40,000 bases of DNA. It comes from Candidatus Altimarinota bacterium (GTDB lineage: Bacteria > Patescibacteriota > Gracilibacteria > JANQMV01). The notes under the pieces are model-generated. The model was given only the letters and a program-made list of their open reading frames with translations. It made no database searches and had not been told where the DNA came from. The stretch is from positions 10,602-50,601 of the forward strand of contig JANQMV010000004.1 in NCBI GenBank assembly GCA_028279865.1. The letters run 5' to 3'. A program made the translations under genes and the position numbers. Below are positions 1 through 40,000 of the stretch, in pieces (positions within the stretch are counted from its first letter, which is position 1; the number at the start of each line of letters is the position of its first letter).

Positions 1-234
1 GAGATTCTACCATAATATTTTTATGAAATTTTAAAATATTTTTCTGTAAAATTCTGCAAAATTAGTTAATTTTTCTAGCTTAAAGTATTTCTTAGTTTTG
101 TAATTGTACACCATGTTTAATGTTTTTGCAACTTTTTTATTTGCCGACATTCTCTTGTCAACATAAAACATAAAATCACAAACCAGCATGTTTTTCCCTT
201 ACAACAAAATCATTGTACTCATAAAAAATGCTTA

Positions 235-265
235 CAAAAAAAACAGGCTCTCACCTGTTTTAATT
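235..265 (-). terminator. Putative rho-independent (bidirectional) terminator downstream of yebC
   Basis: Hairpin AACAGG(242-247)/CCTGTT(254-259) with a 6-nt loop. An A-run lies on one side and a T-run on the other. It starts ~20 nt past the yebC stop. Confidence 0.5.
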
Positions 266-285
266 TTTCCTTAATTTTAAAAAAA

Positions 286-1038
286 CTACATCAACTTCTC
301 CAAAACCTCACCCGGAATATCAAAATTACTATAAACCTCATTCACATCATCATCTTCCTCCAAAAGCTCAATCAAACGCAAAATCTTCCTCGCATCCTCC
401 TCGCTCTCAATCGCAATCGTATTCTCCGGCACCAAAGTTAGATCAGCACTAGTAAACTCAACACCATTTTCTTCAAGGTTTTTCTTCACCACTTCAAAAT
501 CATCCAGAGCAGTCGAAATTTCCAAAATATCACCATCCACAGCAACATCCTCCGCACCCGCATCAATCGCAAGCAGTTCAAGCTCTTCCTCATTTTTACC
601 AGATAAATCAACTGTCAAAACTCCTTTTTTATGAAACATCCAACCCACACAACCACTCTCCCCCATACTTCCCCCATTTTTACTTAAAATAGAACGCAAA
701 CTCGCCACAGTCCTATTTTTGTTATCAGTCAAACAAGAAATCATGATCGCAATGCCATTTGGACCATATCCTTCATAACTTACTTCCATAATTAACGCTC
801 CATCTTTAAGCTCGCCGGTTCCTCTCTTAACCGCACGCGTAATATTATCATTGGGCATATTTTCCGCTTTGGCTTTTTCAATCGCCAAGCGCAAACTCGG
901 ATTCATTTCAGGATCACCACCACCCTGCTGAGCGGCAATTGTAATCAATTTTGCGTGACGCGTAAAAATTTTACCGCGCTTCGCATCCGCCGCACCTTTT
1001 TTATGCCGAATTGAGTGCCACTTGGAATGACCGGACAT
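286..1038 (-). CDS. yebC: YebC/PmpR-family transcriptional regulator (TACO1 family)
   Basis: 250-aa ORF beginning MSGHSKWHSIRHKKGAADAKRGKIFT..., the characteristic YebC N-terminus. TAG stop. Confidence 0.9.
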   Translation of the reverse strand: MSGHSKWHSIRHKKGAADAKRGKIFTRHAKLITIAAQQGGGDPEMNPSLRLAIEKAKAENMPNDNITRAVKRGTGELKDGALIMEVSYEGYGPNGIAIMISCLTDNKNRTVASLRSILSKNGGSMGESGCVGWMFHKKGVLTVDLSGKNEEELELLAIDAGAEDVAVDGDILEISTALDDFEVVKKNLEENGVEFTSADLTLVPENTIAIESEEDARKILRLIELLEEDDDVNEVYSNFDIPGEVLEKLM

Positions 1039-1042
1039 AACT

Positions 1043-1055
1043 TTAGATTTTAGAA
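1043..1055 (-). promoter_or_regulatory. Conserved AU-rich motif TTCTAAAATCTAA, 4 nt upstream of the yebC ATG
   Basis: The same 13-mer recurs upstream of rpsR (1496-1508) and rpsJ (23463-23475). It contains TAAAAT, identical to the predicted tuf -10 hexamer. Confidence 0.35.
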
Positions 1056-1071
1056 AATCCTTCTCGGAGTC

Positions 1072-1092
1072 CCTCCCCTTACTAAGGGGAGG
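1072..1092. repeat. GC-rich hairpin CCTCCCCTT-act-AAGGGGAGG
   Basis: Perfect 9-bp stem read directly from the sequence. Intergenic, between rpsR and yebC. Confidence 0.6.
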
Positions 1093-1188
1093 CTAGGAGG
1101 GGTCGCAATGCTTAAGCCACCTCCAATCTAATGCATATCTTAGCAATCTACCTTCTTTTTTTCTTTCAAAACTTAAAAACCCTCTTTA

Positions 1189-1207
1189 TCTCCCTTGTTA
1201 AGGGAGA
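1189..1207. repeat. Hairpin TCTCCCTT-gtt-AAGGGAGA, related to the 1072-1092 hairpin
   Basis: Perfect 8-bp stem. Lies ~65 nt downstream of the rpsR stop on the minus strand, so it may act as a terminator. Confidence 0.5.
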
Positions 1208-1271
1208 CTAGTCCTTAACGGAACACTCTTTCACCAAACTACCAACTACCTTCTTCGCTACCCGCTACAAA

Positions 1272-1484
1272 CTAGCGTGTAAAAGGTAATAATCCCATAA
1301 ATCTTGCTCTTTTGATTGAACGAGCAAGCATTTTTTGGTGTCTGAGACATACTCCGCTATAGTACCTTTTCTTGATTTTCGCAAAATAATTAATGTACGG
1401 ATAAAGCAGACTTAAATTTTTGTAGTCAATAACATCTCTTTTCTCCACACAAAACTGACATTTCTTATTAATTAATTTAGCCAT
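1272..1484 (-). CDS. rpsR: 30S ribosomal protein S18 (bS18)
   Basis: 70-aa ORF with the S18-type C-terminal core ...RHQKMLARSIKRARFMGLLPF. Adjacent to rpsF. TAG stop. Confidence 0.9.
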   Translation of the reverse strand: MAKLINKKCQFCVEKRDVIDYKNLSLLYPYINYFAKIKKRYYSGVCLRHQKMLARSIKRARFMGLLPFTR

Positions 1485-1495
1485 AATATTAAAAC

Positions 1496-1508
1496 TTAGA
1501 TTTTAGAA
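1496..1508 (-). promoter_or_regulatory. Conserved AU-rich motif TTCTAAAATCTAA, 11 nt upstream of the rpsR ATG
   Basis: Exact 13-mer copy of the motif upstream of yebC and rpsJ. Confidence 0.35.
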
Positions 1509-1534
1509 TAATAGAACTTAGAATATCTTCTGCC

Positions 1535-1632
1535 ATCCTGAACTTAGTTTACGAAGTGAAGGATCTCTGTGCTGACATTACATTTGCCCTTAACTCAGCG
1601 GGAGATTCTTCGTCGTACCTCCTCAGAATGAC
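1535..1632. repeat. Composite intergenic repeat, copy 1 (ATCCTGAA...GAAGGAT module plus GATTCTTCG...CTCAGAATGAC module)
   Basis: Both modules recur in the same order at 10452-10596. A split variant lies at 4908-5011. Each module is a short inverted repeat. Confidence 0.6.
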
Positions 1633-1643
1633 ATATACTTTTC

Positions 1644-2210
1644 TTAGAGGTCAATATCTTCAGCAATAATTTTGCTCAATTTCTCATCAAATTTAGCATC
1701 AACCTTCTCATTGTCTGCTTGAGGAGATTGAGCTTTTTTTTCTTCCTGAATGGATTCTTCTATTTTGCGAATCATTTTCTTTTCTTTACGGTGAGCCTTG
1801 AGCTCAAATTTCTCTTTCTCTTTCTTTTTCTTTTCTTGGTCTGCGCGGGCTTTTTCAACTTTTTTTGCTTCACGTCGCACTCTTTCTTCTTCAATAGATT
1901 CAGCAAAAGCTTTATCTGTCGAACCTTTTGGCGGGATAGTAATCAGATACCTTAAAATTTCTTTTTTGAGCCTTAGGACTGTCTCGAATTCAGGTAAAAC
2001 CACCGGATCAATGTTGAATTTATAAACAACATAAAAACCTTCTTCCTGATTTTCGATAGGGTAAGCAAGCTCCCTCCTCCCCCATAAGTCTTCAAAAGTG
2101 ATTTCACCTTTGACACTTTCAAGTTCGCTCTTGAAATCGGCAAGAGCTTTTTCGATTTCCACTTCTGGTAAGTCTCCACTAACCAAAAGCATGATTTCAT
2201 AGTTTCTCAT
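1644..2210 (-). CDS. rpsF: 30S ribosomal protein S6 (bS6) with a long K/E-rich C-terminal extension
   Basis: 188-aa ORF. The N-terminal ~95 aa (MRNYEIMLLV...YLITIPP) is S6-like. The C-terminal ~90 aa is low-complexity Lys/Glu. TAA stop. Confidence 0.85.
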   Translation of the reverse strand: MRNYEIMLLVSGDLPEVEIEKALADFKSELESVKGEITFEDLWGRRELAYPIENQEEGFYVVYKFNIDPVVLPEFETVLRLKKEILRYLITIPPKGSTDKAFAESIEEERVRREAKKVEKARADQEKKKKEKEKFELKAHRKEKKMIRKIEESIQEEKKAQSPQADNEKVDAKFDEKLSKIIAEDIDL

Positions 2211-2531
2211 GATTATAAGCTTTTATGGATAAAAATACGCCTTAACTCTTGGTCAAAACGAAAAGCGGATGGATTTTAAAGGATTTAGAGCTTAAATGCA
2301 AGGAGAAATTACAATTTTTCTATTAGAACTATCCTTCCGGCTTATCCGGAATTTTAAACCATGAGTTATGCTTTTATTTAAAAAACTTTTGGCTATAGAT
2401 TTTCGACAGGTAAGAAAGAGCATTGAGGTACATTTCTCTGCAAAATTATTTTGACTAAAAATTGCAATAAAGTTAGCATGTGGATGCTTGAAATTTTCTT
2501 TCTAAATTTATAAACCTAACTCAATCAAATT

Positions 2532-2720
2532 ATGCAAGCTACTGTGAATCAAGATTTATGTATCGGCTGTGGAATTTGTGTAAATATGTGTCCGGGCTGT
2601 TTTGAAATGAAGGATGATATGAAATCATACGTGATTGAAGGATCTGACTGTTCTACCGAAGGATGTTGTGAACAAGCTGCCGGTTCTTGTCCTGTTCAAG
2701 CAATTGAGATCAGTGAATAA
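2532..2720 (+). CDS. Small 4Fe-4S ferredoxin
   Basis: 62-aa ORF with a CIGCGICVNMCP motif and a distal CP (SCPVQAI), as in single-cluster ferredoxins. Confidence 0.8.
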   Translation: MQATVNQDLCIGCGICVNMCPGCFEMKDDMKSYVIEGSDCSTEGCCEQAAGSCPVQAIEISE

Positions 2721-2808
2721 TTACTTTTTTTAAGATAAAATTTGTGGAAATTTGCATACTGTACAACACTTTTTTAAAGTGCTTGGTATTTAACCTCCCT
2801 TTATTAAA

Positions 2809-3972
2809 ATGATTTATTTAGACTACGCTGCAACTACACCGACCGATCAAGAGGTGCTCAAGGCAATGGAACCTTTTTTCACGAAAAAATTTGGAAATCC
2901 GTCTTCCTTGCATATGCTTGGTCAGAAAGCCAAAGGAGAACTTGAGAGTACTCGTCAAAAAATTGCGGAAGAATTAGCCTGTCTACCGGAAGAAATTATC
3001 TTCACATCAGGAGGAACCGAGAGTGATAATTTGGCAATTAAAGGAGTGTTGGAAGCAAAAGGTAAGCCTGCGACAGAAAAGAAACGCGGACATATGATCA
3101 CAACTCAAATTGAGCATCATGCGGTTCTGCATACTTGTGAAGATATGGCTAAACGTGGATTTGATGTCACTTATCTACCGGTTGATCAAAACGGGGTGAT
3201 TAGCCTCAAACAGCTGGAAGAAGCGATTCGAGAAGATACATTGCTGATCTCAATCATGACTGCCAACAATGAGATTGGTGTTATTCAGCCTATTACAAAA
3301 ATTGGTAGAATTGCAAATAAACATAAAATTCCCTTCCATACAGACGCAGTTCAGGCGGGAGGAACTTTTGATTTAAAAGTTGATCATTTAAAGGTTGACC
3401 TACTCTCTCTGTCTGCTCATAAATTTTATGGACCTAAAGGCGTGGGACTGCTGTATGTCCGTAAAGGGATGCGCATCAAACCCCAACAAATTGGAGGTTC
3501 TCAGGAGATGAATCGCCGTGCGTCCACAGAAAATATTCCCGGAATCATTGGTTTAGCCAAGGCTTTGGAAATAGCAAATAAGAGGAAGGAGGATGAAAAC
3601 AAACGTTTGATTAAATTACGTGATTATTTTATCCAAGAAGCCCTCAAACATCTGCCAGACACAAGATTAAACGGACACCCCACCGAAAGATTGCCCAACA
3701 ATGTCAATATTGCTGTGGGTAAGATCGAAGGAGAGTCCCTGCTTTTGCGCCTTGATATGATGGGAATTGCTTGCTCTTCAGGCTCTGCTTGTGCTTCAGG
3801 CTCTCTGGATCCTTCGCATGTGCTTTTAGCAATTGGGCTACCTCATGAAATTGCTCAGGGAAGTTTACGCTTTTCCTTGGGGAAAGATACAACCAAATCC
3901 GATATTGATAAAACTTTGGAAATTTTGAAAAAAGTGGTAAGTGACTTAAGGGCGATGTCGCCTTTGGTTTAA
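2809..3972 (+). CDS. nifS: Cysteine desulfurase (NifS/IscS class, PLP-dependent)
   Basis: 387-aa ORF with the PLP-lysine motif SLSAHKFYGPKG and the active-site loop SSGSACASG. Confidence 0.9.
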   Translation: MIYLDYAATTPTDQEVLKAMEPFFTKKFGNPSSLHMLGQKAKGELESTRQKIAEELACLPEEIIFTSGGTESDNLAIKGVLEAKGKPATEKKRGHMITTQIEHHAVLHTCEDMAKRGFDVTYLPVDQNGVISLKQLEEAIREDTLLISIMTANNEIGVIQPITKIGRIANKHKIPFHTDAVQAGGTFDLKVDHLKVDLLSLSAHKFYGPKGVGLLYVRKGMRIKPQQIGGSQEMNRRASTENIPGIIGLAKALEIANKRKEDENKRLIKLRDYFIQEALKHLPDTRLNGHPTERLPNNVNIAVGKIEGESLLLRLDMMGIACSSGSACASGSLDPSHVLLAIGLPHEIAQGSLRFSLGKDTTKSDIDKTLEILKKVVSDLRAMSPLV

Positions 3973-4027
3973 CCCATACCACCCCGTAGGGGACAGCCAT
4001 GGCTGTCCCCTACGGGGTGGTATGGGT
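3972..4027. terminator. Perfect 56-bp GC-rich palindrome; likely bidirectional terminator between convergent nifS and deacetylase genes
   Basis: ACCCATACCACCCCGTAGGGGACAGCCA | TGGCTGTCCCCTACGGGGTGGTATGGGT: 28-bp arms with no mismatch, centred on CCATGG. Overlaps the last base of the nifS TAA stop (3970-3972) at one end and stops 3 nt short of the deacetylase stop at the other. Confidence 0.6.
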
Positions 4028-4030
4028 ATT

Positions 4031-4858
4031 TTATTTAACTTCAAACCAAATCTTTAACGATGCAATTCCAGTTGTAGGGAAGATACGCACTGTTGGAATT
4101 TGGTATCTTTCAAGCACAGAAAAATCTTTGCCCGGATTAGTCGTGCGCGCAAATAAATAATTTTCCTTTGCCGTTTTCAAAACTCTCTCGTCATACTTCC
4201 CCGCAGGATAGCAAAAAGATATAACAGGTCTTCCAATCTTTTCCTCAATAATTTCCTTGGATCTCTCAAGTTCGTATTTTATTTCTGCTTCAGACAGATT
4301 CGTTAAATTAAGATGAGACATGGTATGCGAAGCAATTTCCTGCCCATTTTGAGACATTTCCTGAATCTGGTCCCATGTTGCGTAGTTTTGATCCTGATCG
4401 GGCTTATTTACGATTATAAAAAACACACCTCGCATATTGTACTTTTTAAGTATTTGAAAAGCATTGTGATAATGATCTATGTGACCGTCATCAAAAGTTA
4501 ATATAACGGCTTTTTCAGGAAGTTCTTTTTTGTTTTCAAGGATATTCTTCAAATCCCAAAACGTCAGTGTTTTTATATTGTTTTCCTGAAAAAAACTCAG
4601 GAATTGCTCTAACTTTTCCGGTGAAAAAGAGAGCTTGTAGCCAACTTGGTCAGGACTATCTGAAGGTACATTTTTGATATAGTGAAACATAAAAGTCGGC
4701 AGATATGCTTTGAAATTAAAATTCTCCGCAGGGATGTTTAAAGTTGCCTCTAACTTTTCATTTTCTATCTGCTTAGCATCATTTACAACTGAATCCTTCG
4801 AGCTGCTACACCCCGCTAAAAGTAAAATTATGCTTAAAATTGAGAGAGACTTTTTCAT
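4031..4858 (-). CDS. Polysaccharide deacetylase (NodB homology domain) lipoprotein
   Basis: 275-aa ORF. Signal peptide with lipobox LLLAGC. NodB motifs TFDDGH and HTMSH. Confidence 0.8.
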   Translation of the reverse strand: MKKSLSILSIILLLAGCSSSKDSVVNDAKQIENEKLEATLNIPAENFNFKAYLPTFMFHYIKNVPSDSPDQVGYKLSFSPEKLEQFLSFFQENNIKTLTFWDLKNILENKKELPEKAVILTFDDGHIDHYHNAFQILKKYNMRGVFFIIVNKPDQDQNYATWDQIQEMSQNGQEIASHTMSHLNLTNLSEAEIKYELERSKEIIEEKIGRPVISFCYPAGKYDERVLKTAKENYLFARTTNPGKDFSVLERYQIPTVRIFPTTGIASLKIWFEVK

Positions 4859-4907
4859 GGTTTGGAAAGGTTGATTCTTTTGTATTATAGCTAATTGAGG
4901 TTAAGCT

Positions 4908-5011
4908 GTCATTCCGACCGAAGCGTTTAAAAGCGGTTAAAGCTTTAGTTGGACAAATTGTAAGCTTCTATATTCATAATTTACAAACTGTGAGCGGAGT
5001 GGAGGAATCTC
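4908..5011. repeat. Split copy of the GTCATTCNGA...GAGGAATCTC intergenic repeat
   Basis: GTCATTCCGACCGAAGCG (4908-4925) and TGAGCGGAGTGGAGGAATCTC (4991-5011) are separated by ~65 nt. Related to the modules at 1604-1632 and 10550-10596 in the opposite orientation. Confidence 0.45.
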
Positions 5012-5271
5012 TTTAAGCAAATTGTTTTTATAACCCGTAAATGTGAGCTTAATAAAACTCAATAGCACTCACTTGCTACACAATGCTCGTTGGCATAATG
5101 GATGATAACAGGAAGGATAAAGTCCCTAGCTTAGTGCTCCTTCTCGCATTGATGTGTGGTAAAGGATAAGGGGATCCTTTTCCAGAAATAAACTGGTCAA
5201 GAACATAATCTACAAAATAAGGACAACAGCTTGGTTTATACAAAAAGATAATGTCCTATCCTTTAATGTAT

Positions 5272-5300
5272 AAAAAAAACGAACCAAATGGTTCGTTTTT
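5272..5300 (-). terminator. Rho-independent terminator ending the ribosomal-protein cluster
   Basis: AACGAACC-aaat-GGTTCGTT hairpin. On the minus strand an 8-nt T-run follows it. It lies ~20 nt downstream of the rpsI stop. Confidence 0.7.
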
Positions 5301-5321
5301 AATTTCACTATCAATCCTATC

Positions 5322-5729
5322 CTAACGTTTAGCCCATTGTGGAGAGCGACGCGCTTTCTTTAAGCCCGGCTTCTTTCTTTCTTTTACTCTCGAATCTCTG
5401 ATTAAAAAACCAGCTTTTTTTAGAGTCGGTCTGTTGAGCATATCAGCTTCTACCAAAGCTTTTGAGATACCATGCCTTACCGCTTCAGCTTGAGATGATT
5501 TACCTCCTCCTTGAACTTTAACTGATAAGTCATAAGCTTTAGTCTTGCCAACAAGTTTTAGTGGTGCCTTAACCAAACCGATTAAAACTCCATAAAAGTA
5601 TTCTTCCATAGGCTGCTCGTTCACCACAACTTTGCCCGTTCCATTTTCAATTAAACGAACACTTGCAATTGAAGTTTTACGTTTTCCACAAGCGTAGTGA
5701 TATTTTTGAGTTGTTGCTTTTGTTGCCAT
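5322..5729 (-). CDS. rpsI: 30S ribosomal protein S9 (uS9)
   Basis: 135-aa ORF ending ...KKARRSPQWAKR, the typical S9 C-terminus. Follows rplM. Confidence 0.9.
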   Translation of the reverse strand: MATKATTQKYHYACGKRKTSIASVRLIENGTGKVVVNEQPMEEYFYGVLIGLVKAPLKLVGKTKAYDLSVKVQGGGKSSQAEAVRHGISKALVEADMLNRPTLKKAGFLIRDSRVKERKKPGLKKARRSPQWAKR

Positions 5730-5749
5730 TAATTAACGATAATAAAAAA

Positions 5750-6184
5750 TTAAGATATTTTTAATTCAATCGGTTTTTGAGATTCGTGTTCATGTTCTGC
5801 GTCAGCAAATAATTTTAACTTCGACATGATTGGTTTTTTAAGACGATTGGCAGGAATCATACCGGCAATTGCTGCTTGCATTGCCTTAAGAGGGTGTTTT
5901 TCTTGCATTCTTTTTAAGGGTATTTCTTTTAGATTACCCAGCTTACCCGAATGTCTGTAGTATTTTTTTTGGTCTAATTTTTGACCAGTCACTCTATAAT
6001 GCGCAGCATTAATTACAATAACATAATCCCCATCATCCAAATGCGGAACGTAATCTACATTGTGTTTTCCTCTTAATAATTTTGCCGCCTCAACCGCAAC
6101 TTTACCCAAAACCTTATCCTTAGCATCAATGATGTACCATTTTTTATCTGCCTTATTTAGATTCTTCTTGAATGTTGTTTTCAT
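5750..6184 (-). CDS. rplM: 50S ribosomal protein L13 (uL13)
   Basis: 144-aa ORF (KKWYIIDAKDKVLGKVA...) in the conserved rplM-rpsI pair. Confidence 0.9.
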   Translation of the reverse strand: MKTTFKKNLNKADKKWYIIDAKDKVLGKVAVEAAKLLRGKHNVDYVPHLDDGDYVIVINAAHYRVTGQKLDQKKYYRHSGKLGNLKEIPLKRMQEKHPLKAMQAAIAGMIPANRLKKPIMSKLKLFADAEHEHESQKPIELKIS

Positions 6185-6202
6185 AATAACCTTAAACTTT
6201 AA

Positions 6203-6556
6203 TTATACTAATTCTAATTTAACCATTGGTGCATTGTCTCCGGCACGCGGACCTAATTCTGAAATACGCGTAAAACCAGACTGTCTGTCTTTATATTTTT
6301 TGGCAATTTCTTGCATTAATTTTCTTGAAGCATTTTTATCAAGTAAGTATTTGTTAATATAACGAACTGCGTTCATCGCATCTTTTGTTTTCACCGCTGT
6401 AATCATTTTTTCCACCATTGGACCGGCTAATTTTGCTTTTGCTTTCGTCGTCTTAACTCCATCGTATAAAATAACGGATGTAGCAAGGTTACGAACTAAT
6501 AACTCACGAGGAGATTTTTTTCGATTCAAGCGTTTTTTTTGTACTCTGTGTCTCAT
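6203..6556 (-). CDS. rplQ: 50S ribosomal protein L17 (bL17)
   Basis: 117-aa ORF starting MRHRVQKKRLNRKKSPRELLVRNL. Directly follows rpoA. Confidence 0.9.
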   Translation of the reverse strand: MRHRVQKKRLNRKKSPRELLVRNLATSVILYDGVKTTKAKAKLAGPMVEKMITAVKTKDAMNAVRYINKYLLDKNASRKLMQEIAKKYKDRQSGFTRISELGPRAGDNAPMVKLELV

Positions 6557-6610
6557 ATCTTAACTAAATAAATTATAATAAACCTTGTAGTTATTTTTTT
6601 AGGAAAAAAA

Positions 6611-7594
6611 CTATTCTTCTCCTTCTAAAGCCATTCCTCTGCTTTTTAAGACGCTTCTGATTTCTGTCATTGCCTTTTTCCCAAAACCTCTAAAGTCAGA
6701 TAGTTGAACCTCATTTGTTTTGAGTAATTGTTCAACAGAACCAACTCCTCCATTGATAAGCGAATTCAATGTTCTTGGAGAGAGGTTCAAAATTTCAATT
6801 GGAGTATAAGCTTCTTTCTTTTCTTCTTCTTCCTCTTCTTTAATTGCTGCAGCGGTTGCAACCGTTTTAGCATCTGTGATAAAGTCATCTTCAACCACAA
6901 CTTCCTCTTGATTGAAAATAACAAAGTAAGATTTTAATAAATTAGATGAAAATTTCAGTGCATCTTCCGGAGAAATAGTACCGTCAGTTTCAATTTCAAT
7001 CTCTAATTTGTCCAGATTCGTCATTTGACCTACACGTGTTGCCTTGGTTTCATAACGGACCTTTCTAACAGGTGTATAGATTGCATCCATCAAAATCATA
7101 TCGGCATTATCGTCATTTTTGATTCTTTCTTTAATCGGAACATACCCCACACCTTTCTCTACTAACATTTCCATCTTCAGTTTCGCACTTTTCTTGTCTA
7201 AGAAAGTGATTTCTTGATCTTTGTTTAAAATTTCAATATCAGCTGATGTTTTGATGTCAGCAGCAGTAACTCGACCTTCTCCTTTAAATTCCAACGTGAT
7301 TTTTTCCGCCTCTTTGCTATGTTTCTTTATATTCAGCAATTTCAAGTTCAAAATAATATCCAAAACAGTGTCACGTACTCCTGGTACATTACTGTATTCG
7401 TGACTTGCTCCTTCAACCTTGATCGCAGTAATTGCTGCACCAGGTAAAGATGAGAGTAATACTCTGCGCAAAGAGTTTCCTAATGTCATACCATAACCGG
7501 GAGGTAATGGTCCCACTGAGAAAACTGCAGTTGTGTCACCTACTGAGGTAACTTTCACTTTGGGCAAACCAATTTCTTCTTGAAGAATATGCAT
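6611..7594 (-). CDS. rpoA: DNA-directed RNA polymerase alpha subunit
   Basis: 327-aa ORF with an N-terminal dimerisation domain, an acidic linker (EEEEEEKKE) and a C-terminal HhH domain (IEILNLSPRTLNSL). Follows rpsD. Confidence 0.9.
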   Translation of the reverse strand: MHILQEEIGLPKVKVTSVGDTTAVFSVGPLPPGYGMTLGNSLRRVLLSSLPGAAITAIKVEGASHEYSNVPGVRDTVLDIILNLKLLNIKKHSKEAEKITLEFKGEGRVTAADIKTSADIEILNKDQEITFLDKKSAKLKMEMLVEKGVGYVPIKERIKNDDNADMILMDAIYTPVRKVRYETKATRVGQMTNLDKLEIEIETDGTISPEDALKFSSNLLKSYFVIFNQEEVVVEDDFITDAKTVATAAAIKEEEEEEKKEAYTPIEILNLSPRTLNSLINGGVGSVEQLLKTNEVQLSDFRGFGKKAMTEIRSVLKSRGMALEGEE

Positions 7595-7653
7595 AGTTTA
7601 GAATTAAATAAAAAAACAAGATTTTAATCCTCAAATTAAAACAAGAATTAAAA

Positions 7654-8274
7654 TTATCTCGAATAGAACTCAATGATCGGCTGAACATTGATACTTTGTT
7701 CAAAATCTTTTTGTGTCGGCATTTCCATAACTTCACCACTTAGTGTCGGCATATTTACCTTAATCCATGTTGGAACTTTTACCTTAGCTTTTTTAAGTTC
7801 AGCAAATATCTCATTTTTCTGAAAGGCATTCTTTATTGCAAATTTGTCACCGACTTTCACTTGTATAGAAGGTGTTTTAATCTTTTTTCCGTTTAAAGTG
7901 CACAGTCCGTGACTCACAAATTGACGTGCCTGCACACGAGAAAAAGCCATACCGGATCGATAAATTACATTGTCTATACGCGTTTCCAAATTTTGCATTA
8001 AAGCATCACCTGCCGTTAGTTCTTTTTGTGCTCCGGCTTTTGTATTATAACCAGAAAATTGTTTCTCACTTAAACCAAAAATACGTTTTGCTTTTTGTTT
8101 TTCGCGAAGCTGTCTTGCATATTCTGTCATTTTCTTAAAACCCTGCCCGTGTAAACCAGGAGCATAGTTTTTTTTCAAAAAAGCGCACTTTTGAGATTCG
8201 CAACGATCTCCTTTTAGAAAGAGCTTTTCTCCTTCTCTTCTACATTGACGACATTTTGGACCTGTATATCTCAT
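7654..8274 (-). CDS. rpsD: 30S ribosomal protein S4 (uS4)
   Basis: 206-aa ORF starting MRYTGPKCRQCRREGEKLFLKGDRC. Alpha-operon position. Confidence 0.9.
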   Translation of the reverse strand: MRYTGPKCRQCRREGEKLFLKGDRCESQKCAFLKKNYAPGLHGQGFKKMTEYARQLREKQKAKRIFGLSEKQFSGYNTKAGAQKELTAGDALMQNLETRIDNVIYRSGMAFSRVQARQFVSHGLCTLNGKKIKTPSIQVKVGDKFAIKNAFQKNEIFAELKKAKVKVPTWIKVNMPTLSGEVMEMPTQKDFEQSINVQPIIEFYSR

Positions 8275-8347
8275 TCTTGTAATAATTAGAACTTGGTAAA
8301 TTTATAGTTTCAAAACAACAAACTAACAAATAGCTCGCTTGCTTTTG

Positions 8348-8734
8348 CTAAACTCTTCGTGGTTTTTTCCGACGACATCCGTTGTGTGGAGTTGGAGTTG
8401 TATCAACGATGGCATCAATATCCAAGCCGGCAGACTGCAAGCCACGAATACCTTGCTCTCTACCCGGACCAACTCCTTTGACAAAGATTGAAACTTGCAT
8501 TAGGCCATAAGGCTTTGATTTTTCTACAGCGTTTTCAGCTGCTACCTGAGCCGCATATGGAGTAGATTTTCTTGCTCCTTTAAATCCGCTTGAACCTGCG
8601 CTACTCCAAGCAAGTACATTCCCCTCTTTATCTGTTAAAGTTACAATCGTGTTATTAAAGGTCGCTTGAATATAAGCATTACCTTTTAAAACACTTTTGC
8701 GCACTTTTTTCTTAGTTGATTTATCTTTTGCCAC
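8348..8734 (-). CDS. rpsK: 30S ribosomal protein S11 (uS11); GTG start
   Basis: 128-aa ORF ending ...[18 protein letters not shown]. The start triplet at 8732-8734 is GTG. Confidence 0.9.
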
Positions 8735-8764
8735 AGTTTGAAAATTATAAATTAGAAACTACAA

Positions 8765-9130
8765 TTAACCTTTTTTATTTGCAATTGTCTTTTTTCTCCC
8801 TTTTCTCGTTCTTGCATTTGTTTTGGTCTTTTGTCCGCGTACAGGCAAACCTCTTTTATGCCTAAAACCTCGGTAAGAACCAATTTCTTGCAGCCTTTTA
8901 ATATTTAAAGCAACCAATCTGCGCAAATCAGCTTCTGTAGGATGCTTTGCAATGACTTCTCGAATTTTTGCAATTTCAGCCTCTGTTAAATCTTTGACTT
9001 TTTTATCAAGGTCAATTTTTAAACCATTTAAAAGCTCTTTGCTTAAAGAACGACCAATCCCAACTATATAAGTTAGTCCGATTTCAATTCTTTTTTCTGC
9101 CGGCAAATTTACTCCTGCAATTCTGACCAT
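8765..9130 (-). CDS. rpsM: 30S ribosomal protein S13 (uS13)
   Basis: 121-aa ORF starting [22 protein letters not shown]. Confidence 0.9.
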
Positions 9131-9173
9131 ATTAAATAATAAATATTAACAAATAATAAAAATAAAGCAGGCA

Positions 9174-9287
9174 TTAACCTTGCCGCTGCTTATGCCTCTT
9201 GTTTATACAAATAATACGAATAACACCTCTCCTTTTCACAACCTGGCAATTATCACATATTTTTTTTACAGATGCTCCTACTTTCAT
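9174..9287 (-). CDS. rpmJ: 50S ribosomal protein L36 (bL36), Zn-ribbon form
   Basis: Not in the ORF track (<60 aa). My hand translation gives [37 protein letters not shown] (37 aa, TAA stop). It sits between infA and rpsM as expected. Confidence 0.85.
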
Positions 9288-9303
9288 TTTAGTAAAGTTA
9301 AAA

Positions 9304-9573
9304 TTAATCTTTATTTCGATAGGTAATCCTACCTTTTGTTAAGTCATAAGGAGTTAACTCAACCTTAACCTTGTCACCTGGAAGGATTTTTATATAAAAC
9401 ATTCTCATTTTACCTGAAACGTGTGCTGTCACGTTGAAATCAGTACCTTCGCTTGCTTCTTCTCCTTCATTACTTCCCTCTGTTGCTCCAAATCCAGAGA
9501 TTTTTACGATAAATTTCGCATTAGGAAGGCACTCAACAACTGTACCCTCAACCTCAATAATTTCTTTAGCCAT
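9304..9573 (-). CDS. infA: Translation initiation factor IF-1 with a ~20-aa acidic/Gly insertion
   Basis: 89-aa ORF. The flanks match the IF-1 S1-fold ([17 protein letters not shown] ... [32 protein letters not shown]). The extra segment [20 protein letters not shown] lies at aa 26-45. Confidence 0.85.
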
Positions 9574-9680
9574 AAGCGTTTTTTATCTAAAAAGCATACA
9601 AAGCGCAAGCATTTTAATGAAATCCACACTAGAATGCAAGGTTTTTTTTTCTTTTTTTATTTTATGTTTTTTTACTTACT

Positions 9681-10424
9681 TTAAGCCAATATCTCGGATC
9701 CTTTTTTAGTTACCAAGACAGTATGCTCAAAATGTGCGGAGAGGTTGTGTGCTTTTACTGTCCAGCCATCATCTTCATCATAAGTTTTGCCTGATTCACC
9801 TAAAACAGAAATTGGCTCAATCGCCAACACCATACCTTCTTTCAAGGTTAGACCTTCTCCTTTTTTGCCATAATTTAATATTTCCGGTTCTTCGTGAACA
9901 TTATATCCTATGCCATGTCCGGTACAACTACGTACGACAGAAAAGCCTCTTTGTTCAATTGTTTTTTGAATTGTTGAGGAAACATCTCCTAATTTTGCAC
10001 CTTCCCGAATTTTTTTTATCGATTTTTGTAAAGCTCTCTTGGTTGTCTTAACAAAAAAATTCACATCATCAGAAACTTTTCCTACGATAAACGTCCTTGC
10101 GCTGTCTGTGTGTAAGCCTTTATAACAAACACCACAGTCAACTCCTACAATATCTCCGTCTTGAATTAATCTGTCTCCCGGTATTCCATGTACAACTTCT
10201 TCATTGATCGAAATACAAAGAGTTGACGGAAAGCCTTGATATCCTTTAAAACTTGGAGTGGCATCATTTTCTAAAATCAATTTTTCTGCTAACTCATCTA
10301 AATCACTGGTTTTCATGCCTGCTTCAATTTTTTCTTCCAAAGTATTCAAGACCATGCGTAAAATTTTTCCGCTTTTACGCATAATTTCAATTTCTGCCTG
10401 TGTTTTAATTGGTACATTCGCCAA
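9681..10424 (-). CDS. map: Type I methionine aminopeptidase
   Basis: 247-aa ORF with MetAP metal-binding context (VHGIPG, DCGV, GHGIG, EP..L). Conserved adk-map-infA order. Confidence 0.9.
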   Translation of the reverse strand: MANVPIKTQAEIEIMRKSGKILRMVLNTLEEKIEAGMKTSDLDELAEKLILENDATPSFKGYQGFPSTLCISINEEVVHGIPGDRLIQDGDIVGVDCGVCYKGLHTDSARTFIVGKVSDDVNFFVKTTKRALQKSIKKIREGAKLGDVSSTIQKTIEQRGFSVVRSCTGHGIGYNVHEEPEILNYGKKGEGLTLKEGMVLAIEPISVLGESGKTYDEDDGWTVKAHNLSAHFEHTVLVTKKGSEILA

Positions 10425-10451
10425 GATTTCTTAAAATTAAAAACAAAACGT

Positions 10452-10596
10452 TATCCTGAATGGAGTTTACGGAGCTGAAGGATATTTCGAAGGAAAGAGT
10501 CTCACAAATCGCACTTTTAAAATTGATTTATTAAAAAAAGGTAATACTAGATTCTTCGACTTCATTACGCTCTCGTTTCATTTTGCTCAGAATGAC
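10452..10596. repeat. Composite intergenic repeat, copy 2
   Basis: ATCCTGAATGGAGTTTACGGAGCTGAAGGAT (10452-10482) and ATTCTTCGAC...GCTCAGAATGAC (10550-10596) match the two modules at 1535-1565 and 1604-1632. Confidence 0.6.
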
Positions 10597-10611
10597 CGAT
10601 AGAAAAAATAT

Positions 10612-11253
10612 TTATAGCTTTGACTCCAGCTCTGAAATCAAATCTGCTGTAACTTCTTCAATTCCCTGTTCTCCGTTAATCTCAATCATTTTACCTTCTT
10701 CAATATAACCATCAATTACCGGACGAGTTTCATTCATATAAGCATCTAACCTATTTTCAATGGCATCCAAGTTGCTGTCATCTTGCCTCATTTCAAGTTC
10801 ACCACCGCATTTTTCACAAGTATCATCAGCATAAAAAGCCGGATAAATTTCTTTACAATTTTTGCACATACGACGAGCTGTCAATCTCTGAATTGCCTCT
10901 TCCCTGCTAATTTCAATCAGAACTCCTGCAAAATCTTTCTTTTCTTTTTCCATTAAGGCATCAAAGGCTATCTTTTGATCCATTTTCCTTGGCAAACCAT
11001 CAAAAAGTACCGGCGTTTCGGCAGGTGTATTTTTAAGAAAATTTTCAATCACTTCCATAATCACAGAAGTGTCTACTAGGTTACCAGCTTCTACAATTGC
11101 TTTGATTTTATTACCTAGCTCTGATTCGGAAGCAATCAATTTTCTTAACTCTCCGCCTGTTTCAAAAATCGTATAGCCGTATTTTTCAGCAATTATTTTC
11201 CCTTGAGTCCCTTTACCTGAGCCTTGAATTCCAAATAAAACAATATTTTTCAT
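10612..11253 (-). CDS. adk: Adenylate kinase (long form with Cys4 lid)
   Basis: 213-aa ORF with P-loop GIQGSGKGTQ and lid CKNC...CEKCG. Confidence 0.9.
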   Translation of the reverse strand: MKNIVLFGIQGSGKGTQGKIIAEKYGYTIFETGGELRKLIASESELGNKIKAIVEAGNLVDTSVIMEVIENFLKNTPAETPVLFDGLPRKMDQKIAFDALMEKEKKDFAGVLIEISREEAIQRLTARRMCKNCKEIYPAFYADDTCEKCGGELEMRQDDSNLDAIENRLDAYMNETRPVIDGYIEEGKMIEINGEQGIEEVTADLISELESKL

Positions 11254-11303
11254 AATTCTTTATTTAGGAGATAAAAAACATTTTTTTAGTAAAGCAAAAA
11301 TTG

Positions 11304-11424
11304 ACCAGCCATTAGCTATTAGCTTTGAGCTGTTAGCTTTTTATTTAAAACTAGTTTTTAATTTTCTGTTACAGCTTCTCAATCTGTGTAATTTATGACT
11401 CAAACCAGCTAATGGCTAGCAGCT
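11304..11424. repeat. AGCTNNN heptad tract plus an 11-bp inverted repeat (AGCCATTAGCT / AGCTAATGGCT)
   Basis: AGCTATTAGCTTTGAGCTGTTAGCT has 7-nt periodicity. The inverted arms at 11308-11318 and 11407-11417 bracket ~90 nt in the secY-adk spacer. Confidence 0.5.
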
Positions 11425-11429
11425 TGCGA

Positions 11430-12722
11430 TTAGTATAATTTATCATAATCGTGCATTACCATTTGAGCATTAATCTGTCTCATCAATTCAATAATAACTC
11501 CTACGATAATAATCAGACCAGAGCCGGAAATAATTAAATCTCCTGAGCTTAAAGGCGTAATTTTTGTAAAAATCAGAGGAACAACCGCTACGACTGCCAA
11601 GAAAATACCTCCTGAAAGATTCAAGTAACTTGATGTTTTACCTAAAAAGTCTGCTGTCTGTGAGCCAGGTCTAATCCCCGGAATAAAACCACCTCTCTTT
11701 TGAATGTTTTCCGCTACTTGCTCCGGGTTAAAGGTTACACTCACATAAAAGTATGAGAATGCGACAACTAACAGAAAATAAACAACTAAATAGGCAATTG
11801 AAGGATTGTTTGTGGAGAAATTATTTAAAACAAACTCTGCTGTTGTCCGAAGTAAAGGTGATTGCGCATTTTGAAAAAATTGGGCAAGTACTCCGGGAAA
11901 AGTAACCATCGAGATAGCAAAAATAATCGGAATCATTCCTGCTTGGTTAACCTTAATTGGTAAAACCGACTTTTCCCCACGTGTAGCCTTGCCTGTGTAT
12001 GTAAGCGGTATTTTTCGCTGACCTTCCGTAAAGATAATCACTAAAATCAAAATCACAAAAGTAAGCGCCATGAAAATTAAAAACGGCACAAGCTTAGTTG
12101 TGTCTCCAAATTGTGAAAGACCTAAAATACGACCTAAAACAGCTGGCATATTTGCGATAATACCAAACATAATAATCATTGAGATACCATTCCCAATTCC
12201 TTTTTCCGTGATCATTTCACCGAGCCACATCAAGAAAATCGTACCTGCAGTAATGTAAAGCATGATTGGTAAAACAACCATTGGATTTGTTACATCAGCA
12301 ATAAGCTGACCTTGTGCAGATGAATTGAGCAAAATAATCATTCCATAAGATTGCAGAAAAGCTAAAGGTAAAGTTAACCAACGTGTATACTTGTTAATTT
12401 TACGACGTCCTTGCTCTCCTTCTTTAGAAAGGTTTTCTAGGTGAGGAATCACAACCGTCATCAACTGAATAATAATTGAAGCGTTGATATATGGAGAAAT
12501 TCCCATTAAAACTATGGAGAAATTATCCATACTACCTCCTGTCATTGCCGCAAAGATACCAAGCAGACTATTGCTATCCATGATTTGTTTCAATGCAGAA
12601 GCATCTACGCCTGGTACGGTGATATGAGCAACCAAGCGATAAACCAAAATAAGGAAAAACGTAAACAGGATCTTTTTACGTAAACCTTTAGAGTTCCAAA
12701 TCTGTTTTAAGTATTTAAACAT
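11430..12722 (-). CDS. secY: Preprotein translocase subunit SecY
   Basis: 430-aa polytopic membrane ORF in the conserved position after rplO. Confidence 0.9.
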   Translation of the reverse strand: MFKYLKQIWNSKGLRKKILFTFFLILVYRLVAHITVPGVDASALKQIMDSNSLLGIFAAMTGGSMDNFSIVLMGISPYINASIIIQLMTVVIPHLENLSKEGEQGRRKINKYTRWLTLPLAFLQSYGMIILLNSSAQGQLIADVTNPMVVLPIMLYITAGTIFLMWLGEMITEKGIGNGISMIIMFGIIANMPAVLGRILGLSQFGDTTKLVPFLIFMALTFVILILVIIFTEGQRKIPLTYTGKATRGEKSVLPIKVNQAGMIPIIFAISMVTFPGVLAQFFQNAQSPLLRTTAEFVLNNFSTNNPSIAYLVVYFLLVVAFSYFYVSVTFNPEQVAENIQKRGGFIPGIRPGSQTADFLGKTSSYLNLSGGIFLAVVAVVPLIFTKITPLSSGDLIISGSGLIIIVGVIIELMRQINAQMVMHDYDKLY

Positions 12723-12763
12723 ATCCTCTTGTTATTCATTTATAATTTAAGTTCTTTACCCTA

Positions 12764-13201
12764 TTAAGCAATTTCTCCACCTGCTTTTAAGATTTTTTCT
12801 TTGGCTGTCTCAGAAATTTTCTCCACATTAAATTTAAGTTTTTTTTCCAAGTCTCCCATTCCTAAAATTTTCACAGGTAAGTCTTTTTTTGCAATAAGCC
12901 CTTTTTCTAAAAGAGATGTTGTATTTACCTCAGCTCCGTTTTTAAATTGGTTTAGCTTGGTAAGGTTAACAACTTGATAAGTTTTTTTGTTTGGACTTCT
13001 GAAGCCTTTTAATTTCGGCATTCTCAAAATCAAAGGAGTTTGACCTCCTTCAAAGCCCGCACGTACTCCGCCACCGGCACGACAGTTTTGTCCGTTCATC
13101 CCGCGTCCTGAATATGTACCTAGACCGGATCCGTTTCCACGACCGACACGTTTTTTTCTTTTAATTGAACCTTTATTAGGTTTTAATTCTTGTAATTTCA
13201 C
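12764..13201 (-). CDS. rplO: 50S ribosomal protein L15 (uL15); GTG start
   Basis: 145-aa ORF (MKLQELKPNKGSIKRKKRVGRGNGSGLG...). The start triplet at 13199-13201 is GTG. Confidence 0.9.
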   Translation of the reverse strand: MKLQELKPNKGSIKRKKRVGRGNGSGLGTYSGRGMNGQNCRAGGGVRAGFEGGQTPLILRMPKLKGFRSPNKKTYQVVNLTKLNQFKNGAEVNTTSLLEKGLIAKKDLPVKILGMGDLEKKLKFNVEKISETAKEKILKAGGEIA

Positions 13202-13450
13202 AGTATCGAAATATTAATATATAAGATTTTCAAATATTAGTTTCTAAGCTGCAGTCATTAGAGAAATGTCAGATTAACAAGCAAAACTTAAACCCTAATA
13301 ATTCTATTCAAAAACAACTGCTTTTCCTTCTTAGATAATCCAACAAAATAGGTGTTGAGGTAGAGGTTAAAAAAAGCAGCTTTCATATCAATCAAATTTT
13401 GCTCTGTTTTCCTCCATTCATTAAACAAAAACTTTCTGATTTAAAACTCC

Positions 13451-14047
13451 TTAAGAAGCTTTTTTTGCCACAACTTTTTTTGGCTTTTCTTCTTTTTTAA
13501 CCGCTTTTTTTGCTACTTTTGTTCCTGGCTTCTTAGATTCTTTTTTGGCTGTTACTTTACGGTCTTCCTCTTTAACTTCTTTTAGCGATTGTAAAGCTTT
13601 AATAGTTGCTTGGGCACTTACAAGTTTGTTTGTGGTCCCAAAAGATTTTCCATACATATTTTTAACCCCAGCAAGCTCTGCAATCTTACGCACAGCACCA
13701 CCGGCAATAATTCCTGTTCCTTCATAAGCTGGCATAATCATTAGGCGTGCCGCTTTAAATTTGAGATTTACTTCGTGTGGAATCGAATCAATTTTTGTCA
13801 GAGGTACTACGATTAGTTCACGTTTGGCTTTTGCAACAGCTTTTTGTATTGCTGCAGCAACTTCCTGAGACTTACCAGTACCTACTCCGACTTTACCTTT
13901 GCGGTTACCAATTATTACAGTCGCTCTAAATCTAAGCCTACGACCACCTTTTACCACACGGGTTACACGAGCAATATCAAGTACTTCTTCTTGAAATTCT
14001 TTAACTTCCTTTGGTTTTCTCCTAGATTTAAATTGTTTTTTAGCCAC
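13451..14047 (-). CDS. rpsE: 30S ribosomal protein S5 (uS5) with a K-rich C-terminal tail
   Basis: 198-aa ORF with the S5 core (VTRVVKGGRRLRFRATVIIGN...) and a ~40-aa Lys-rich extension. Confidence 0.9.
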   Translation of the reverse strand: MAKKQFKSRRKPKEVKEFQEEVLDIARVTRVVKGGRRLRFRATVIIGNRKGKVGVGTGKSQEVAAAIQKAVAKAKRELIVVPLTKIDSIPHEVNLKFKAARLMIMPAYEGTGIIAGGAVRKIAELAGVKNMYGKSFGTTNKLVSAQATIKALQSLKEVKEEDRKVTAKKESKKPGTKVAKKAVKKEEKPKKVVAKKAS

Positions 14048-14067
14048 AGTAATACTTTATAAAAAAA

Positions 14068-14415
14068 TTAAAATTTTAATCCACCTTCGCGAGCACCTTC
14101 CGCAACAGCTTTGACTTTTCCATGAAACTTATAACCATTGCGATCAAAAACACATTCTTTAATTTTTAACTCACCGGCAATCTTTGCAATGCCAGTACCA
14201 ACTTCCTTAGCCGTTACAAGTGTTCCTCTTTTTTTCTTGTCTTTAATGGTTGACACAGAGGCAAGTGTTTTTGAAGCAGTATCATCAACCAGTTGGGCAG
14301 AAATATTTTGTAAACTTCTACTTACAACTAGACGAGGTTTTTTGGCTACACCAGTAATTTTCGATCTTATTTTACGGTGTCTCTTTTGCCTCTTTTGGAG
14401 TTTCGGATTCAACAT
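14068..14415 (-). CDS. rplR: 50S ribosomal protein L18 (uL18)
   Basis: 115-aa ORF ending ...DRNGYKFHGKVKAVAEGAREGGLKF. Confidence 0.9.
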   Translation of the reverse strand: MLNPKLQKRQKRHRKIRSKITGVAKKPRLVVSRSLQNISAQLVDDTASKTLASVSTIKDKKKRGTLVTAKEVGTGIAKIAGELKIKECVFDRNGYKFHGKVKAVAEGAREGGLKF

Positions 14416-14439
14416 TATTTTCAGTAATTAACTTATACT

Positions 14440-14985
14440 TTATTTAGCTGCAGTTTTACCTGCTTTACGTAAGATGTACTCTCCAACGTATTTAATTCCT
14501 TTTCCTTTATAAGGCTCTGGTTTCTTTTGCTTACGAATGTTTGCAGCAAATTCGCCTACAGCTTGCTTATCAATACCTTTTACAATAATAATATTCTTGT
14601 TTTCAGGGTCCAAATTAACCTCTATCCCTTGAGGTGCATTCATTTCTACCGGATGAGAATAACCTACGTTCAGGGTAATTTTTTTTCCAGTCGCTTGAGC
14701 CCTATAACCGACTCCTACAATTTCCAGTCTTTTTTCATAACCTTTTGTTACCCCTTCCACCATATTGGCAAGCAGAGTTCTTGTCAGCCCGTGAATGCTT
14801 TTATCTTCCTTCGCATCCGAATGACGTGTTACGATAATTTGTCCCTCTTCAATCGCAACAATGGCTCTCTCATTTAAAATTGTAGAGAGCTCTCCTTTCG
14901 GACCTTTAACAGAAACAACCCCGTCTTGCATTGTAACAGTCACGTCACTTGAGAACTCAACCGGTTTTTTTCCAATTCTTGACAT
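14440..14985 (-). CDS. rplF: 50S ribosomal protein L6 (uL6)
   Basis: 181-aa ORF starting MSRIGKKPVEFSSDVTV. Confidence 0.9.
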   Translation of the reverse strand: MSRIGKKPVEFSSDVTVTMQDGVVSVKGPKGELSTILNERAIVAIEEGQIIVTRHSDAKEDKSIHGLTRTLLANMVEGVTKGYEKRLEIVGVGYRAQATGKKITLNVGYSHPVEMNAPQGIEVNLDPENKNIIIVKGIDKQAVGEFAANIRKQKKPEPYKGKGIKYVGEYILRKAGKTAAK

Positions 14986-15009
14986 ATCCTTATAGTAATT
15001 TAAAATATT

Positions 15010-15387
15010 CTAATACACTTCACACAAAATTTCTCCTCCAACACCTTGCTTTCTTGCCTCGTCTCCTGACATGACACCTTTTGAAGTAGAAATTAGCGAA
15101 ATACCATAACCATTTAAAACTTTTCCAATTTCACCCTTACCAACATAGATTCTTTGACCTGGCTTACTGATCCTTTTTAAGGTAAGCTTTTTCGTATTAT
15201 CAAGAGTAATATTAAGTGTTTTGAATTTACCATCCACTCCTTCTTTGTAGTCTTGAATAAAGCCTTTTTTTTGGAGTACATCAAGAATATTTTTTTTCAT
15301 CTGAGAAAACGGTACGGCAACAACCTCTTGTCTTGCCATTTGACCGTTTCTGACTCTTGTTAATAAATCTGCTATCGGATCTGTCAT
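15010..15387 (-). CDS. rpsH: 30S ribosomal protein S8 (uS8)
   Basis: 125-aa ORF starting MTDPIADLLTRVRNGQMA. Confidence 0.9.
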   Translation of the reverse strand: MTDPIADLLTRVRNGQMARQEVVAVPFSQMKKNILDVLQKKGFIQDYKEGVDGKFKTLNITLDNTKKLTLKRISKPGQRIYVGKGEIGKVLNGYGISLISTSKGVMSGDEARKQGVGGEILCEVY

Positions 15388-15440
15388 ATCTGATTAAATA
15401 AATGATACTATCTGTTAACTTTAATTAAATTTATTCCTAG

Positions 15441-15497
15441 AGAAGCTTTTAACTTCTAGCTTTTATAAAAGCTAAAGTTCAATAGCTAACAGCTGTC
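15441..15497. repeat. AGCT-rich heptad-like tract containing a 16-nt perfect palindrome (AGCTTTTATAAAAGCT)
   Basis: Palindrome at 15458-15473. AGCTAACAGCT at 15485-15495 is the reverse complement of AGCTGTTAGCT at 11328-11338. Confidence 0.45.
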
Positions 15498-15722
15498 TTA
15501 CCAGCTTGATTTCTTAATTCCCATAATATTACCTGCTCTTGCCTGCTCACGGAAACAAATTCTGCAGATTTGGAAATAACCAATATAACCACGATTTCTT
15601 CCGCAAAGTTTACAACGGTTATAGACACGAGTCTTAAAAACAGGTTTTTTACCTTGCTCCAACTCTCTTTTTAACTTTTTTTGCCGTTTTTCAGTTTTTA
15701 CAATTAATGCTTTTCTAGCCAT
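15498..15722 (-). CDS. rpsN: 30S ribosomal protein S14, short Zn-ribbon (type Z) form
   Basis: 74-aa ORF with CKLCGR...CRICFRE, ending KSSW. Confidence 0.9.
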
Positions 15723-15730
15723 GTGATTAA

Positions 15731-16273
15731 TTAGTTATTTTTCTTAAAAGGAAATCCCATTTCGGCAAGCAACGCTTTTCCTTGTTCAGGATTTTTAGCT
15801 GTTGTTGTGATGGTTATTTGTAATCCGTGAATTTTTGCAATATCTTCAATGTTTAGCTCCGGGAATACAGAGCAATCTTTGAGACCTAAGCTGTAGTTAC
15901 CTTTTTGGTCAAATGATTTAGGAGACACTCCTTGAAAATCACGCACACGAGGAAGAACCACATTAACAAGCCTTTCCATAAAGTCATACATTTTTTGTTT
16001 ACGCAATGTCACGCTTAATCCTACCGGCATTCCGATTCTTAGCTTAAAATTGGAAATCGCCATACGAGCATTGCTTACAACCGGCTTTTGCCCGGTAATC
16101 ATTGCGATATTTTCAGCAATTTCATCATATTTTTTGTTATTACGCATGTATGTTCCAATCCCAATATTCACTTTAATTTTCTCTAACGCAGGTACTGCAT
16201 TAATATTCTTTAAACTTAAATCTTTTAAAAGTTTTTGCCGAATCTCTTTTTGATATCTTTCTCTGAGTGTCAT
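15731..16273 (-). CDS. rplE: 50S ribosomal protein L5 (uL5)
   Basis: 180-aa ORF in the spc-operon position between rplX and rpsN. Confidence 0.9.
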
Positions 16274-16306
16274 TTTAAATGTTAATTATAAACAATATTT
16301 TAAAAT

Positions 16307-16642
16307 TTATTTTGTCTTCTTTTTTGAAAATGATTGGTCAACTGCTGCGTTACATTTTTTACAAATTCTCACTTTTTTACCTTTTTCGGGGACTTGATAA
16401 CCTACTCTTGTTGATTTACTACATTGAGGACAAACAAGTAGGACATTTGAGACACTAATAGGTGCTTCGTATTTTACTTTTTCACCTTGTTTGTTTGCAG
16501 TTTTACGAATGTGCTTAGTCCGGATATTCACTTTTTCTACAACAATTTGATTTTTTGATGTAATAACCCGCAAAACATTACCTGTTTTTCCTTTATCTTT
16601 TCCCGTTGTAACTAGTACGTTGTCATTTGTTTTAATCTTCAT
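16307..16642 (-). CDS. rplX: 50S ribosomal protein L24 (uL24) with CxxC...CxxC
   Basis: 111-aa ORF with a KOW motif (GKDKGKTGNV) and Cys71/74/94/97. Confidence 0.9.
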   Translation of the reverse strand: MKIKTNDNVLVTTGKDKGKTGNVLRVITSKNQIVVEKVNIRTKHIRKTANKQGEKVKYEAPISVSNVLLVCPQCSKSTRVGYQVPEKGKKVRICKKCNAAVDQSFSKKKTK

Positions 16643-16663
16643 CCTGAATAATAAATAAACTTT

Positions 16664-17032
16664 TTATAATACTTCCGGAGCTTGAGAAATGATTTTCTGA
16701 AAACCTTTTGGTCTCAGTTCCCTCGCAATCGGACCAAAAACACGGGTTCCTTTTGGCTGAAGATCTTTATTGATAATCACAACAGCATTTTCATCAAATC
16801 GAATATAGGAACCATCTTTACGGCGAATTTCTTTTGATTGTCTTACAACAACAGCTCTTTCGACACTTTTTTTCTTGACAACACCTTTTGGTGCAGCTTC
16901 TTTCACCGAAACAACGATAACGTCACCGATTCGCGCATACCTTCTTTTTGAACCTCCCAGTACCTTAATACACATTACTCTTTTAGCACCTGTATTATCC
17001 GCTACCTTGAGAATTGTTTGAGTTTGAATCAC
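16664..17032 (-). CDS. rplN: 50S ribosomal protein L14 (uL14)
   Basis: 122-aa ORF starting [17 protein letters not shown]. Confidence 0.9.
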
Positions 17033-17057
17033 TTTTTCAAAAATTAATAAACTAATG

Positions 17058-17291
17058 TTAAGCAGCTACTGCTTCTTCAACTTTCCATCTTTTTAACTTA
17101 CTCATTGGTTTTGTCTCTGAAATCAAAACCAAGTCTCCTTCCTTATATTCTTTTCCGGCAGTATCCGCGTAATATTTTTTACTCACACGATACTTCTTTT
17201 TATAGATAGGATGTGTTTTGTAAGAATGAACAGTTACAACAACTGTATTTTGCATTTTTGTGCTTGTGATTGTTCCTTTTTTTGTTCTCAT
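17058..17291 (-). CDS. rpsQ: 30S ribosomal protein S17 (uS17)
   Basis: 77-aa ORF (...[23 protein letters not shown]...). Lies between rpmC and rplN. Confidence 0.85.
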
Positions 17292-17306
17292 ACAATGATA
17301 AAATTA

Positions 17307-17531
17307 CTAAGCTTTTACTGGTTCTGTCTGATTGGCTTTTTCAATTTCAAACGCTCGTATAATTGTTTTGATTACAGCAATATATTTCTTCATTGCCGTA
17401 ACTTTGTGAGTCGCTTTTTCCTGTCCCATCTTTACTGCAAGCTTGAGTTTTACTAACTCTCTTTTTGATTTGGCAAGCTCAACTTGCAACTCTGGATCTG
17501 ACAAACTTTTGATTTCTTGAATAGTTAACAT
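17307..17531 (-). CDS. rpmC: 50S ribosomal protein L29 (uL29)
   Basis: 74-aa helical ORF (ELQVELAKSKRELVKLKL) after rplP. Confidence 0.8.
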   Translation of the reverse strand: MLTIQEIKSLSDPELQVELAKSKRELVKLKLAVKMGQEKATHKVTAMKKYIAVIKTIIRAFEIEKANQTEPVKA

Positions 17532-17574
17532 CTGATATTGATTATTGGTCTAGTACTTAAGTTTTCATTTCAGA

Positions 17575-17994
17575 CTAATGAATATGTTTAGTCACAAACT
17601 TGGTTTTTACAGGAAGTTTATAGCTTGCAAGCTTAAAAGCTTCTCTTGCTATGCTTTCTTCCACACCATCCATCTCAAACAAGATTCTTCCCGGTTTAAC
17701 CGGCATCACATAGAACTCCAGAGAACCTTTACCCGATCCCATCGGTACTTCGGCAGCCTTACGGGTGATTGGCTTGTGTGGAAACACACGAATCCAAATC
17801 TTACCACCGCGCTTAATATATCTTGTCATTGCCCGTCTAGCCGCTTCAATTTGCCTTGAAGTCAACTCTCCTCTGGTATCAGCTTTTAAACCATAAGAAC
17901 CAAAACTTACAGTATGCCCTACTTGAGACTTTCCTTTTAGCCCACCTCTTCCTCTAAATTGTTTGCGATGTTTTGTCTTTTTTGGTTGTAACAT
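17575..17994 (-). CDS. rplP: 50S ribosomal protein L16 (uL16)
   Basis: 139-aa ORF starting [16 protein letters not shown]. Confidence 0.9.
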
Positions 17995-18085
17995 ATAATT
18001 ATTCTTTTTACTTGAAATTAAAAAACTAATTTCTTAACCCTAAATTTTGCTATGAGATTTTACTGATTTACAGTATAAAATCAAG

Positions 18086-18733
18086 CTATTTTTTTGCTTC
18101 TTGATTATCAAAAACCTCTCCTCTGTAAATCCACACCTTCACTCCGATTACACCATAAGTGGTACTTGCTCTTTCTGTTGCATAAGATATGTCCGCACGT
18201 AGTGTTTGTGTGGGGATTTTCCCTTGCGTAAACATTTCGCTTCTTGCAATTTCCACCCCATTCAATCTTCCTCCCAAGAAAACCTTAATTCCTCTTGCTC
18301 CACTTTCCATTGCCTTTTGAATAGCCATTTTTGCAGCGCGCCTGTAGGCGATTCTTTTCTCAATTTGACGAGCAATACCATCAGCAACCAATTCGGCTTC
18401 AAGCTCTGGCTTTTTAATCTCTTTTATATTAATTTCAAATCTTTCGTTAAACTTTTTTTCCAAATCTGACTTCAGTTGATCAATGGCTGCACCTTGTCGA
18501 CCAATAATTACCCCCGGCTTAGATGTATAGATATTTATGATCACATTCTTGATTGATCTTTCTATTTCGATTCTTGCAATACCTGCATCCACAATCTTTG
18601 AATTAATCGCTTTGCGGATTTCAGTATCTTGCAAAAAGAATTTTGCAAAATTCCTTTTGTTGGCATACCATTTTGAATCCCATGTTCGATTTACGCCGAT
18701 ACGAATTCCTTTTGGATGTACTTTTTGTCCCAC
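18086..18733 (-). CDS. rpsC: 30S ribosomal protein S3 (uS3)
   Basis: 215-aa ORF starting MGQKVHPKGIRIGV, with a KH domain. Confidence 0.9.
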   Translation of the reverse strand: MGQKVHPKGIRIGVNRTWDSKWYANKRNFAKFFLQDTEIRKAINSKIVDAGIARIEIERSIKNVIINIYTSKPGVIIGRQGAAIDQLKSDLEKKFNERFEINIKEIKKPELEAELVADGIARQIEKRIAYRRAAKMAIQKAMESGARGIKVFLGGRLNGVEIARSEMFTQGKIPTQTLRADISYATERASTTYGVIGVKVWIYRGEVFDNQEAKK

Positions 18734-18762
18734 AGTCTAAAAATTAAAAATGTGATAATAAA

Positions 18763-19089
18763 TTATTTTGCCCCCACTTCTACAGTGATATGTGAAGTTC
18801 TTTTAAGAATAGGCTGAGCTCTTCCTCTTGATATAGGATTATGTCTTTTGTATGTCGCCCCCTTTGTCACCAAAATTTTCTTAATTTCCAAATCTCCTCT
18901 GTTTTGCCCCATGTTATTCTCAGCGTTCGAAGTCGCTGAATGCAAAACCTTATAAAGAATCTTTGCACCTTTTTTAGGCATAAATTTAAGCATTGTCAAA
19001 GCTTCTTCTACATCTTTGCCTCGAACCAGACCGGCAATTAAATTTGCCTTTTTCGGTGAGATTCTGATTTGTCTTAATACAGCTTTCAT
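18763..19089 (-). CDS. rplV: 50S ribosomal protein L22 (uL22)
   Basis: 108-aa ORF (RISPKKANLIAGLVRGK...). Confidence 0.9.
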   Translation of the reverse strand: MKAVLRQIRISPKKANLIAGLVRGKDVEEALTMLKFMPKKGAKILYKVLHSATSNAENNMGQNRGDLEIKKILVTKGATYKRHNPISRGRAQPILKRTSHITVEVGAK

Positions 19090-19107
19090 ATTTCGTAAGT
19101 AAGTTTC

Positions 19108-19386
19108 TTATTTTAATTGTTTTGCCAATTTTCCTCCATGCCCGCGGAAAGATCTCGTAGGAGAGAATTCTCCCAACTTGTGACCAACCATGTTTTCACT
19201 AACAAAAACCGGGATAAATTGTTTTCCATTGTAAACTCCAAAAGTGTGTCCTACAAATTCAGGCGGTATGTCGCTATTACGCGCCCAAGTTTTAATAACT
19301 TTCTTACCTCCGGAAGCATTCATAGCTTCCACCTTTTTCATTAGTTTCGCGTCAATGTATGGTCCTTTTTTTAAACTTCTCGCCAT
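19108..19386 (-). CDS. rpsS: 30S ribosomal protein S19 (uS19)
   Basis: 92-aa ORF starting [12 protein letters not shown], with ...[11 protein letters not shown]. Confidence 0.9.
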
Positions 19387-19420
19387 TGTGTGAAATCTTT
19401 AAGTTTTAGAATTTGAAAAA

Positions 19421-20251
19421 TTATTTCTTTCTTTTCTTTAAAATCATTTTATTTGAATATTTTCTTTTACGAGTCTTGAAGCCAAGTGCCGGCATCCCCC
19501 AAGGCGTTTTTGGTGCTTTTAAACCAATTGGAGAATGTCCTTCACCTCCACCATGCGGATGATCACAGGCATTCATGGATTTACCGAGAACCGTTGGTCT
19601 CTTCCCCATCCACCTTGCGCGACCGGCCTTACCAATTTTAATTTGGTTATGTTGTAAATTCCCCAACCTTCCAATGGAAGCAAAACAATCCTTGTGCACC
19701 AATCTAACTTCTCCTGACGGAAGTTGCACTTGTGCATACTTCCCCTCAAGTGAAACTAACTTAGCTGCATTGCCGGCGCTTTTTGCAATTTGACCACCTT
19801 TTCCTTTTGTAATTTCTACATTATAAATTTCAAATCCTACGGGAATACTCTCCAAATGCATTCTGTTCCCTACTTTAATTTTAGCTTTTTTATTAGTAAC
19901 AATCTTGTCACCAACTTTCATGCCATGAGCAGCGAGTATATATCTTTTTTCTCCATCTGCGTATACCACCAAGGCGATAAAAGCACTTCTATTGGGATCA
20001 TATTCAATCCCTTTAACAACTGCGGGAATCCCCAATTTGTCGCTTTGATTGAAGTCAACCAAACGATAGGCTTTCTTATGACCTCCTCCTTGATGCCTTA
20101 CGGTAATTCTTCCTTGGTTATTGCGACCTGCCTTACTTTTCTTTGAAACAATCAAACTTTTTTCAGGAGTTTTCTTTGTTACTTCTGCAAAGTCATTTAC
20201 GGTCATATTCCTACGTCCCGGTGTTGTTGGTTTCAATTTACGAATTCCCAT
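19421..20251 (-). CDS. rplB: 50S ribosomal protein L2 (uL2)
   Basis: 276-aa ORF containing ...[13 protein letters not shown].... Confidence 0.9.
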
Positions 20252-20265
20252 CTTCAGAGTTTAAA

Positions 20266-20568
20266 TTATTTTTCAGATTTAATTTTTAAAGGATCAAAAG
20301 CATTTTTCTTATTTAGTAATGTTACAAATGCTTTTTTATAATCTTTTCTTTTGGTTATATGACGATCTCGTCCAATCATCCTCACCTTTTTCGGTGCCTT
20401 GAGGATATTTACATCTTTTACTGCCACTCCATAAAGTAGTTCAATGGCTTTTTTGACATCAATTTTTGTACTGTCTTTGTGTACATAAAAAGTGTGTTTC
20501 CCTAAAGCATTGTCTTTAAGTCCTTTTTCTGTAACAACCGGCCTAATTATAACATCAAACAATTTCAC
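20266..20568 (-). CDS. rplW: 50S ribosomal protein L23 (uL23)
   Basis: 100-aa ORF (DVIIRPVVTEKG...) between rplD and rplB. Confidence 0.85.
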   Translation of the reverse strand: MKLFDVIIRPVVTEKGLKDNALGKHTFYVHKDSTKIDVKKAIELLYGVAVKDVNILKAPKKVRMIGRDRHITKRKDYKKAFVTLLNKKNAFDPLKIKSEK

Positions 20569-20590
20569 AACTGGTTTTTTAAGTGATTAA

Positions 20591-21220
20591 TTATTTTTTA
20601 ACAAAAATTTCTTCTGCCTTTTTTAGAGCTGGCTCCAAAAAAAGAACTTTTTCATACTTCGCTAAATCTGCAATATTCAGATAGTTTACCAATAATATCT
20701 TTACTCCCGGAATGTTTTTTGCTGATTTTTCAAGTATTTCGTTTTTCTTATCCAGGACAAAAAGTGTCCTTCTTGCTTTTGGTAATTTACCTAGCATTTC
20801 CACAACATGCTTTGTTTTGATTTCTTTTGCATCATATTTATCCAAAGCGGCAATCCCTCCATCTTTTGCTTTAAGTGACAATGCAGAGAATAAAGCTTTT
20901 CTTCTCTGTTTCTTGGGCATGTCTTTTTCAAAATTTCTATTATTTCTCGGTGCCATTGCATTGCCTCCACCTTTGTAGTGAGGGTTACGGATCGAACCTT
21001 GACGGGCACGACCGGTTCCTTTTTGGCGGTAAGGCTTTGCCCCACCTCCGCGGACCTCTCCTTTTGTAAGGGTATGTGCCAAATTAACGCGAGCATTGGA
21101 ATGCTGACGAACCAGAGCTTGATGCATCAATCCTTCATTAATTTCAGCCTTAAAGATAGCATCTGACACCTTGATTGTTTTTAATTTTTCGCCTTTTTGT
21201 GAGTACAAATCAATATTCAC
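20591..21220 (-). CDS. rplD: 50S ribosomal protein L4 (uL4)
   Basis: 209-aa ORF (...KGEVRGGGAKPYRQKGTGRARQGS...). Confidence 0.9.
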   Translation of the reverse strand: MNIDLYSQKGEKLKTIKVSDAIFKAEINEGLMHQALVRQHSNARVNLAHTLTKGEVRGGGAKPYRQKGTGRARQGSIRNPHYKGGGNAMAPRNNRNFEKDMPKKQRRKALFSALSLKAKDGGIAALDKYDAKEIKTKHVVEMLGKLPKARRTLFVLDKKNEILEKSAKNIPGVKILLVNYLNIADLAKYEKVLFLEPALKKAEEIFVKK

Positions 21221-21271
21221 CTTTACTTGAATTAAATTATTTTCTAAAAAAACAAAAGCTTAAGAAAAAAT

Positions 21272-21847
21272 TTAAGCTTTGATATAAACATAGGTATTGC
21301 GAGCTCCGGGAACAGCTCCTTTCACAGCTATAATATTTTTTGCTTCATCAACTAAAACAACCTTGCGGTTTTTTAGCGTGACCTGACCTCCGCCCATGCG
21401 ACCAGGCATTTTTTGTCCCGGCTTTGTCCTCCCTGGCATGGCACAAGCACCTGTTGAACCATGGCGAGTATATTTTGTTCCATGAGTTTCTCGGGCAATT
21501 GCAAAATTATGTCTTTTAATGTTTCCCTGAAAACCCTTCCCCTTTGAGACTGCCGTAATTGTGACAGTTTCAATCTCTTTAAAATTACCTACATTTACTT
21601 TGTCACCTTTTTTAAATTCAGCGTCTTCTTCAATACGAAATTCCTTAACTTTTTTGTATTTTTTATTCTTTGTTGGGTTCTTAAAAGAATCACAACCCAA
21701 AACGACAGCTGAGTAACCGTCATTATCAACTGTTTTCACTTGAATAATATCGTTTGGCTCAGTCTCAATAAAGGTAACGGGAAGAACGATTCCATCTTCA
21801 TTCAAAATTTGAGACATGCCGATTTTTTTACCAATAATTCCTAACAT
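21272..21847 (-). CDS. rplC: 50S ribosomal protein L3 (uL3)
   Basis: 191-aa ORF starting MLGIIGKKIGMSQI, with ...KGKGFQGNIKRHNF.... Confidence 0.9.
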   Translation of the reverse strand: MLGIIGKKIGMSQILNEDGIVLPVTFIETEPNDIIQVKTVDNDGYSAVVLGCDSFKNPTKNKKYKKVKEFRIEEDAEFKKGDKVNVGNFKEIETVTITAVSKGKGFQGNIKRHNFAIARETHGTKYTRHGSTGACAMPGRTKPGQKMPGRMGGGQVTLKNRKVVLVDEAKNIIAVKGAVPGARNTYVYIKA

Positions 21848-21929
21848 TCGTTTTTAGAGGTTAAGGATAGTGAAGATTCTTTTCAAACCCGCACCATCGC
21901 GGCTAACTTATATTTTTTAAAGCGGAGAA

Positions 21930-21958
21930 ATTCTATAGATGTTCAAAACCAAAGTCAA
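21930..21958 (-). promoter_or_regulatory. Candidate sigma-70-type promoter for rplC and the downstream cluster
   Basis: Minus strand reads TTGACT - 17 nt - TAGAAT (-35 at 21953-21958, -10 at 21930-21935), ~80 nt upstream of the rplC ATG. Confidence 0.4.
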
Positions 21959-22240
21959 GGACTTTTTTTGGTTTTTTTGTCGTACTTAAGAAGAACTCAG
22001 GATTTTAATGATTTTACAGGTGAATAAACTAGGATAAAACAATAACACTTTCTAAAGATTAACACAAAAACACAAGATTTATACTTGCTGACATTTTACG
22101 TTTTAGCATTAAAATCAGTTTTCACTAAAAACGATATTCTAGCTACCAAGAACAACTGAAGATTTAGTTCCGAAAATTTTAAGCAAAGTAGATTTGCTTA
22201 AATTGATTCTATAAATATAAAATATATTTGGAACAAAGCA

Positions 22241-22268
22241 TTGACACAACTATGCTTTGTGTTAATAT
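22241..22268 (+). promoter_or_regulatory. Near-consensus sigma-70-type promoter facing the GC-rich island
   Basis: TTGACA (22241-22246) - 16 nt - TAATAT (22263-22268), preceded by an AT-rich UP-like tract. Confidence 0.5.
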
Positions 22269-22473
22269 ATGCATCACAAACCAGCTCTTTAAAATCATTA
22301 GAATATTGATAGGTAAAAATCTGTGATTGATCTGCATCTTATAACACTCACTTCACCTTGTAATTGGGTGGTAGTGATAGTTTCTTGTCTGAATTCAAAC
22401 ACAGATACTCTGCCTATCAAAAAGATTATTCGGGCTATCAAATTAGGGACAACTTATGTTTTCGCTAGCTTGA

Positions 22474-22492
22474 TGGCTCGAACCGGTCGAGC
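22474..22492 (+). other. Perfect hairpin GGCTCGA-accgg-TCGAGCC at the 5' edge of the GC-rich island
   Basis: 7-bp stem seen directly. No T-run follows it. It lies 39 nt upstream of the island ORF start. Confidence 0.5.
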
Positions 22493-22530
22493 CGTATTAA
22501 AGTAAATTTCCTACAAAAGGGGAACAATAC

Positions 22531-22971
22531 ATGAGAGAAGCATTTCTTTTGACAATCAAGGGCCTCGTCCTTAGCCTGCTCATTCTTTGCCTGAACACAC
22601 CCACCATTGCACAATGCGGCGGAGCAGAAGCAGGCGCGTACTTCGCTGACATCAATGGGAAAAATCTCGGGATTAGAATCAGTGCTGTGATCCTTCCCAG
22701 CGGGTGGGTCCAAGTGCTGAACAAGGATGGATTGAAGACTGGGATTATAATCACCCAAGGCAAGACGGAAAACATAAGCGAAAAGGTGTCCGTTAATGGA
22801 AAAACTCGGGGAGCAGCACCCTTTCTTATGCGGAAGCCTACCATAATCAGTTTTCCTGATGGACGCAAACTGGATGTAGTCAACAGATTCACCGAAGTTC
22901 GGGTCGGTGATACCATCATCAAAAAAACAGGAATCGGCGCCTACATCTACCTTGAAATACAGGAGGGATAA
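22531..22971 (+). CDS. Small secreted protein of unknown function, in a compositionally foreign island
   Basis: 146-aa ORF. An SD-like AAAGGGGA lies 7-14 nt upstream of the ATG. N-terminal signal peptide (LLTIKGLVLSLLILCLNTPTIA|QC). The sense frame has purine-rich first codon positions and G/C-rich third positions. TAA stop followed by two terminators. Confidence 0.6.
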   Translation: MREAFLLTIKGLVLSLLILCLNTPTIAQCGGAEAGAYFADINGKNLGIRISAVILPSGWVQVLNKDGLKTGIIITQGKTENISEKVSVNGKTRGAAPFLMRKPTIISFPDGRKLDVVNRFTEVRVGDTIIKKTGIGAYIYLEIQEG

Positions 22972-22998
22972 CGCCCAGAACCGAGGCAGAGTAAAACA

Positions 22999-23038
22999 GG
23001 CGGCGCGCTTTCTCATCCAAGTTGCGCCCGCCTTTTTT
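22999..23038 (+). terminator. GC-rich rho-independent terminator of the island gene
   Basis: GGCGGCGCGC ... GCGCCCGCC stem (one bulge) followed by TTTTTT. Confidence 0.6.
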
Positions 23039-23063
23039 ACCATACAATTTTTTATCTACTACA

Positions 23064-23097
23064 AAAAAAGACATCTCTTTTGAAATGTCTTTTTTAT
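23064..23097. terminator. Bidirectional terminator between rpsJ (minus) and the island gene (plus)
   Basis: AAAGACAT-ctcttttgaa-ATGTCTTT hairpin with an A-run upstream and a T-run downstream. On the minus strand it lies ~25 nt past the rpsJ stop and is followed by TTTTTTT. Confidence 0.65.
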
Positions 23098-23118
23098 AAA
23101 TACTAATTATCACTCGTT

Positions 23119-23451
23119 CTACTTATCAGCGTTTTGAAACATTTTAATTTCAATCTCTACACCTGCCGGAAGACTTAAGTTTGAGAGTGTGTCAATCGTT
23201 TGCGAAGTTGCGTCAAGGATGTCAATTAACCTTTTGTGAGTTCTCATTTCGTATTGATCACGTGAGTCTTTGTTTACAAAAGTCGAGCTATTGACTGTAA
23301 ATTTTTTGATTTTTGTCGGAAAAGGGATTGGTCCCGCTACAATCGCACCTGTTCTTTCTGCAGATTCTACAATAATCCCCGCAGCTTTATCAATCACACT
23401 GTGATCAAAAGCTTTGATTGTAATTCTGATTTTCTGACTCTTTGCTGCCAT
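23119..23451 (-). CDS. rpsJ: 30S ribosomal protein S10 (uS10)
   Basis: 110-aa ORF ([19 protein letters not shown]..., RTHKRLIDI). Immediately downstream of tuf. Confidence 0.9.
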
Positions 23452-23462
23452 TTAAATATATT

Positions 23463-23475
23463 TTAGATTTTAGAA
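23463..23475 (-). promoter_or_regulatory. Conserved AU-rich motif TTCTAAAATCTAA, 11 nt upstream of the rpsJ ATG
   Basis: Third exact copy of the 13-mer. Confidence 0.35.
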
Positions 23476-23632
23476 CTTAGAGATTAAAAAGAGTGTCATA
23501 TGAGTCTATCGAAACACAAGACATCCACATGATTGTCACTCTTAGCCCCATATTGCGGGCTTAGAGGACGCTTTGTAAAAATAAACTTCATCTCCCGCCC
23601 AACTTAAAAACTAAATTGTGCGGGATAAAAAT

Positions 23633-24838
23633 CTATTTTTTGATTTTAGATACTACACCAGCACCTACGGTTCTACCGCCTTCACGGATTGCAAACCTTA
23701 AACCTTCTGCCATCGCAATCGCAGAGCCAAGTTTTACATCCATTTTAATGTTATCACCAGGCATCACCATTTCTACTCCTTCCGGAAGAACAATTTCTCC
23801 GGTCACATCAGTTGTACGGATGTAGAATTGAGGTTTATAACCTTTGAAGAACGGAGTATGACGTCCTCCTTCTTCTTTTGTTAGTACGTATACTTCAGCT
23901 TCAAATTCTGTATGTGGAGTAATTGTTCCCGGCTTAGCAAGAACCTGTCCACGTTCAATTTCTTCTCTTTCAATTCCGCGTAGAAGAGCCCCGATATTGT
24001 CACCAGCTTGACCTTGATCAAGAAGTTTTTTAAACATTTCCACTCCTGTTACCACTACTTTTCTGGTTTCTTTGATTCCGACAATTTCAACTTCTTCATT
24101 CACTTTAACGATACCTTGTTCAACTCTACCTGTCGCAACTGTTCCACGTCCTTTGATTGAGAAAACGTCTTCAACCGGCATTAAAAATGGTTTATCAAGT
24201 TCACGAACCGGATCCGGCACGTCGTTATCCACAGCTTCCATAAGCTCAAGAATTTTTCCACACCATTCACATTCTTTTTTACCACACATACATTCAAGTG
24301 CTTTCAAAGCCGAACCTCTGATAATAGAAATATCATCACCAGGGAATTCGTATTTAGAAAGAAGTTCGCGTACTTCCATTTCAACCAATTCGACAAGTTC
24401 TTCGTCATCTACCATGTCTACTTTATTCAAGAAGACAACGATATGAGGAACGTTTACCTGACGAGCAAGTAAGATATGTTCACGAGTCTGAGGCATTGGA
24501 CCATCAGCGGCAGAACATACCAAGATTGCACCATCCATTTGGGCAGCACCTGTAATCATGTTCTTTACGTAATCGGCATGACCTGGACAGTCAACGTGAG
24601 CATAGTGACGTTTTTCTGTTTCGTATTCAACGTGAGCTGTTGCAATTGTAATTCCTCTTTCTCTTTCTTCAGGAGCATTATCAATTTGATCAAAAGCTTT
24701 TGCTGTGTTAGCTCCTCCGAAAGCAGCTGCAAGAACGTTTGTAATTGCTGCTGTTAATGTTGTTTTTCCGTGATCAACGTGACCGATCGTACCTACATTC
24801 ACATGCGGTTTACTACGATCAAATGTAGCGTCTGCCAT
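23633..24838 (-). CDS. tuf: Elongation factor Tu with a Cys4 insertion in domain I
   Basis: 401-aa ORF with [15 protein letters not shown] and NKVD motifs. Contains an unusual [14 protein letters not shown] segment. Confidence 0.95.
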
Positions 24839-24914
24839 AACAATAATAAGTTAAAAAATAGTTCAGCTTATGTTTTCAGAATAATAAGCACTTACAAAAA
24901 TTGCAAGCGCAGGG

Positions 24915-24943
24915 ATTTTAGCAAAAGAGATTTTTGCTGTCAA
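24915..24943 (-). promoter_or_regulatory. Near-consensus sigma-70-type promoter for tuf-rpsJ
   Basis: Minus strand reads TTGACA - 17 nt - TAAAAT (-35 at 24938-24943, -10 at 24915-24920). The spacer is itself a palindrome (GCAAAA-atctc-TTTTGC). Confidence 0.55.
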
Positions 24944-25045
24944 AGGAATTTTAGGGTTTTGGTTTTTTATCCATTTTCAAACTAAAAAGTTTGTTTTAGT
25001 GGCTTGTGCTAAAAAAGATCAAACCCCAGTTGACAAGTAAGGAAT

Positions 25046-28000
25046 TTAAATTCAACCAATTATTGTAAAGATCACAGATCATCTATAAACATCACTCTCC
25101 TGATTGTAATCAATGTTTATGTAATAAAAGAGGTCGTTTTGATCATTTTCAATCCGGCTACCATGTGAAACACCTGTATCAGCCGTACTTGAGAGAGTGC
25201 CGAACGAATTGACTGTGACAGCAGTACTTGTTAGAGCCCAACCAAAACGATTTTCAACATTTTTAGCATCACCTGTAAGTAATTGATTGCCGGTGTTTGT
25301 TGTTCCGTCCAAGACAGCCGATCAGGTCGCAGAATGTCCTGACAAGGCTATACGTAGGGAATATCAATTTTCGTTGTTTGTACTTACGGTTACCGTGTTT
25401 TTTTGTGTGACAGCACCTCCTGTTCCCGCCCAGTTTTGCCCCATTTGAAAGTCAGGGTCAATATTGAAAACCACCGAACCGGTATCTACCGAAGCAACCA
25501 AGGCTTCTTGAAGCTGAACGTTCAAAGCAACTTGTTGTGCTGAGATAGTAATATCAGCCAGACCGCTTTCCAATAGAGTACTACCTGAATTATAGATATT
25601 AATTGTCAATTCATAAACTCAAGTTGAAGCAGGATTTTTTACCTTATTATTACTAAAGCGCATTTCAAGCACGTCACCGACAGCGACACTGCCTGTAATT
25701 GTGGAAACAACCGTAGTTCCTGTGGAGTTTACAAGATCAACGCTACCAGAGATACTTCCGCTTGCTGATTGGACTGTGATATCACTTTCTGCCAAACTGC
25801 CTGTAAATGCATACGCGCCACTGTTAAAAATTACTTCCATCTTATCTCCTGTGTTTAGTTCAATGCTAACGGGAAAATAGACAATATAATTTGTGGTATC
25901 AGCAATACGAATGCTTTCTGCAGAGACAGACCCTCTTTCTCCATTTGTAGTGTCGAAAGTGAAGGTTGCCGAAGCTGTTTTTTCTTCATTTTGAGCAGTA
26001 TCGGTTGCACGGCTTTTAATTGTATAGCGACCTCCATTCGTCCAAACGGGTGAAATATATGTCCAATTTTCCGCACCATCAGCCAACAGCCAGACTTCAC
26101 TAGTTGCGACAAAGCCTGTTCCCGAATACCATTTGTCTGCGGTTAAATCCTTAATACTGACTCTAACGAAATCAACAGCTGTTTGGGCGTCGGAAGCTGT
26201 TCCAATAATTTTGGGTAATGCACTCAAATCATCTCCATCTCTCGGATAGAGAATTTTTGAACTTGGTTCTTGTGTTTCGAGGCTAAAAGTTGCAGTTTGG
26301 GAACTCCAAACACCTTCTCCACTGTCATCATCCCAAAACTTAATTCTCCAATAGTAGGTAATACCTCCGCTTAATTGATCCCCGGCATAAGTAATCGCCT
26401 CGCAGACTGTGTTAACCAAACAACCTGTACCTGACAACGCAGTTCCGCCAGAACCTGAATCCCAAAGAGTCGTACCTGTAAAAGTAGAAGCTGTATTGAC
26501 TTGAATTTGATATTTTAGTGCGATATCCCCAGCATCACTGTCTCGATAAATTGCGGTAAATTCCGGCGTTGGATTAGGGAGATTAATAGGGTTTGCATTG
26601 CTTTCTGTTTTTAAAGTATCGGGGGCAGAGGGTTTCGCGTTTAAATCTGCCAAAAAACTGGCGGTTTCTGTGCTCCAGACTCCTTCGTTACCCTCATCAT
26701 CCCAAAATTTAATCCTATAGTAGTAAGTTGTATTATGAATTAATGTTGCTCCTGAGTAAATAATGTCACTTGAGCGATTCCCTGCGGTGATGTTGGTAAT
26801 CGTCACACCTGTACCCGAATCCCACTCCGGACTTGAGAAATCGCTGTTGTCATCAACCTGAATTTGGTAAGCATTGGCAATATCGCCTGCTTCAGGATCA
26901 TTGTAAATTGCAGAAAAATGTGGAGTGTTCGAGGTGATGCTCACACCTGTACCGGATGTGCCGGATTGGGCGTCTGTGTCATTGACATAAAGTATTGTTG
27001 GCTCTGTCGGAGCCGGATCTTCAGTGTACTTTATCGCTATTTGATTTATTTCCGAAGAATCTGTCTCTCCGTATGGGCTAGATGGTGGAGTGAAGTCTGA
27101 TGTCCAACGGGCTTCACCTTTGGTTATACGGATTTCGTCAAGATAGCCATCGAAATAAGTTGAAGCTGTTGGAACCCCATTTGGAACACCAGCTCAGAAT
27201 GATAATACTCCATCACTATCGACAAAAGTTAATCCTGTCACATCTACAGTCTCCTGAAGAGTACCATTTTGAAATAAGTAAACAGTATTACCACTACGCA
27301 CCATGGCAATGTGATCCCACTGTCCAGCATTAACCGTACCAAACGTCGTGCTTGGCCCCCAAGATGATCCTGTAGTTGATGTATGAAACCCAAAATCAAC
27401 TCCTGACATCACATAAAGTTGAACTGGAGAATAATTAGAAGCAAGTTTTTGTGTCACGAGCGCTTGATGCTCCGTACCAGATATATAATTAACCCAAAAA
27501 TCAATCGTAAAATCCTCACTGCCAAAGTCCCAATCATCACTATCCGGAAGAGTTAAACAATCTCCTGTCCCATCAAAATACATCGCACTTTTGCCAAACT
27601 TATGACTGACACTATGTTTTATGTCTCCATTTGCCGTAACCACATGTCCTGTGGATGCTCCGAAAGAATTGTCTGTAAAACTTGTAGAATTTGATGTTTT
27701 GTCAGATTGCAGTAACAAAACCGTATTCGCATCATTACCTAATCCCAGATCGTACTTGGCAGTCGGTGGCATGAAATTGGAAGTCCAGCGAGCTAAGCCT
27801 TTTGTAACACGTAGTTCATCGAGAAATCATTTCCACTCACTTTGAGGACCTCCCGAGTACTCTGCACCAATCGTAAGCACAGAATCTGAATCAAGCATTG
27901 TATCACCTCCAACGCTATTACTTCACACGTCTTGTCCATCCAAATAAATTGTTATAATATTTCAATTTCGTACTAAAGCAACATGGTGCCAATCATAATC

Positions 28001-31000
28001 CCACGATTGTGAACTAGAATTAAAATTCTTATTTCCACTTTCATTCGACCAAAAATATCCTGTTAAACGATCTCCAATAATTCTAAGTCCAAATGATTCA
28101 TGCATAGATGTATCTAACGAAGTTATAATCCAAGGATTTACACCAATGCCTGATTCTCTTTTGAACCAAGTATCAATCGTAAAATCTCCATTACCAAAGT
28201 CAAAATCATCCGAATCCGGAATACTCAAATAATCTCCCGTCCCATCAAAATACATCGCACTTTTGCCAAACACGGAATTTCGAACATGCTTTACATCACC
28301 ATTTATAGTAATTGCATGACTGCTATCAGAATCATCTGCAAAGGCTGCAGAGCCGTTTTCTGCATCCGAATGAATTAGGAGTTTTGTCTTTTCGTCATTT
28401 CAGTTTGTCACATCATCATTTGCCTGCAAGCTTACTGCTACGTCCAAAGATGTTTGACTCTTGTCAAAACCGCCTGTTTCTACCCAGTCAGAATCCATCA
28501 CAGCAGCAAGGTCATCTGCGGTCATTTGATTATCACGATATTTTGTCGCTTGAGATATGGCAGAATTCGCTGTATCACCACCCAAAGTTTCAGCTAATTC
28601 CCATGTATCCAAACTCGCAGGATAAGATGGAACTGTAAAATCAGAAGTCCAGCGGGCGATTCCTTTAGAAATACGCAGGTCGTCCACATACCCATTTAAA
28701 TAATTGCCTCAATCGCTTGTTTGTCCTCCAACTTGCAGCGGAATGCTTGGATTAACCCAATTTGTTCCTGCACTAATGGAATCTTCAATTAATAATGATC
28801 CATTTAAATATACTTTTAAAACATTTCCCTCTCTTATAATTGCAATATGATTCCATGCATTTTGTATAACTGAATTAGTGGAACTTTGAGTGTTTACTTC
28901 AGCAGTCCCTGCATTGACCATTACCGTATATAAGTTACTATTTTCGATCCTCGTATACCACCTATTGCTGACATCTTCCCATTGACTAATCAAATATTGT
29001 GTCCCGGACAAACTTCTTGGATTCACCCAAAAATCAATTGTAAAGTCTTCGCTTCCAAAATCCCAATCATCACTATCCGGAATGGACAAATAATCATCCA
29101 CTCCATCAAAAGAGAGAGCGTCACCAAACTCATCTGGAAGTCCGGAAATTTTTACATCTCCATTTGCAACTGGTAGATGATTTGAACTTGAAGAATCTGT
29201 AAAAGTTGTCGAGCCTTCTGGTCCATCCATATTTAATAACAATTTTGTATTTATATCTGCAGAATGAGGAATCGTAGGAACTACGATAGAATCAGAATCA
29301 TCACTTTGAGGACTAGCACCATATCTATTATCATGCGTTATTTTTAGACTTTCCATCGCCCCTTCAAAATCATCACCATTCCCATAATTCCCAATCAATA
29401 ATGCCCCTGCAAACGTATCAACATTTGATTCTGAAAGATATTTAACCTGTTGTCCATTCACATATACGCCATATTCATTTCCAATTTTAATTAACGCGAT
29501 ATGTGTCCATTCATTATTGCTCAAAGGATGGTTTGTTCCAGTTATATCAACAATATATGAACCACCACTTCTCATTTCAAAATCTAAGCCACCACCATTA
29601 ATATGGAAGAATCTCCAAAAATTATTAATATCTTCGTACTGAGCTACATAACATTCATCCGTTGTTAAGTCAGTGTGTTTAACCCATAAATCAATCGTCA
29701 TATTCGTTCCAATATCCCAGTCAGTACTATCTGGCAAACTCAAATAATCACCCGTTCCATCAAAATATGCTGCCTGACCAAATCTGGCAGTATCATCCAT
29801 TTTCGTACCACCATTAAAAGTCACATCATGTTCCGATAAAGAACGATCTCCATCAAAATGTAAAAGTAGTTTTGTGTTGCTATCTGGAGTTTGGGCAGAA
29901 ACCGGCGGAGTGAAGTTTGAAGTCCAAAGTGCTTTACCTTTTGTGACACGAACTTCATCAAGTGATCCATTAAAATCAAAAGTTCCTGTATTCCATTGAG
30001 AACCTGTTCTTCCGTGTCCTCTTCCCACCTCAAATTTACCACCATTTACTGTTCCAGAAAGTGAGGTTGTTGTTCCAACAGATTGACCATTCAAATACAT
30101 TGTTATTGTCCCACTATTATTAGCAATAGCAACATGGTGCCAACCTGATTCCAAAAGCACAGAATTGCTAAAATCCGCAATTGTGTTTCAATCTCCCCAA
30201 TAAAATCTTAACAAATTAGAAGATTTTGTCAGCCTGATGCTCCATCAGTTACTTCAACCTACTCCGTCTGTATATGCTAGATGAATCCCATCGTTATTCT
30301 TCTGATTAAACCAATAATCAATAGTCCAATCAGTAGCAAAAGACAAATCCCAATCTTGTGAATCAGGGATAGTTAAATAATCATCCACTCCATCAAACTG
30401 CATCGCCCCACCGATCTTCCCACGATTATCTAACTTCGGATTTCCGTTCGTAGTAATTGCATGATTTGAAGGTGAAGAATCTCCTTCTCCGTGTAAAAGA
30501 AGTTTTATATTTTCATCCTGCCTGAGGTATCCCCATTTACCTGAATCAACGCCAGAAAATCCGGTCGTTGCGTCCACTTTGGAGGCAATTGTTCTCCAAG
30601 CACTTGCAATCTTATCCCAAATTTTGAACTCATTTCTGCCATCAAAACTAAGTGAATAAAAAGAATCTGAATCGTTGCTTAATTCATTTACGCTAACTCC
30701 GTCAATTCCTTGCCAAGCCGAAGTATCCACTTGGTCAGTTGATGTAATTGTAGTGTAGGTTTCCGCTGGCGCGCTTTCTTCAACTGTTCCTACAATTTTT
30801 AAATTGTCTATATATTGAGAACCTCCTGTTGCGCCACCCCATACAACGTAATCATTTCAATCGTAGAAGGAATGTCCTGTTATGTCCAAAGTTTGCCTCT
30901 GGGGCCAGACAAGGCTTGATTCGGAAGGAGAAGGGTACCAAGTCACTTGGTTACCAATTCTTTCTATTTTTACGTAATACCATGTTCATGCTGAGAAGCT

Positions 31001-34000
31001 AAAACCTGAACCCGAAGCGTAAATTATACTGCCTGCATTATTTGTCATTGATAAATTCCAGGTTGAAGTATCCTCTCAGGTTGGAATAAATTTTCAAAGA
31101 GCCAAGGATGTATTACCTGAAAGATTGTTTACTGTTAAGGCTCTTTCAGAGGAACCTTCAGGTCTGATCCAAGCTGTTATAGCAAAATCATGATCTAAAA
31201 CTTGCCCCCACTTTTTCGATGCTTCTGTTTTCCAATGATTAACATCGCTTGATGGTTTATACATAGAATGACTCCCTCCACTGTCAGTTGGCACTGTTGT
31301 ACTAAAATTAGCAGAACCATTCAACGAACTTGTGTAATCACCACTAATAGTGTTCAGATTATTGCCGTCAAATTTATACTCTTCTTCAAAGTTCAGCTTT
31401 GTTTTTACCAATTTAACTTCTCCTTCATCAAATTCCGTAAGATAAATTTCACTTACTACGCCATCAGCGACATGCTCGGACAAAATGACCTGACCGCTCC
31501 CACTACCTTCTCCTTTGATTTCTAAAATATCATAAAATGTTCCATCAACCTTCACCCGACTACCTTCGCGTACCTTAGGACTGTCAATAAAATGCATGAA
31601 GGCTGGAGGTGTAAAATTTGAAGTCCAGCGGGCAAGTCCCTTGGTTATACGAAGTTCGTCAAGATAGCCTTTGATTGACTCATTGCTCATTTTAGAACCA
31701 ATATATAGAGCATCTGAAACATCATCGAGAGCCAATCAAGACGACCAGGTTTCTACAATTTGACCATTGTTAAATGTATAAAAGATATCTCCGGATCGCA
31801 CTAAAGCATAATGGTTAAACCCACTACTTGAAAAGCTTCCCAAGGATTTTCCATTTGCAATATCCCATGATGCACTGTTACTGGACAACCAAGTAACAAG
31901 ATTCCCACTTGGAGCATCAACATCAATCAAAAATGGTCTATGTCCTGAACCATATCTTCTTGTAATTAATCCATTCCCCCATGATCACACTGTGCCATCG
32001 TCCTTATACCAAAAATCAATTGTAAAGTCTCCACTCCCAAAATCCCAATCAGCACTATCATTTAAATGTAAATAATCCCCCGTTCCATCAAAATAAAGCG
32101 AAGTGTTACCCAACTTATTCGCCCCAGTTGAATGTTGAACATCACCATTGACCGTGACTTCTTTGCCAAAAATTGATGTATCTTCAATATTTTTTGATCC
32201 ATCTGTGTTATTCGATTGAATTAAGAGTTTTGTATCTGCACCACTACCAATAGTTACCACCGATCCACTTGCCGTCTCAAAATGACCTGCATTTTCCGGT
32301 GTGAAATTTGAAGACCAGCGAGCAATTCCTTTGGAAATACGAATTGCATCCAAGCGACCATTGAAATAGTGATTGTAGTTATATCTTTGTACTCCAATAT
32401 GCAACATTCATTGACCGTTCAAAATTCCACCAATATGAGTAACTGTATTTAAAAGTTCACCATTAACATATAAAGAAAAAGTGCCTCATTCTCTTACTAC
32501 AGCCACATGGTACCATTCTCATTCATGCATATTGCTAGTTCCAGACAATACTGGCAAGTAACCAGAGTCATCATCCTTGCGAAATAAAGCTCGTAGAGTT
32601 CATCCTTGATGTGCAATAGAAAATGATGCATTCCCATCATTACCGCTAGCTCTACCTTGCCAAAAAATTATATTTTCATTTATTACATCATCTGGATTCA
32701 TCCAAAAGTCAATCGTAAAATCCTCATTCCCAAAGTCCCAATCATCACTATCCGGAAGAGTTAAATAATCTCCACTGCCGTCAAACTTGTAAGCTCCACC
32801 GTATTTTCCATCTGAACTGATCTGCGCATTTCCATTAAAAGTAATTTTGTGATTTGCAGCAGAAGCATCTCATTCAAAATCTAGCAATAGATTTGTATTT
32901 GTAGTAACTGTAGCCGGAACAGTTGGAGGCATAAATCCTGTTTCCCAGAGTGCTTCTCCTTTGGTAATTCGAAGGTCATCCATATAGCCAGTAAAAGGAC
33001 TACTTACTCCATTGTAAATGCCTACATACAAATTTGATGAACTTCCCGAAACAGCTCCCAGATGAGATTGAGGAAAGTTGCTGTCTAATACACCATCAAT
33101 ATAAATTGAAATATCATCCTGGTCTCTGGTTATTGCAAAATGAGTCCATTGATTCAGAGGCACAGTATTTGTCGTCGTATTTACCCAAACATCATTTGGT
33201 CCTAAATACAGAGATATTTGCCTACTGGCAGTAAGCCACACTTGAAAGCCTCTGTTGGCATATGCGCCTTGCTCTAAAATCACGCTAGAACCACCCTTCG
33301 TGTAAATCCACCCATCAATCGTAAAATCTCCATTACCAAAGTCAAAATCATCCGAATCGGGAATACTCAAATAGTCCCCATTCCCATCAAAATAGATTGT
33401 ATCGCCAAAAATATTACTAAATCCTGTAATTTTAGAATCACCCACAGCATTTACTGCATGAACTGTGTTTCCACTATCAGTAAAGCTTGTTGAACCTTCT
33501 GCCCCATCCGCATGAATCAATAGCTTCGTATTCGTATCTGAATTCACTGCAGAAGTCGCCGGAGTAAAATTAGCAATCCAACGAGCATCACCTTTGGTAA
33601 TACGAATATCATCCATATAACCTTTAAAATCAAGTGCTGGGAAATTTGCATATGATCCGATCACTAAATCAGAGATCTCTCCCGTATGATTTCCGGAAGC
33701 CGATGTATCAGTCATTGTGATTTTGCCGTCAAGAAACAAACGTGCAGTACTGCCTGATCTGTTTAAAGCTACATGATACCATTTGTGTGTTTCTAAGTTA
33801 TTCCCAACATTATTCATACTAATCACATCATTCCCACCAGCATAAATATATGCTGCCAAATTACCAGCCGGTTGCATCATAATGCGAATATTCCCATTAT
33901 GACGAGTTGATCCGCCTGTTCCTCCATTTTCCTGACTTGCATGAGGATAATCCTCTCTCGAAATCAATATTTGCTCCCCGATTTGCTCGAAATATACCCA

Positions 34001-35131
34001 AAAATCAATCGCAAAATCACCCGTACCAAAACTCCAATCAGCATGATCTGGAATTTCAAGATAATCTCCTGCTCCATCAAAATAAACTGCTTCGGCAAAC
34101 TTGGTTGTATTTGTAATTACCGGATCACCATTTACCGTCACATCATGCCCCGTATTCCCCCGATCTCCATCGGCGTGTAAAAGAAGTTGTGTCTGCGCAT
34201 CGCTTGAATATTCTCCTACTCCATCATTTACCCAATTTGTAATCTTACGTTTGACATCTTCTTGAGTATAATTTGCCTCATCCGTGAAGGTGATATAAGT
34301 CGTGGGGTCCAAAGCAATGGGATAAACCAAGCCTTTTGTATCGGCAAAAAGCTGAAGCCTTATCAACTCTTCTGTTTGGCTCAAAATTGTCCAGTAAGCC
34401 TTCTCGCTACGTTTGCCTTCTGCATCCAGCATGTATGGCGCCGGATGATACATTGCGACATTTCCTTTCGAATTGTAGTAATTGACTTTTCCTTTTTCTA
34501 TTACTGCGAATAAGTCTGTCTTAATTTCGTATTCAAATTGCCATTTTCCCTCACCGATATAACCGATATTAGTCGCATCAGTACGAGCAGAGTTTGCGGT
34601 AGCAGGTGTAGTGGAGAAATCTTCCTCAGGATCTCTGTTAAGAGGAATTTCTTTCAAAATCAGATCCTCTTTCACCCCTCGCTTCACCACTGTTTTTAGC
34701 ATGTCAACATCATCATAAACCTCCTTGAAAAGCACCTGATTTGCACTCTGTTGGGCAACGGATGGGTTTGCATTGACAGGTGTGATTTTCAGCTGCTCTA
34801 CTTGATTTTCAGCCTGAACTGTTCCTTCTTTGGCACGACTGGAAATAATCTCCGAAGAATATTTTTTATTTAGTTCAATGTTTGCAACTGCAGTCTGCGC
34901 AATAAATAAATCCTTATTCCCTTTTACTTTTTCAAAACTCTTACTCTTGTCACGCAAATCATCCATTCGCATTACTTCGGAAAGTTGTTTAATTTCCGGC
35001 GAGTTAATCTCAGTAGAAAATAAATTTGAAAGCCAGATCGAGGCAAAAATTGTTCAAGTTAATAAAATTGTGATCAAAAAGCTCTTTTTTTTCAGCAAAG
35101 AGAGGATTTCTTTATTTTTTATTGAGAACAT
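25046..35131 (-). CDS. Giant secreted/surface protein, ~3,361 aa under translation table 25 (26 in-frame UGA read as Gly). Signal anchor, then an N-terminal beta-rich domain, ~10 LamG/ConA-like modules, 2 FN3-like modules, an Ig-like module and a C-terminal region of unknown fold.
   Basis: All 12 track ORFs from 25079 to 34972 share one frame (end coordinate mod 3 = 1). I translated every gap by hand. The only interruptions are TGA. The first TAA/TAG in frame is TAA at 25046-25048. Upstream, the frame stays open to ATG 35129-35131 (alternative ATG 35165-35167; TAA at 35168-35170). The N-terminus MFSIKNKEILSLLKKKSFLITILLT-G-TIFASIWLSNLF is a signal anchor. Confidence 0.85.
26279..26938 (-). 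repeat. Two tandem FN3-like beta-sandwich modules inside the giant gene
   Basis: A pattern occurs twice: P.F(S/T)AIY.D..AGDIA..YQIQV...F...WDSG...Y.G..L....TYY(Y/W)RIKFWDD.G.EGVWS...A(S/T)F. Confidence 0.6.
27090..34192 (-). repeat. Tandem array of ~10 LamG/Concanavalin-A-like (Laminin_G_3-type) modules inside the giant gene
   Basis: Ten copies of the core motif (G/E)DFTIDFW(V) and variants (DFAIDFW, DWTIDYW, NMTIDLW, DFAITAW). Each is embedded in ...LLLH.DG...FG.A.YFDG.GDYL.IPDSDDWDFG..DFTIDFW...W.H.A..R.G....Y.NG...GY.D(D/E).RITKG.ARW...FTPP. Confidence 0.75.
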
Positions 35132-35170
35132 GGTTTTTAATAATTTATATTTTGATATTTTTTTCATTTA

Positions 35171-35199
35171 ATTTTAACACTTTTCACTTTAAAAAACAA
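35171..35199 (-). promoter_or_regulatory. Weak candidate promoter for the giant gene
   Basis: Minus strand reads TTGTTT - 17 nt - TAAAAT (-10 at 35171-35176). The implied start site favours the ATG at 35131 as the initiation codon. Confidence 0.3.
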
Positions 35200-35380
35200 G
35201 GTTTTGTTGCCGCCTTAAGCATTGTCTTAAATTGATTAATTTAATCCTCCTTTAATTTTTCAATATAAAAAGCTCAATAAAGCATAGCAGCCCATAAATA
35301 AACACTATTTTACACTTTACACTTAAGTTTTTAAGCTTTAAAATGAGTTTTACATAGATATAATTTTTAATAAAAAACAT

Positions 35381-36025
35381 ATGTTTACCCAAGCGCAAGC
35401 ACCTGCAGTTCAATCTCCGACTTTTTTAAATAAAGTTTTCGGCTACTTTGGAATTGCTATTTTGATGTCAGCTGTTGGAGTCTTTTATGCACCGGCATTT
35501 TTACCTCCATCTGCTTACAATATTGCCCTGATTTTAGAGTTGGTTTTGATTTTTACATCAGGTATGTGGTCGCAAAAAAGACCTTTGAACATTATCCTGT
35601 TTGCAACTTTCGCTTTTTTAACAGGTGTAACGGTGGTACCTCTACTTGCAATGGCTAATGCCGTTGGCGGAGCTGCTTTAATTTACAAGGCACTCTTTGC
35701 TACAACCGGTATGTTTCTGGGAGCAGCAACCTATGGTTTCATTACAAAAAGAAATTTAATGGGAATGCGAGGATTTTTAATTACCGGATTAATTGGGTTG
35801 ATTATCGTTGGCATTTTGCAAATCTTTTTCTACTCTTCAACAGTTGAACTTATTTCTTCTGGTGTTGGAGTTTTGCTTTTTTCCGGCTTCATAGCTTATG
35901 ATATTCAGAAACTAAAGTATTATCCTGAAAATATGGCTTTAGAGGCTGCTTTATCTTTATATTTGAGTTTCTTCAACCTATTCATTTCCGTACTTCGATT
36001 AATGACAGCATTAGGTCGAAATTAA
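35381..36025 (+). CDS. BAX inhibitor-1/YccA-family integral membrane protein
   Basis: 214-aa ORF with about seven hydrophobic segments and the family-typical C-terminal region (...AYDIQKLK...ALSLYLSFFNLFISVLRL). Confidence 0.75.
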   Translation: MFTQAQAPAVQSPTFLNKVFGYFGIAILMSAVGVFYAPAFLPPSAYNIALILELVLIFTSGMWSQKRPLNIILFATFAFLTGVTVVPLLAMANAVGGAALIYKALFATTGMFLGAATYGFITKRNLMGMRGFLITGLIGLIIVGILQIFFYSSTVELISSGVGVLLFSGFIAYDIQKLKYYPENMALEAALSLYLSFFNLFISVLRLMTALGRN

Positions 36026-36103
36026 GAACACGGAATTTTCATTTGCCAAAAACAGACAAATCAAGTAAAGTTTCGTAGCTTAAAAATTTAACGAGAATAT
36101 ACT

Positions 36104-36334
36104 ATGGCAGTTCCAAAGAAAAAAGTCTCAAAAGGACGTTCCTCCAGGCGTTATAAAACTTATGTAAAAAAACAACATAAGAAGATTTTGGACAAATTGG
36201 TCTTGGTTGATTGTCCTCAATGTAAAGAGAAAAAAATCGCCCACCAGGTTTGTAAAACTTGCGGGACTTACAATGGAAGACAAGTCTTGGACATGGAAAA
36301 GAAAACGGAAAAAGTAACCAAAGTTTTGGCTTAA
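36104..36334 (+). CDS. rpmF: 50S ribosomal protein L32 (bL32), Zn-ribbon form
   Basis: 76-aa ORF starting MAVPKKKVSKGRSSRR, with CPQC...CKTCG. Confidence 0.85.
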   Translation: MAVPKKKVSKGRSSRRYKTYVKKQHKKILDKLVLVDCPQCKEKKIAHQVCKTCGTYNGRQVLDMEKKTEKVTKVLA

Positions 36335-36380
36335 TTCAACTTTTTTCTAAAACCTTTTATCAAGAAATAATTGACTCTAA

Positions 36381-36797
36381 ATGCCAAGTTTTCGACATCT
36401 CTCGCGGGTTGTTTCTATGCAAACTTTATTTGAATATAGCATCCGCAAAAATAGTGATCCTCGTAAAATTCTCAAATACAATCTAAAAGTTTTTGCTAAT
36501 AAAGTAGAAGATATCAGCTTTTTAGAGCAGCTTATTTTTGGTGTTATCGAAAATCGAGAAAAAATTGATGACAAAATCAAAAAATATGCGCCGGAATGGC
36601 CAATTGAAAAACTGGCTTTAGTCGAGAGGATTATTCTGGAAATAGGTTTGTTTGAACTCTTATACACAGATGATACTCCGCATGCTGTTATCATTAATGA
36701 AGCTGTTGAAATTGGTAAAAAATACGGAGATGAGAATAGTAATAAATTCATCAATGGAGTTCTAAGTACCGCTAGTAAAAAAATTAAGAAAAAATAA
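36381..36797 (+). CDS. nusB: Transcription antitermination factor NusB
   Basis: 138-aa helical ORF (R..SRVVSMQTLFEY..., ...AVIINEAVEIGKKYGDENSNKFINGVL). Confidence 0.8.
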   Translation: MPSFRHLSRVVSMQTLFEYSIRKNSDPRKILKYNLKVFANKVEDISFLEQLIFGVIENREKIDDKIKKYAPEWPIEKLALVERIILEIGLFELLYTDDTPHAVIINEAVEIGKKYGDENSNKFINGVLSTASKKIKKK

Positions 36798-36800
36798 TCT

Positions 36801-37493
36801 ATGCAAAACGATTATTCTGCTTTGGAGGAAAGCATTGGCATAAAGTTTAAAAAAACAGACTTGTACAACGATGCCTTTACGCACAAGTCTTACATGAATG
36901 AAAACAGAAACATCAAAAAAACTGATAACGAACGGTTGGAATTTTTAGGAGATGCTGTTTTAGAATTAATCGTGACAGAGTTTTTATACTTAAATTATCC
37001 TGATCCTGAAGGCGTTCTGACAAATTGGCGCAGTGCATTGGTAAAAAAAGAAACTCTCGCCAGTATCTCCAGAGAGCTGGAATTAGGTCAGTATCTCTTT
37101 CTAAGCAAAGGAGAAAATGCCACGGGAGGAAGGGACAAAGACTATATCTTAGCCAATACTTTTGAAGCATTGCTAGGGAGTCTTTATTTAGATCATGGTT
37201 ATCCTGTTGCGAAAAAATTTGTTGAAAAAAAACTTCTTATCAAACTTGAAAAAATAATCTCCGACGGATCATATATTGACGCCAAATCTCACTTTCAAGA
37301 AGTTGCCCAAGAAAAGACAGGGATAACCCCAAGCTACAAACTCATCAAAGAAGAAGGTCCTGATCACAATAAAATTTTTACTATGGGTGCCTACATTGAA
37401 AAAAAAATTTATGGTAAGGGATCGGGGTCAAACAAACAAGCCGCTGAGCAAGCCGCAGCGGGAGACGCACTAAAGAAACAAGGCTGGCAGTAG
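36801..37493 (+). CDS. rnc: Ribonuclease III
   Basis: 230-aa ORF with the signature ERLEFLGDAVLE and a C-terminal dsRBD (GPDHNKIFTMGAYI...GSGSNKQAAEQAAA). Confidence 0.9.
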   Translation: MQNDYSALEESIGIKFKKTDLYNDAFTHKSYMNENRNIKKTDNERLEFLGDAVLELIVTEFLYLNYPDPEGVLTNWRSALVKKETLASISRELELGQYLFLSKGENATGGRDKDYILANTFEALLGSLYLDHGYPVAKKFVEKKLLIKLEKIISDGSYIDAKSHFQEVAQEKTGITPSYKLIKEEGPDHNKIFTMGAYIEKKIYGKGSGSNKQAAEQAAAGDALKKQGWQ

Positions 37494-37517
37494 GTAATAA
37501 AGTGTAAAATAAAAAAA

Positions 37518-38048
37518 ATGTATGAAGTCGAAGCGAAAGTCTGGGTAAAGCAAAAAAAGGAATGGCAAAGCCTTTTGGCGAAAATCAAAGAAGCTGCAAA
37601 ATTTGAGAAAGAAGAAATAAAAGAGGATTTATATTTTGGGCGAGAAAAATCCTCCGAAGCTGTTTTTCGTTTGCGCACAAAAGATCAAAAAACACACACC
37701 GTCACTACAAAAGAAAAAAACATTATAGAAGGAATCGAGCAAAGCAAAGAAAGATCATTTAAAATAGACCAGCTGAAAAATTTTCTTTTTTTTACGGAAG
37801 GATTAGGTTTTAAGCTAATTTTAAAGAAGAAAAAAGTAAGTCGTGTCTTTATCAAAAAAAACCTAAGCATTGAACTTAATACTATTGAAAATTTAGGAAA
37901 TTTTTTGGAGATTGAGTCTCTTTGCAAAATTAAAAGCGAGATTCCTCAGGCTCGTCGTCAGATAACAAAAATATTTCGTCAATTAGGCTTTGAGCAAAAA
38001 GATTTTGAAAAAAGACCTTATTTGGAAATTTTACAAACTTTGAGCTAA
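37518..38048 (+). CDS. CYTH-domain protein (class IV adenylate cyclase / triphosphatase family)
   Basis: 176-aa ORF opening with an ExExK motif (YEVEAKV). Its size and beta-rich pattern fit CYTH proteins. Confidence 0.6.
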   Translation: MYEVEAKVWVKQKKEWQSLLAKIKEAAKFEKEEIKEDLYFGREKSSEAVFRLRTKDQKTHTVTTKEKNIIEGIEQSKERSFKIDQLKNFLFFTEGLGFKLILKKKKVSRVFIKKNLSIELNTIENLGNFLEIESLCKIKSEIPQARRQITKIFRQLGFEQKDFEKRPYLEILQTLS

Positions 38049-38060
38049 TGTCTTATTTTA

Positions 38061-39368
38061 TTATTCTGCCCCAATTTCAGTTAAGCACTGGTTTACTAAA
38101 CTCGCATTATAGATCGCCTTACAAATATTGCCGTCACCAGCCTTAAGAGCAGCGTCATATAAGTTTTGGTTGATCTCATTAATACAGGTGTTTTTCAAAT
38201 TATCATCATTTTTAATTTCAGCACATTTTGAAAGACGATCAGAAGCCACTGCTGTACTTTTGATGCGCGCATTTTGGCAGGCTTCATTTTTACTAAGATC
38301 TTGCAAAAAATCACACTGACCCAAGGCTTCATAAATAGTTTCCTGGCAAGTCAGACGCAAAATAGAATCATTAATTCTATTGCAATAATTTGCGTTTAAT
38401 TTATCGGTAGCCAGATCATAATTTCCTTCATCCGTATTAGGGTACTGATCCCAATACATTCCTCCTGAACTTGAGCCTGATGATGAGCTTGAACTGCCTT
38501 GATTTGGCTCGTTCTCTTCGCGGAGGGGATTGTCCGAGGTGTTTGCCGAATCTGATCCACCTGAGGAGCCAGAGCTGCTTGTAGTTAAATTTTCTTCTGC
38601 ATGAGCTGATTCATTTTCAACTGGTGGGGCTGAGTTATCATTCTCAAAACTGTCTTTTTGTTCAATTTCTTCCGCCGGAATTTCAATCATCTCTACTTCC
38701 GTAATTTCTGCTCCTGTAGATAAAACAACTTCGATTTCATCTAAATCATTAAAGTTAATTTCCTCTGAGGGCAGGAGAATTTTTCTTTGGATAAAATCAC
38801 CTTCCTTAATTTTTTCAGTCAAAATAACTTCAACCATTTTTTCATCCGCATCTACGTAATTCCATTCACCTTCACCAGATTCGATTAATTCATCACCACT
38901 GCGGATTTTGATTGTGCCTTGTTTTTTTATCTCTTTAAATAAACCAGTATCACCATCATCAGTCAGAGCATCATAAACAGTCGCTCCACTTGCCAGATAA
39001 ATTTGGAAAAAATCAGGTTGCGTTGTTACGATTCTGCCTGAAGTAATTGCAAGTTTACGATGCATAATTGCTGCTCCGCTGGAGTATTTTATTTCTGTCA
39101 CAATAGGTTCCTCCTTTGATAAAATTTTACCACTACCGGAAAGTAGTAAATCACTGCCCGTAAAAATGTATATTGAATCAGTAAAATTAACCCCCTGATA
39201 ACCATAATCCGTACTATTCAAAATCCTGCCTGCAGGGTTATCAAAAGCAGACTTAAAAAGACTAAAAAGCATTCCGACAAAAAGCAGTAATGCTATAAAA
39301 ATCAATACGATAAGATGTTTTTTATTCATGTCTTTTTTTATTTTGCTATCCACTCTATTTTTTACCAT
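38061..39368 (-). CDS. Membrane-anchored hypothetical protein with an acidic/Ser-rich linker and a Cys-rich C-terminal domain
   Basis: 435-aa ORF with an N-terminal TM helix (HLIVLIFIALLLFVGMLFSLF), SSSGSSGGS / SSSSSSGSSSGG tracts, and nine Cys in the last ~130 aa. Confidence 0.6.
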   Translation of the reverse strand: MVKNRVDSKIKKDMNKKHLIVLIFIALLLFVGMLFSLFKSAFDNPAGRILNSTDYGYQGVNFTDSIYIFTGSDLLLSGSGKILSKEEPIVTEIKYSSGAAIMHRKLAITSGRIVTTQPDFFQIYLASGATVYDALTDDGDTGLFKEIKKQGTIKIRSGDELIESGEGEWNYVDADEKMVEVILTEKIKEGDFIQRKILLPSEEINFNDLDEIEVVLSTGAEITEVEMIEIPAEEIEQKDSFENDNSAPPVENESAHAEENLTTSSSGSSGGSDSANTSDNPLREENEPNQGSSSSSSGSSSGGMYWDQYPNTDEGNYDLATDKLNANYCNRINDSILRLTCQETIYEALGQCDFLQDLSKNEACQNARIKSTAVASDRLSKCAEIKNDDNLKNTCINEINQNLYDAALKAGDGNICKAIYNASLVNQCLTEIGAE

Positions 39369-39426
39369 TCTTCATTAAAAATTCAAAGACAAAATCAAAA
39401 ATAACTCACTTTCTGATTTTGTAAGC

Positions 39427-40000
39427 TTACTTTTGCCTGCCTTTTTGCCAATTACGATAAAAATAGATCGCCACAAAAATAATAACAATAAAAACTGCAG
39501 TTGTTTCACCGATAAGTTTAATTTTATTGTGAATTAAGTTCCAATGCTTTCCAAAGTAAAAGCCAGTTAAATTTAAAGAAACTGACCAAAAAAGTGCTCC
39601 CGAAATTTGATACAAAAGGAAACTTCTGTATTTCATACGGTTAATACCTGCAAGTAAAGGAACAAATGATCTAATATAAGCAATAAAACGAGCAACAAAG
39701 ACAGACTTATTTCCATGATTTCTAAAAAATTGCTTTGTGTAATCAAAGTGCTTTTTTTTGATGCCAAAAAATCTACCATTTTTCTTGAGTAACTTCCGAC
39801 CATACTTTCGTCCTGTATGATAAGCGATATTATCACCAATTACAGCACCTACAAAACTAATTAAAATACTTATCTTGAGATCAAAAACACCTAAATGTGA
39901 CAAAAATCCACTTGCAAGTAAAAGTACATCAGCAGGCAAAACAAAGCCCAAAACAAATGCTGTTTCCAGAATATTTAGTAAAAAGAGAATGGGGTAACCG
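39427..40000 (-). CDS. DedA/SNARE-associated family membrane protein (5' end beyond the window)
   Basis: Contains ...GDNIAYHTGRKYGRKLL..., typical of DedA. The reading frame stays open to the window edge (GYPILFLLNILETAFVLGFVLPAD...). The track's 'M' at 39951 is an internal TTG. Confidence 0.75.
   Translation of the reverse strand, partial: GYPILFLLNILETAFVLGFVLPADVLLLASGFLSHLGVFDLKISILISFVGAVIGDNIAYHTGRKYGRKLLKKNGRFFGIKKKHFDYTKQFFRNHGNKSVFVARFIAYIRSFVPLLAGINRMKYRSFLLYQISGALFWSVSLNLTGFYFGKHWNLIHNKIKLIGETTAVFIVIIFVAIYFYRNWQKGRQK

What the first reader, a model, noticed from the sequence alone, without database searches (positions are those of the whole stretch)
22455..23045. GC-rich foreign island with an opposite-strand secreted-protein gene inserted between rpsJ and rplC
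In bacteria rplC normally follows rpsJ directly within the S10 operon. Here the two are 1,271 bp apart (21848-23118).

The distal ~0.6 kb of that gap is compositionally foreign. My hand counts on 60-nt lines give 57% and 50% G+C inside the island, against 27% in the adjacent spacer and 18% on one sampled 60-nt line within rplW.

The island encodes a 146-aa ORF on the opposite (+) strand. Four features mark that ORF as a real, imported gene:
- A typical signal peptide.
- Codon usage unlike every native gene (CTC/CTG/GGC/ATC-type codons rather than the A/T-ending codons used elsewhere).
- An SD-like AAAGGGGA. The native genes I inspected have none.
- Its own GC-rich terminator (22999-23038).

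This looks like a horizontally acquired cargo gene lodged in one of the most conserved junctions of the genome. It could have come from a higher-GC organism such as a host, but the sequence cannot show that.

An alternative is that the GC-rich segment is mainly a structured RNA. Three overlapping ORFs longer than 140 aa stay open across it.
Basis: partly seen in the sequence, partly recalled or inferred. Interest (0 to 1): 0.7.

Follow-up and report, generated by a model that had tools for sequence, protein, structure and literature searches.

The report
Foreign orphan gene between rpsJ and rplC
A small, GC-rich gene with no known relatives, probably acquired from another organism and encoding an exported protein, sits between two ribosomal-protein genes of a Peregrinibacteria-like bacterium; in this lineage that spot is an operon boundary that holds different genes in different relatives, so the case is real but fairly ordinary.

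Summary
rpsJ and rplC are 1,271 bp apart. The segment 22455-23045 is the most GC-rich 591-nt stretch of the 40 kb (48.2% against a mean of 37%). It carries a 146-codon plus-strand ORF with its own SD-like site and a GC hairpin followed by a T-run.

ORF146 is the true coding frame. It shows strong period-3 signal, native-like amino-acid composition and 73% purine at codon position 1. The two antisense ORFs follow from its codon usage. The 192-aa antisense ORF carries an NCBI source tag, so it was probably called on the wrong strand there.

The GC-rich core is not a structured RNA: Rfam gives nothing and the fold z-scores are unremarkable.

An assembly chimera is unlikely. Two independent single-run assemblies cross both borders at 100% identity, and a third crosses the left border.

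ORF146 has no credible homologue in about 15 billion proteins. Its GC3 is 0.52 against 0.21-0.39 in native genes, and all relatives sampled lack it. It is therefore lineage-specific, and horizontal acquisition is the likeliest origin.

The "most conserved junction" premise fails in this clade. rplC has its own conserved promoter and structured leader. In ten relatives the junction is direct (2), carries histidine-kinase-like genes (3), carries other genes (3, one with three opposite-strand GC-rich lipoprotein genes), or rpsJ is not nearby (2).

Function is unknown; I infer a small exported beta-rich envelope protein. Interest is low to moderate.

The parts
23119..23451 (-). rpsJ (ribosomal protein S10), last gene of the tuf-rpsJ unit
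   Evidence: ORF list. PF00338 on the identical gene in L002/L003.
23061..23102 (.). AU-rich hairpin (stem arms 23064-23077 and 23082-23095) flanked by an A-run and a T-run. Intrinsic terminator for rpsJ, and likely bidirectional.
   Evidence: Inverted repeat I10, 14 nt, 93% complementary. Fold -16 kcal/mol, z = -4.5. By eye, comparable hairpin + T-run sequences follow rpsJ in L087 and L091.
22999..23038 (+). GC-rich hairpin GGCGGCGCGC...GCGCCCGCC followed by T6. Terminator of ORF146, convergent with rpsJ.
   Evidence: Sequence. Fold -27.5 kcal/mol, z = -4.2, 0 of 200 shuffles as good. Not flagged by the consensus scan; I attribute this to its 15-nt loop.
22531..22971 (+). ORF146: orphan gene for a 146-aa protein with an N-terminal hydrophobic signal or anchor and a beta-rich remainder. 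GC 47.8%, GC3 52.4%.
   Evidence: Period-3 power 4.9 against 0.75+-0.43 in shuffles (P = 0 of 2,000); sliding z about 7. Purine at codon position 1 is 0.73; real genes in the window give 0.57-0.77. Amino-acid log-odds 0.121/aa against native 0.130+-0.049. Homology searches return only itself plus weak repeat-inflated hits.
22516..22523 (+). SD-like AAAGGGGA, 7 nt upstream of the ATG
   Evidence: 17 native genes show no comparable motif.
22300..22500 (+). Strongly structured region just upstream of ORF146. Two long imperfect hairpins (22306-22420 and 22424-22487) plus a competing hairpin GGCTCGA-ACCGG-TCGAGCC (22475-22493). Candidate 5' leader; function untested.
   Evidence: 22275-22530 (+) has MFE -76.2 against shuffles -48.8+-4.2, z = -6.5. 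The minus strand gives z = -4.0. Sliding 150-nt windows give z = -3.5 to -4.5. No Rfam match. No homologues, so covariation cannot be tested.
22241..22268 (+). Promoter-like TTGACA-16-TAATAT preceded by TG. Possible ORF146 promoter, which would give a leader of about 255 nt.
   Evidence: Consensus scan only, 10 of 12 matches. 11 sites were found against 7.0+-2.5 expected in shuffles, so the evidence is weak.
21969..23060 (.). Lineage-specific segment (about 1.1 kb) with no similarity to any relative's junction. It has an AT-rich part (21969-22300), the structured part, ORF146 and its terminator.
   Evidence: blastn homology to L084, L085, L087 and L086 stops at window 21968-21977. tblastn with relatives' junction proteins finds nothing.
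21848..21968 (-). Conserved rplC promoter (TTGACT-17-TAGAAT, 21958-21930) and leader of about 80 nt with a 16-bp hairpin and an invariant TCCTTAACC...CT box before the ATG
   Evidence: 92-95% nucleotide identity to L084, L085 and L087. Alignment of 9 lineages. Hairpin is 94% paired against 40-57% in slid controls, with 4 pairs showing double changes.
21272..21847 (-). rplC (L3), first gene of the rplC-rplD-rplW-rplB... unit
   Evidence: PF00297.
22465..23043 (-). 192-aa antisense ORF. It carries an NCBI source tag and was called in two Logan assemblies, but it is a by-product of ORF146's codon usage.
   Evidence: P0125 has sources ncbi and lgn and no homologues. Purine at position 1 is 0.53. 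Amino-acid log-odds -0.049/aa, 11 Cys. ORF146 has no TTA, CTA or TCA codons, so this frame is open in 100% of codon-order shuffles.

Best explanation
ORF146 (22531-22971, +) is a genuine, lineage-specific protein-coding gene of foreign composition. It was most likely acquired horizontally after this lineage split from relatives that share about 84% L3 identity.

It lies in the spacer between two separately transcribed units. One is tuf-rpsJ, which ends in its own terminator. The other is rplC onward, which starts at its own conserved promoter and leader.

The gene appears to be an insulated monocistronic unit on the opposite strand. It has an upstream promoter (position inferred), a structured leader of about 200 nt (function inferred), and an SD-like site that native genes lack. 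Its GC-rich terminator sits back-to-back with the rpsJ terminator, so neither transcript should run antisense into the other.

The product is predicted to be a small exported or membrane-anchored, all-beta protein. I commit to a cell-envelope or surface role. That fits the other secreted or lipoprotein cargo seen at this junction in a relative, but its activity is unknown.

Shown: the coding frame, composition, signals, absence from relatives, and variability of the junction. Inferred: horizontal origin, promoter, export and function.
For: **Coding frame.**
- Period-3 z is about 7, and purine at codon position 1 is 0.73.
- Amino-acid composition log-odds is 0.121/aa against a native mean of 0.130.
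- The antisense ORFs score like antisense of native genes and are explained by codon content.

**Foreign composition.** GC3 is 0.524 against 0.21-0.39 in native genes, with an SD-like site where native genes have none.

**Real junctions.** L002 and L003, from separate sequencing runs, span both borders at 100% identity. L001 spans the left border.

**Lineage-specific.**
- Nothing turned up in the 5.8-billion-cluster search for either strand's ORF.
- The full HMMER search of 1.84 billion representatives gave only repeat-inflated hits.
- Phage, plasmid, viral-contig and metagenome-contig searches were empty.

**Operon boundary and variable cargo.**
- The promoter and leader are conserved upstream of rplC.
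- A terminator follows rpsJ.
- The relatives' junctions differ from one another.

**Export.** The N-terminus is hydrophobic. AF2 gives helix 2-22 at pLDDT 70-75 and strands thereafter, at low confidence.
Against: - No homologue exists, so there is no test for purifying selection. All assemblies are identical, so there are no polymorphisms to use.
- No donor, integrase, tRNA, direct repeat or other insertion scar was found.
- The promoter rests on a consensus match in AT-rich DNA, where such matches are common.
- Both structure predictions are unusable (pLDDT 34-38).
- The signal peptide was not scored by a dedicated predictor, and there is no canonical lipobox.
- There is no evidence of expression.
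Confidence: 0.66

Rival explanations
1. The segment is imported DNA that is not functional. On this reading ORF146 is an intact relic, or a fragment of a foreign gene, that has not yet decayed and is not expressed or selected in this host.
For: It is an orphan with no family. There is no amelioration of GC3. No expression or selection data are available. It is present in only one lineage.
Against: The ORF is complete, with start, SD-like site, N-terminal export signal, stop and terminator. Small, reduced genomes such as those of CPR bacteria tend to delete useless DNA (general knowledge). The back-to-back terminators suggest a working layout.
Confidence: 0.15
2. The gene is native rather than imported. 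It would be a fast-evolving or newly arisen lineage-specific gene whose GC content has another cause, such as sequence constraints from an overlapping RNA structure.
For: No donor or mobility signature was found. Orphan small secreted proteins are said to be common in CPR genomes (general knowledge). A structured region adjoins the gene.
Against: GC3 of 0.52 lies far outside the native range of 0.21-0.39, and its codon choices are rare in native genes. It has an SD-like site in a genome whose genes lack one. The coding core has no excess RNA structure. A new gene arising from 27-30% GC spacer would not be GC-rich.
Confidence: 0.1
3. The real gene is the 192-aa ORF on the ribosomal-gene strand (22465-23043, -). 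It carries an NCBI source tag and was called in two Logan assemblies, and it would be co-transcribed with rpsJ and rplC.
For: It is the longest ORF and lies on the same strand as the neighbours. Gene callers chose it.
Against: Purine at codon position 1 is 0.53, typical of spurious ORFs. Amino-acid log-odds is -0.049/aa with 11 Cys. It has no SD-like motif and sits directly behind the rpsJ terminator. It is open in 100% of codon-order shuffles of ORF146. It has no homologues.
Confidence: 0.04
4. The GC-rich core is mainly a structured non-coding RNA, following the usual pattern of a GC-rich island in an AT-rich genome, and the ORFs are incidental.
For: GC-rich intergenic islands in AT-rich genomes often mark structured RNAs (general knowledge). 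Three frames are open. The whole-island fold gives z = -1.95 on the plus strand.
Against: There are no Rfam matches at gathering thresholds, and only noise at E <= 10, and no tRNA or tmRNA. Within 22450-22960, sliding z-scores run from -1.56 to +0.49 on the plus strand; the island's z comes from the terminator and the upstream hairpin. Strong period-3 and protein-like composition are not expected of an RNA gene.
Confidence: 0.03
5. The island is an assembly chimera that joins reads from a higher-GC organism into the ribosomal cluster.
For: There is an abrupt composition change in a metagenome-derived contig.
Against: Single-run assemblies from three different runs (SRR20820732, -34, -35) are 100% identical to the window. 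Two span both borders and one spans the left border. The borders carry no repeat shared with other sequence.
Confidence: 0.02

Closest known systems
Small genomic islet: a horizontally acquired orphan (ORFan) gene
   Same: Atypical GC and codon usage. Absent from close relatives. No detectable homologues. Carries its own expression signals. Lies at a boundary between transcription units.
   Different: Only about 0.5-1.1 kb with a single gene. There is no integrase, tRNA target, flanking direct repeats or other mobility marks, so the insertion mechanism is unknown.
Lineages in which rpsJ is not fused to the rplC cluster. From memory, not tested here: in cyanobacteria and plastids rps10 is reported to travel with tufA in the str operon.
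   Same: rpsJ sits with tuf and ends in a terminator, while rplC heads a separate unit with its own promoter. More distant relatives have rpsJ more than 5 kb from rplC.
   Different: In the window the two units are still adjacent, and the spacer has become a site of variable cargo. The E. coli S10 operon, by contrast, runs rpsJ-rplC-rplD... with an L4-responsive leader upstream of rpsJ (PMC3616713).
MmpS family (mycobacterial small membrane proteins that accompany MmpL transporters)
   Same: Similar size (146 against 141 aa) and layout, with an N-terminal helix and a beta-rich domain. A marginal 61-residue alignment to MmpS4 (E = 0.05-0.15).
   Different: Not significant. Pfam returned no family at E <= 1. 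No MmpL or RND transporter gene was identified near the gap (Pfam was not run on the neighbours). ORF146 has a 52-residue C-terminal extension. Treat as a lead only.
Opposite-strand lipoprotein genes at the same junction in relative L136 (SDBT01005471.1)
   Same: Same position, convergent with rpsJ and divergent from rplC. Small (156-174 aa) exported proteins. GC3 above the flanking ribosomal genes (0.53-0.67 against 0.43-0.46). SD-like sites by eye.
   Different: No sequence similarity to ORF146. They have canonical lipoboxes (LVGC, LAGC, SIGC), whereas ORF146 has IAQC. There are three genes rather than one.

Membership tests
Protein-coding gene (ORF146, + strand) | Three-base periodicity, purine-rich first codon position and protein-like amino-acid composition in the proposed frame | tested here: met
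   Period-3 power exceeded in 0 of 2,000 shuffles; purine at position 1 is 0.73. Amino-acid log-odds 0.121/aa against native 0.130+-0.049, with both antisense frames negative.
Protein-coding gene (ORF146, + strand) | Conservation under purifying selection in homologues | not testable with these tools
   No homologue or polymorphism is available.
Horizontally acquired genomic island | Base composition and codon usage unlike the host genome | tested here: met
   GC3 is 0.524 against 0.21-0.39 in 44 native ORFs. It is the top 591-nt GC window in the 40 kb.
Horizontally acquired genomic island | Absent from closely related genomes at the same locus | tested here: met
   Ten relatives at 59-85% L3 identity carry no homologous segment. 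L185 and L187 were judged from their gene tables only.
Horizontally acquired genomic island | Mobility marks: integrase or transposase, tRNA target, flanking direct repeats or terminal inverted repeats | tested here: not met
   No tRNA. Only a low-complexity 21-nt, 81% inverted match at 21972-92 and 23049-69, which overlaps functional A/T runs. No mobility gene lies in the gap.
Horizontally acquired genomic island | Identifiable donor lineage or homologue elsewhere | tested here: not met
   Searches found none.
Sec-type secreted protein (cleavable signal peptide) | n-region, hydrophobic h-region and a c-region with small residues at -3 and -1 | tested here: inconclusive
   The h-region spans residues 6-21 (Kyte-Doolittle up to 2.98). 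AF2 gives helix 2-22. TIA|QC fits the -3/-1 rule by eye. No dedicated predictor was available, so an uncleaved signal anchor is equally possible.
Bacterial lipoprotein | Lipobox [LVI][ASTVI][GAS]C at the end of the signal peptide | tested here: not met
   The two candidates are LIL-C19 and IAQ-C29, and neither has G, A or S at position -1 (sequence).
MmpS family | Significant match to an MmpS family profile or to solved MmpS structures | tested here: not met
   Pfam returned no family at E <= 1. PDB phmmer gave E = 0.05 and 0.15 only.
SdrD_B / CarboxypepD_reg-like beta-sandwich domain | Significant profile match to the repeat domain | tested here: not met
   hhalign probability was 15.9% over 49 columns. 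The HMMER E-values come from summing 4-8 repeats.
Known structured RNA families (Rfam 15) | Covariance-model score at or above the family's gathering threshold | tested here: not met
   0 matches over the whole window. The best sub-threshold hits are unrelated noise.
Intrinsic (Rho-independent) terminator, ORF146 3' end | Stable GC-rich hairpin immediately followed by a U-run | tested here: met
   22999-23032 hairpin plus T6, -27.5 kcal/mol, z = -4.2. The 15-nt loop is atypical.
Canonical S10 operon (E. coli type) | rpsJ and rplC co-transcribed from a promoter and leader upstream of rpsJ | tested here: not met
   A terminator follows rpsJ. A conserved promoter and leader lie directly upstream of rplC in 8 of 9 aligned lineages. 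Transcription itself was not measured.

The most novel reading that the evidence does not exclude
The rpsJ|rplC boundary in this Peregrinibacteria-like clade may be a preferred landing site where foreign genes for exported or surface proteins are repeatedly captured. They would sit on the opposite strand, divergent from the strong rplC promoter region. The window's ORF146 and the three GC-rich lipoprotein genes of L136 are the two examples seen. On this reading the roughly 200-nt, strongly folded region upstream of ORF146 is a new cis-regulatory RNA controlling the captured gene.
Probability: 0.1. Interest if true: 0.55.

Novelty: new member of a known kind. Interest (0 to 1): 0.3.

Why it matters
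**Annotation.** The protein on record with an NCBI source tag at this locus is the 192-aa antisense ORF. The evidence here points to the 146-aa plus-strand gene instead.

**Ribosomal synteny.** The ribosomal-protein block is routinely treated as a fixed syntenic unit when metagenome-assembled genomes are placed in phylogenies and checked for quality. In this CPR clade the S10|L3 link is not fixed. An interruption there should not be read as misassembly or as something exceptional.

**If the novel reading holds.** Repeated capture of foreign exported-protein genes next to a strong ribosomal promoter would be a modest but useful clue. It would bear on how reduced-genome, probably symbiotic bacteria acquire and express surface factors.

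Tried and rejected
- **Structured RNA in the GC-rich core.** Rfam gave nothing at gathering thresholds or at E <= 10. ARAGORN found nothing. Whole-island folds and sliding z-scores show no excess structure in the coding core. Rejected.
- **Remnant of the relatives' histidine-kinase gene.** tblastn of junction proteins from L084, L087 and L086 against the gap found nothing.
- **Mobile-element borders.** Repeat search gave only low-complexity matches. By-eye inspection found no attC-like R''/R' boxes downstream of ORF146.
- **Protein homology.** Pfam, NCBIfam, PHROGs and PADLOC gave no families. The 5.8-billion-cluster search returned only the query for ORF146 and for ORF192. The full HMMER search gave three giant repeat proteins whose scores come from summed repeats. 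hhalign to those repeats gave 16% probability. The PDB search gave a marginal MmpS4 match.
- **Structure prediction.** The full-length and mature forms gave pLDDT 37.6 and 33.5, so no fold search was run.
- **Phage, plasmid, viral-contig and JGI metagenome searches** by protein and by DNA found nothing.
- **Genome-contig scan with L3** returned only relatives at 47% identity or less and was uninformative.
- **Metagenome scan with the rplC-leader motif** gave 92 stretches, of which only two were real (L136, L155).
- **Literature search for the run accessions** found nothing.
Full report
**Setting.** The window is an AT-rich (37% G+C) bacterial chromosome segment. It carries tuf, rpsJ and the S10/spc ribosomal-protein cluster on the minus strand. 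The closest named L3 proteins are annotated Candidatus Peregrinibacteria or Gracilibacteria, so the organism is a Patescibacteria/CPR member. The species-representative genome scan returned nothing closer than 47% L3 identity.

**Observation.**
- rpsJ (23119-23451, -) and rplC (21272-21847, -) are 1,271 bp apart.
- 22455-23045 is 48.2% G+C and is the highest 591-nt window in the 40 kb. The mean is 37.0% with sd 3.4%, and only 0.05% of windows reach this value.
- At 60-nt resolution the GC-rich core is 22531-23040 (43-60%). The left edge is gradual.
- Three ORFs overlap here: 146 aa (+), 192 aa (-) and 141 aa (-). This never happened in 5,000 dinucleotide shuffles.

**Assembly.** Three single-run Logan assemblies (SRR20820734, -35, -32) are 100% identical to the window. 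Two span both island borders and one spans the left border. A chimera is therefore very unlikely.

**Which frame is real.**
- The plus-strand ORF146 has strong three-base periodicity: power 4.9 against 0.75+-0.43, and a sliding z of about 7 confined to 22550-22950.
- Purine at codon position 1 is 0.73, matching native genes (0.57-0.77). ORF192 has 0.53, which resembles the window's spurious ORFs.
- Amino-acid composition log-odds is 0.121 per residue for ORF146, against a native mean of 0.130+-0.049. ORF192 scores -0.049 and ORF141 scores -0.134, and the antisense of native genes averages -0.063.
- ORF146 contains no TTA, CTA or TCA codons, so the same-register antisense frame is necessarily open. 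The second antisense frame stays open for at least 130 codons in 8% of codon-order shuffles.
- One real gene with GC-leaning codons therefore explains all three ORFs.
- ORF192 carries an NCBI source tag and was called in two Logan assemblies, so the public call appears to be on the wrong strand.

**RNA alternative.**
- Rfam gives nothing at gathering thresholds across the window, and only noise at E <= 10 in 21800-23200. There is no tRNA or tmRNA.
- The island folds with z = -1.95 on the plus strand and -0.85 on the minus strand.
- In sliding windows the coding core is unremarkable, with plus-strand z from -1.56 to +0.49. The signal comes from the terminators and from a region upstream of the ORF.
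- The GC-rich core is therefore not a structured RNA.

**Signals.**
- AAAGGGGA lies 7 nt upstream of the ATG. None of 17 native genes inspected has an SD-like motif.
- Downstream, GGCGGCGCGC...GCGCCCGCC plus T6 (22999-23038) folds at -27.5 kcal/mol with z = -4.2.
- Immediately beyond it, the hairpin at 23064-23095 is flanked by an A-run and a T-run (z = -4.5). It terminates rpsJ and probably works in both directions.
- ORF146 and rpsJ therefore converge on back-to-back terminators.
- Upstream, a consensus promoter match (TTGACA-16-TAATAT preceded by TG, 22241-22268) is the best candidate. This is weak evidence in AT-rich DNA.
- Between that site and the ATG, 22275-22530 folds far better than shuffles on the plus strand (z = -6.5). 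The minus strand gives z = -4.0.
- The fold consists of two long imperfect hairpins plus a competing local hairpin.
- It may be a regulatory leader, but without homologues there is no covariation test.

**Homology.**
- ORF146 finds only itself among 5.8 billion clusters.
- A full HMMER pass over 1.84 billion representatives adds three giant repeat proteins (SdrD_B/CarboxypepD_reg and Calx-beta). Their scores arise from 4-8 summed repeat matches.
- A profile comparison to those repeats gives only 16% probability.
- Pfam, NCBIfam, PHROGs and PADLOC give no family.
- The PDB search gives a marginal 61-residue match to MmpS4 (E = 0.05). MmpS4 has a similar size and an N-terminal helix followed by a beta domain. 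This is a lead only.
- AF2 without an alignment is unusable (pLDDT 37.6 and 33.5). It does predict an N-terminal helix (residues 2-22, pLDDT 70-75) followed by strands.
- Hydropathy supports an N-terminal export signal or anchor. There is no canonical lipobox.
- Phage, plasmid, viral-contig and metagenome-contig searches are empty.

**The junction in relatives.** L3 homologues and their contigs give ten informative relatives.

| Locus | L3 identity | rpsJ-rplC junction |
|---|---|---|
| L088 | 78% | direct, 80 bp |
| L090 | 74% | direct, 123 bp |
| L084/L085 | 85% | same-strand HisKA/HATPase_c gene at native GC |
| L087 | 83% | same-strand HisKA/HATPase_c gene at native GC |
| L155 | 82% | C-terminal end of what looks by eye like a similar kinase gene |
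| L086 | 84% | four unrelated ORFs; no rpsJ within 2.8 kb |
| L091 | 61% | four metabolic genes |
| L136 | 59% | three opposite-strand putative lipoprotein genes (lipoboxes LVGC, LAGC, SIGC); GC3 0.53-0.67 against 0.43-0.46 in flanking genes |
| L185 | 59% | no rpsJ within 5 kb of rplC (trp genes upstream) |
| L187 | 60% | no rpsJ within 5 kb of rplC |

- L086, L136 and L155 show no similarity to the window's 21969-23060. For L084-L091 the only similarity is the conserved rplC promoter and leader. L185 and L187 were compared by their gene tables only.
- A neighbour-joining tree of L3 places the window inside the clade whose members all have expanded junctions. The two direct-junction genomes branch outside it.

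**Why the site is permissive.**
- About 120 nt directly upstream of rplC (window 21848-21968) are 92-95% identical to L084, L085 and L087. That is more conserved than the L3 protein itself.
- This block contains TTGACT-17-TAGAAT and a leader of about 80 nt.
- Across nine lineages the leader forms a 16-bp hairpin. It is 94% paired, against 40-57% in slid controls.
- Four pairs show changes on both sides. The covariation score is 0.325 against 0.164 in shuffles, reached by 0 of 500.
- The promoter is present even in L090, which has only a 123-bp spacer.
- rplC therefore heads its own transcription unit, and rpsJ belongs with tuf. DNA inserted between the rpsJ terminator and the rplC promoter does not disrupt ribosomal-protein expression.
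- In E. coli, by contrast, rpsJ and rplC share one L4-regulated operon (PMC3616713).

**Verdict.**
- The finding is real and its central reading is the best explanation: a compositionally foreign, self-contained gene for an exported protein.
- It is lodged at an operon boundary that is variable throughout this clade, not at a conserved junction.
- It is a new orphan member of a familiar kind, a small acquired gene islet, and its function is unknown.

Noticed in passing
window 21848-21968 (minus strand); also L084:4873-5003, L087:3690-3820, L086:2810-2940, L155:799-929(-), L090:1059-1184, L091:4873-5003, L136:3846-3976: There is a conserved promoter and a structured leader of about 80 nt directly upstream of rplC. 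The leader has a 16-bp hairpin with compensatory changes and an invariant TCCTTAACC...CT box about 11 nt before the ATG. It has no Rfam match. It may be a new ribosomal-protein autoregulatory leader in a Peregrinibacteria-like clade.
   Followed up: partly
window 22300-22500 (+): The region upstream of ORF146 folds very strongly (22275-22530: z = -6.5 on the plus strand, -4.0 on the minus strand). It forms two long imperfect hairpins plus a mutually exclusive local hairpin at 22475-22493, and the SD-like site sits in a small hairpin. It could be a regulatory leader or a relic inverted-repeat element. No homologues are available to test this.
   Followed up: partly
L136:1811-3723 (contig SDBT01005471.1): In a relative with 59% L3 identity, the same rpsJ-rplC spacer (2.2 kb) holds three opposite-strand putative lipoprotein genes of 174, 156 and 165 aa. 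Their GC3 is 0.53-0.67 against 0.43-0.46 in flanking genes. Two share a C..HP..CTP motif. They are unrelated to ORF146 but have the same layout.
   Followed up: partly
L084:3889-4836, L087:2682-3524, L155:802-1103 (minus strand; upstream of rplC): The closest relatives carry a soluble HisKA/HATPase_c histidine-kinase-like gene between rpsJ and rplC, on the ribosomal strand and at native GC. The L084 and L087 copies are only 27% identical to each other, although L3 is about 84% identical.
   Followed up: partly
window 22465-23043 (-): The protein on record with an NCBI source tag at this locus is the 192-aa antisense ORF (P0125), not ORF146. This is probably a wrong-strand gene call.
   Followed up: yes
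window 15000-24840 (start regions of 17 genes): The native ribosomal-protein genes and tuf have no Shine-Dalgarno-like motif upstream of their start codons. Several use GTG starts.
   Followed up: partly
window 23633-24838 (-), EF-Tu residues about 182-194; also L084, L087, L088: EF-Tu carries a four-cysteine motif, C[10 protein letters not shown], just after GSALKALE. It is conserved in all four clade members checked and looks like a metal-binding knuckle.
   Followed up: partly
window 25600-35000 (-): A run of large ORFs carries a recurring motif of the form 'FDGTGDYLS(I/L)PDS(D/T)DWD(F/I)G' (seen three times in one 483-aa ORF and again in two nearby ORFs). These are probably surface proteins. 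GC is slightly raised (41-43%) in 25-27 kb.
   Followed up: no
window 21972-21992 and 23049-23069: A 21-nt, 81% complementary inverted match sits almost exactly at the two ends of the lineage-specific segment. It is A/T low-complexity sequence that overlaps the rplC upstream A-tract and the rpsJ terminator A-run. It is probably chance, but terminal inverted repeats cannot be fully excluded.
   Followed up: partly

What the first reader, a model, noticed from the sequence alone, without database searches (positions are those of the whole stretch)
25046..35167. UGA is read as a sense codon, most likely glycine (translation table 25)
Three lines of evidence point to reassignment.

(1) The 12 minus-strand ORFs in the track between 25079 and 34972 all share one frame (end coordinate mod 3 = 1). 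I translated every gap between them. The only interruptions are TGA, 26 in total. They appear as plus-strand 'tca' starting at 35054, 32870, 32600, 32519, 32486, 32408, 31985, 31736, 31094, 31076, 30986, 30857, 30254, 30245, 30188, 28709, 28400, 27962, 27923, 27827, 27194, 25619, 25364, 25322, 25079 and 25052. No TAA or TAG occurs in that frame over ~10.1 kb of AT-rich DNA until TAA at 25046-25048.

(2) I checked the stop of every other CDS in the window (47 genes): 35 TAA, 12 TAG, 0 TGA.

(3) Where TGA falls in a repeated module, it aligns with a conserved Gly in the paralogous modules.
- WK-X-FLDELRVTKG (27827) aligns with IKGYLDELRITKG, FDGYLDEIRITKG, FKGYMDDIRITKG, FTGYMDDLRITKG, LNGYVDDLRISKG, FNGRLDAIRISKG and FNGSLDEVRVTKG.
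- LLLDFE-X-DASAANHKITFNG (32870) aligns with LLLHFDGDRSLSEHDVTFNG, LLLHADGDRGNTGHDVTVNG and LLLHGEGDSSPSNHAITTNG.
- HVALVRN-X-NIITIYLDG (27962) and HVAVVRE-X-GTFSLYVNG (32486) align with RSGSTARLFLDG, RSGNTVYLFQNG, REGNVLKVYLNG and KIGNEYGVYVNG.

UGA = Gly is the code of Gracilibacteria and Absconditabacteria (SR1). Standard-code gene callers will shatter this locus into fragments.
Basis: partly seen in the sequence, partly recalled or inferred. Interest (0 to 1): 0.8.

Follow-up and report, generated by a model that had tools for sequence, protein, structure and literature searches.

The report
UGA read as glycine, sparingly

Summary
Window 25046-35167 (minus strand) is one 3,373-codon frame with exactly 26 TGA and no TAA/TAG. 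It encodes a signal-anchored protein with 9-10 LamG modules.

Four independent tests say TGA means glycine:
- Paralogous modules align TGA mainly with Gly and never with Trp.
- A profile built only from external LamG domains gives Gly a posterior of 0.999; Trp is the worst of 20 residues.
- Three TGA-interrupted orthologues from other samples have Gly opposite 12 of 13 distinct TGA sites.
- A second, unrelated gene of the same strain shows a reciprocal TGA/GGN pair with its only homologue.

Independent assemblies reproduce 16 of the 26 TGAs.

The argument from "0 of 47 TGA stops" is weak alone (P about 0.01). TGA is absent from 8,304 housekeeping codons (Fisher 8e-13). The organism is not a classical BD1-5/SR1 genome. 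It groups (98.5% SecY bootstrap) with Peregrinibacteria-like genomes that end genes at TGA.

tRNA(UCA) and prfB could not be checked.

Verdict: table-25-type decoding in an unrecognised, low-usage lineage, possibly an early or independent reassignment. Public annotation used table 11 and shattered the gene.

The parts
25046..35167 (-). Single gene of 3,373 codons plus TAA, for a giant secreted or surface protein. It contains 26 in-frame TGA read as Gly.
   Evidence: LamG domain hits run at full length across the TGAs. Codon usage is native: RSCU r=0.94 against the other genes, GC3 0.29 vs 0.30.
35165..35167 (-). Most upstream ATG start codon. An alternative ATG at 35129-35131 is codon 13. Both lie upstream of the first TGA.
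   Evidence: The start itself is inferred.
35018..35083 (-). N-terminal signal anchor, aa 29-50 (KKK-SFLITILLT-X-TIFASIWLSNLF). It spans the first TGA.
   Evidence: Read directly from the sequence. A start at the ATG of 34972 would remove it. Its function is inferred.
27053..34192 (-). Array of nine clear Laminin_G_3 (LamG/ConA-like) modules plus one degenerate module (aa 326-2705).
   Evidence: Pfam PF13385, E=5.5e-158, 9 stretches. Ten hits to the external-only HMM.
26282..27052 (-). Two Ig-like domains (Ig_Rha78A_N type), aa 2706-2962.
   Evidence: Pfam PF25788, E=5.7e-20, 2 stretches.
25049..26281 (-). C-terminal domain (aa 2963-3373). Orthologues exist in three other samples.
25046..25048 (-). 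True stop codon, TAA.
   Evidence: Orthologues end at the colinear position with TAA (L095) and TAG (L096).
35054..35056 (-). TGA codon 38, inside the signal-anchor helix.
   Evidence: No homologue covers it.
32870..32872 (-). TGA codon 766.
   Evidence: Paralogues 5/8 Gly. External HMM column P(G)=0.28, the top residue.
32600..32602 (-). TGA codon 856.
   Evidence: Paralogues 3/8 Gly. Gly is the top residue in the HMM column.
32519..32521 (-). TGA codon 883.
   Evidence: Variable loop column: top residue Asn, Gly second.
32486..32488 (-). TGA codon 894.
   Evidence: Paralogues 5/8 Gly. HMM P(G)=0.32, the top residue.
32408..32410 (-). TGA codon 920.
   Evidence: Variable column, not informative.
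31985..31987 (-). TGA codon 1061.
   Evidence: Paralogues 4/8 Gly. Gly is the top residue in the HMM column.
31736..31738 (-). TGA codon 1144.
   Evidence: Paralogues 3/8 Gly.
31094..31096 (-). TGA codon 1358, in the degenerate LamG-like module.
   Evidence: Variable column.
31076..31078 (-). TGA codon 1364.
   Evidence: Falls in a hydrophobic HMM column (I/V/L) with P(G)=0.03. This is the least Gly-like site, and the alignment here is weak.
30986..30988 (-). TGA codon 1394.
   Evidence: HMM column: Asn top, Gly second.
30857..30859 (-). TGA codon 1437.
   Evidence: Reproduced in independent assemblies L091 and L092. No homologue column.
30254..30256 (-). TGA codon 1638.
   Evidence: Variable column. 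Reproduced in L091 and L092.
30245..30247 (-). TGA codon 1641.
   Evidence: Variable column. Reproduced in L091 and L092.
30188..30190 (-). TGA codon 1660.
   Evidence: Paralogues 3/8 Gly. Gly is the top residue in the HMM column.
28709..28711 (-). TGA codon 2153.
   Evidence: Paralogues 4/8 Gly. Gly is the top residue in the HMM column.
28400..28402 (-). TGA codon 2256.
   Evidence: Orthologue L095 has GGT.
27962..27964 (-). TGA codon 2402.
   Evidence: Paralogues 5/8 Gly. HMM P(G)=0.32.
27923..27925 (-). TGA codon 2415.
   Evidence: Gly is the top residue in the HMM column, 0.17.
27827..27829 (-). TGA codon 2447, in the motif WK-X-FLDELRVTKG.
   Evidence: Paralogues 8/8 Gly. External HMM P(G)=0.72.
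27194..27196 (-). TGA codon 2658.
   Evidence: Paralogues 8/8 Gly. External HMM P(G)=0.42.
25619..25621 (-). TGA codon 3183.
   Evidence: Orthologues L095 GGA and L096 GGA.
25364..25366 (-). TGA codon 3268.
   Evidence: Orthologues L095 GGT and L096 GGC.
25322..25324 (-). TGA codon 3282.
   Evidence: Orthologues L095 GGC and L096 GGT.
25079..25081 (-). TGA codon 3363.
   Evidence: Orthologues L095 GGT and L096 GGA.
25052..25054 (-). TGA codon 3372, the second-to-last codon.
   Evidence: Orthologue L096 has GGA; L095 has AAT (Asn).
23633..24838 (-). EF-Tu gene immediately downstream. It serves as the synteny anchor and has no TGA.
   Evidence: NCBIfam EF-Tu, E=3.5e-227. EF-Tu also follows the orthologue in L095.

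Best explanation
**What it is.** The organism is an uncultured Patescibacteria (CPR) bacterium of the Peregrinibacteria-like radiation, which GTDB now calls class Gracilibacteria. It decodes UGA as glycine, the same meaning as NCBI table 25.

**The gene.** Window 25046-35167 (minus strand) is therefore one intact gene for a 3,373-residue protein. From N- to C-terminus it has a signal anchor, a lineage-specific domain, 9-10 LamG modules, two Ig-like domains and a conserved C-terminal domain. It is most likely a giant cell-surface adhesin (function inferred).

**How TGA is used.**
- In this gene TGA behaves as an ordinary synonymous Gly codon. It makes up 7.7% of Gly codons, is spread evenly along the gene, and exchanges freely with GGN between orthologues.
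- Elsewhere it is nearly extinct. There is none in 47 housekeeping genes, none as a terminator, and one in another accessory gene 7 kb to the left of the window.

**Shown here.** TGA is read as sense, it means Gly, it is not used as a stop in about 50 kb, and it has this skewed distribution.

**Inferred, not shown.**
- A tRNA-Gly with anticodon UCA reads it, and RF2 is lost or inactive.
- The skew reflects a young or low-efficiency reassignment. TGA re-enters by GGN-to-TGA mutation in fast-evolving, weakly expressed genes and is still selected against in highly expressed conserved genes.
For: **One continuous gene**
- The frame has 26 TGA and no TAA/TAG over 3,373 codons.
- LamG domains match at full length across the TGAs.
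- The signal anchor spans the first TGA.

**TGA means Gly**
- Paralogue columns opposite TGA are mostly Gly, two of them 8/8, and never Trp.
- An HMM built from 340 external LamG domains only, over 18 TGA columns, gives Gly a posterior of 0.999. Ser is 6.9 nats worse and Trp 64 nats worse.
- Mean logP(G) at TGA columns is -2.00. It is -1.53 to -1.93 for real GGN codons and about -2.9 for Ser codons. No 18-column draw of a non-Gly residue is ever called Gly.
- Orthologues L095, L096 and L097 come from three other samples, and L095 has EF-Tu downstream as in the window. Partners have Gly at 12 of 13 distinct TGA sites; chance P is about 1e-13.
- The annotated stop of orthologue P0324 is a TGA opposite the window's GGG. 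Reading through it restores a colinear C-terminus.
- Second gene: L084 4708-6132 has a TGA opposite GGT in its only homologue. Four codons later that homologue has a TGA opposite the strain's GGA.

**TGA is not a stop here**
- 0 of 47 genes in the window end in TGA, and none do in 9.5 kb of flanking sequence from the same strain.
- None do in 37 kb of a relative with 86-91% protein identity.
- The sister clade ends 13 of 179 genes in TGA.

**The sequence is real and native**
- Independent assemblies reproduce 16 of 16 covered TGA sites.
- Codon usage is native: RSCU r=0.94.
Against: - No tRNA gene lies on any accessible contig and prfB could not be searched, so the decoding machinery is unverified.
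- Only about 50 kb of this genome could be read.
- Zero TGA among 620 Gly codons of other genes (Fisher 8e-13) is unlike classical table-25 genomes. It leaves room for incomplete or conditional decoding.
- One orthologue TGA aligns with Ser (TCA) and one window TGA aligns with Asn in one of two orthologues.
- Codon 1364 falls in a hydrophobic profile column.
- No proteomic evidence is available.
Confidence: 0.9

Rival explanations
1. Incomplete or conditional reassignment. UGA is read as Gly only inefficiently, or only under some conditions: a weak or regulated suppressor tRNA-Gly(UCA), with RF2 possibly still present. The 26 TGAs would then throttle or gate synthesis of the giant surface protein, and housekeeping genes must avoid the codon.
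For: - TGA is wholly absent from 8,304 housekeeping codons yet makes up 7.7% of Gly codons in the giant gene.
- The 86-91% identical relative has no TGA at all in about 55 genes.
- The nearest sister genomes still terminate at TGA.
- Providencia siddallii shows that intermediate stages with a retained prfB exist (PMC10540940).
Against: - With 26 sequential UGAs, even 90% read-through per site would yield only about 6% full-length product.
- TGA is spread evenly over Gly positions, and its positions are not conserved between the four orthologues. That is the pattern of neutral synonymous turnover, not of regulatory sites.
- No TGA stop was seen in about 77 distinct genes of the clade.
Confidence: 0.07
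2. The host uses the standard code. The giant gene and the second gene are recently acquired from a table-25 donor and are dead on arrival, so this is a pseudogene that has not yet decayed.
For: - Both TGA-bearing genes are accessory and lineage-specific.
- The only homologue of the second gene sits in a TGA-rich, low-GC organism.
- The absence of TGA stops is by itself only P about 0.01.
Against: - Codon usage and GC3 match the host.
- 10.1 kb has no frameshift and no TAA/TAG. P(26 of 26 nonsense changes being TGA) is about 1e-13.
- TGA-bearing orthologues exist in four organisms at 56-75% identity with different TGA positions. One is in the same place next to EF-Tu, so the gene is old and maintained in this lineage.
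- Conserved LamG motifs are retained in all modules.
Confidence: 0.02
3. UGA encodes tryptophan (table 4), as in Mycoplasmatales and several endosymbionts.
For: - Table 4 is the commoner bacterial UGA reassignment.
- The public collection translated the related L090 gene with Trp.
- Under Trp the skew between the giant gene and the other genes would be less extreme (35 TGG elsewhere).
Against: - Trp is the worst of all 20 residues on the external profile, 64 nats below Gly.
- No TGA falls in any conserved Trp column, and no paralogue has Trp opposite a TGA.
- Orthologues have GGN, never TGG, opposite TGA.
Confidence: 0.005
4. Artefact, or other recoding: sequencing or assembly error, selenocysteine insertion, or a row of 12 or more separate small genes each ending in TGA.
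For: Standard-code callers do output separate ORFs.
Against: - Two independent assemblies reproduce the TGAs.
- Cys scores 53 nats below Gly on the profile.
- TGAs fall in the middle of single LamG domains that match a profile end to end.
Confidence: 0.005

Closest known systems
NCBI translation table 25: UGA = Gly in Absconditabacteria (SR1) and Gracilibacteria sensu Rinke (BD1-5), now GTDB class JAEDAM01 (Campbell 2013 and Rinke 2013, as cited; Hanke 2014, PMC4032931)
   Same: - UGA is read as glycine, and UAA/UAG remain stops.
- The host is a low-GC Patescibacteria genome.
- Standard-code callers fragment the genes.
   Different: - This lineage does not group with the one demonstrably recoded SecY representative. 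Identity is 39%, and the two group in 0 of 200 bootstrap replicates. It groups at 98.5% with genomes that terminate at TGA.
- TGA is absent from all 47 housekeeping genes.
- The SR1-type change of CGA/CGG to Trp is absent.
- tRNA-Gly(UCA) and RF2 loss, which are documented for those groups, could not be checked here.
Orders JAYELJ01 and GCA-2401425 inside GTDB class Gracilibacteria, flagged as using table 25 and lacking RF2 (gTranslate preprint 10.64898/2026.05.24.727570)
   Same: These are genomes placed in the nominally table-11 class Gracilibacteria that nevertheless read UGA as Gly.
   Different: - Those genomes were detected by coding-density and Codetta thresholds, so they are TGA-rich. 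The authors suspect they are misplaced JAEDAM01.
- The present lineage is TGA-poor, and public gene calls for it use table 11.
- It is firmly sister to standard-code genomes.
- Whether it belongs to either order could not be tested.
Early or intermediate UGA reassignment in 'Candidatus Providencia siddallii' (PMC10540940)
   Same: - Only a small share of genes carries in-frame UGA. That paper reports 1.3-20%, against more than 50% in completed reassignments. Here it is 2 of about 57 genes.
- Close relatives still have the standard code.
   Different: - There the new meaning is Trp, read by tRNA-Trp(CCA), prfB is retained, and some UGA stops persist.
- Here the meaning is Gly, and no UGA stop was seen.
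Table 4 (UGA = Trp) in Mycoplasmatales and insect endosymbionts
   Same: A UGA stop is reassigned to a sense codon in an AT-rich, reduced genome.
   Different: The amino acid is Gly, not Trp.

Membership tests
Translation table 25 (UGA = Gly) | UGA occurs in frame inside genuine protein-coding genes. | tested here: met
   26 TGA in a 3,373-codon gene whose domains run across them. One more TGA in a second gene. Three orthologues also carry TGA.
Translation table 25 (UGA = Gly) | UGA positions align with glycine in homologues. | tested here: met
   External-profile posterior for Gly is 0.999. Gly at 12 of 13 distinct orthologous sites. Two paralogue columns are 8/8 Gly.
Translation table 25 (UGA = Gly) | UGA is not used as a terminator; UAA and UAG are. 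| tested here: met
   0 TGA stops in 47 window genes (34 TAA, 13 TAG). None in 9.5 kb of flanking sequence or in 37 kb of a close relative. Only about 50 kb of the genome was seen.
Translation table 25 (UGA = Gly) | A tRNA with anticodon UCA carrying Gly identity elements (G1:C72, C2:G71, G3:C70, U73). | not testable with these tools
   No tRNA gene in the window or on any accessible contig of the strain or its relatives.
Translation table 25 (UGA = Gly) | Loss of release factor 2 (prfB). | not testable with these tools
   The rest of the genome could not be fetched.
GTDB class JAEDAM01 (BD1-5 + Absconditabacterales), the classical table-25 clade | Phylogenetic placement inside that clade. | tested here: not met
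   In the 25-protein and SecY trees the window clade is sister to L001/3/4/6/7/8 (98.5% SecY bootstrap). The recoded SecY P0236 lies outside at 39% identity. Caveats: neighbour-joining only, and a single recognisable recoded reference.
GTDB class JAEDAM01 (BD1-5 + Absconditabacterales), the classical table-25 clade | UGA-Gly codons occur throughout the genome, conserved genes included. | tested here: not met
   0 TGA in 8,304 codons of 47 genes and 0 in about 55 genes of the close relative. For comparison, the TGA-rich L090 has about 1.2%.
Absconditabacteria (SR1) | CGA and CGG reassigned to Trp (Shulgina and Eddy 2021, PMC8629427). | tested here: not met
   CGA sits at conserved Arg columns in 10 of 11 cases, CGG in 2 of 2.
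Translation table 4 (UGA = Trp) | UGA aligns with tryptophan. | tested here: not met
   Trp is the worst-scoring residue and is never opposite TGA.
Laminin_G_3 (LamG / ConA-like) repeat proteins | Significant matches to PF13385. | tested here: met
   E=5.5e-158 with nine stretches. 3,942 homologues with E<=1e-10.

The most novel reading that the evidence does not exclude
This lineage acquired UGA = Gly separately from the classical BD1-5/SR1 clade, after it split from Peregrinibacteria-like relatives that still terminate at UGA. It is caught at an early codon-capture stage. UGA has been purged as a stop and is absent from core genes. It is now re-entering as a neutral Gly synonym only in fast-evolving giant surface-protein genes, at different positions in each of four related organisms. 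If so, it would be a second origin of table 25 and a natural snapshot of how a freed stop codon spreads.
Probability: 0.35. Interest if true: 0.8.

Novelty: new member of a known kind. Interest (0 to 1): 0.65.

Why it matters
**Practical.** Public gene calls for this organism (NCBI-derived and Logan) use the standard code. They cut a 3,373-residue surface protein into a dozen or more "hypothetical proteins". Density-based code detectors would probably miss this genome, because only 2 of about 57 genes seen are affected.

**Evolutionary.** UGA = Gly is currently assigned to one clade, JAEDAM01, and the few exceptions are explained away as misplacements. Here the lineage is firmly sister to UGA-terminating genomes. 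It has no UGA stops and no UGA in core genes, while GGN and TGA exchange freely in one fast-evolving gene family.

That pattern fits what the codon-capture model predicts for the period just after reassignment. It makes the order of events testable in the complete genomes of this clade and its sister clade:
- loss of UGA stops
- loss of RF2
- gain of tRNA(UCA)
- re-spread of the codon

Tried and rejected
- **Full-length homology search.** The search with the whole giant protein timed out, so I used segments instead.
- **N-terminal domain.** It has no relative in GTDB species genomes or JGI metagenomes.
- **C-terminal domain.** The alignment found nothing in JGI metagenomes. Orthologues came only from Logan and NCBI metagenome assemblies.
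- **Interrupted-ORF heuristic.** A scan of the 80 relatives for long ORFs interrupted only by TGA was too noisy in GC-rich loci to use.
- **EF-Tu look-up.** Other window proteins led to Logan contigs of the same strain.
- **Walking along contigs.** Cluster mates of window proteins worked instead.
- **tRNA scans.** Scans of all accessible contigs found none.
- **Rfam.** Nothing in the window at gathering threshold. Only chance-level hits in the S10-L3 island.
- **GGA as the source codon.** Gly codons opposite TGA are not enriched in GGA: 19 GGA of 47, against 87 of 206 overall. This gives no directional signal.
- **Clustering inside the gene.** Rejected; chi-square p=0.34.
- **S10-L3 region.** I checked whether it hides a TGA-broken copy of the histidine-kinase-like gene that relatives carry there. 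There is no similarity.

Full report
**1.

It has no TAA or TAG up to the TAA at 35168, and upstream of that the same frame is full of TAA/TAG. The other five frames of the region carry 84-147 TAA/TAG each. A random frame of this composition would stay free of TAA/TAG over 3,373 codons with P about 5e-75.

With TGA read as sense there is one ORF of 3,373 codons. Pfam finds nine Laminin_G_3 stretches (E=5.5e-158) and two Ig_Rha78A_N domains. A profile built from external LamG domains matches ten modules, most of them end to end and straight across the TGAs. The N-terminus, MKK...KKK-SFLITILLT-X-TIFASIWLSNLF, looks like a signal anchor that contains the first TGA.

The TGAs are not errors. Logan assemblies of two other sequencing runs of the same strain cover 16 of the 26 sites and reproduce every one.

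**2. TGA means glycine: four independent lines**

(a) Paralogues. In a MAFFT alignment of the nine clear modules, the 15 TGA positions fall in columns dominated by Gly. Codons 2447 and 2658 are 8/8 Gly; codons 766, 894 and 2402 are 5/8. Trp never appears opposite a TGA, although the modules have several conserved Trp columns.

(b) External profile, in the style of Codetta. I built an HMM from 340 LamG domains of 120 unrelated proteins and used none of the window's own sequence.
- Over the 18 TGA positions that land in match states, the summed log-probability is best for Gly (posterior 0.999).
- Ser is 6.9 nats worse, and Trp is the worst of all 20 residues at 64 nats worse.
- Calibration: mean logP(G) is -2.00 at TGA columns, -1.53 to -1.93 at the four GGN codons, and about -2.9 at Ser codons.
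- Random 18-column draws from Ser, Asn, Thr, Ala, Asp, Trp or Lys positions were never called Gly.

(c) Orthologues. The C-terminal region has true orthologues in three other samples.
- L095 (Logan SRR19843167, 63% identity to the C-terminal query) is open from the contig edge to TAA. It is interrupted only by six TGA, and EF-Tu follows it as in the window.
- L096 (SRR22387900, 69% identity) carries TGAs. Its annotated stop is a TGA opposite the window's GGG, and reading through it restores a C-terminus colinear with the window's.
- L097 (NCBI GCA_024449895.1, 75% identity) is open across its whole contig apart from three TGA.
- Window TGA codons 2256, 3183, 3268, 3282 and 3363 face GGN in L095.
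- Codons 3183, 3268, 3282, 3363 and 3372 face GGN in L096. Codon 3372 faces Asn in L095.
- Orthologue TGAs face the window's GGT, GGA, GGG, GGA, GGA and GGA, and once TCA (Ser).
- In total, 12 of 13 distinct sites are Gly, against a Gly frequency of 0.10 (P about 1e-13).
- No TGA position is shared between the four organisms, as expected for free synonymous exchange.

(d) A second gene. About 7 kb beyond the window's left end, on a Logan contig identical to the window over 4,001 bp, a 474-codon ORF carries one TGA. Public callers split it into pieces of 96 and 350 aa.
- Its only homologue (46% identity) aligns colinearly across the TGA and has GGT there.
- Four codons later that homologue has TGA where this strain has GGA.

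**3. Rivals**

- Pseudogene. Twenty-six nonsense changes that are all TGA has P about 1e-13, given the mutational paths available in this ORF. There are no frameshifts.
- Recent transfer from a table-25 donor. The gene's codon usage is native: RSCU r=0.94, GC3 0.29 vs 0.30. Diverged orthologues keep the gene, and one keeps it in the same place next to EF-Tu.
- Trp and Sec are excluded by the alignments.
- Incomplete or conditional decoding cannot be excluded, because neither tRNA(UCA) nor prfB could be examined. No tRNA lies on any accessible contig. However, 26 sequential inefficient sites would make the full-length protein vanishingly rare. The even spread of TGA over Gly positions (chi-square p=0.34) and its non-conserved positions also argue for neutral synonymous use.

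**4.

The stop-codon tally is right: I count 34 TAA, 13 TAG and 0 TGA over 47 genes. It is weak evidence, though. In the nearest standard-code genomes only 13 of 179 comparable genes (7.3%) end in TGA, so 0 of about 57 has P about 0.01.

TGA is also absent as a sense codon from all 47 other genes: 0 among their 8,304 codons, and 0 against 620 GGN in the 40 larger genes. In the giant gene the count is 26 against 310 GGN (Fisher 8e-13; 4e-7 against the non-ribosomal genes alone). A relative with 86-91% protein identity (JGI Ga0370204_100023, 37 kb, about 55 genes of which some 20 are non-ribosomal) has no TGA at all, in frame or as a stop.

**5. Who it is**

- SecY retrieves Peregrinibacteria, Peribacteria and "Gracilibacteria" MAGs from GTDB species genomes, the best at 67-70% identity.
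- The closest of these terminate conserved genes at TGA at the homologous stop position. Map in L004 and L007, S8 in L006 and S19 in L002 and L004 do so, S19 in L004 with a TGA-TGA doublet.
- A 25-protein neighbour-joining tree puts the window as a deep sister (59-60% identity) of that clade.
- In a SecY tree with representatives from 1.84 billion proteins, the window, L086 and L088 group with that clade in 98.5% of 200 bootstraps.
- The only representative that is recognisably recoded is P0236, which has "W" at three conserved-Gly columns because the collection translated it with table 4. It is 39% identical and never groups with the window.
- CGA and CGG sit at conserved Arg columns, so the SR1-specific change is absent.

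Literature context:
- GTDB now places the table-25 lineages (BD1-5 and Absconditabacterales) in class JAEDAM01 and treats class Gracilibacteria (formerly Peregrinibacteria and allies) as table 11.
- The gTranslate preprint flags orders JAYELJ01 and GCA-2401425 within Gracilibacteria as using table 25 and lacking RF2, and suspects misplacement.
- Shulgina and Eddy likewise found NCBI "Gracilibacteria" with RF2 and no tRNA(UCA).
- I could not test whether the present lineage belongs to one of the flagged orders.
- Its very low TGA usage differs from genomes that can be detected by coding density.
- It resembles the early-stage picture described for UGA-to-Trp in Providencia siddallii.

**6. Verdict**

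The shattering is confirmed in public records.

The code itself is known, so I file this as a new member of a known kind. The lineage's position next to UGA-terminating genomes, together with the restriction of TGA to fast-evolving accessory genes, leaves open a separate or early-stage reassignment. I put that at about 0.35. It would be of real interest for how genetic codes change.

Limits of this analysis:
- Only about 50 kb of the genome was seen.
- The trees are neighbour-joining trees.
- There is a single recoded reference in the SecY tree.
- The decoding machinery was not observed.

Noticed in passing
window 30904, 30912, 30934 (giant gene codons 1422, 1419, 1412): The window differs from two independent Logan assemblies of the same strain at only three bases. 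All three changes are non-synonymous (P/T, L/P, P/T) and lie within 31 nt of a Pro/Ser-rich loop. This may be a small hypervariable patch or strain polymorphism.
   Followed up: partly
window 21848-23118, between S10 and L3: - This 1.27-kb stretch inside the S10 operon has no credible gene.
- It contains a GC-rich island (0.44-0.47 at about 22350-23100, against 0.27-0.38 nearby) with overlapping spurious ORFs on both strands.
- Relatives carry different histidine-kinase-like genes here: 315 aa with HATPase_c in L086, 408 aa in L088.
- There is no similarity to either, and no Rfam match.
   Followed up: partly
L039 14993-15343 (JAHJMX010000114.1, 'Old_saline.mb.71'): The L17 gene of this more distant relative has one in-frame TGA at a column that is Gly in 38 of 49 relatives. 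The locus has no TGA stops. It may be another low-usage UGA=Gly lineage among nominally table-11 genomes, or it may be an error.
   Followed up: partly
L090 (NCBI GCA_003358065.1, PJEL010101416.1), 75-1649: This GC 29.5% contig has 6 in-frame TGA in 517 codons. The public collection translated them as Trp (table 4). One of them aligns with Gly in this strain's homologue, so table 25 is more likely and the stored protein (P0139) probably has wrong residues.
   Followed up: partly
L084 4708-6132 (same strain, about 1.1-2.5 kb left of window position 1): A second TGA-containing gene of 474 codons, Lys/Glu-rich, with no Pfam match. It has only one homologue among 5.8 billion proteins. Its function is unknown.
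   Followed up: yes
window 25046-35167 compared with L095, L096 and L086/L094: - The giant gene evolves by gain and loss of modules. L095 has one LamG module and one Ig domain where the window has two of each.
- Its location is not fixed. It lies next to EF-Tu in the window and in L095.
- In the close relative L086/L094, shikimate-kinase-like, transketolase and Band_7 genes sit upstream of EF-Tu instead.
   Followed up: partly
window 13202-13450, between S5 and L15: There is no L30 gene in the usual slot, only a 250-nt gap. The close relative L086 has a DJ-1/PfpI gene inserted at that position.
   Followed up: no
L097 197-199 compared with window codon 2778 (26834-26836): One orthologue TGA aligns with Ser (TCA) in the window, and with Ser in two other orthologues. 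It is the single non-Gly case among the orthologue TGAs: either a Ser-to-Gly replacement or a read error in a low-coverage contig.
   Followed up: no
L096 (Logan SRR22387900), whole contig: This orthologue-bearing contig has GC 43.7%. That is closer to the standard-code sister clade (0.41-0.45) than to the window clade (0.32-0.37). If it belonged to the sister clade, TGA would be both a stop and a Gly codon there. No marker gene on the contig allows placement.
   Followed up: no

What the first reader, a model, noticed from the sequence alone, without database searches (positions are those of the whole stretch)
25046..35131. Single ~3,361-aa LamG-array surface protein hidden behind 26 UGA codons, directly upstream of tuf
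Under table 25 the fragments fuse into one 10,086-nt gene.

Architecture read from the translation:
- A KKK-charged N-terminus followed by a ~22-aa hydrophobic signal anchor.
- A ~260-aa beta-rich N-terminal domain ending in YPIALDPT.
- About ten tandem LamG/ConA-like lectin modules, each with YFDG.GDYL.IPDSDDWDFG..DFTIDFW and GY.DD.RITKG.ARW..FTPP.
- Two FN3-like modules (YQIQV...WDSG...YYWRIKFWDD.G).
- An Ig-like module (RYTIKSRATDTAQNEE).
- A ~190-aa C-terminal region that I cannot assign.

I see no LPXTG, PEP-CTERM or other recognisable C-terminal sorting signal, so how it is retained on the cell is unclear.

The gene takes up a quarter of this window. It sits between a BI-1-family gene and the tuf promoter. 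Episymbiotic or predatory CPR lineages that use this genetic code are thought to depend on large surface proteins for host attachment. A multivalent lectin-like array is therefore a plausible host-glycan adhesin. That role is inference, not something the sequence shows.
Basis: partly seen in the sequence, partly recalled or inferred. Interest (0 to 1): 0.85.

Follow-up and report, generated by a model that had tools for sequence, protein, structure and literature searches.

The report
Giant lectin-array surface protein, UGA-recoded
This is one real 3,361-residue gene, readable only when UGA is translated as glycine, that encodes a cell-surface protein with about ten lectin-like modules. It ends in a previously unannotated domain that probably docks it to the cell wall in the way 'WxL' proteins of Gram-positive bacteria are docked.

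Summary
On the minus strand (35131→25046) there is one 10,086-nt frame with 26 TGA codons, no TAA/TAG, and a TAA stop. TGA falls in glycine columns of the internal repeats. It also pairs with GGN 11 times, and never with TGG, in a collinear orthologue.

Pfam finds nine Laminin_G_3 modules (E=2e-166). There is a tenth, degenerate module, two Rha78A-type Ig domains, and one N-terminal hydrophobic segment. There is no LPXTG or PEP-CTERM motif.

What I add is an assignment for the "unassignable" C-terminus:
- It consists of two Ig-like domains followed by a ~165-aa domain.
- That domain belongs to a family of at least 71 protein clusters in which it is always the last domain.
- The family is absent from Pfam, and its predicted fold (pLDDT 92.6) is pilin-like.
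- In other bacteria, members sit directly upstream of homologues of the WxL-interacting protein (PGBD–HBD–TM). They occur as "small" and "large" forms, as in Firmicute WxL clusters.

The protein is therefore best read as a giant "large-WxL-like" surface protein. No partner gene lies near it, and the Pfam WxL model never matches. Host-glycan adhesion remains an inference. Giant and multi-LamG surface proteins of episymbionts are already published. I rate it a new variant of a known kind, of moderate interest.

The parts
25046..35131 (-). Whole gene: 3,361 codons plus TAA. It has 26 in-frame TGA (Gly). An alternative start ATG lies at 35167.
35012..35131 (-). aa 1-40: N-terminal KKK plus the single hydrophobic segment (aa 16-38). 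This is a Sec signal peptide or signal anchor.
   Evidence: only Kyte-Doolittle peak >1.5 in the protein; orthologue has the same layout, and conservation starts at INSPE
34187..35011 (-). aa 41-315: conserved N-terminal domain of unknown fold, ending in YPIALDPT. It is 69% identical to the orthologue, with dN 0.24 against saturated dS.
   Evidence: no family, one homologue, no PDB relative
33542..34186 (-). LamG module 1 (aa 316-530)
32909..33523 (-). LamG module 2 (aa 537-741)
32279..32890 (-). LamG module 3 (aa 748-951)
31589..32227 (-). LamG module 4 (aa 969-1181)
31382..31588 (-). aa 1182-1250: small conserved insert (DSPKVxEGSRVK...), 55% identical to the orthologue, unassigned
30767..31381 (-). 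aa 1251-1455: degenerate tenth LamG module. The orthologue has a canonical module here.
   Evidence: E=4e-5, partial
30482..30766 (-). aa 1456-1550: conserved insert domain (AETYTTITSTDQVD...), 79% identical to the orthologue with dN 0.15. It is the most conserved part of the protein and is unassigned.
29888..30475 (-). LamG module 5 (aa 1553-1748)
29282..29869 (-). LamG module 6 (aa 1755-1950)
28613..29242 (-). LamG module 7 (aa 1964-2173). Its closest solved relative is 4qvs_A, an 'S-layer domain-containing protein' (E=1.8e-11).
28382..28612 (-). aa 2174-2250: linker or small domain, unassigned
27749..28381 (-). LamG module 8 (aa 2251-2461)
27062..27724 (-). LamG module 9 (aa 2470-2690)
26276..26989 (-). 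aa ~2715-2952: two Rha78A-type N-terminal Ig (FN3-like) domains
   Evidence: PF25788, 2 stretches, E=5.7e-20
25946..26269 (-). aa 2955-3062: Ig-like domain (weak Big_13 / OmpL47-type matches)
   Evidence: (beta-sandwich in the model of homologue P0004, pLDDT 60-85)
25550..25942 (-). aa 3064-3194: second Ig-like domain (weak DUF2808-like match)
   Evidence: (P0004 residues 160-274, pLDDT ~70-88)
25049..25540 (-). aa 3198-3361: C-terminal pilin-fold, WxL-like domain. It is always the last domain in its family. It contains a literal W-A-L at aa 3298-3300.
   Evidence: (E=1.3e-31 to a family HMM built without this sequence)
24915..24943 (-). Context only: best sigma-70-like site (TTGACA-17-TAAAAT, with TG) in the 207-nt gap before tuf (23633-24838, minus strand)

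Best explanation
This is one functional gene, translated with UGA as glycine. It encodes a very acidic, cysteine-poor, exported cell-surface protein.

Shown:
- The reading frame, the meaning of UGA, and purifying selection on the gene.
- The domain order: N-terminal signal peptide or anchor; a conserved 275-aa head domain; 9 canonical plus 1 degenerate LamG/ConA-like modules with two small conserved inserts; two Rha78A-type Ig domains; two Ig-like domains; and a 165-aa C-terminal domain.
- The C-terminal domain belongs to an unannotated family that is always C-terminal, has a pilin-like beta-sandwich fold, and occurs in 'small' forms (signal peptide plus domain only) and 'large' forms.
- In other bacteria, family members are encoded directly upstream of homologues of the WxL-interacting protein (PGBD-HBD-transmembrane helix).

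Inferred:
- The protein is exported by Sec.
- The C-terminal domain, which emerges last, docks non-covalently at the cell wall, possibly by beta-strand complementation with a membrane-anchored WxLIP-like partner, as proposed for Firmicute large WxL proteins.
- The Ig stalk and the LamG array then project tens of nanometres outward, with the conserved N-terminal domain at the tip.
- The array binds glycans or glycoproteins on a host or prey cell or on another surface.
For: Frame and code: 26 TGA and no TAA/TAG in 3,361 codons. TGA falls in Gly columns. There are 11 TGA<->GGN pairs with orthologue L005.

Selection: the orthologue is collinear over 1,640 aa and keeps the Bax1-I synteny. dN is 0.15-0.24 against saturated dS in the non-LamG domains. 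GC3 is 0.29, against 0.26 for tuf and 0.32 for secY, so the gene is native.

LamG: PF13385 at E=2e-166 with 9 stretches. Similarity to the solved structure 4qvs_A is E=1.8e-11.

Extracellular character: one N-terminal hydrophobic segment only. D+E is 434 against K+R 210, with 4 Cys.

C-terminal family:
- 71 cluster representatives, with the domain ending 3-4 residues before the protein end. Most complete members have N-terminal signal-peptide-like starts.
- There is no Pfam or PDB sequence match.
- AlphaFold2 gives pLDDT 92.6 and pTM 0.84.
- Foldseek top hits are chaperone-usher pilins: CfaB E=3e-4 with TM 0.49, then the PapG pilin domain, FimA/F/G, Csu and Caf1.

WxL-type clusters:
- L007 carries a 207-aa small member, a 311-aa member and a 435-aa protein with signal peptide, WxLIP_PGBD (28.2 bits, above the cut-off of 27.3) and a C-terminal TM helix.
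- In 5 of 6 metagenome loci with enough downstream DNA, a ~430-aa homologue follows directly. PGBD matches have E=6e-5 to 2.5e-3. HBD matches reach E=1e-6 (29.2 bits, above the cut-off of 28.9). The domain order is the canonical one.

The same cassette (Rha78A-Ig, Ig, Ig, C-terminal domain) carries other passenger domains in relatives: 1 LamG in L003, and LamG plus other domains in L011.
Against: - The Pfam WxL model (PF13731) never matches any family member, even at E<=10. Homology to WxL is therefore not shown.
- No WxLIP-like gene is found in the 40-kb window, in ~11 kb of extra flank from the same organism, or next to the code-25 relatives L003, L010 and L011. The partner link rests on more distant, standard-code members that are 28-38% identical.
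- Fold similarity to pilins is modest (TM 0.43-0.49).
- Signal-peptide cleavage was not predicted with a dedicated tool. If the N-terminal helix stays in the membrane, the topology differs.
- No ligand, expression or localisation data exist.
- The organism was not identified.
Confidence: 0.6

Rival explanations
1. N-terminally anchored fibre with a pilin-like tip or polymerisation domain. The N-terminal helix is an uncleaved signal anchor that holds the protein in the membrane. The C-terminal pilin-fold domain is distal. It either polymerises or joins a fibre by donor-strand complementation, with the small family members acting as the major subunits. Alternatively it acts as the binding tip.
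For: The hydrophobic stretch is ~22 aa, which is long for a signal peptide, and there is no clear AxA site. The Foldseek top hits are pilins that assemble by donor-strand exchange, including the pilin domains of two-domain adhesins such as PapG and CfaE. Small members made of the domain alone exist. The family consensus starts with an alternating hydrophobic stretch (V.V.A.V.EAL) that the model leaves without regular structure.
Against: Conservation in the orthologue starts only after the hydrophobic segment, which is 21% identical. That pattern is typical of a cleaved signal peptide. The family's constant partner is a membrane-anchored WxLIP homologue, not a chaperone or usher. In the characterised analogue, the C-terminal domain is the wall-proximal end (PMC9772566).
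Confidence: 0.2
2. A carbohydrate-capture or wall-remodelling protein rather than a host adhesin. The LamG array binds environmental or self polysaccharide, and the conserved N-terminal domain is an unrecognised enzyme (glycosidase, lyase or peptidase). The protein would serve nutrition or envelope structure in an S-layer-like role.
For: LamG_3 modules commonly accompany glycoside hydrolases, and weak secondary Pfam hits go to sialidase, GH59 and 3-keto-disaccharide-hydrolase lectin domains. The closest solved relative is annotated as an S-layer-domain protein. The N-terminal and insert domains are the most conserved parts at 69-79%, while the LamG cores are 35-45% identical. Firmicute WxL (csc) clusters were first proposed to act in carbohydrate utilisation (title of PMC1534035).
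Against: No catalytic family is detected in any unassigned part at E<=10. There is no SLH or other S-layer anchoring domain. The gene is present in one relative and absent from the syntenic site in another, which fits an accessory interaction factor better than a core envelope part.
Confidence: 0.15
3. Not a single product: either a decayed pseudogene or a set of separate small genes ending at UGA, or an assembly artefact of a repeat.
For: Public gene calls made with the standard code split it into fragments, for example P0005 of 441 aa. TGA is nearly absent from all other genes in the window.
Against: There are zero TAA/TAG in 3,361 codons of a 37% GC genome. TGA pairs with GGN in the orthologue and sits in Gly columns of the repeats. 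No gene in the window or in L010 uses TGA as a stop. There is strong purifying selection. The DNA repeats are too diverged to collapse. A separate assembly of a public run is identical over the 3' 2.5 kb.
Confidence: 0.03

Closest known systems
Large WxL proteins (Lwp/CscC/ElrA type) of Lactobacillales and Listeria, with their WxLIP (DUF916-DUF3324-TM) partners
   Same: - N-terminal export signal, then a linear chain of beta-rich adhesion or lectin domains, with the anchoring domain always last.
- The family has 'small' members (domain only) and 'large' members.
- Family members are encoded next to PGBD-HBD-TM proteins (PMC9772566, PMC10599100).
- A literal W-A-L occurs in the window protein (aa 3298-3300), and a W-D-L occurs in the last strand of a divergent member.
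   Different: - The Pfam WxL model does not match, and the dual W-x-L signature is not conserved in the family (consensus FGY ... TYT).
- This protein is 3-6 times longer than the 500-1000 aa described for large WxL proteins.
- The known distribution of WxL is >91% Firmicutes, whereas this is a UGA=Gly organism.
- No WxLIP gene is seen near this gene.
Giant surface proteins of code-25 CPR predators (Vampirococcus lugosii, ten proteins of 1,392-4,163 aa; PMC8080830)
   Same: Same genetic code, same size class and predicted surface location. The role proposed here, host recognition and attachment, is the one published for those proteins.
   Different: The domains named in that paper are WD40, TPR, PKD, saposin, DUF11, integrin and fibronectin, not LamG arrays. 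No sequence comparison with those proteins could be made here.
Multi-LamG surface proteins of episymbiotic DPANN archaea (nanohaloarchaea, up to five LamG domains; PMC10266531)
   Same: Tandem ConA-like/LamG modules on secreted or membrane-bound proteins of a small, host-dependent cell, proposed to bind host carbohydrates or glycoproteins.
   Different: Those are archaeal, carry fewer modules and have different anchoring. The resemblance is in logic only.
Two-domain chaperone-usher adhesins (FimH, PapG, CfaE): N-terminal lectin domain plus C-terminal pilin domain
   Same: Lectin part in front and a pilin-fold domain at the C-terminus. The PapG pilin domain and CfaE/CfaB are among the best structural matches.
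   Different: No usher or chaperone gene is present in the window or in any related locus examined. TM-scores are only 0.43-0.49 and sequence identity is 9-15%.

Membership tests
Laminin_G_3 / concanavalin A-like lectin-glucanase superfamily (PF13385) | Significant match to the family profile over the whole module | tested here: met
   E=2.1e-166 and 547.8 bits against a cut-off of 27.6, with 9 stretches. The protein's own module HMM finds 9 full modules plus 1 partial.
Laminin_G_3 / concanavalin A-like lectin-glucanase superfamily (PF13385) | Beta-sandwich jelly-roll fold | not tested
   No module was modelled. Only sequence similarity to the solved chain 4qvs_A was obtained (E=1.8e-11).
Laminin_G_3 / concanavalin A-like lectin-glucanase superfamily (PF13385) | Carbohydrate or other ligand binding | not testable with these tools
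   Needs glycan arrays or binding assays.
Genetic code 25 (UGA = Gly; Gracilibacteria / Absconditabacteria) | In-frame UGA at positions that are Gly in homologues | tested here: met
   UGA falls in Gly columns of the paralogous modules. There are 11 TGA<->GGN pairs and no TGA<->TGG pair with orthologue L005.
Genetic code 25 (UGA = Gly; Gracilibacteria / Absconditabacteria) | UGA not used as a stop codon | tested here: met
   All ~33 other window genes end in TAA or TAG. The 20 genes of relative L010 use 12 TAA and 8 TAG.
Genetic code 25 (UGA = Gly; Gracilibacteria / Absconditabacteria) | tRNA-Gly(UCA) present, release factor 2 absent, phylogenetic placement in those phyla | tested here: inconclusive
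   No tRNA gene is in the window. Two scans of reference genomes found no relative.
WxL proteins (PF13731 WxL domain; 'large WxL') | C-terminal domain matching the WxL profile, with two conserved W-x-L motifs | tested here: not met
   No PF13731 hit for the window protein or for the 86 family sequences scanned, 38 of them (alignment A4) at E<=10 and 48 (A3) at E<=0.01. Only isolated literal W-x-L motifs occur.
WxL proteins (PF13731 WxL domain; 'large WxL') | The domain is always the last domain, behind a signal peptide and adhesion-type domains | tested here: met
   In the complete family members among the 71 representatives, the domain ends 3-4 residues before the protein end. Most complete members have signal-peptide-like N-termini. 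Partner domains are LamG, Glug, beta-helix, DUF285 and Big.
WxL proteins (PF13731 WxL domain; 'large WxL') | Gene cluster with at least 2 WxL-type genes and a WxLIP gene (PGBD-HBD-TM) | tested here: inconclusive
   Met for standard-code family members: L007, and 5 of 6 informative metagenome loci. Not met at this gene or at the code-25 relatives, within the DNA available.
WxL proteins (PF13731 WxL domain; 'large WxL') | Non-covalent binding to peptidoglycan and to WxLIP | not testable with these tools
   Needs pull-down or cell-wall binding assays.
Chaperone-usher pilins | Incomplete Ig fold completed by a donor strand; usher and periplasmic chaperone genes | tested here: not met
   Fold resemblance only (best E=3e-4, TM 0.49). 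No usher or chaperone gene is present in the window or in any related locus examined.
Sortase (LPXTG) or PEP-CTERM sorted proteins | C-terminal LPXTG or PEP motif followed by a hydrophobic helix and a basic tail | tested here: not met
   No such motif is present. There is no hydrophobic segment after aa 38, and the highest later 19-aa hydropathy mean is 1.12.

The most novel reading that the evidence does not exclude
The C-terminal 165 aa define a so far unannotated domain family with a pilin fold. This family would be the counterpart, and possibly a remote homologue, of the Firmicute WxL domain, working with WxLIP-type partners well outside the Firmicutes, including UGA=Gly CPR-like bacteria. 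If so, giant host-interaction proteins of these tiny cells are held on the wall by a WxL/WxLIP-type strand-complementation dock, and the same 'Rha78A-Ig, Ig, Ig, anchor' cassette is reused to display interchangeable passenger arrays.
Probability: 0.4. Interest if true: 0.65.

Novelty: new variant of a known kind. Interest (0 to 1): 0.5.

Why it matters
Cells that read UGA as glycine are routinely mis-annotated. Public gene calls cut this gene into fragments, so their largest and probably most host-relevant proteins stay hidden.

This case gives a complete anatomy of one such protein. It also gives a testable answer to how it stays on the cell: a C-terminal, pilin-fold, WxL-like dock whose relatives are genetically tied to WxLIP partners.

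If that holds, three things follow:
- A surface-display system known almost only from lactic acid bacteria and Listeria extends to uncultured lineages.
- A profile (alignment A4) becomes available to find the displayed proteins in metagenomes.
- The LamG array, the conserved tip domain and the dock become separate targets for binding studies on episymbiont-host recognition.

The general idea, giant adhesin-like surface proteins in CPR and DPANN symbionts, is already published. The gain is mechanistic detail rather than a new principle.

Tried and rejected
- Reading the coordinates on the + strand gives 156 stops, so I rejected it.
- UGA = Trp (code 4) is rejected. There are no TGA<->TGG pairs, and TGA sits in Gly columns.
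I worked around this with TGA-free substrings and with homologues.
- The first AlphaFold run used P0004 with a 6-sequence alignment. It failed on the last domain (pLDDT ~25). A 38-sequence domain alignment solved it.
- The N-terminal domain (aa 41-315), the two inserts and the linker have no Pfam, NCBIfam or PDB sequence relative. Only one close homologue exists among 5.8 billion proteins.
- Two scans of reference genomes, one with the N-terminal domain and one with the C-terminal subfamily, returned nothing. The organism is therefore unnamed, and exact-sequence look-ups gave no names.
- I looked for a WxLIP-like gene or a second family member in the window, in ~11 kb of extra flank and in related code-25 loci. 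None was found.
- I tried to reach true WxL sequences through plasmid records. DUF916 genes in Clavibacter and Deinococcus have small neighbours, but these match neither Pfam WxL nor the new family (hhalign probability 0.9%).
- Rfam finds nothing in the window.
- Assembly collapse is rejected.
- Recent horizontal acquisition is rejected on GC3.

Full report

Yes. Read on the + strand, the interval 25046-35131 is full of stops: 156 under the standard code and 82 under code 25. The reverse complement is a single frame of 3,362 codons. It holds 26 TGA, no TAA or TAG, and one terminal TAA. The genome is about 37% G+C, so a 10-kb frame free of TAA/TAG cannot be chance.

The gene starts with ATG at 35131. 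A second in-frame ATG lies 12 codons upstream at 35167, directly after the preceding stop, and is equally possible. The gene ends ...ATT GGT TGA ATT TAA at 25046.

**2. What does UGA mean here?**

Two independent lines say glycine.

- Inside the protein, the repeated modules act as their own control. TGA sits where the sister modules have G: K-G-Y/F-x-D-E-x-R at aa 2435, V-R-x-G at 882 and 2390, and L-L-x-x-x-D-G at 754.
- A syntenic orthologue exists on a Logan contig (L005, with Bax1-I divergent upstream). It is collinear for 1,640 residues and has 16 TGA of its own. Across the pair, 11 TGA codons face GGN codons and none faces TGG.

No other gene in the window ends in TGA. The same holds for 20 genes of a close relative, which use 12 TAA and 8 TAG. 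No tRNA gene lies in the window, so the decoding tRNA itself was not seen.

**3. Is it one functional gene?**

Against the orthologue, synonymous sites are saturated (pS 0.56-0.75). Non-synonymous divergence is low in the N-terminal domain (dN 0.24, 69% identity) and in an internal insert (aa 1456-1550; dN 0.15, 79% identity). The LamG cores are 35-45% identical. That pattern is purifying selection on a translated product.

GC3 is 0.29, between tuf at 0.26 and secY at 0.32, so the gene is native.

The internal DNA repeats are only 60-84% identical over at most 111 nt. The nine modules are 29-42% identical to each other. A repeat collapse is therefore not credible. A separate assembly of a public run (Logan, SRR20820735) is 100% identical across the 3' 2.5 kb and the junction with tuf. 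I could not establish whether the window's own record derives from the same reads.

Public gene calls made with the standard code do cut the gene into pieces, for example P0005 of 441 aa. In that sense the protein is "hidden".

**4. Anatomy**

| Region (aa) | Content | Evidence |
|---|---|---|
| 1-40 | K14-K16, then the only hydrophobic segment of the protein (aa 16-38) | |
| 41-315 | Conserved domain ending YPIALDPT; no Pfam, NCBIfam or PDB sequence relative; one close homologue among 5.8 billion proteins | |
| 316-1181 | LamG modules 1-4 | |
| 1182-1250 | Small conserved insert | |
| 1251-1455 | Degenerate LamG; the orthologue has a canonical module here | |
| 1456-1550 | Very conserved insert | |
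| 1553-2173 | LamG modules 5-7 | |
| 2174-2250 | Linker | |
| 2251-2690 | LamG modules 8-9 | |
| 2955-3062 | Ig-like domain with weak Big_13 / OmpL47 matches | |
| 3064-3194 | A further Ig-like domain | |
| 3198-3361 | Last domain (see section 5) | see section 5 |

The Pfam Laminin_G_3 match for the whole protein is E=2.1e-166 with nine stretches. The closest solved relative of a module is 4qvs_A, annotated as an S-layer-domain protein (E=1.8e-11).

The protein is very acidic (434 D+E against 210 K+R) and has four cysteines. It has no LPXTG or PEP motif and no second hydrophobic segment.

"About ten" means nine canonical modules plus one decayed module.

**5.

A word-indexed search with the last 298 aa found only six relatives. 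Among them:

- P0003 and P0004 are complete tails about 40% identical to this one.
- P0001 is 78% identical and comes from a 136-kb JGI contig. There the tail belongs to a roughly 795-aa protein with a signal peptide, one LamG, one Rha78A-Ig and two Ig-like domains. It has six TGA and sits in an unrelated neighbourhood.

A profile of the last ~165 aa, searched exhaustively against 1.84 billion cluster representatives, found 71 proteins (25 below E=1e-10), ranging from short fragments to 1,681 aa. In the complete proteins the domain ends three or four residues before the C-terminus. The consensus is TN..HTIYYxLNVDYxTPAGxYxGTITYTAVPxF, and most complete members start with a signal-peptide-like sequence.

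Pfam covers none of these domains. The passenger domains in front of them include LamG, Glug, beta-helix, DUF285 and Big domains. A PDB sequence search was empty. A family HMM built without the window sequence matches aa 3198-3359 at E=1.3e-31.

**6. Fold of that domain**

With a six-sequence alignment, AlphaFold failed on it (pLDDT about 25). It did give moderate beta-sandwich models for the two preceding Ig-like domains.

With a 38-sequence domain alignment, the model reached mean pLDDT 92.6 and pTM 0.84 and is all-beta.

Foldseek against the PDB returns almost only chaperone-usher pilins:
- CfaB, E=3e-4, TM 0.49.
- The pilin domain of PapG.
- FimA/F/G, Csu, Caf1 and SafD.

**7. Genomic company of the family**

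A small member, P0083 (207 aa, signal peptide plus the domain only), lies in three assemblies. It is followed by two genes:
- A 311-aa member with an Ig domain plus the domain.
- A 435-aa protein with a signal peptide, a WxLIP_PGBD match above Pfam's cut-off (28.2 against 27.3 bits, E=2e-6) and a C-terminal transmembrane helix.

A metagenome scan with a subfamily alignment gave eight more loci. Six of them have enough downstream DNA to judge. In five of those six, a ~430-aa homologue of that protein follows the family member directly. One 8.9-kb locus (L018) has five members and two such genes.

All six of these partner proteins match WxLIP_PGBD near the N-terminus (E=6e-5 to 2.5e-3). Four also match WxLIP_HBD at E<=0.1, three of them in the C-terminal half (best E=1e-6, 29.2 bits against a cut-off of 28.9). 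The order is the canonical PGBD-HBD one.

This is the published definition of a WxL cluster. [quoted passage not shown] WxL is thought to bind peptidoglycan, and a strand of WxLIP is predicted to insert next to the WxL N-terminus (PMC9772566, PMC10599100). Those papers place more than 91% of known WxL sequences in Firmicutes.

I found no paper linking WxL to CPR bacteria. None of the ten top-ranked papers from that search contains the term WxL.

**8. Limits of that link**

- The Pfam WxL model never matches a family member. Homology is not shown, and I do not file the protein as a WxL protein.
- The only sequence-level hints are two. One is a literal W-A-L in the window protein (aa 3298-3300). 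The other is a divergent member from another TGA-recoded contig (L025), which ends ...SGEVDWDLGELMF. It aligns to the family profile with 92.6% probability and puts W-x-L in the last strand.
- No WxLIP-like gene lies in the window, in about 11 kb of additional flank recovered from the same organism, or next to the code-25 relatives. The partner link rests on standard-code members that are 28-38% identical to this subfamily.
- DUF916 genes on Clavibacter and Deinococcus plasmids also have small unannotated neighbours. These match neither Pfam WxL nor the new family.

**9. Most likely mechanism**

Shown: one gene, UGA read as Gly, the domain order, one N-terminal export signal, the family properties of the last domain, and its genetic linkage elsewhere to WxLIP homologues.

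Inferred: the protein is exported by Sec. The last domain to emerge docks at the wall, perhaps with a WxLIP-like partner. The Ig stalk and LamG array project outward with the conserved N-terminal domain at the tip. The array binds glycans or glycoproteins of another cell.

I give the whole chain a confidence of about 0.6. The gene and its architecture are above 0.9, surface display is about 0.85, WxL-like docking is about 0.55, and host-glycan adhesion is about 0.4.

Rivals:
- Retention by an uncleaved N-terminal anchor, with the pilin-like domain distal or polymerising (0.2).
- A carbohydrate-capture or envelope role, with an unrecognised enzyme at the N-terminus (0.15).
- Pseudogene or artefact (0.03).

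**10. Context and conservation**

- tuf follows after 207 nt. That gap holds the best promoter-like site of the region.
- Bax1-I is divergent upstream, followed by the L32, NusB, RNase III and CYTH genes.
- The Bax1-I neighbourhood is kept in orthologue L005.
- A close relative whose EF-Tu falls in the same 90% cluster has shikimate kinase, transketolase and Band_7 genes upstream of tuf, and no giant gene there.
- Position next to tuf is therefore incidental, and the gene is an accessory, lineage-variable feature.
- Relatives reuse the same C-terminal cassette with one LamG (L003) or with LamG plus other domains (L011).

**11. Novelty**

Giant membrane or surface proteins of code-25 CPR predators, proposed to mediate host attachment, are published (Vampirococcus, 1,392-4,163 aa; PMC8080830). 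So are multi-LamG surface proteins of DPANN episymbionts (PMC10266531).

The C-terminal family and its WxLIP linkage make it a new variant of the WxL-type display system, if the link holds for this lineage.

I score interest at 0.5. It is solid and mechanistically suggestive, but it is not a new principle and nothing is functionally tested.

Noticed in passing
whole window; gene 25046-35131 against all other genes: UGA(Gly) is almost confined to the giant gene. It accounts for 26 of 336 Gly codons there, against 1 of 576 in the other ~33 genes (Fisher p=5e-11). A relative's ribosomal-protein operon (L010) has 0 TGA in 3,239 codons, while its large unannotated ORFs (L003) carry 4-7 each. This may reflect selection against UGA in highly expressed genes, or faster GGA-to-TGA drift in fast-evolving surface genes.
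   Followed up: partly
The true N-terminus may be MKKISKYKLLKT-MFSIKNK..., which would give 3,373 aa.
   Followed up: partly
window 22501-22971 (+ strand): A 147-aa ORF with a signal peptide and a lipobox-like IAQC lies on the opposite strand between rpsJ (S10) and rplC (L3) of the ribosomal-protein operon. By eye it is noticeably richer in G+C than its surroundings. It is followed by a GC-rich hairpin and a T-run. It has no Pfam or Rfam match. The close relative L010 has a HATPase_c gene at that position instead. It looks like a small acquired insertion in a normally tight operon.
   Followed up: partly
window 38061-39374 (minus strand): A protein of about 422-438 aa has an N-terminal transmembrane segment, an acidic and Ser/Gly-rich low-complexity middle, and a cysteine-rich C-terminal region. 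It contains the only other TGA in the window and has no Pfam match. It may be another envelope protein.
   Followed up: partly
L018 1-8919 (metagenome contig Ga0307989_1002360): This locus has five genes ending in the new C-terminal domain and two WxLIP-like genes within 8.9 kb. It is the densest cluster of the family seen here.
   Followed up: partly
L025 1-2682 (Logan SRR19843167): This is a TGA-recoded contig with 35% GC. A large protein ends ...SYSGEVDWDLGELMF. It is a divergent member of the family with a literal W-x-L in its last strand (hhalign probability 92.6%). It is followed by a small member, P0012, whose public prediction reads TGA as Trp.
   Followed up: partly
L007 1264-7298: The WxL-type cluster around P0083 lies next to phage-like genes: a weak tail-completion match, an SPP1 Dit-like baseplate protein and Amidase_3. 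This suggests a prophage boundary beside the surface-protein cluster.
   Followed up: no
window 36377-36811 (minus strand): A 145-codon stop-free frame lies antisense to the L32/NusB genes on the + strand. It has an implausible composition and no Pfam match, and is almost certainly not a gene.
   Followed up: partly

What the first reader, a model, noticed from the sequence alone, without database searches (positions are those of the whole stretch)
25046..35131. UGA(Gly) codons are confined to the giant gene: 26 there, 0 in ~8,300 codons of the other 47 genes
All the other ORFs in the window are full length under the standard code, so they contain no in-frame TGA. They sum to about 8,300 codons by adding the ORF lengths. 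This holds for the ribosomal-protein genes and also for the non-ribosomal genes: yebC, nifS, the deacetylase, rnc, nusB, the CYTH, BI-1 and DedA genes and the 435-aa hypothetical (~2,400 codons together).

The giant gene carries 26 TGA in ~3,361 codons. At that density, tens of TGA would be expected in the rest of the window.

Possible explanations, all inferential:
(a) Conserved genes still reflect pre-reassignment codon usage, while a fast-evolving, duplicating surface gene has accumulated GGA->UGA changes. UGA density would then mark young or rapidly turning-over sequence.
(b) The giant gene was acquired from another table-25 lineage that uses UGA more heavily.
(c) Translation of the adhesin is throttled by the supply of the UGA-decoding tRNA.
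Basis: inference. Interest (0 to 1): 0.65.

Follow-up and report, generated by a model that had tools for sequence, protein, structure and literature searches.

The report
UGA-glycine codons confined to giant gene
In this tiny-celled (CPR) bacterium the former stop codon UGA is read as glycine, yet it is purged from every ordinary gene and survives almost only in one giant, fast-evolving surface-protein gene. This shows that a reassigned codon can stay strongly disfavoured long after the code change, and the lineage is not currently listed as using this code.

Summary
The 3,373-codon ORF at 25046-35167 (-) has 26 in-frame TGA and no TAA or TAG. The 44 other genes (8,030 codons) have no in-frame TGA and no TGA stop.

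UGA means glycine. It aligns with GGN glycine codons in orthologues and in the gene's own LamG repeats, and never with Trp.

The pattern is not a sampling fluke. Forty-six non-ribosomal genes of this organism and its close relatives (13,920 codons, 968 Gly codons) have 0 TGA. The giant-gene orthologues of four relatives all carry TGA, at mostly different Gly sites.

Fourfold sites between the window and its closest relative differ at 48%, so about 53 GGA/TGA exchanges are expected if UGA were neutral. None is seen. UGA is therefore actively selected against in ordinary genes.

Option (b), transfer from another lineage, is unsupported. Synonymous codon usage and GC3 match the rest of the window, and the gene sits upstream of tuf in four relatives.

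Option (c), translational throttling, is untested. UGA positions are not conserved.

The best reading is mutation-selection balance with much weaker selection against UGA in a fast-evolving giant adhesin-like gene.

The closest named relatives are Peregrinibacteria. That is outside the clade to which UGA->Gly is currently ascribed.

The parts
25046..35167 (-). Giant gene of 3,373 codons plus a TAA stop. It carries 26 in-frame TGA (Gly). Their first bases are at 35056, 32872, 32602, 32521, 32488, 32410, 31987, 31738, 31096, 31078, 30988, 30859, 30256, 30247, 30190, 28711, 28402, 27964, 27925, 27829, 27196, 25621, 25366, 25324, 25081 and 25054.
   Evidence: There is no TAA or TAG in 3,373 codons. 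Pfam finds 9 Laminin_G_3 stretches (E = 2e-166) and 2 Ig_Rha78A_N stretches.
35024..35083 (-). Predicted N-terminal hydrophobic anchor or signal segment, codons 29-48 (SFLITILLTGTIFASIWLSN). It contains the first UGA, at codon 38.
   Evidence: Read from the translation. No topology predictor was run, so this is an inference.
27068..34219 (-). Array of divergent LamG (concanavalin-A-like lectin) repeats, codons about 317-2700. It holds 20 of the 26 UGA.
   Evidence: Pfam. In the alignment of 8 repeats, UGA falls in Gly columns (7 G + 1 UGA twice, 5 G + 2 UGA once) and never in W columns.
25049..26947 (-). C-terminal part, codons 2741-3373: two Ig_Rha78A_N domains plus a conserved C-terminal region. 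It carries 5 UGA, at codons 3183, 3268, 3282, 3363 and 3372.
   Evidence: Orthologues L087, L088, L174 and L175 have GGN at these positions. L175 shares the UGA at codon 3282. At codon 3372, L087 has AAT.
35307..35334 (-). Weak sigma-70-like promoter match (TTAAAA-16-TAAAAT) upstream of the giant gene start.
   Evidence: This is a consensus match only, and such matches are not enriched over shuffled sequence.
24915..24943 (-). Strong promoter-like site for tuf (TTGACA-17-TG-TAAAAT), between the giant gene's stop and tuf. tuf therefore does not depend on read-through from the giant gene.
   Evidence: 11 of 12 matches. The same motif and leader are conserved in L087.
286..24838 (-). UGA-free background on the left: yebC, rpsR, rpsF, nifS-like (+ strand), polysaccharide deacetylase, the whole S10/spc/alpha ribosomal-protein cluster, secY, adk, map and tuf.
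   Evidence: There are 0 in-frame TGA and all stops are TAA or TAG.
35381..39999 (.). UGA-free background on the right: BI-1, rpmF, nusB, rnc and CYTH on the + strand; a 435-aa hypothetical protein and a DedA/VTT gene on the - strand.
   Evidence: There are 0 in-frame TGA and all stops are TAA or TAG.

Best explanation
The organism is a CPR bacterium whose closest named relatives are Peregrinibacteria. It reads UGA as glycine.

UGA is not a neutral synonym of GGA in this lineage. It is strongly selected against in ordinary genes, ribosomal or not, and it is not used as a stop either.

New UGA codons arise continually by single-base changes, mainly GGA to UGA. They are removed quickly from ordinary genes. 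They persist at 4-8% of glycine codons in one vertically inherited gene family, a giant N-terminally anchored LamG-repeat surface protein.

That gene evolves much faster at the protein level, so it is presumably under relaxed or diversifying constraint, and probably at low or conditional expression. Selection against the costly codon is several-fold weaker there.

What is shown: the meaning of UGA, the strength of the contrast, its persistence across relatives, the turnover of UGA positions, equal synonymous divergence, and the absence of a signature of foreign origin.

What is inferred: that the difference is one of selection intensity (expression level or constraint), and that the cost comes from slow or error-prone decoding by a dedicated tRNA-Gly(UCA).
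For: UGA means Gly:
- Window UGA codons 3183, 3268, 3282 and 3363 align with GGN in up to four orthologues.
- In 8 internal LamG repeats UGA falls in Gly columns and never in W columns.

The gene is functional:
- It has no TAA or TAG in 3,373 codons.
- It has a conserved domain architecture.
- Orthologues lie upstream of tuf in L087, L174 and L175/L176.

The contrast is clade-wide:
- 46 non-ribosomal genes from the window, L001, L002, L085, L170 and L171 give 13,920 codons, 968 GGN and 0 TGA. The giant gene has 26 TGA and 310 GGN (p = 2e-16).
- Orthologues have 6 TGA in 963 codons (L087) and 3 in 839 (L088), and 1 each in the short C-terminal pieces of L174 and L175.

Selection rather than history:
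- 48% of fourfold sites differ between the window and L085.
- About 53 GGA/TGA pairs are expected if UGA were neutral, and 0 are observed.

Even the giant gene is below neutrality:
- The T:G ratio at fourfold sites is about 2.2:1, whereas TGA:GGA is 26:121.

There is no hypermutation:
- Fourfold divergence is 0.55 and 0.73 in the giant C-terminus, against 0.39-0.51 and 0.53-0.72 in housekeeping genes of the same genome pairs.
- Amino-acid identity is 68% against 78-94%.

There is no signature of foreign origin:
- RSCU and GC3 are the same in the giant gene and in the rest of the window.

UGA positions turn over:
- Only one of 8 UGA columns is shared between two of the five orthologues.
Against: - Only about 100 kb of this clade could be examined. 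Most of it surrounds the ribosomal-protein cluster, so other accessory or surface genes might be as UGA-rich as the giant gene.
- Expression levels are unknown.
- Low-expression genes such as CYTH, DedA, SWIM, GT4, MurJ and the hypothetical proteins also lack UGA. Expression level alone may therefore not explain the contrast.
- There is a tension in the model. A codon costly enough to be purged everywhere else is tolerated 26 times in one 10-kb mRNA. That would compound any per-codon failure, and it leaves room for a positive function.
- tRNA-Gly(UCA) and the absence of RF2 could not be checked.
Confidence: 0.5

Rival explanations
1. Functional throttle or switch. Full-length translation of the giant adhesin depends on a scarce or regulated UGA-decoding tRNA-Gly(UCA). 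UGA is kept out of all other genes, and the number of UGA codons in the giant gene, not their positions, sets or gates its output. This would resemble the bldA tRNA-Leu(UUA)/TTA-codon system of Streptomyces, or recoded stop codons in late genes of alternatively coded phages.
For: - The distribution is exactly what such a regulon predicts: 0 UGA in about 22,000 codons of ordinary genes in the clade, and 0.4-0.8% in every giant-gene orthologue.
- Density is similar in three lineages despite the turnover of positions.
- 26 UGA in one gene is hard to reconcile with a simply 'costly' codon.
- The phage analogy is discussed in PMC10746230.
Against: - UGA positions are not conserved between orthologues.
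- Within the gene, UGA sits in Gly columns of all conservation levels, just as GGN does (p = 0.62).
- TGA:GGA is still about 10-fold below the neutral expectation in the giant gene. That looks like tolerated rather than favoured codons.
- No tRNA gene or regulator could be examined.
Confidence: 0.2
2. Ambiguous or incomplete reassignment. RF2 or another terminating activity still competes with a Gly suppressor tRNA. UGA is then harmful both as a stop and as a sense codon, so it is absent from ordinary genes. In the N-terminally anchored giant protein, partial termination at successive UGA codons yields a ladder of shorter surface isoforms.
For: - UGA is missing in both roles from about 150 ordinary genes of the clade.
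- The outgroup relatives already almost never use TGA stops: 1 of 26 in L091 and 0 of 26 in L086. That is the precondition for codon capture.
- The public literature places the nearest named relatives in a table-11 group.
- A comparable intermediate state is described for the Providencia symbiont of leeches, for UGA->Trp (PMC10540940).
Against: - The C-terminal domains downstream of all 26 UGA are well conserved in five orthologues, so full-length product is clearly under selection.
- The first UGA is at codon 38, where termination would be useless.
- TAG stops rose to 27-39% in the clade from 0% in the outgroups, which is what termination by RF1 alone would produce.
Confidence: 0.12
3. Sampling effect. 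UGA is moderately common in accessory genes genome-wide. The window and the retrievable relatives are dominated by core genes around the ribosomal cluster, so 'confined to the giant gene' overstates a general contrast between core and accessory genes.
For: - All retrievable loci flank tuf, secY or yebC.
- One further possible UGA lies in a lineage-specific ORF with no Pfam entry recorded for its called fragments (L001:5062-6486).
Against: - The 46 non-ribosomal genes sampled include several lineage-specific hypothetical, membrane and cell-envelope genes, and they have 0 UGA in 13,920 codons.
- Even so, this would be a variant of the main explanation rather than a true alternative.
Confidence: 0.1
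4. Relic or time-lag or horizontal acquisition from a UGA-rich table-25 lineage (option b).
For: - The giant gene is absent from the tuf-upstream position in the closest relative, L085.
- Its G+C is slightly higher, 0.40-0.42 against about 0.35.
Against: - Synonymous sites are near saturation between relatives, yet ordinary genes have no UGA.
- RSCU and GC3 are identical, so the higher G+C comes from amino-acid composition.
- Synteny with tuf holds in four relatives.
- Lineage-specific UGA sites where all other orthologues have GGN imply gains after divergence.
- The metagenome scan found no UGA-rich donor-like homologue.
Confidence: 0.05

Closest known systems
Genetic code 25 (UGA->Gly) of Absconditabacteria (SR1) and BD1-5 Gracilibacteria, GTDB class JAEDAM01
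   Same: UGA is read as glycine. There are no UGA stops. The organism is a low-GC CPR bacterium with giant surface proteins (PMC4032931, PMC8080830, PMC8629427).
   Different: - In those lineages UGA is described as frequent and present in many genes (PMC10746230 and PMC13293708). Here it is absent from all ordinary genes sampled.
- The best named SecY and EF-Tu relatives here are Peregrinibacteria, at 66-71% and about 82% identity. That group is treated as table 11.
- There is no sign of the CGA/CGG->Trp change seen in Absconditabacteria (low power).
Early or intermediate UGA reassignment in 'Ca. Providencia siddallii' of leeches (UGA->Trp)
   Same: A reassigned UGA is used in only a minority of genes, and this has been interpreted as a stage in the reassignment process (PMC10540940).
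   Different: - There UGA occurs in 125 of 610 genes, including essential ones, arises by UGG>UGA, and some UGA stops persist.
- Here UGA means Gly, it is confined to essentially one gene family, no UGA stops were found, and the state has persisted through near-saturating synonymous divergence.
bldA tRNA-Leu(UUA)/TTA-codon regulon of Streptomyces (from general knowledge, not tested here)
   Same: A codon read by one dedicated tRNA is absent from housekeeping genes and restricted to a small set of conditional genes.
   Different: - TTA is an ordinary sense codon made rare by high G+C.
- Its targets are mostly regulators that carry one TTA each, not one gene with 26 copies.
- Regulation of the tRNA is unproven here.
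Stop-codon recoding concentrated in late or structural genes of alternatively coded phages, and 'code-11-compatible' phages of Gracilibacteria
   Same: Uneven use of a recoded stop codon among genes of one genome. Some genomes avoid TGA both in frame and as the sole stop (PMC10746230).
   Different: Those are phages switching code during infection or spanning hosts. This is a cellular chromosome with ribosomal-protein operons.
Giant cell-surface proteins of CPR episymbionts, for example the 1,392-4,163-aa membrane proteins of Vampirococcus lugosii
   Same: A very large, N-terminally anchored protein rich in binding domains, plausibly involved in host attachment (PMC8080830).
   Different: No codon-usage peculiarity has been reported for those. 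In the Gracilibacterium of PMC6851277, the repeat regions compared (its hypervariable surface-protein gene and a Colwellia counterpart) are stated not to use TGA.

Membership tests
Table-25 (UGA->Gly) organism | In-frame UGA in intact genes at positions where homologues have glycine | tested here: met
   Orthologues have GGN at window UGA codons 3183, 3268, 3282 and 3363. In the paralogous LamG repeats the columns are 7 G + 1 UGA.
Table-25 (UGA->Gly) organism | UGA not used as a stop codon | tested here: met
   0 of 45 genes in the window (33 TAA, 12 TAG). Among about 100 genes of clade relatives there are 0 to 1 cases; the one case is an ambiguous TGA-AAT-TAA at the end of rplC in L174.
Table-25 (UGA->Gly) organism | tRNA-Gly with anticodon UCA present | not testable with these tools
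   No tRNA gene was found in the window or in L001, L002 and L085-L088.
Table-25 (UGA->Gly) organism | Release factor 2 (prfB) absent | not testable with these tools
   This needs the whole genome. The only indirect hint is that TAG stops are 27-39% in the clade against 0% in the outgroups L086 and L091.
Table-25 (UGA->Gly) organism | Belongs to the clade to which the code is ascribed (GTDB class JAEDAM01: BD1-5 plus Absconditabacterales) | tested here: inconclusive
   The named best hits for SecY (66-71%) and EF-Tu (about 82%) are 'Candidatus Peregrinibacteria' or Patescibacteria. No BD1-5 or Absconditabacteria name appears among the top 120 hits. No phylogeny could be built.
Table-25 (UGA->Gly) organism | UGA widely used across genes, including conserved ones | tested here: not met
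   There are 0 UGA in 8,030 codons of the window's other genes, and 0 UGA in 13,920 non-ribosomal codons pooled from the window and its clade relatives; the two sets overlap.
Table-4 (UGA->Trp) organism | UGA aligns with tryptophan | tested here: not met
   No UGA column contains W in the repeat alignment or in the codon-level orthologue alignments. One weak local BLAST alignment to a distant homologue paired a UGA with W (P0077, 26% identity). All Trp in ordinary genes is UGG.
Pseudogene or non-expressed relic | Frame disrupted by all kinds of stop codons and by frameshifts, with no conservation | tested here: not met
   There is no TAA or TAG in 3,373 codons. The domains are intact. The C-terminus downstream of all UGA codons is conserved in five orthologues.
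Selenocysteine recoding | UGA aligns with Cys or Sec, with few sites per gene | tested here: not met
   There are 26 sites, they align with Gly, and the protein has only 4 Cys. No SECIS search was done beyond Rfam, which found nothing.
Rare-codon regulon (bldA-like) | Codon absent from housekeeping genes and restricted to a few conditional genes | tested here: met
   This is a distribution pattern only.
Rare-codon regulon (bldA-like) | Decoding tRNA is dispensable for growth and is itself regulated | not testable with these tools
   This needs the tRNA gene, its context and expression data.
LamG / Laminin_G_3 repeat surface protein | Multiple Laminin_G_3 domains above the Pfam threshold, with an N-terminal anchor or signal | tested here: met
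   PF13385 scores 547.7 bits over 9 stretches and PF25788 has 2 stretches. The hydrophobic N-terminus was read from the translation.

The most novel reading that the evidence does not exclude
This would be a previously unrecognised UGA->Gly lineage on the Peregrinibacteria side of the Peregrinibacteria/Gracilibacteria/Absconditabacteria group. It would be either an independent reassignment or a deep branch. In it the recoded codon has been held for a long time in a near-'unassigned' state: it is neither stop nor sense in ordinary genes. It is exploited only in a giant adhesin-like gene, where a dedicated and possibly regulated or partly competing suppressor tRNA gates or grades production of the surface protein. 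Such a lineage would be a living example of a stable intermediate in codon reassignment. It would also be invisible to coding-density and Codetta-type screens.
Probability: 0.22. Interest if true: 0.85.

Novelty: new variant of a known kind. Interest (0 to 1): 0.68.

Why it matters
- Models of codon reassignment (codon capture and ambiguous intermediate) make different predictions about where a recaptured codon reappears and how long it stays rare. Here the codon has a clear new meaning, yet it is excluded by selection from all ordinary genes over a period long enough to nearly saturate synonymous sites. It is tolerated in one gene family. That makes the fitness cost of a reassigned codon directly measurable.
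- The result suggests that UGA->Gly decoding extends beyond the clade to which it is ascribed, or arose twice.
- Genomes with sparse UGA use are missed by current code-prediction heuristics. Their largest surface proteins are then annotated as fragments: the public call P0001 ends at a UGA.
- If UGA gates adhesin synthesis, this would be a new kind of translational control in episymbiotic CPR bacteria.

Tried and rejected
- A homology search with the whole 3,373-aa protein timed out. The C-terminal 681 aa worked.
It returned only relatives of 47% identity or less from many phyla, so it gave no taxonomic information.
- The metagenome-contig scan used an alignment of three orthologues. It found only Ig_Rha78A_N-domain relatives in standard-code CPR contigs. 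The long 'TGA-containing' ORFs there have their TGA upstream of the real start, so there are no further orthologues and no donor candidate.
- An intended table-25 baseline, the 'Candidatus Altimarinota' locus L089, proved invalid. Its in-frame TGA codons sit at the very ends of genes (for example TGATGA) and are real stops mis-read under NCBI's table 25. This agrees with the gTranslate preprint.
- tRNA and Rfam scans of the window and of related loci found nothing relevant.
- I tested whether the rpsJ-rplC spacer holds a decayed copy of the HATPase_c gene found there in relatives. There is no similarity.
- Rejected: UGA->Trp, selenocysteine, pseudogene, amplification of a UGA-bearing repeat unit (only one repeat column has two UGA), a gene-specific G->T mutational bias (fourfold T:G ratios are alike), and hypermutation.


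Full report
**1. Observation**

With TGA read through, the minus strand carries one ORF from 35167 to 25046. It has 3,373 sense codons, a TAA stop, 26 in-frame TGA and no TAA or TAG.

I curated 44 other genes (8,030 codons). They are yebC, S18, S6, a NifS-like aminotransferase, a polysaccharide-deacetylase lipoprotein, the complete S10/spc/alpha ribosomal cluster with secY, adk, map, infA and rpoA, tuf, BI-1, L32, nusB, rnc, CYTH, a 435-aa hypothetical protein and DedA. None has an in-frame TGA. Counting the giant gene too, the 45 genes end in TAA (33) or TAG (12).

TGA is abundant out of frame in these same genes: 179 in frame +1 and 365 in frame +2. At the giant gene's density 62 in-frame TGA would be expected (P about 1e-27). 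Per glycine codon the contrast is 26 of 336 against 0 of 625 (Fisher p = 7e-13).

**2. What UGA means**

The giant protein has a hydrophobic N-terminus. It is followed by an array of divergent LamG domains (Pfam Laminin_G_3, 9 stretches, E = 2e-166), two Ig_Rha78A_N domains and a conserved C-terminal region.

In an alignment of eight of its own LamG repeats, UGA falls in glycine columns. Two columns are 7 G + 1 UGA and one is 5 G + 2 UGA. UGA never falls in a tryptophan column.

Orthologous fragments were recovered from other metagenomes: L087, L088, L174 and L175/L176. At window UGA codons 3183, 3268, 3282 and 3363 they carry GGN glycine codons, except that L175 also has UGA at 3282. The orthologues have their own UGA at other conserved glycines.

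It is not Trp, not Sec, and not a sign of decay.

**3. Is it a sampling fluke?**

More sequence was retrieved from the same organism and from close relatives:
- The same organism: L001, 10 kb to the left of the window, and L002, to the right.
- Close relatives: L085 and L170, which together cover 34 kb of one JGI contig (EF-Tu 96%, SecY 88% identical).
- L171 (SecY 90%), L174 (EF-Tu 91%) and L175 (EF-Tu 94%).

In all of these, every ordinary gene is free of in-frame TGA and ends in TAA or TAG. The one ambiguous case is rplC of L174, which ends ...TGA-AAT-TAA.

Forty-six non-ribosomal genes were pooled: transporters, transketolase, a glycosyltransferase, MurJ, LytR, aminotransferases, and hypothetical and membrane proteins. 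They give 13,920 codons, 968 GGN and 0 TGA. The giant gene has 26 TGA and 310 GGN (p = 2e-16).

A possible second UGA-containing gene is a 474-codon lineage-specific ORF with one TGA (L001:5062-6486).

The giant-gene orthologues carry 6 TGA in 963 codons (L087) and 3 in 839 (L088). The short C-terminal pieces of L174 and L175 carry one each.

So the real anomaly has two sides. UGA is almost unused in this clade, and the giant-gene family is enriched far above that background.

**4.

*(a) Relic of pre-reassignment usage.*
- In 19 housekeeping genes shared with the closest relative (L085), 48% of 1,055 fourfold sites differ.
- 27% of sites with G in one genome have T in the other.
- Glycine codons themselves differ in about half of the conserved Gly columns.
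- If GGA<->UGA were neutral, about 53 such pairs would be expected among 199 GGA instances. None occurs.
- The reassignment predates these divergences, because orthologues that are equally or more diverged all use UGA as Gly.
- The absence of UGA from ordinary genes is therefore maintained by purifying selection, not by lack of time.
- Even in the giant gene UGA is under-represented. The T:G ratio at fourfold sites is about 2.2:1, while TGA:GGA is 26:121. Selection acts there too, only several-fold more weakly.

*(b) Acquisition from a UGA-rich lineage.*
- Relative synonymous codon usage is nearly identical for every amino acid, and GC3 is 0.29 in both sets.
- The slightly higher G+C of the gene comes from its Gly/Ser/Thr/Asp-rich composition.
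- The gene lies directly upstream of tuf, with a conserved tuf promoter and leader, in L087, L174 and L175/L176 as in the window.
- The closest relative by EF-Tu, L085, has other genes at that position.
- In the five-way C-terminal alignment, 7 of the 8 UGA columns hold a UGA in only one lineage; in most of these columns the other orthologues have GGN. This implies gains after divergence.
- No donor-like homologue was found.

*Mutation-rate explanations.*
- In the same genome pairs, fourfold divergence of the giant C-terminus is 0.55 (L175) and 0.73 (L174). For tuf, S10, L3, L2 and S3 it is 0.39-0.51 and 0.53-0.72.
- Protein identity is 68% against 78-94%.
- The gene therefore evolves faster at the protein level, not at the mutational level.
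- Fourfold T:G ratios give no sign of a gene-specific G->T bias.
- UGA was not multiplied by repeat duplication. Only one repeat column has two UGA.

*(c) Throttling by tRNA supply.*
- This is not testable here.
- UGA positions are not conserved.
- Within the gene UGA occupies Gly columns of all conservation levels, like GGN (Mann-Whitney p = 0.62).
- This argues against site-specific pauses. It does not argue against a bulk, number-dependent effect.

**5. Best explanation and its limits**

The data fit a mutation-selection balance. UGA is decoded as Gly but is costly, presumably because a single dedicated tRNA decodes it slowly or inaccurately; that cause is inferred. UGA is purged from ordinary genes. 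It persists, with rapid turnover, in a vertically inherited, fast-evolving giant surface-protein gene where selection against it is weaker.

I give this 0.5. Three reservations apply:
- Only about 100 kb of the clade, mostly around the ribosomal cluster, could be sampled.
- Presumably low-expression genes also lack UGA.
- Tolerating 26 'costly' codons in one 10-kb message is paradoxical.

These reservations leave real room for a functional role: a throttle or switch (0.2), or an ambiguous, still-competing decoding state (0.12).

**6. Who is this organism?**
- SecY's best named relatives are 'Candidatus Peregrinibacteria' at 66-71% identity. EF-Tu's are Peregrinibacteria or Patescibacteria at about 82%.
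- There is a tight clade of unnamed metagenomic relatives at 79-96% identity.
- No BD1-5 or Absconditabacteria name appears in the top 120 hits of either search.
- Ribosomal proteins are 59% identical to a Peregrinibacteria genome (L091). That genome does use a TGA stop, at rpsQ.
- The literature held here ascribes UGA->Gly only to GTDB class JAEDAM01 (BD1-5 plus Absconditabacterales). It treats Peregrinibacteria (now GTDB class Gracilibacteria) as table 11 (10.64898/2026.05.24.727570; PMC13293708).
- The public gene call for the giant gene is a fragment, P0001. It starts at a GTG and ends at the UGA of codon 3183, so table 11 was used for this contig.
- With so few UGA codons, coding-density heuristics and Pfam-column methods would not flag this genome.
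- Placement is by best named hits only. No tree could be built, and tRNA-Gly(UCA) and prfB could not be examined.

**7. Comparison with what is known**

The decoding itself is the known table-25 change. Two things differ. The first is the extreme gene-restricted use of the codon, kept in place by selection. The second is the apparent phylogenetic position.

The nearest analogies are:
- The 'intermediate' UGA->Trp state of a Providencia leech symbiont (PMC10540940). There UGA is in 20% of genes, including essential ones.
- The bldA/TTA regulon of Streptomyces (general knowledge).
- Uneven stop-codon recoding among phage genes (PMC10746230).

I found no report of a cellular genome in which a reassigned stop codon is essentially confined to one gene family. 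The library search was limited.

**8. Verdict**

This is a new variant of a known kind. Interest is 0.68.

Noticed in passing
window 22465-23055 (within the 21848-23118 spacer between rplC and rpsJ): A 590-nt segment with G+C 0.477 sits between flanks of 0.24-0.31. It has long ORFs on both strands (192 aa on the minus strand, 157 aa on the plus strand) and no Pfam or Rfam match. Relatives L085 and L175 carry an unrelated HATPase_c gene at this position, and L174 has almost no spacer. It may be a structured RNA or a lineage-specific insert.
   Followed up: partly
L089 3844-5448 and 5430-6206 (GCA_050246795.1, 'Candidatus Altimarinota'): The in-frame TGA codons in the table-25 gene models sit at the extreme C-termini (TGATGA, or TGA followed by four codons and a stop). 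They are evidently real stop codons. This genome seems to be mis-annotated with table 25, as the gTranslate preprint reports for NCBI 'Gracilibacteria'.
   Followed up: partly
L001 5062-6486 (+), same organism, about 5 kb left of the window: A 474-codon ORF with a single in-frame TGA at codon 97. Standard-code gene callers split it into products of 96 aa and 350 aa, and neither product has a Pfam entry on record. It is possibly the only other UGA-containing gene seen in this organism.
   Followed up: partly
L174 2510-3082 (rplC of a relative, EF-Tu 91%): The gene ends ...AAA ACT TGA AAT TAA. Under UGA = Gly the protein gains two residues before TAA. It is either a tolerated terminal UGA or a tandem back-up stop.
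   Followed up: no
window, L085, L170 and L171 compared with L086 and L091: TAG makes up 27-39% of stop codons in the window's clade, against 0% in the two nearest outgroup loci (TAA in 25 of 26 and 26 of 26 genes). The shift fits termination by RF1 alone.
   Followed up: partly
window 24839-25045; L087 2892-3182: The tuf promoter (TTGACA-17-TG-TAAAAT) and a hairpin-containing leader (GCGCTTGCAATTTTTGTAAGTGC) are conserved between the window and L087, although the giant gene upstream is highly diverged.
   Followed up: no
window 13202-13450; L170 8839-9423: There is no rpmD (L30) gene between rpsE and rplO, which is a hallmark of CPR bacteria. The relative on L170 has a DJ-1/PfpI gene inserted at that position.
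   Followed up: no
window 25619-26944 (P0001): The public protein call for this contig is a 441-aa fragment of the giant gene. It begins at an internal GTG (codon 2742) and ends at the UGA of codon 3183. The giant gene is therefore fragmented in public annotation.
   Followed up: yes
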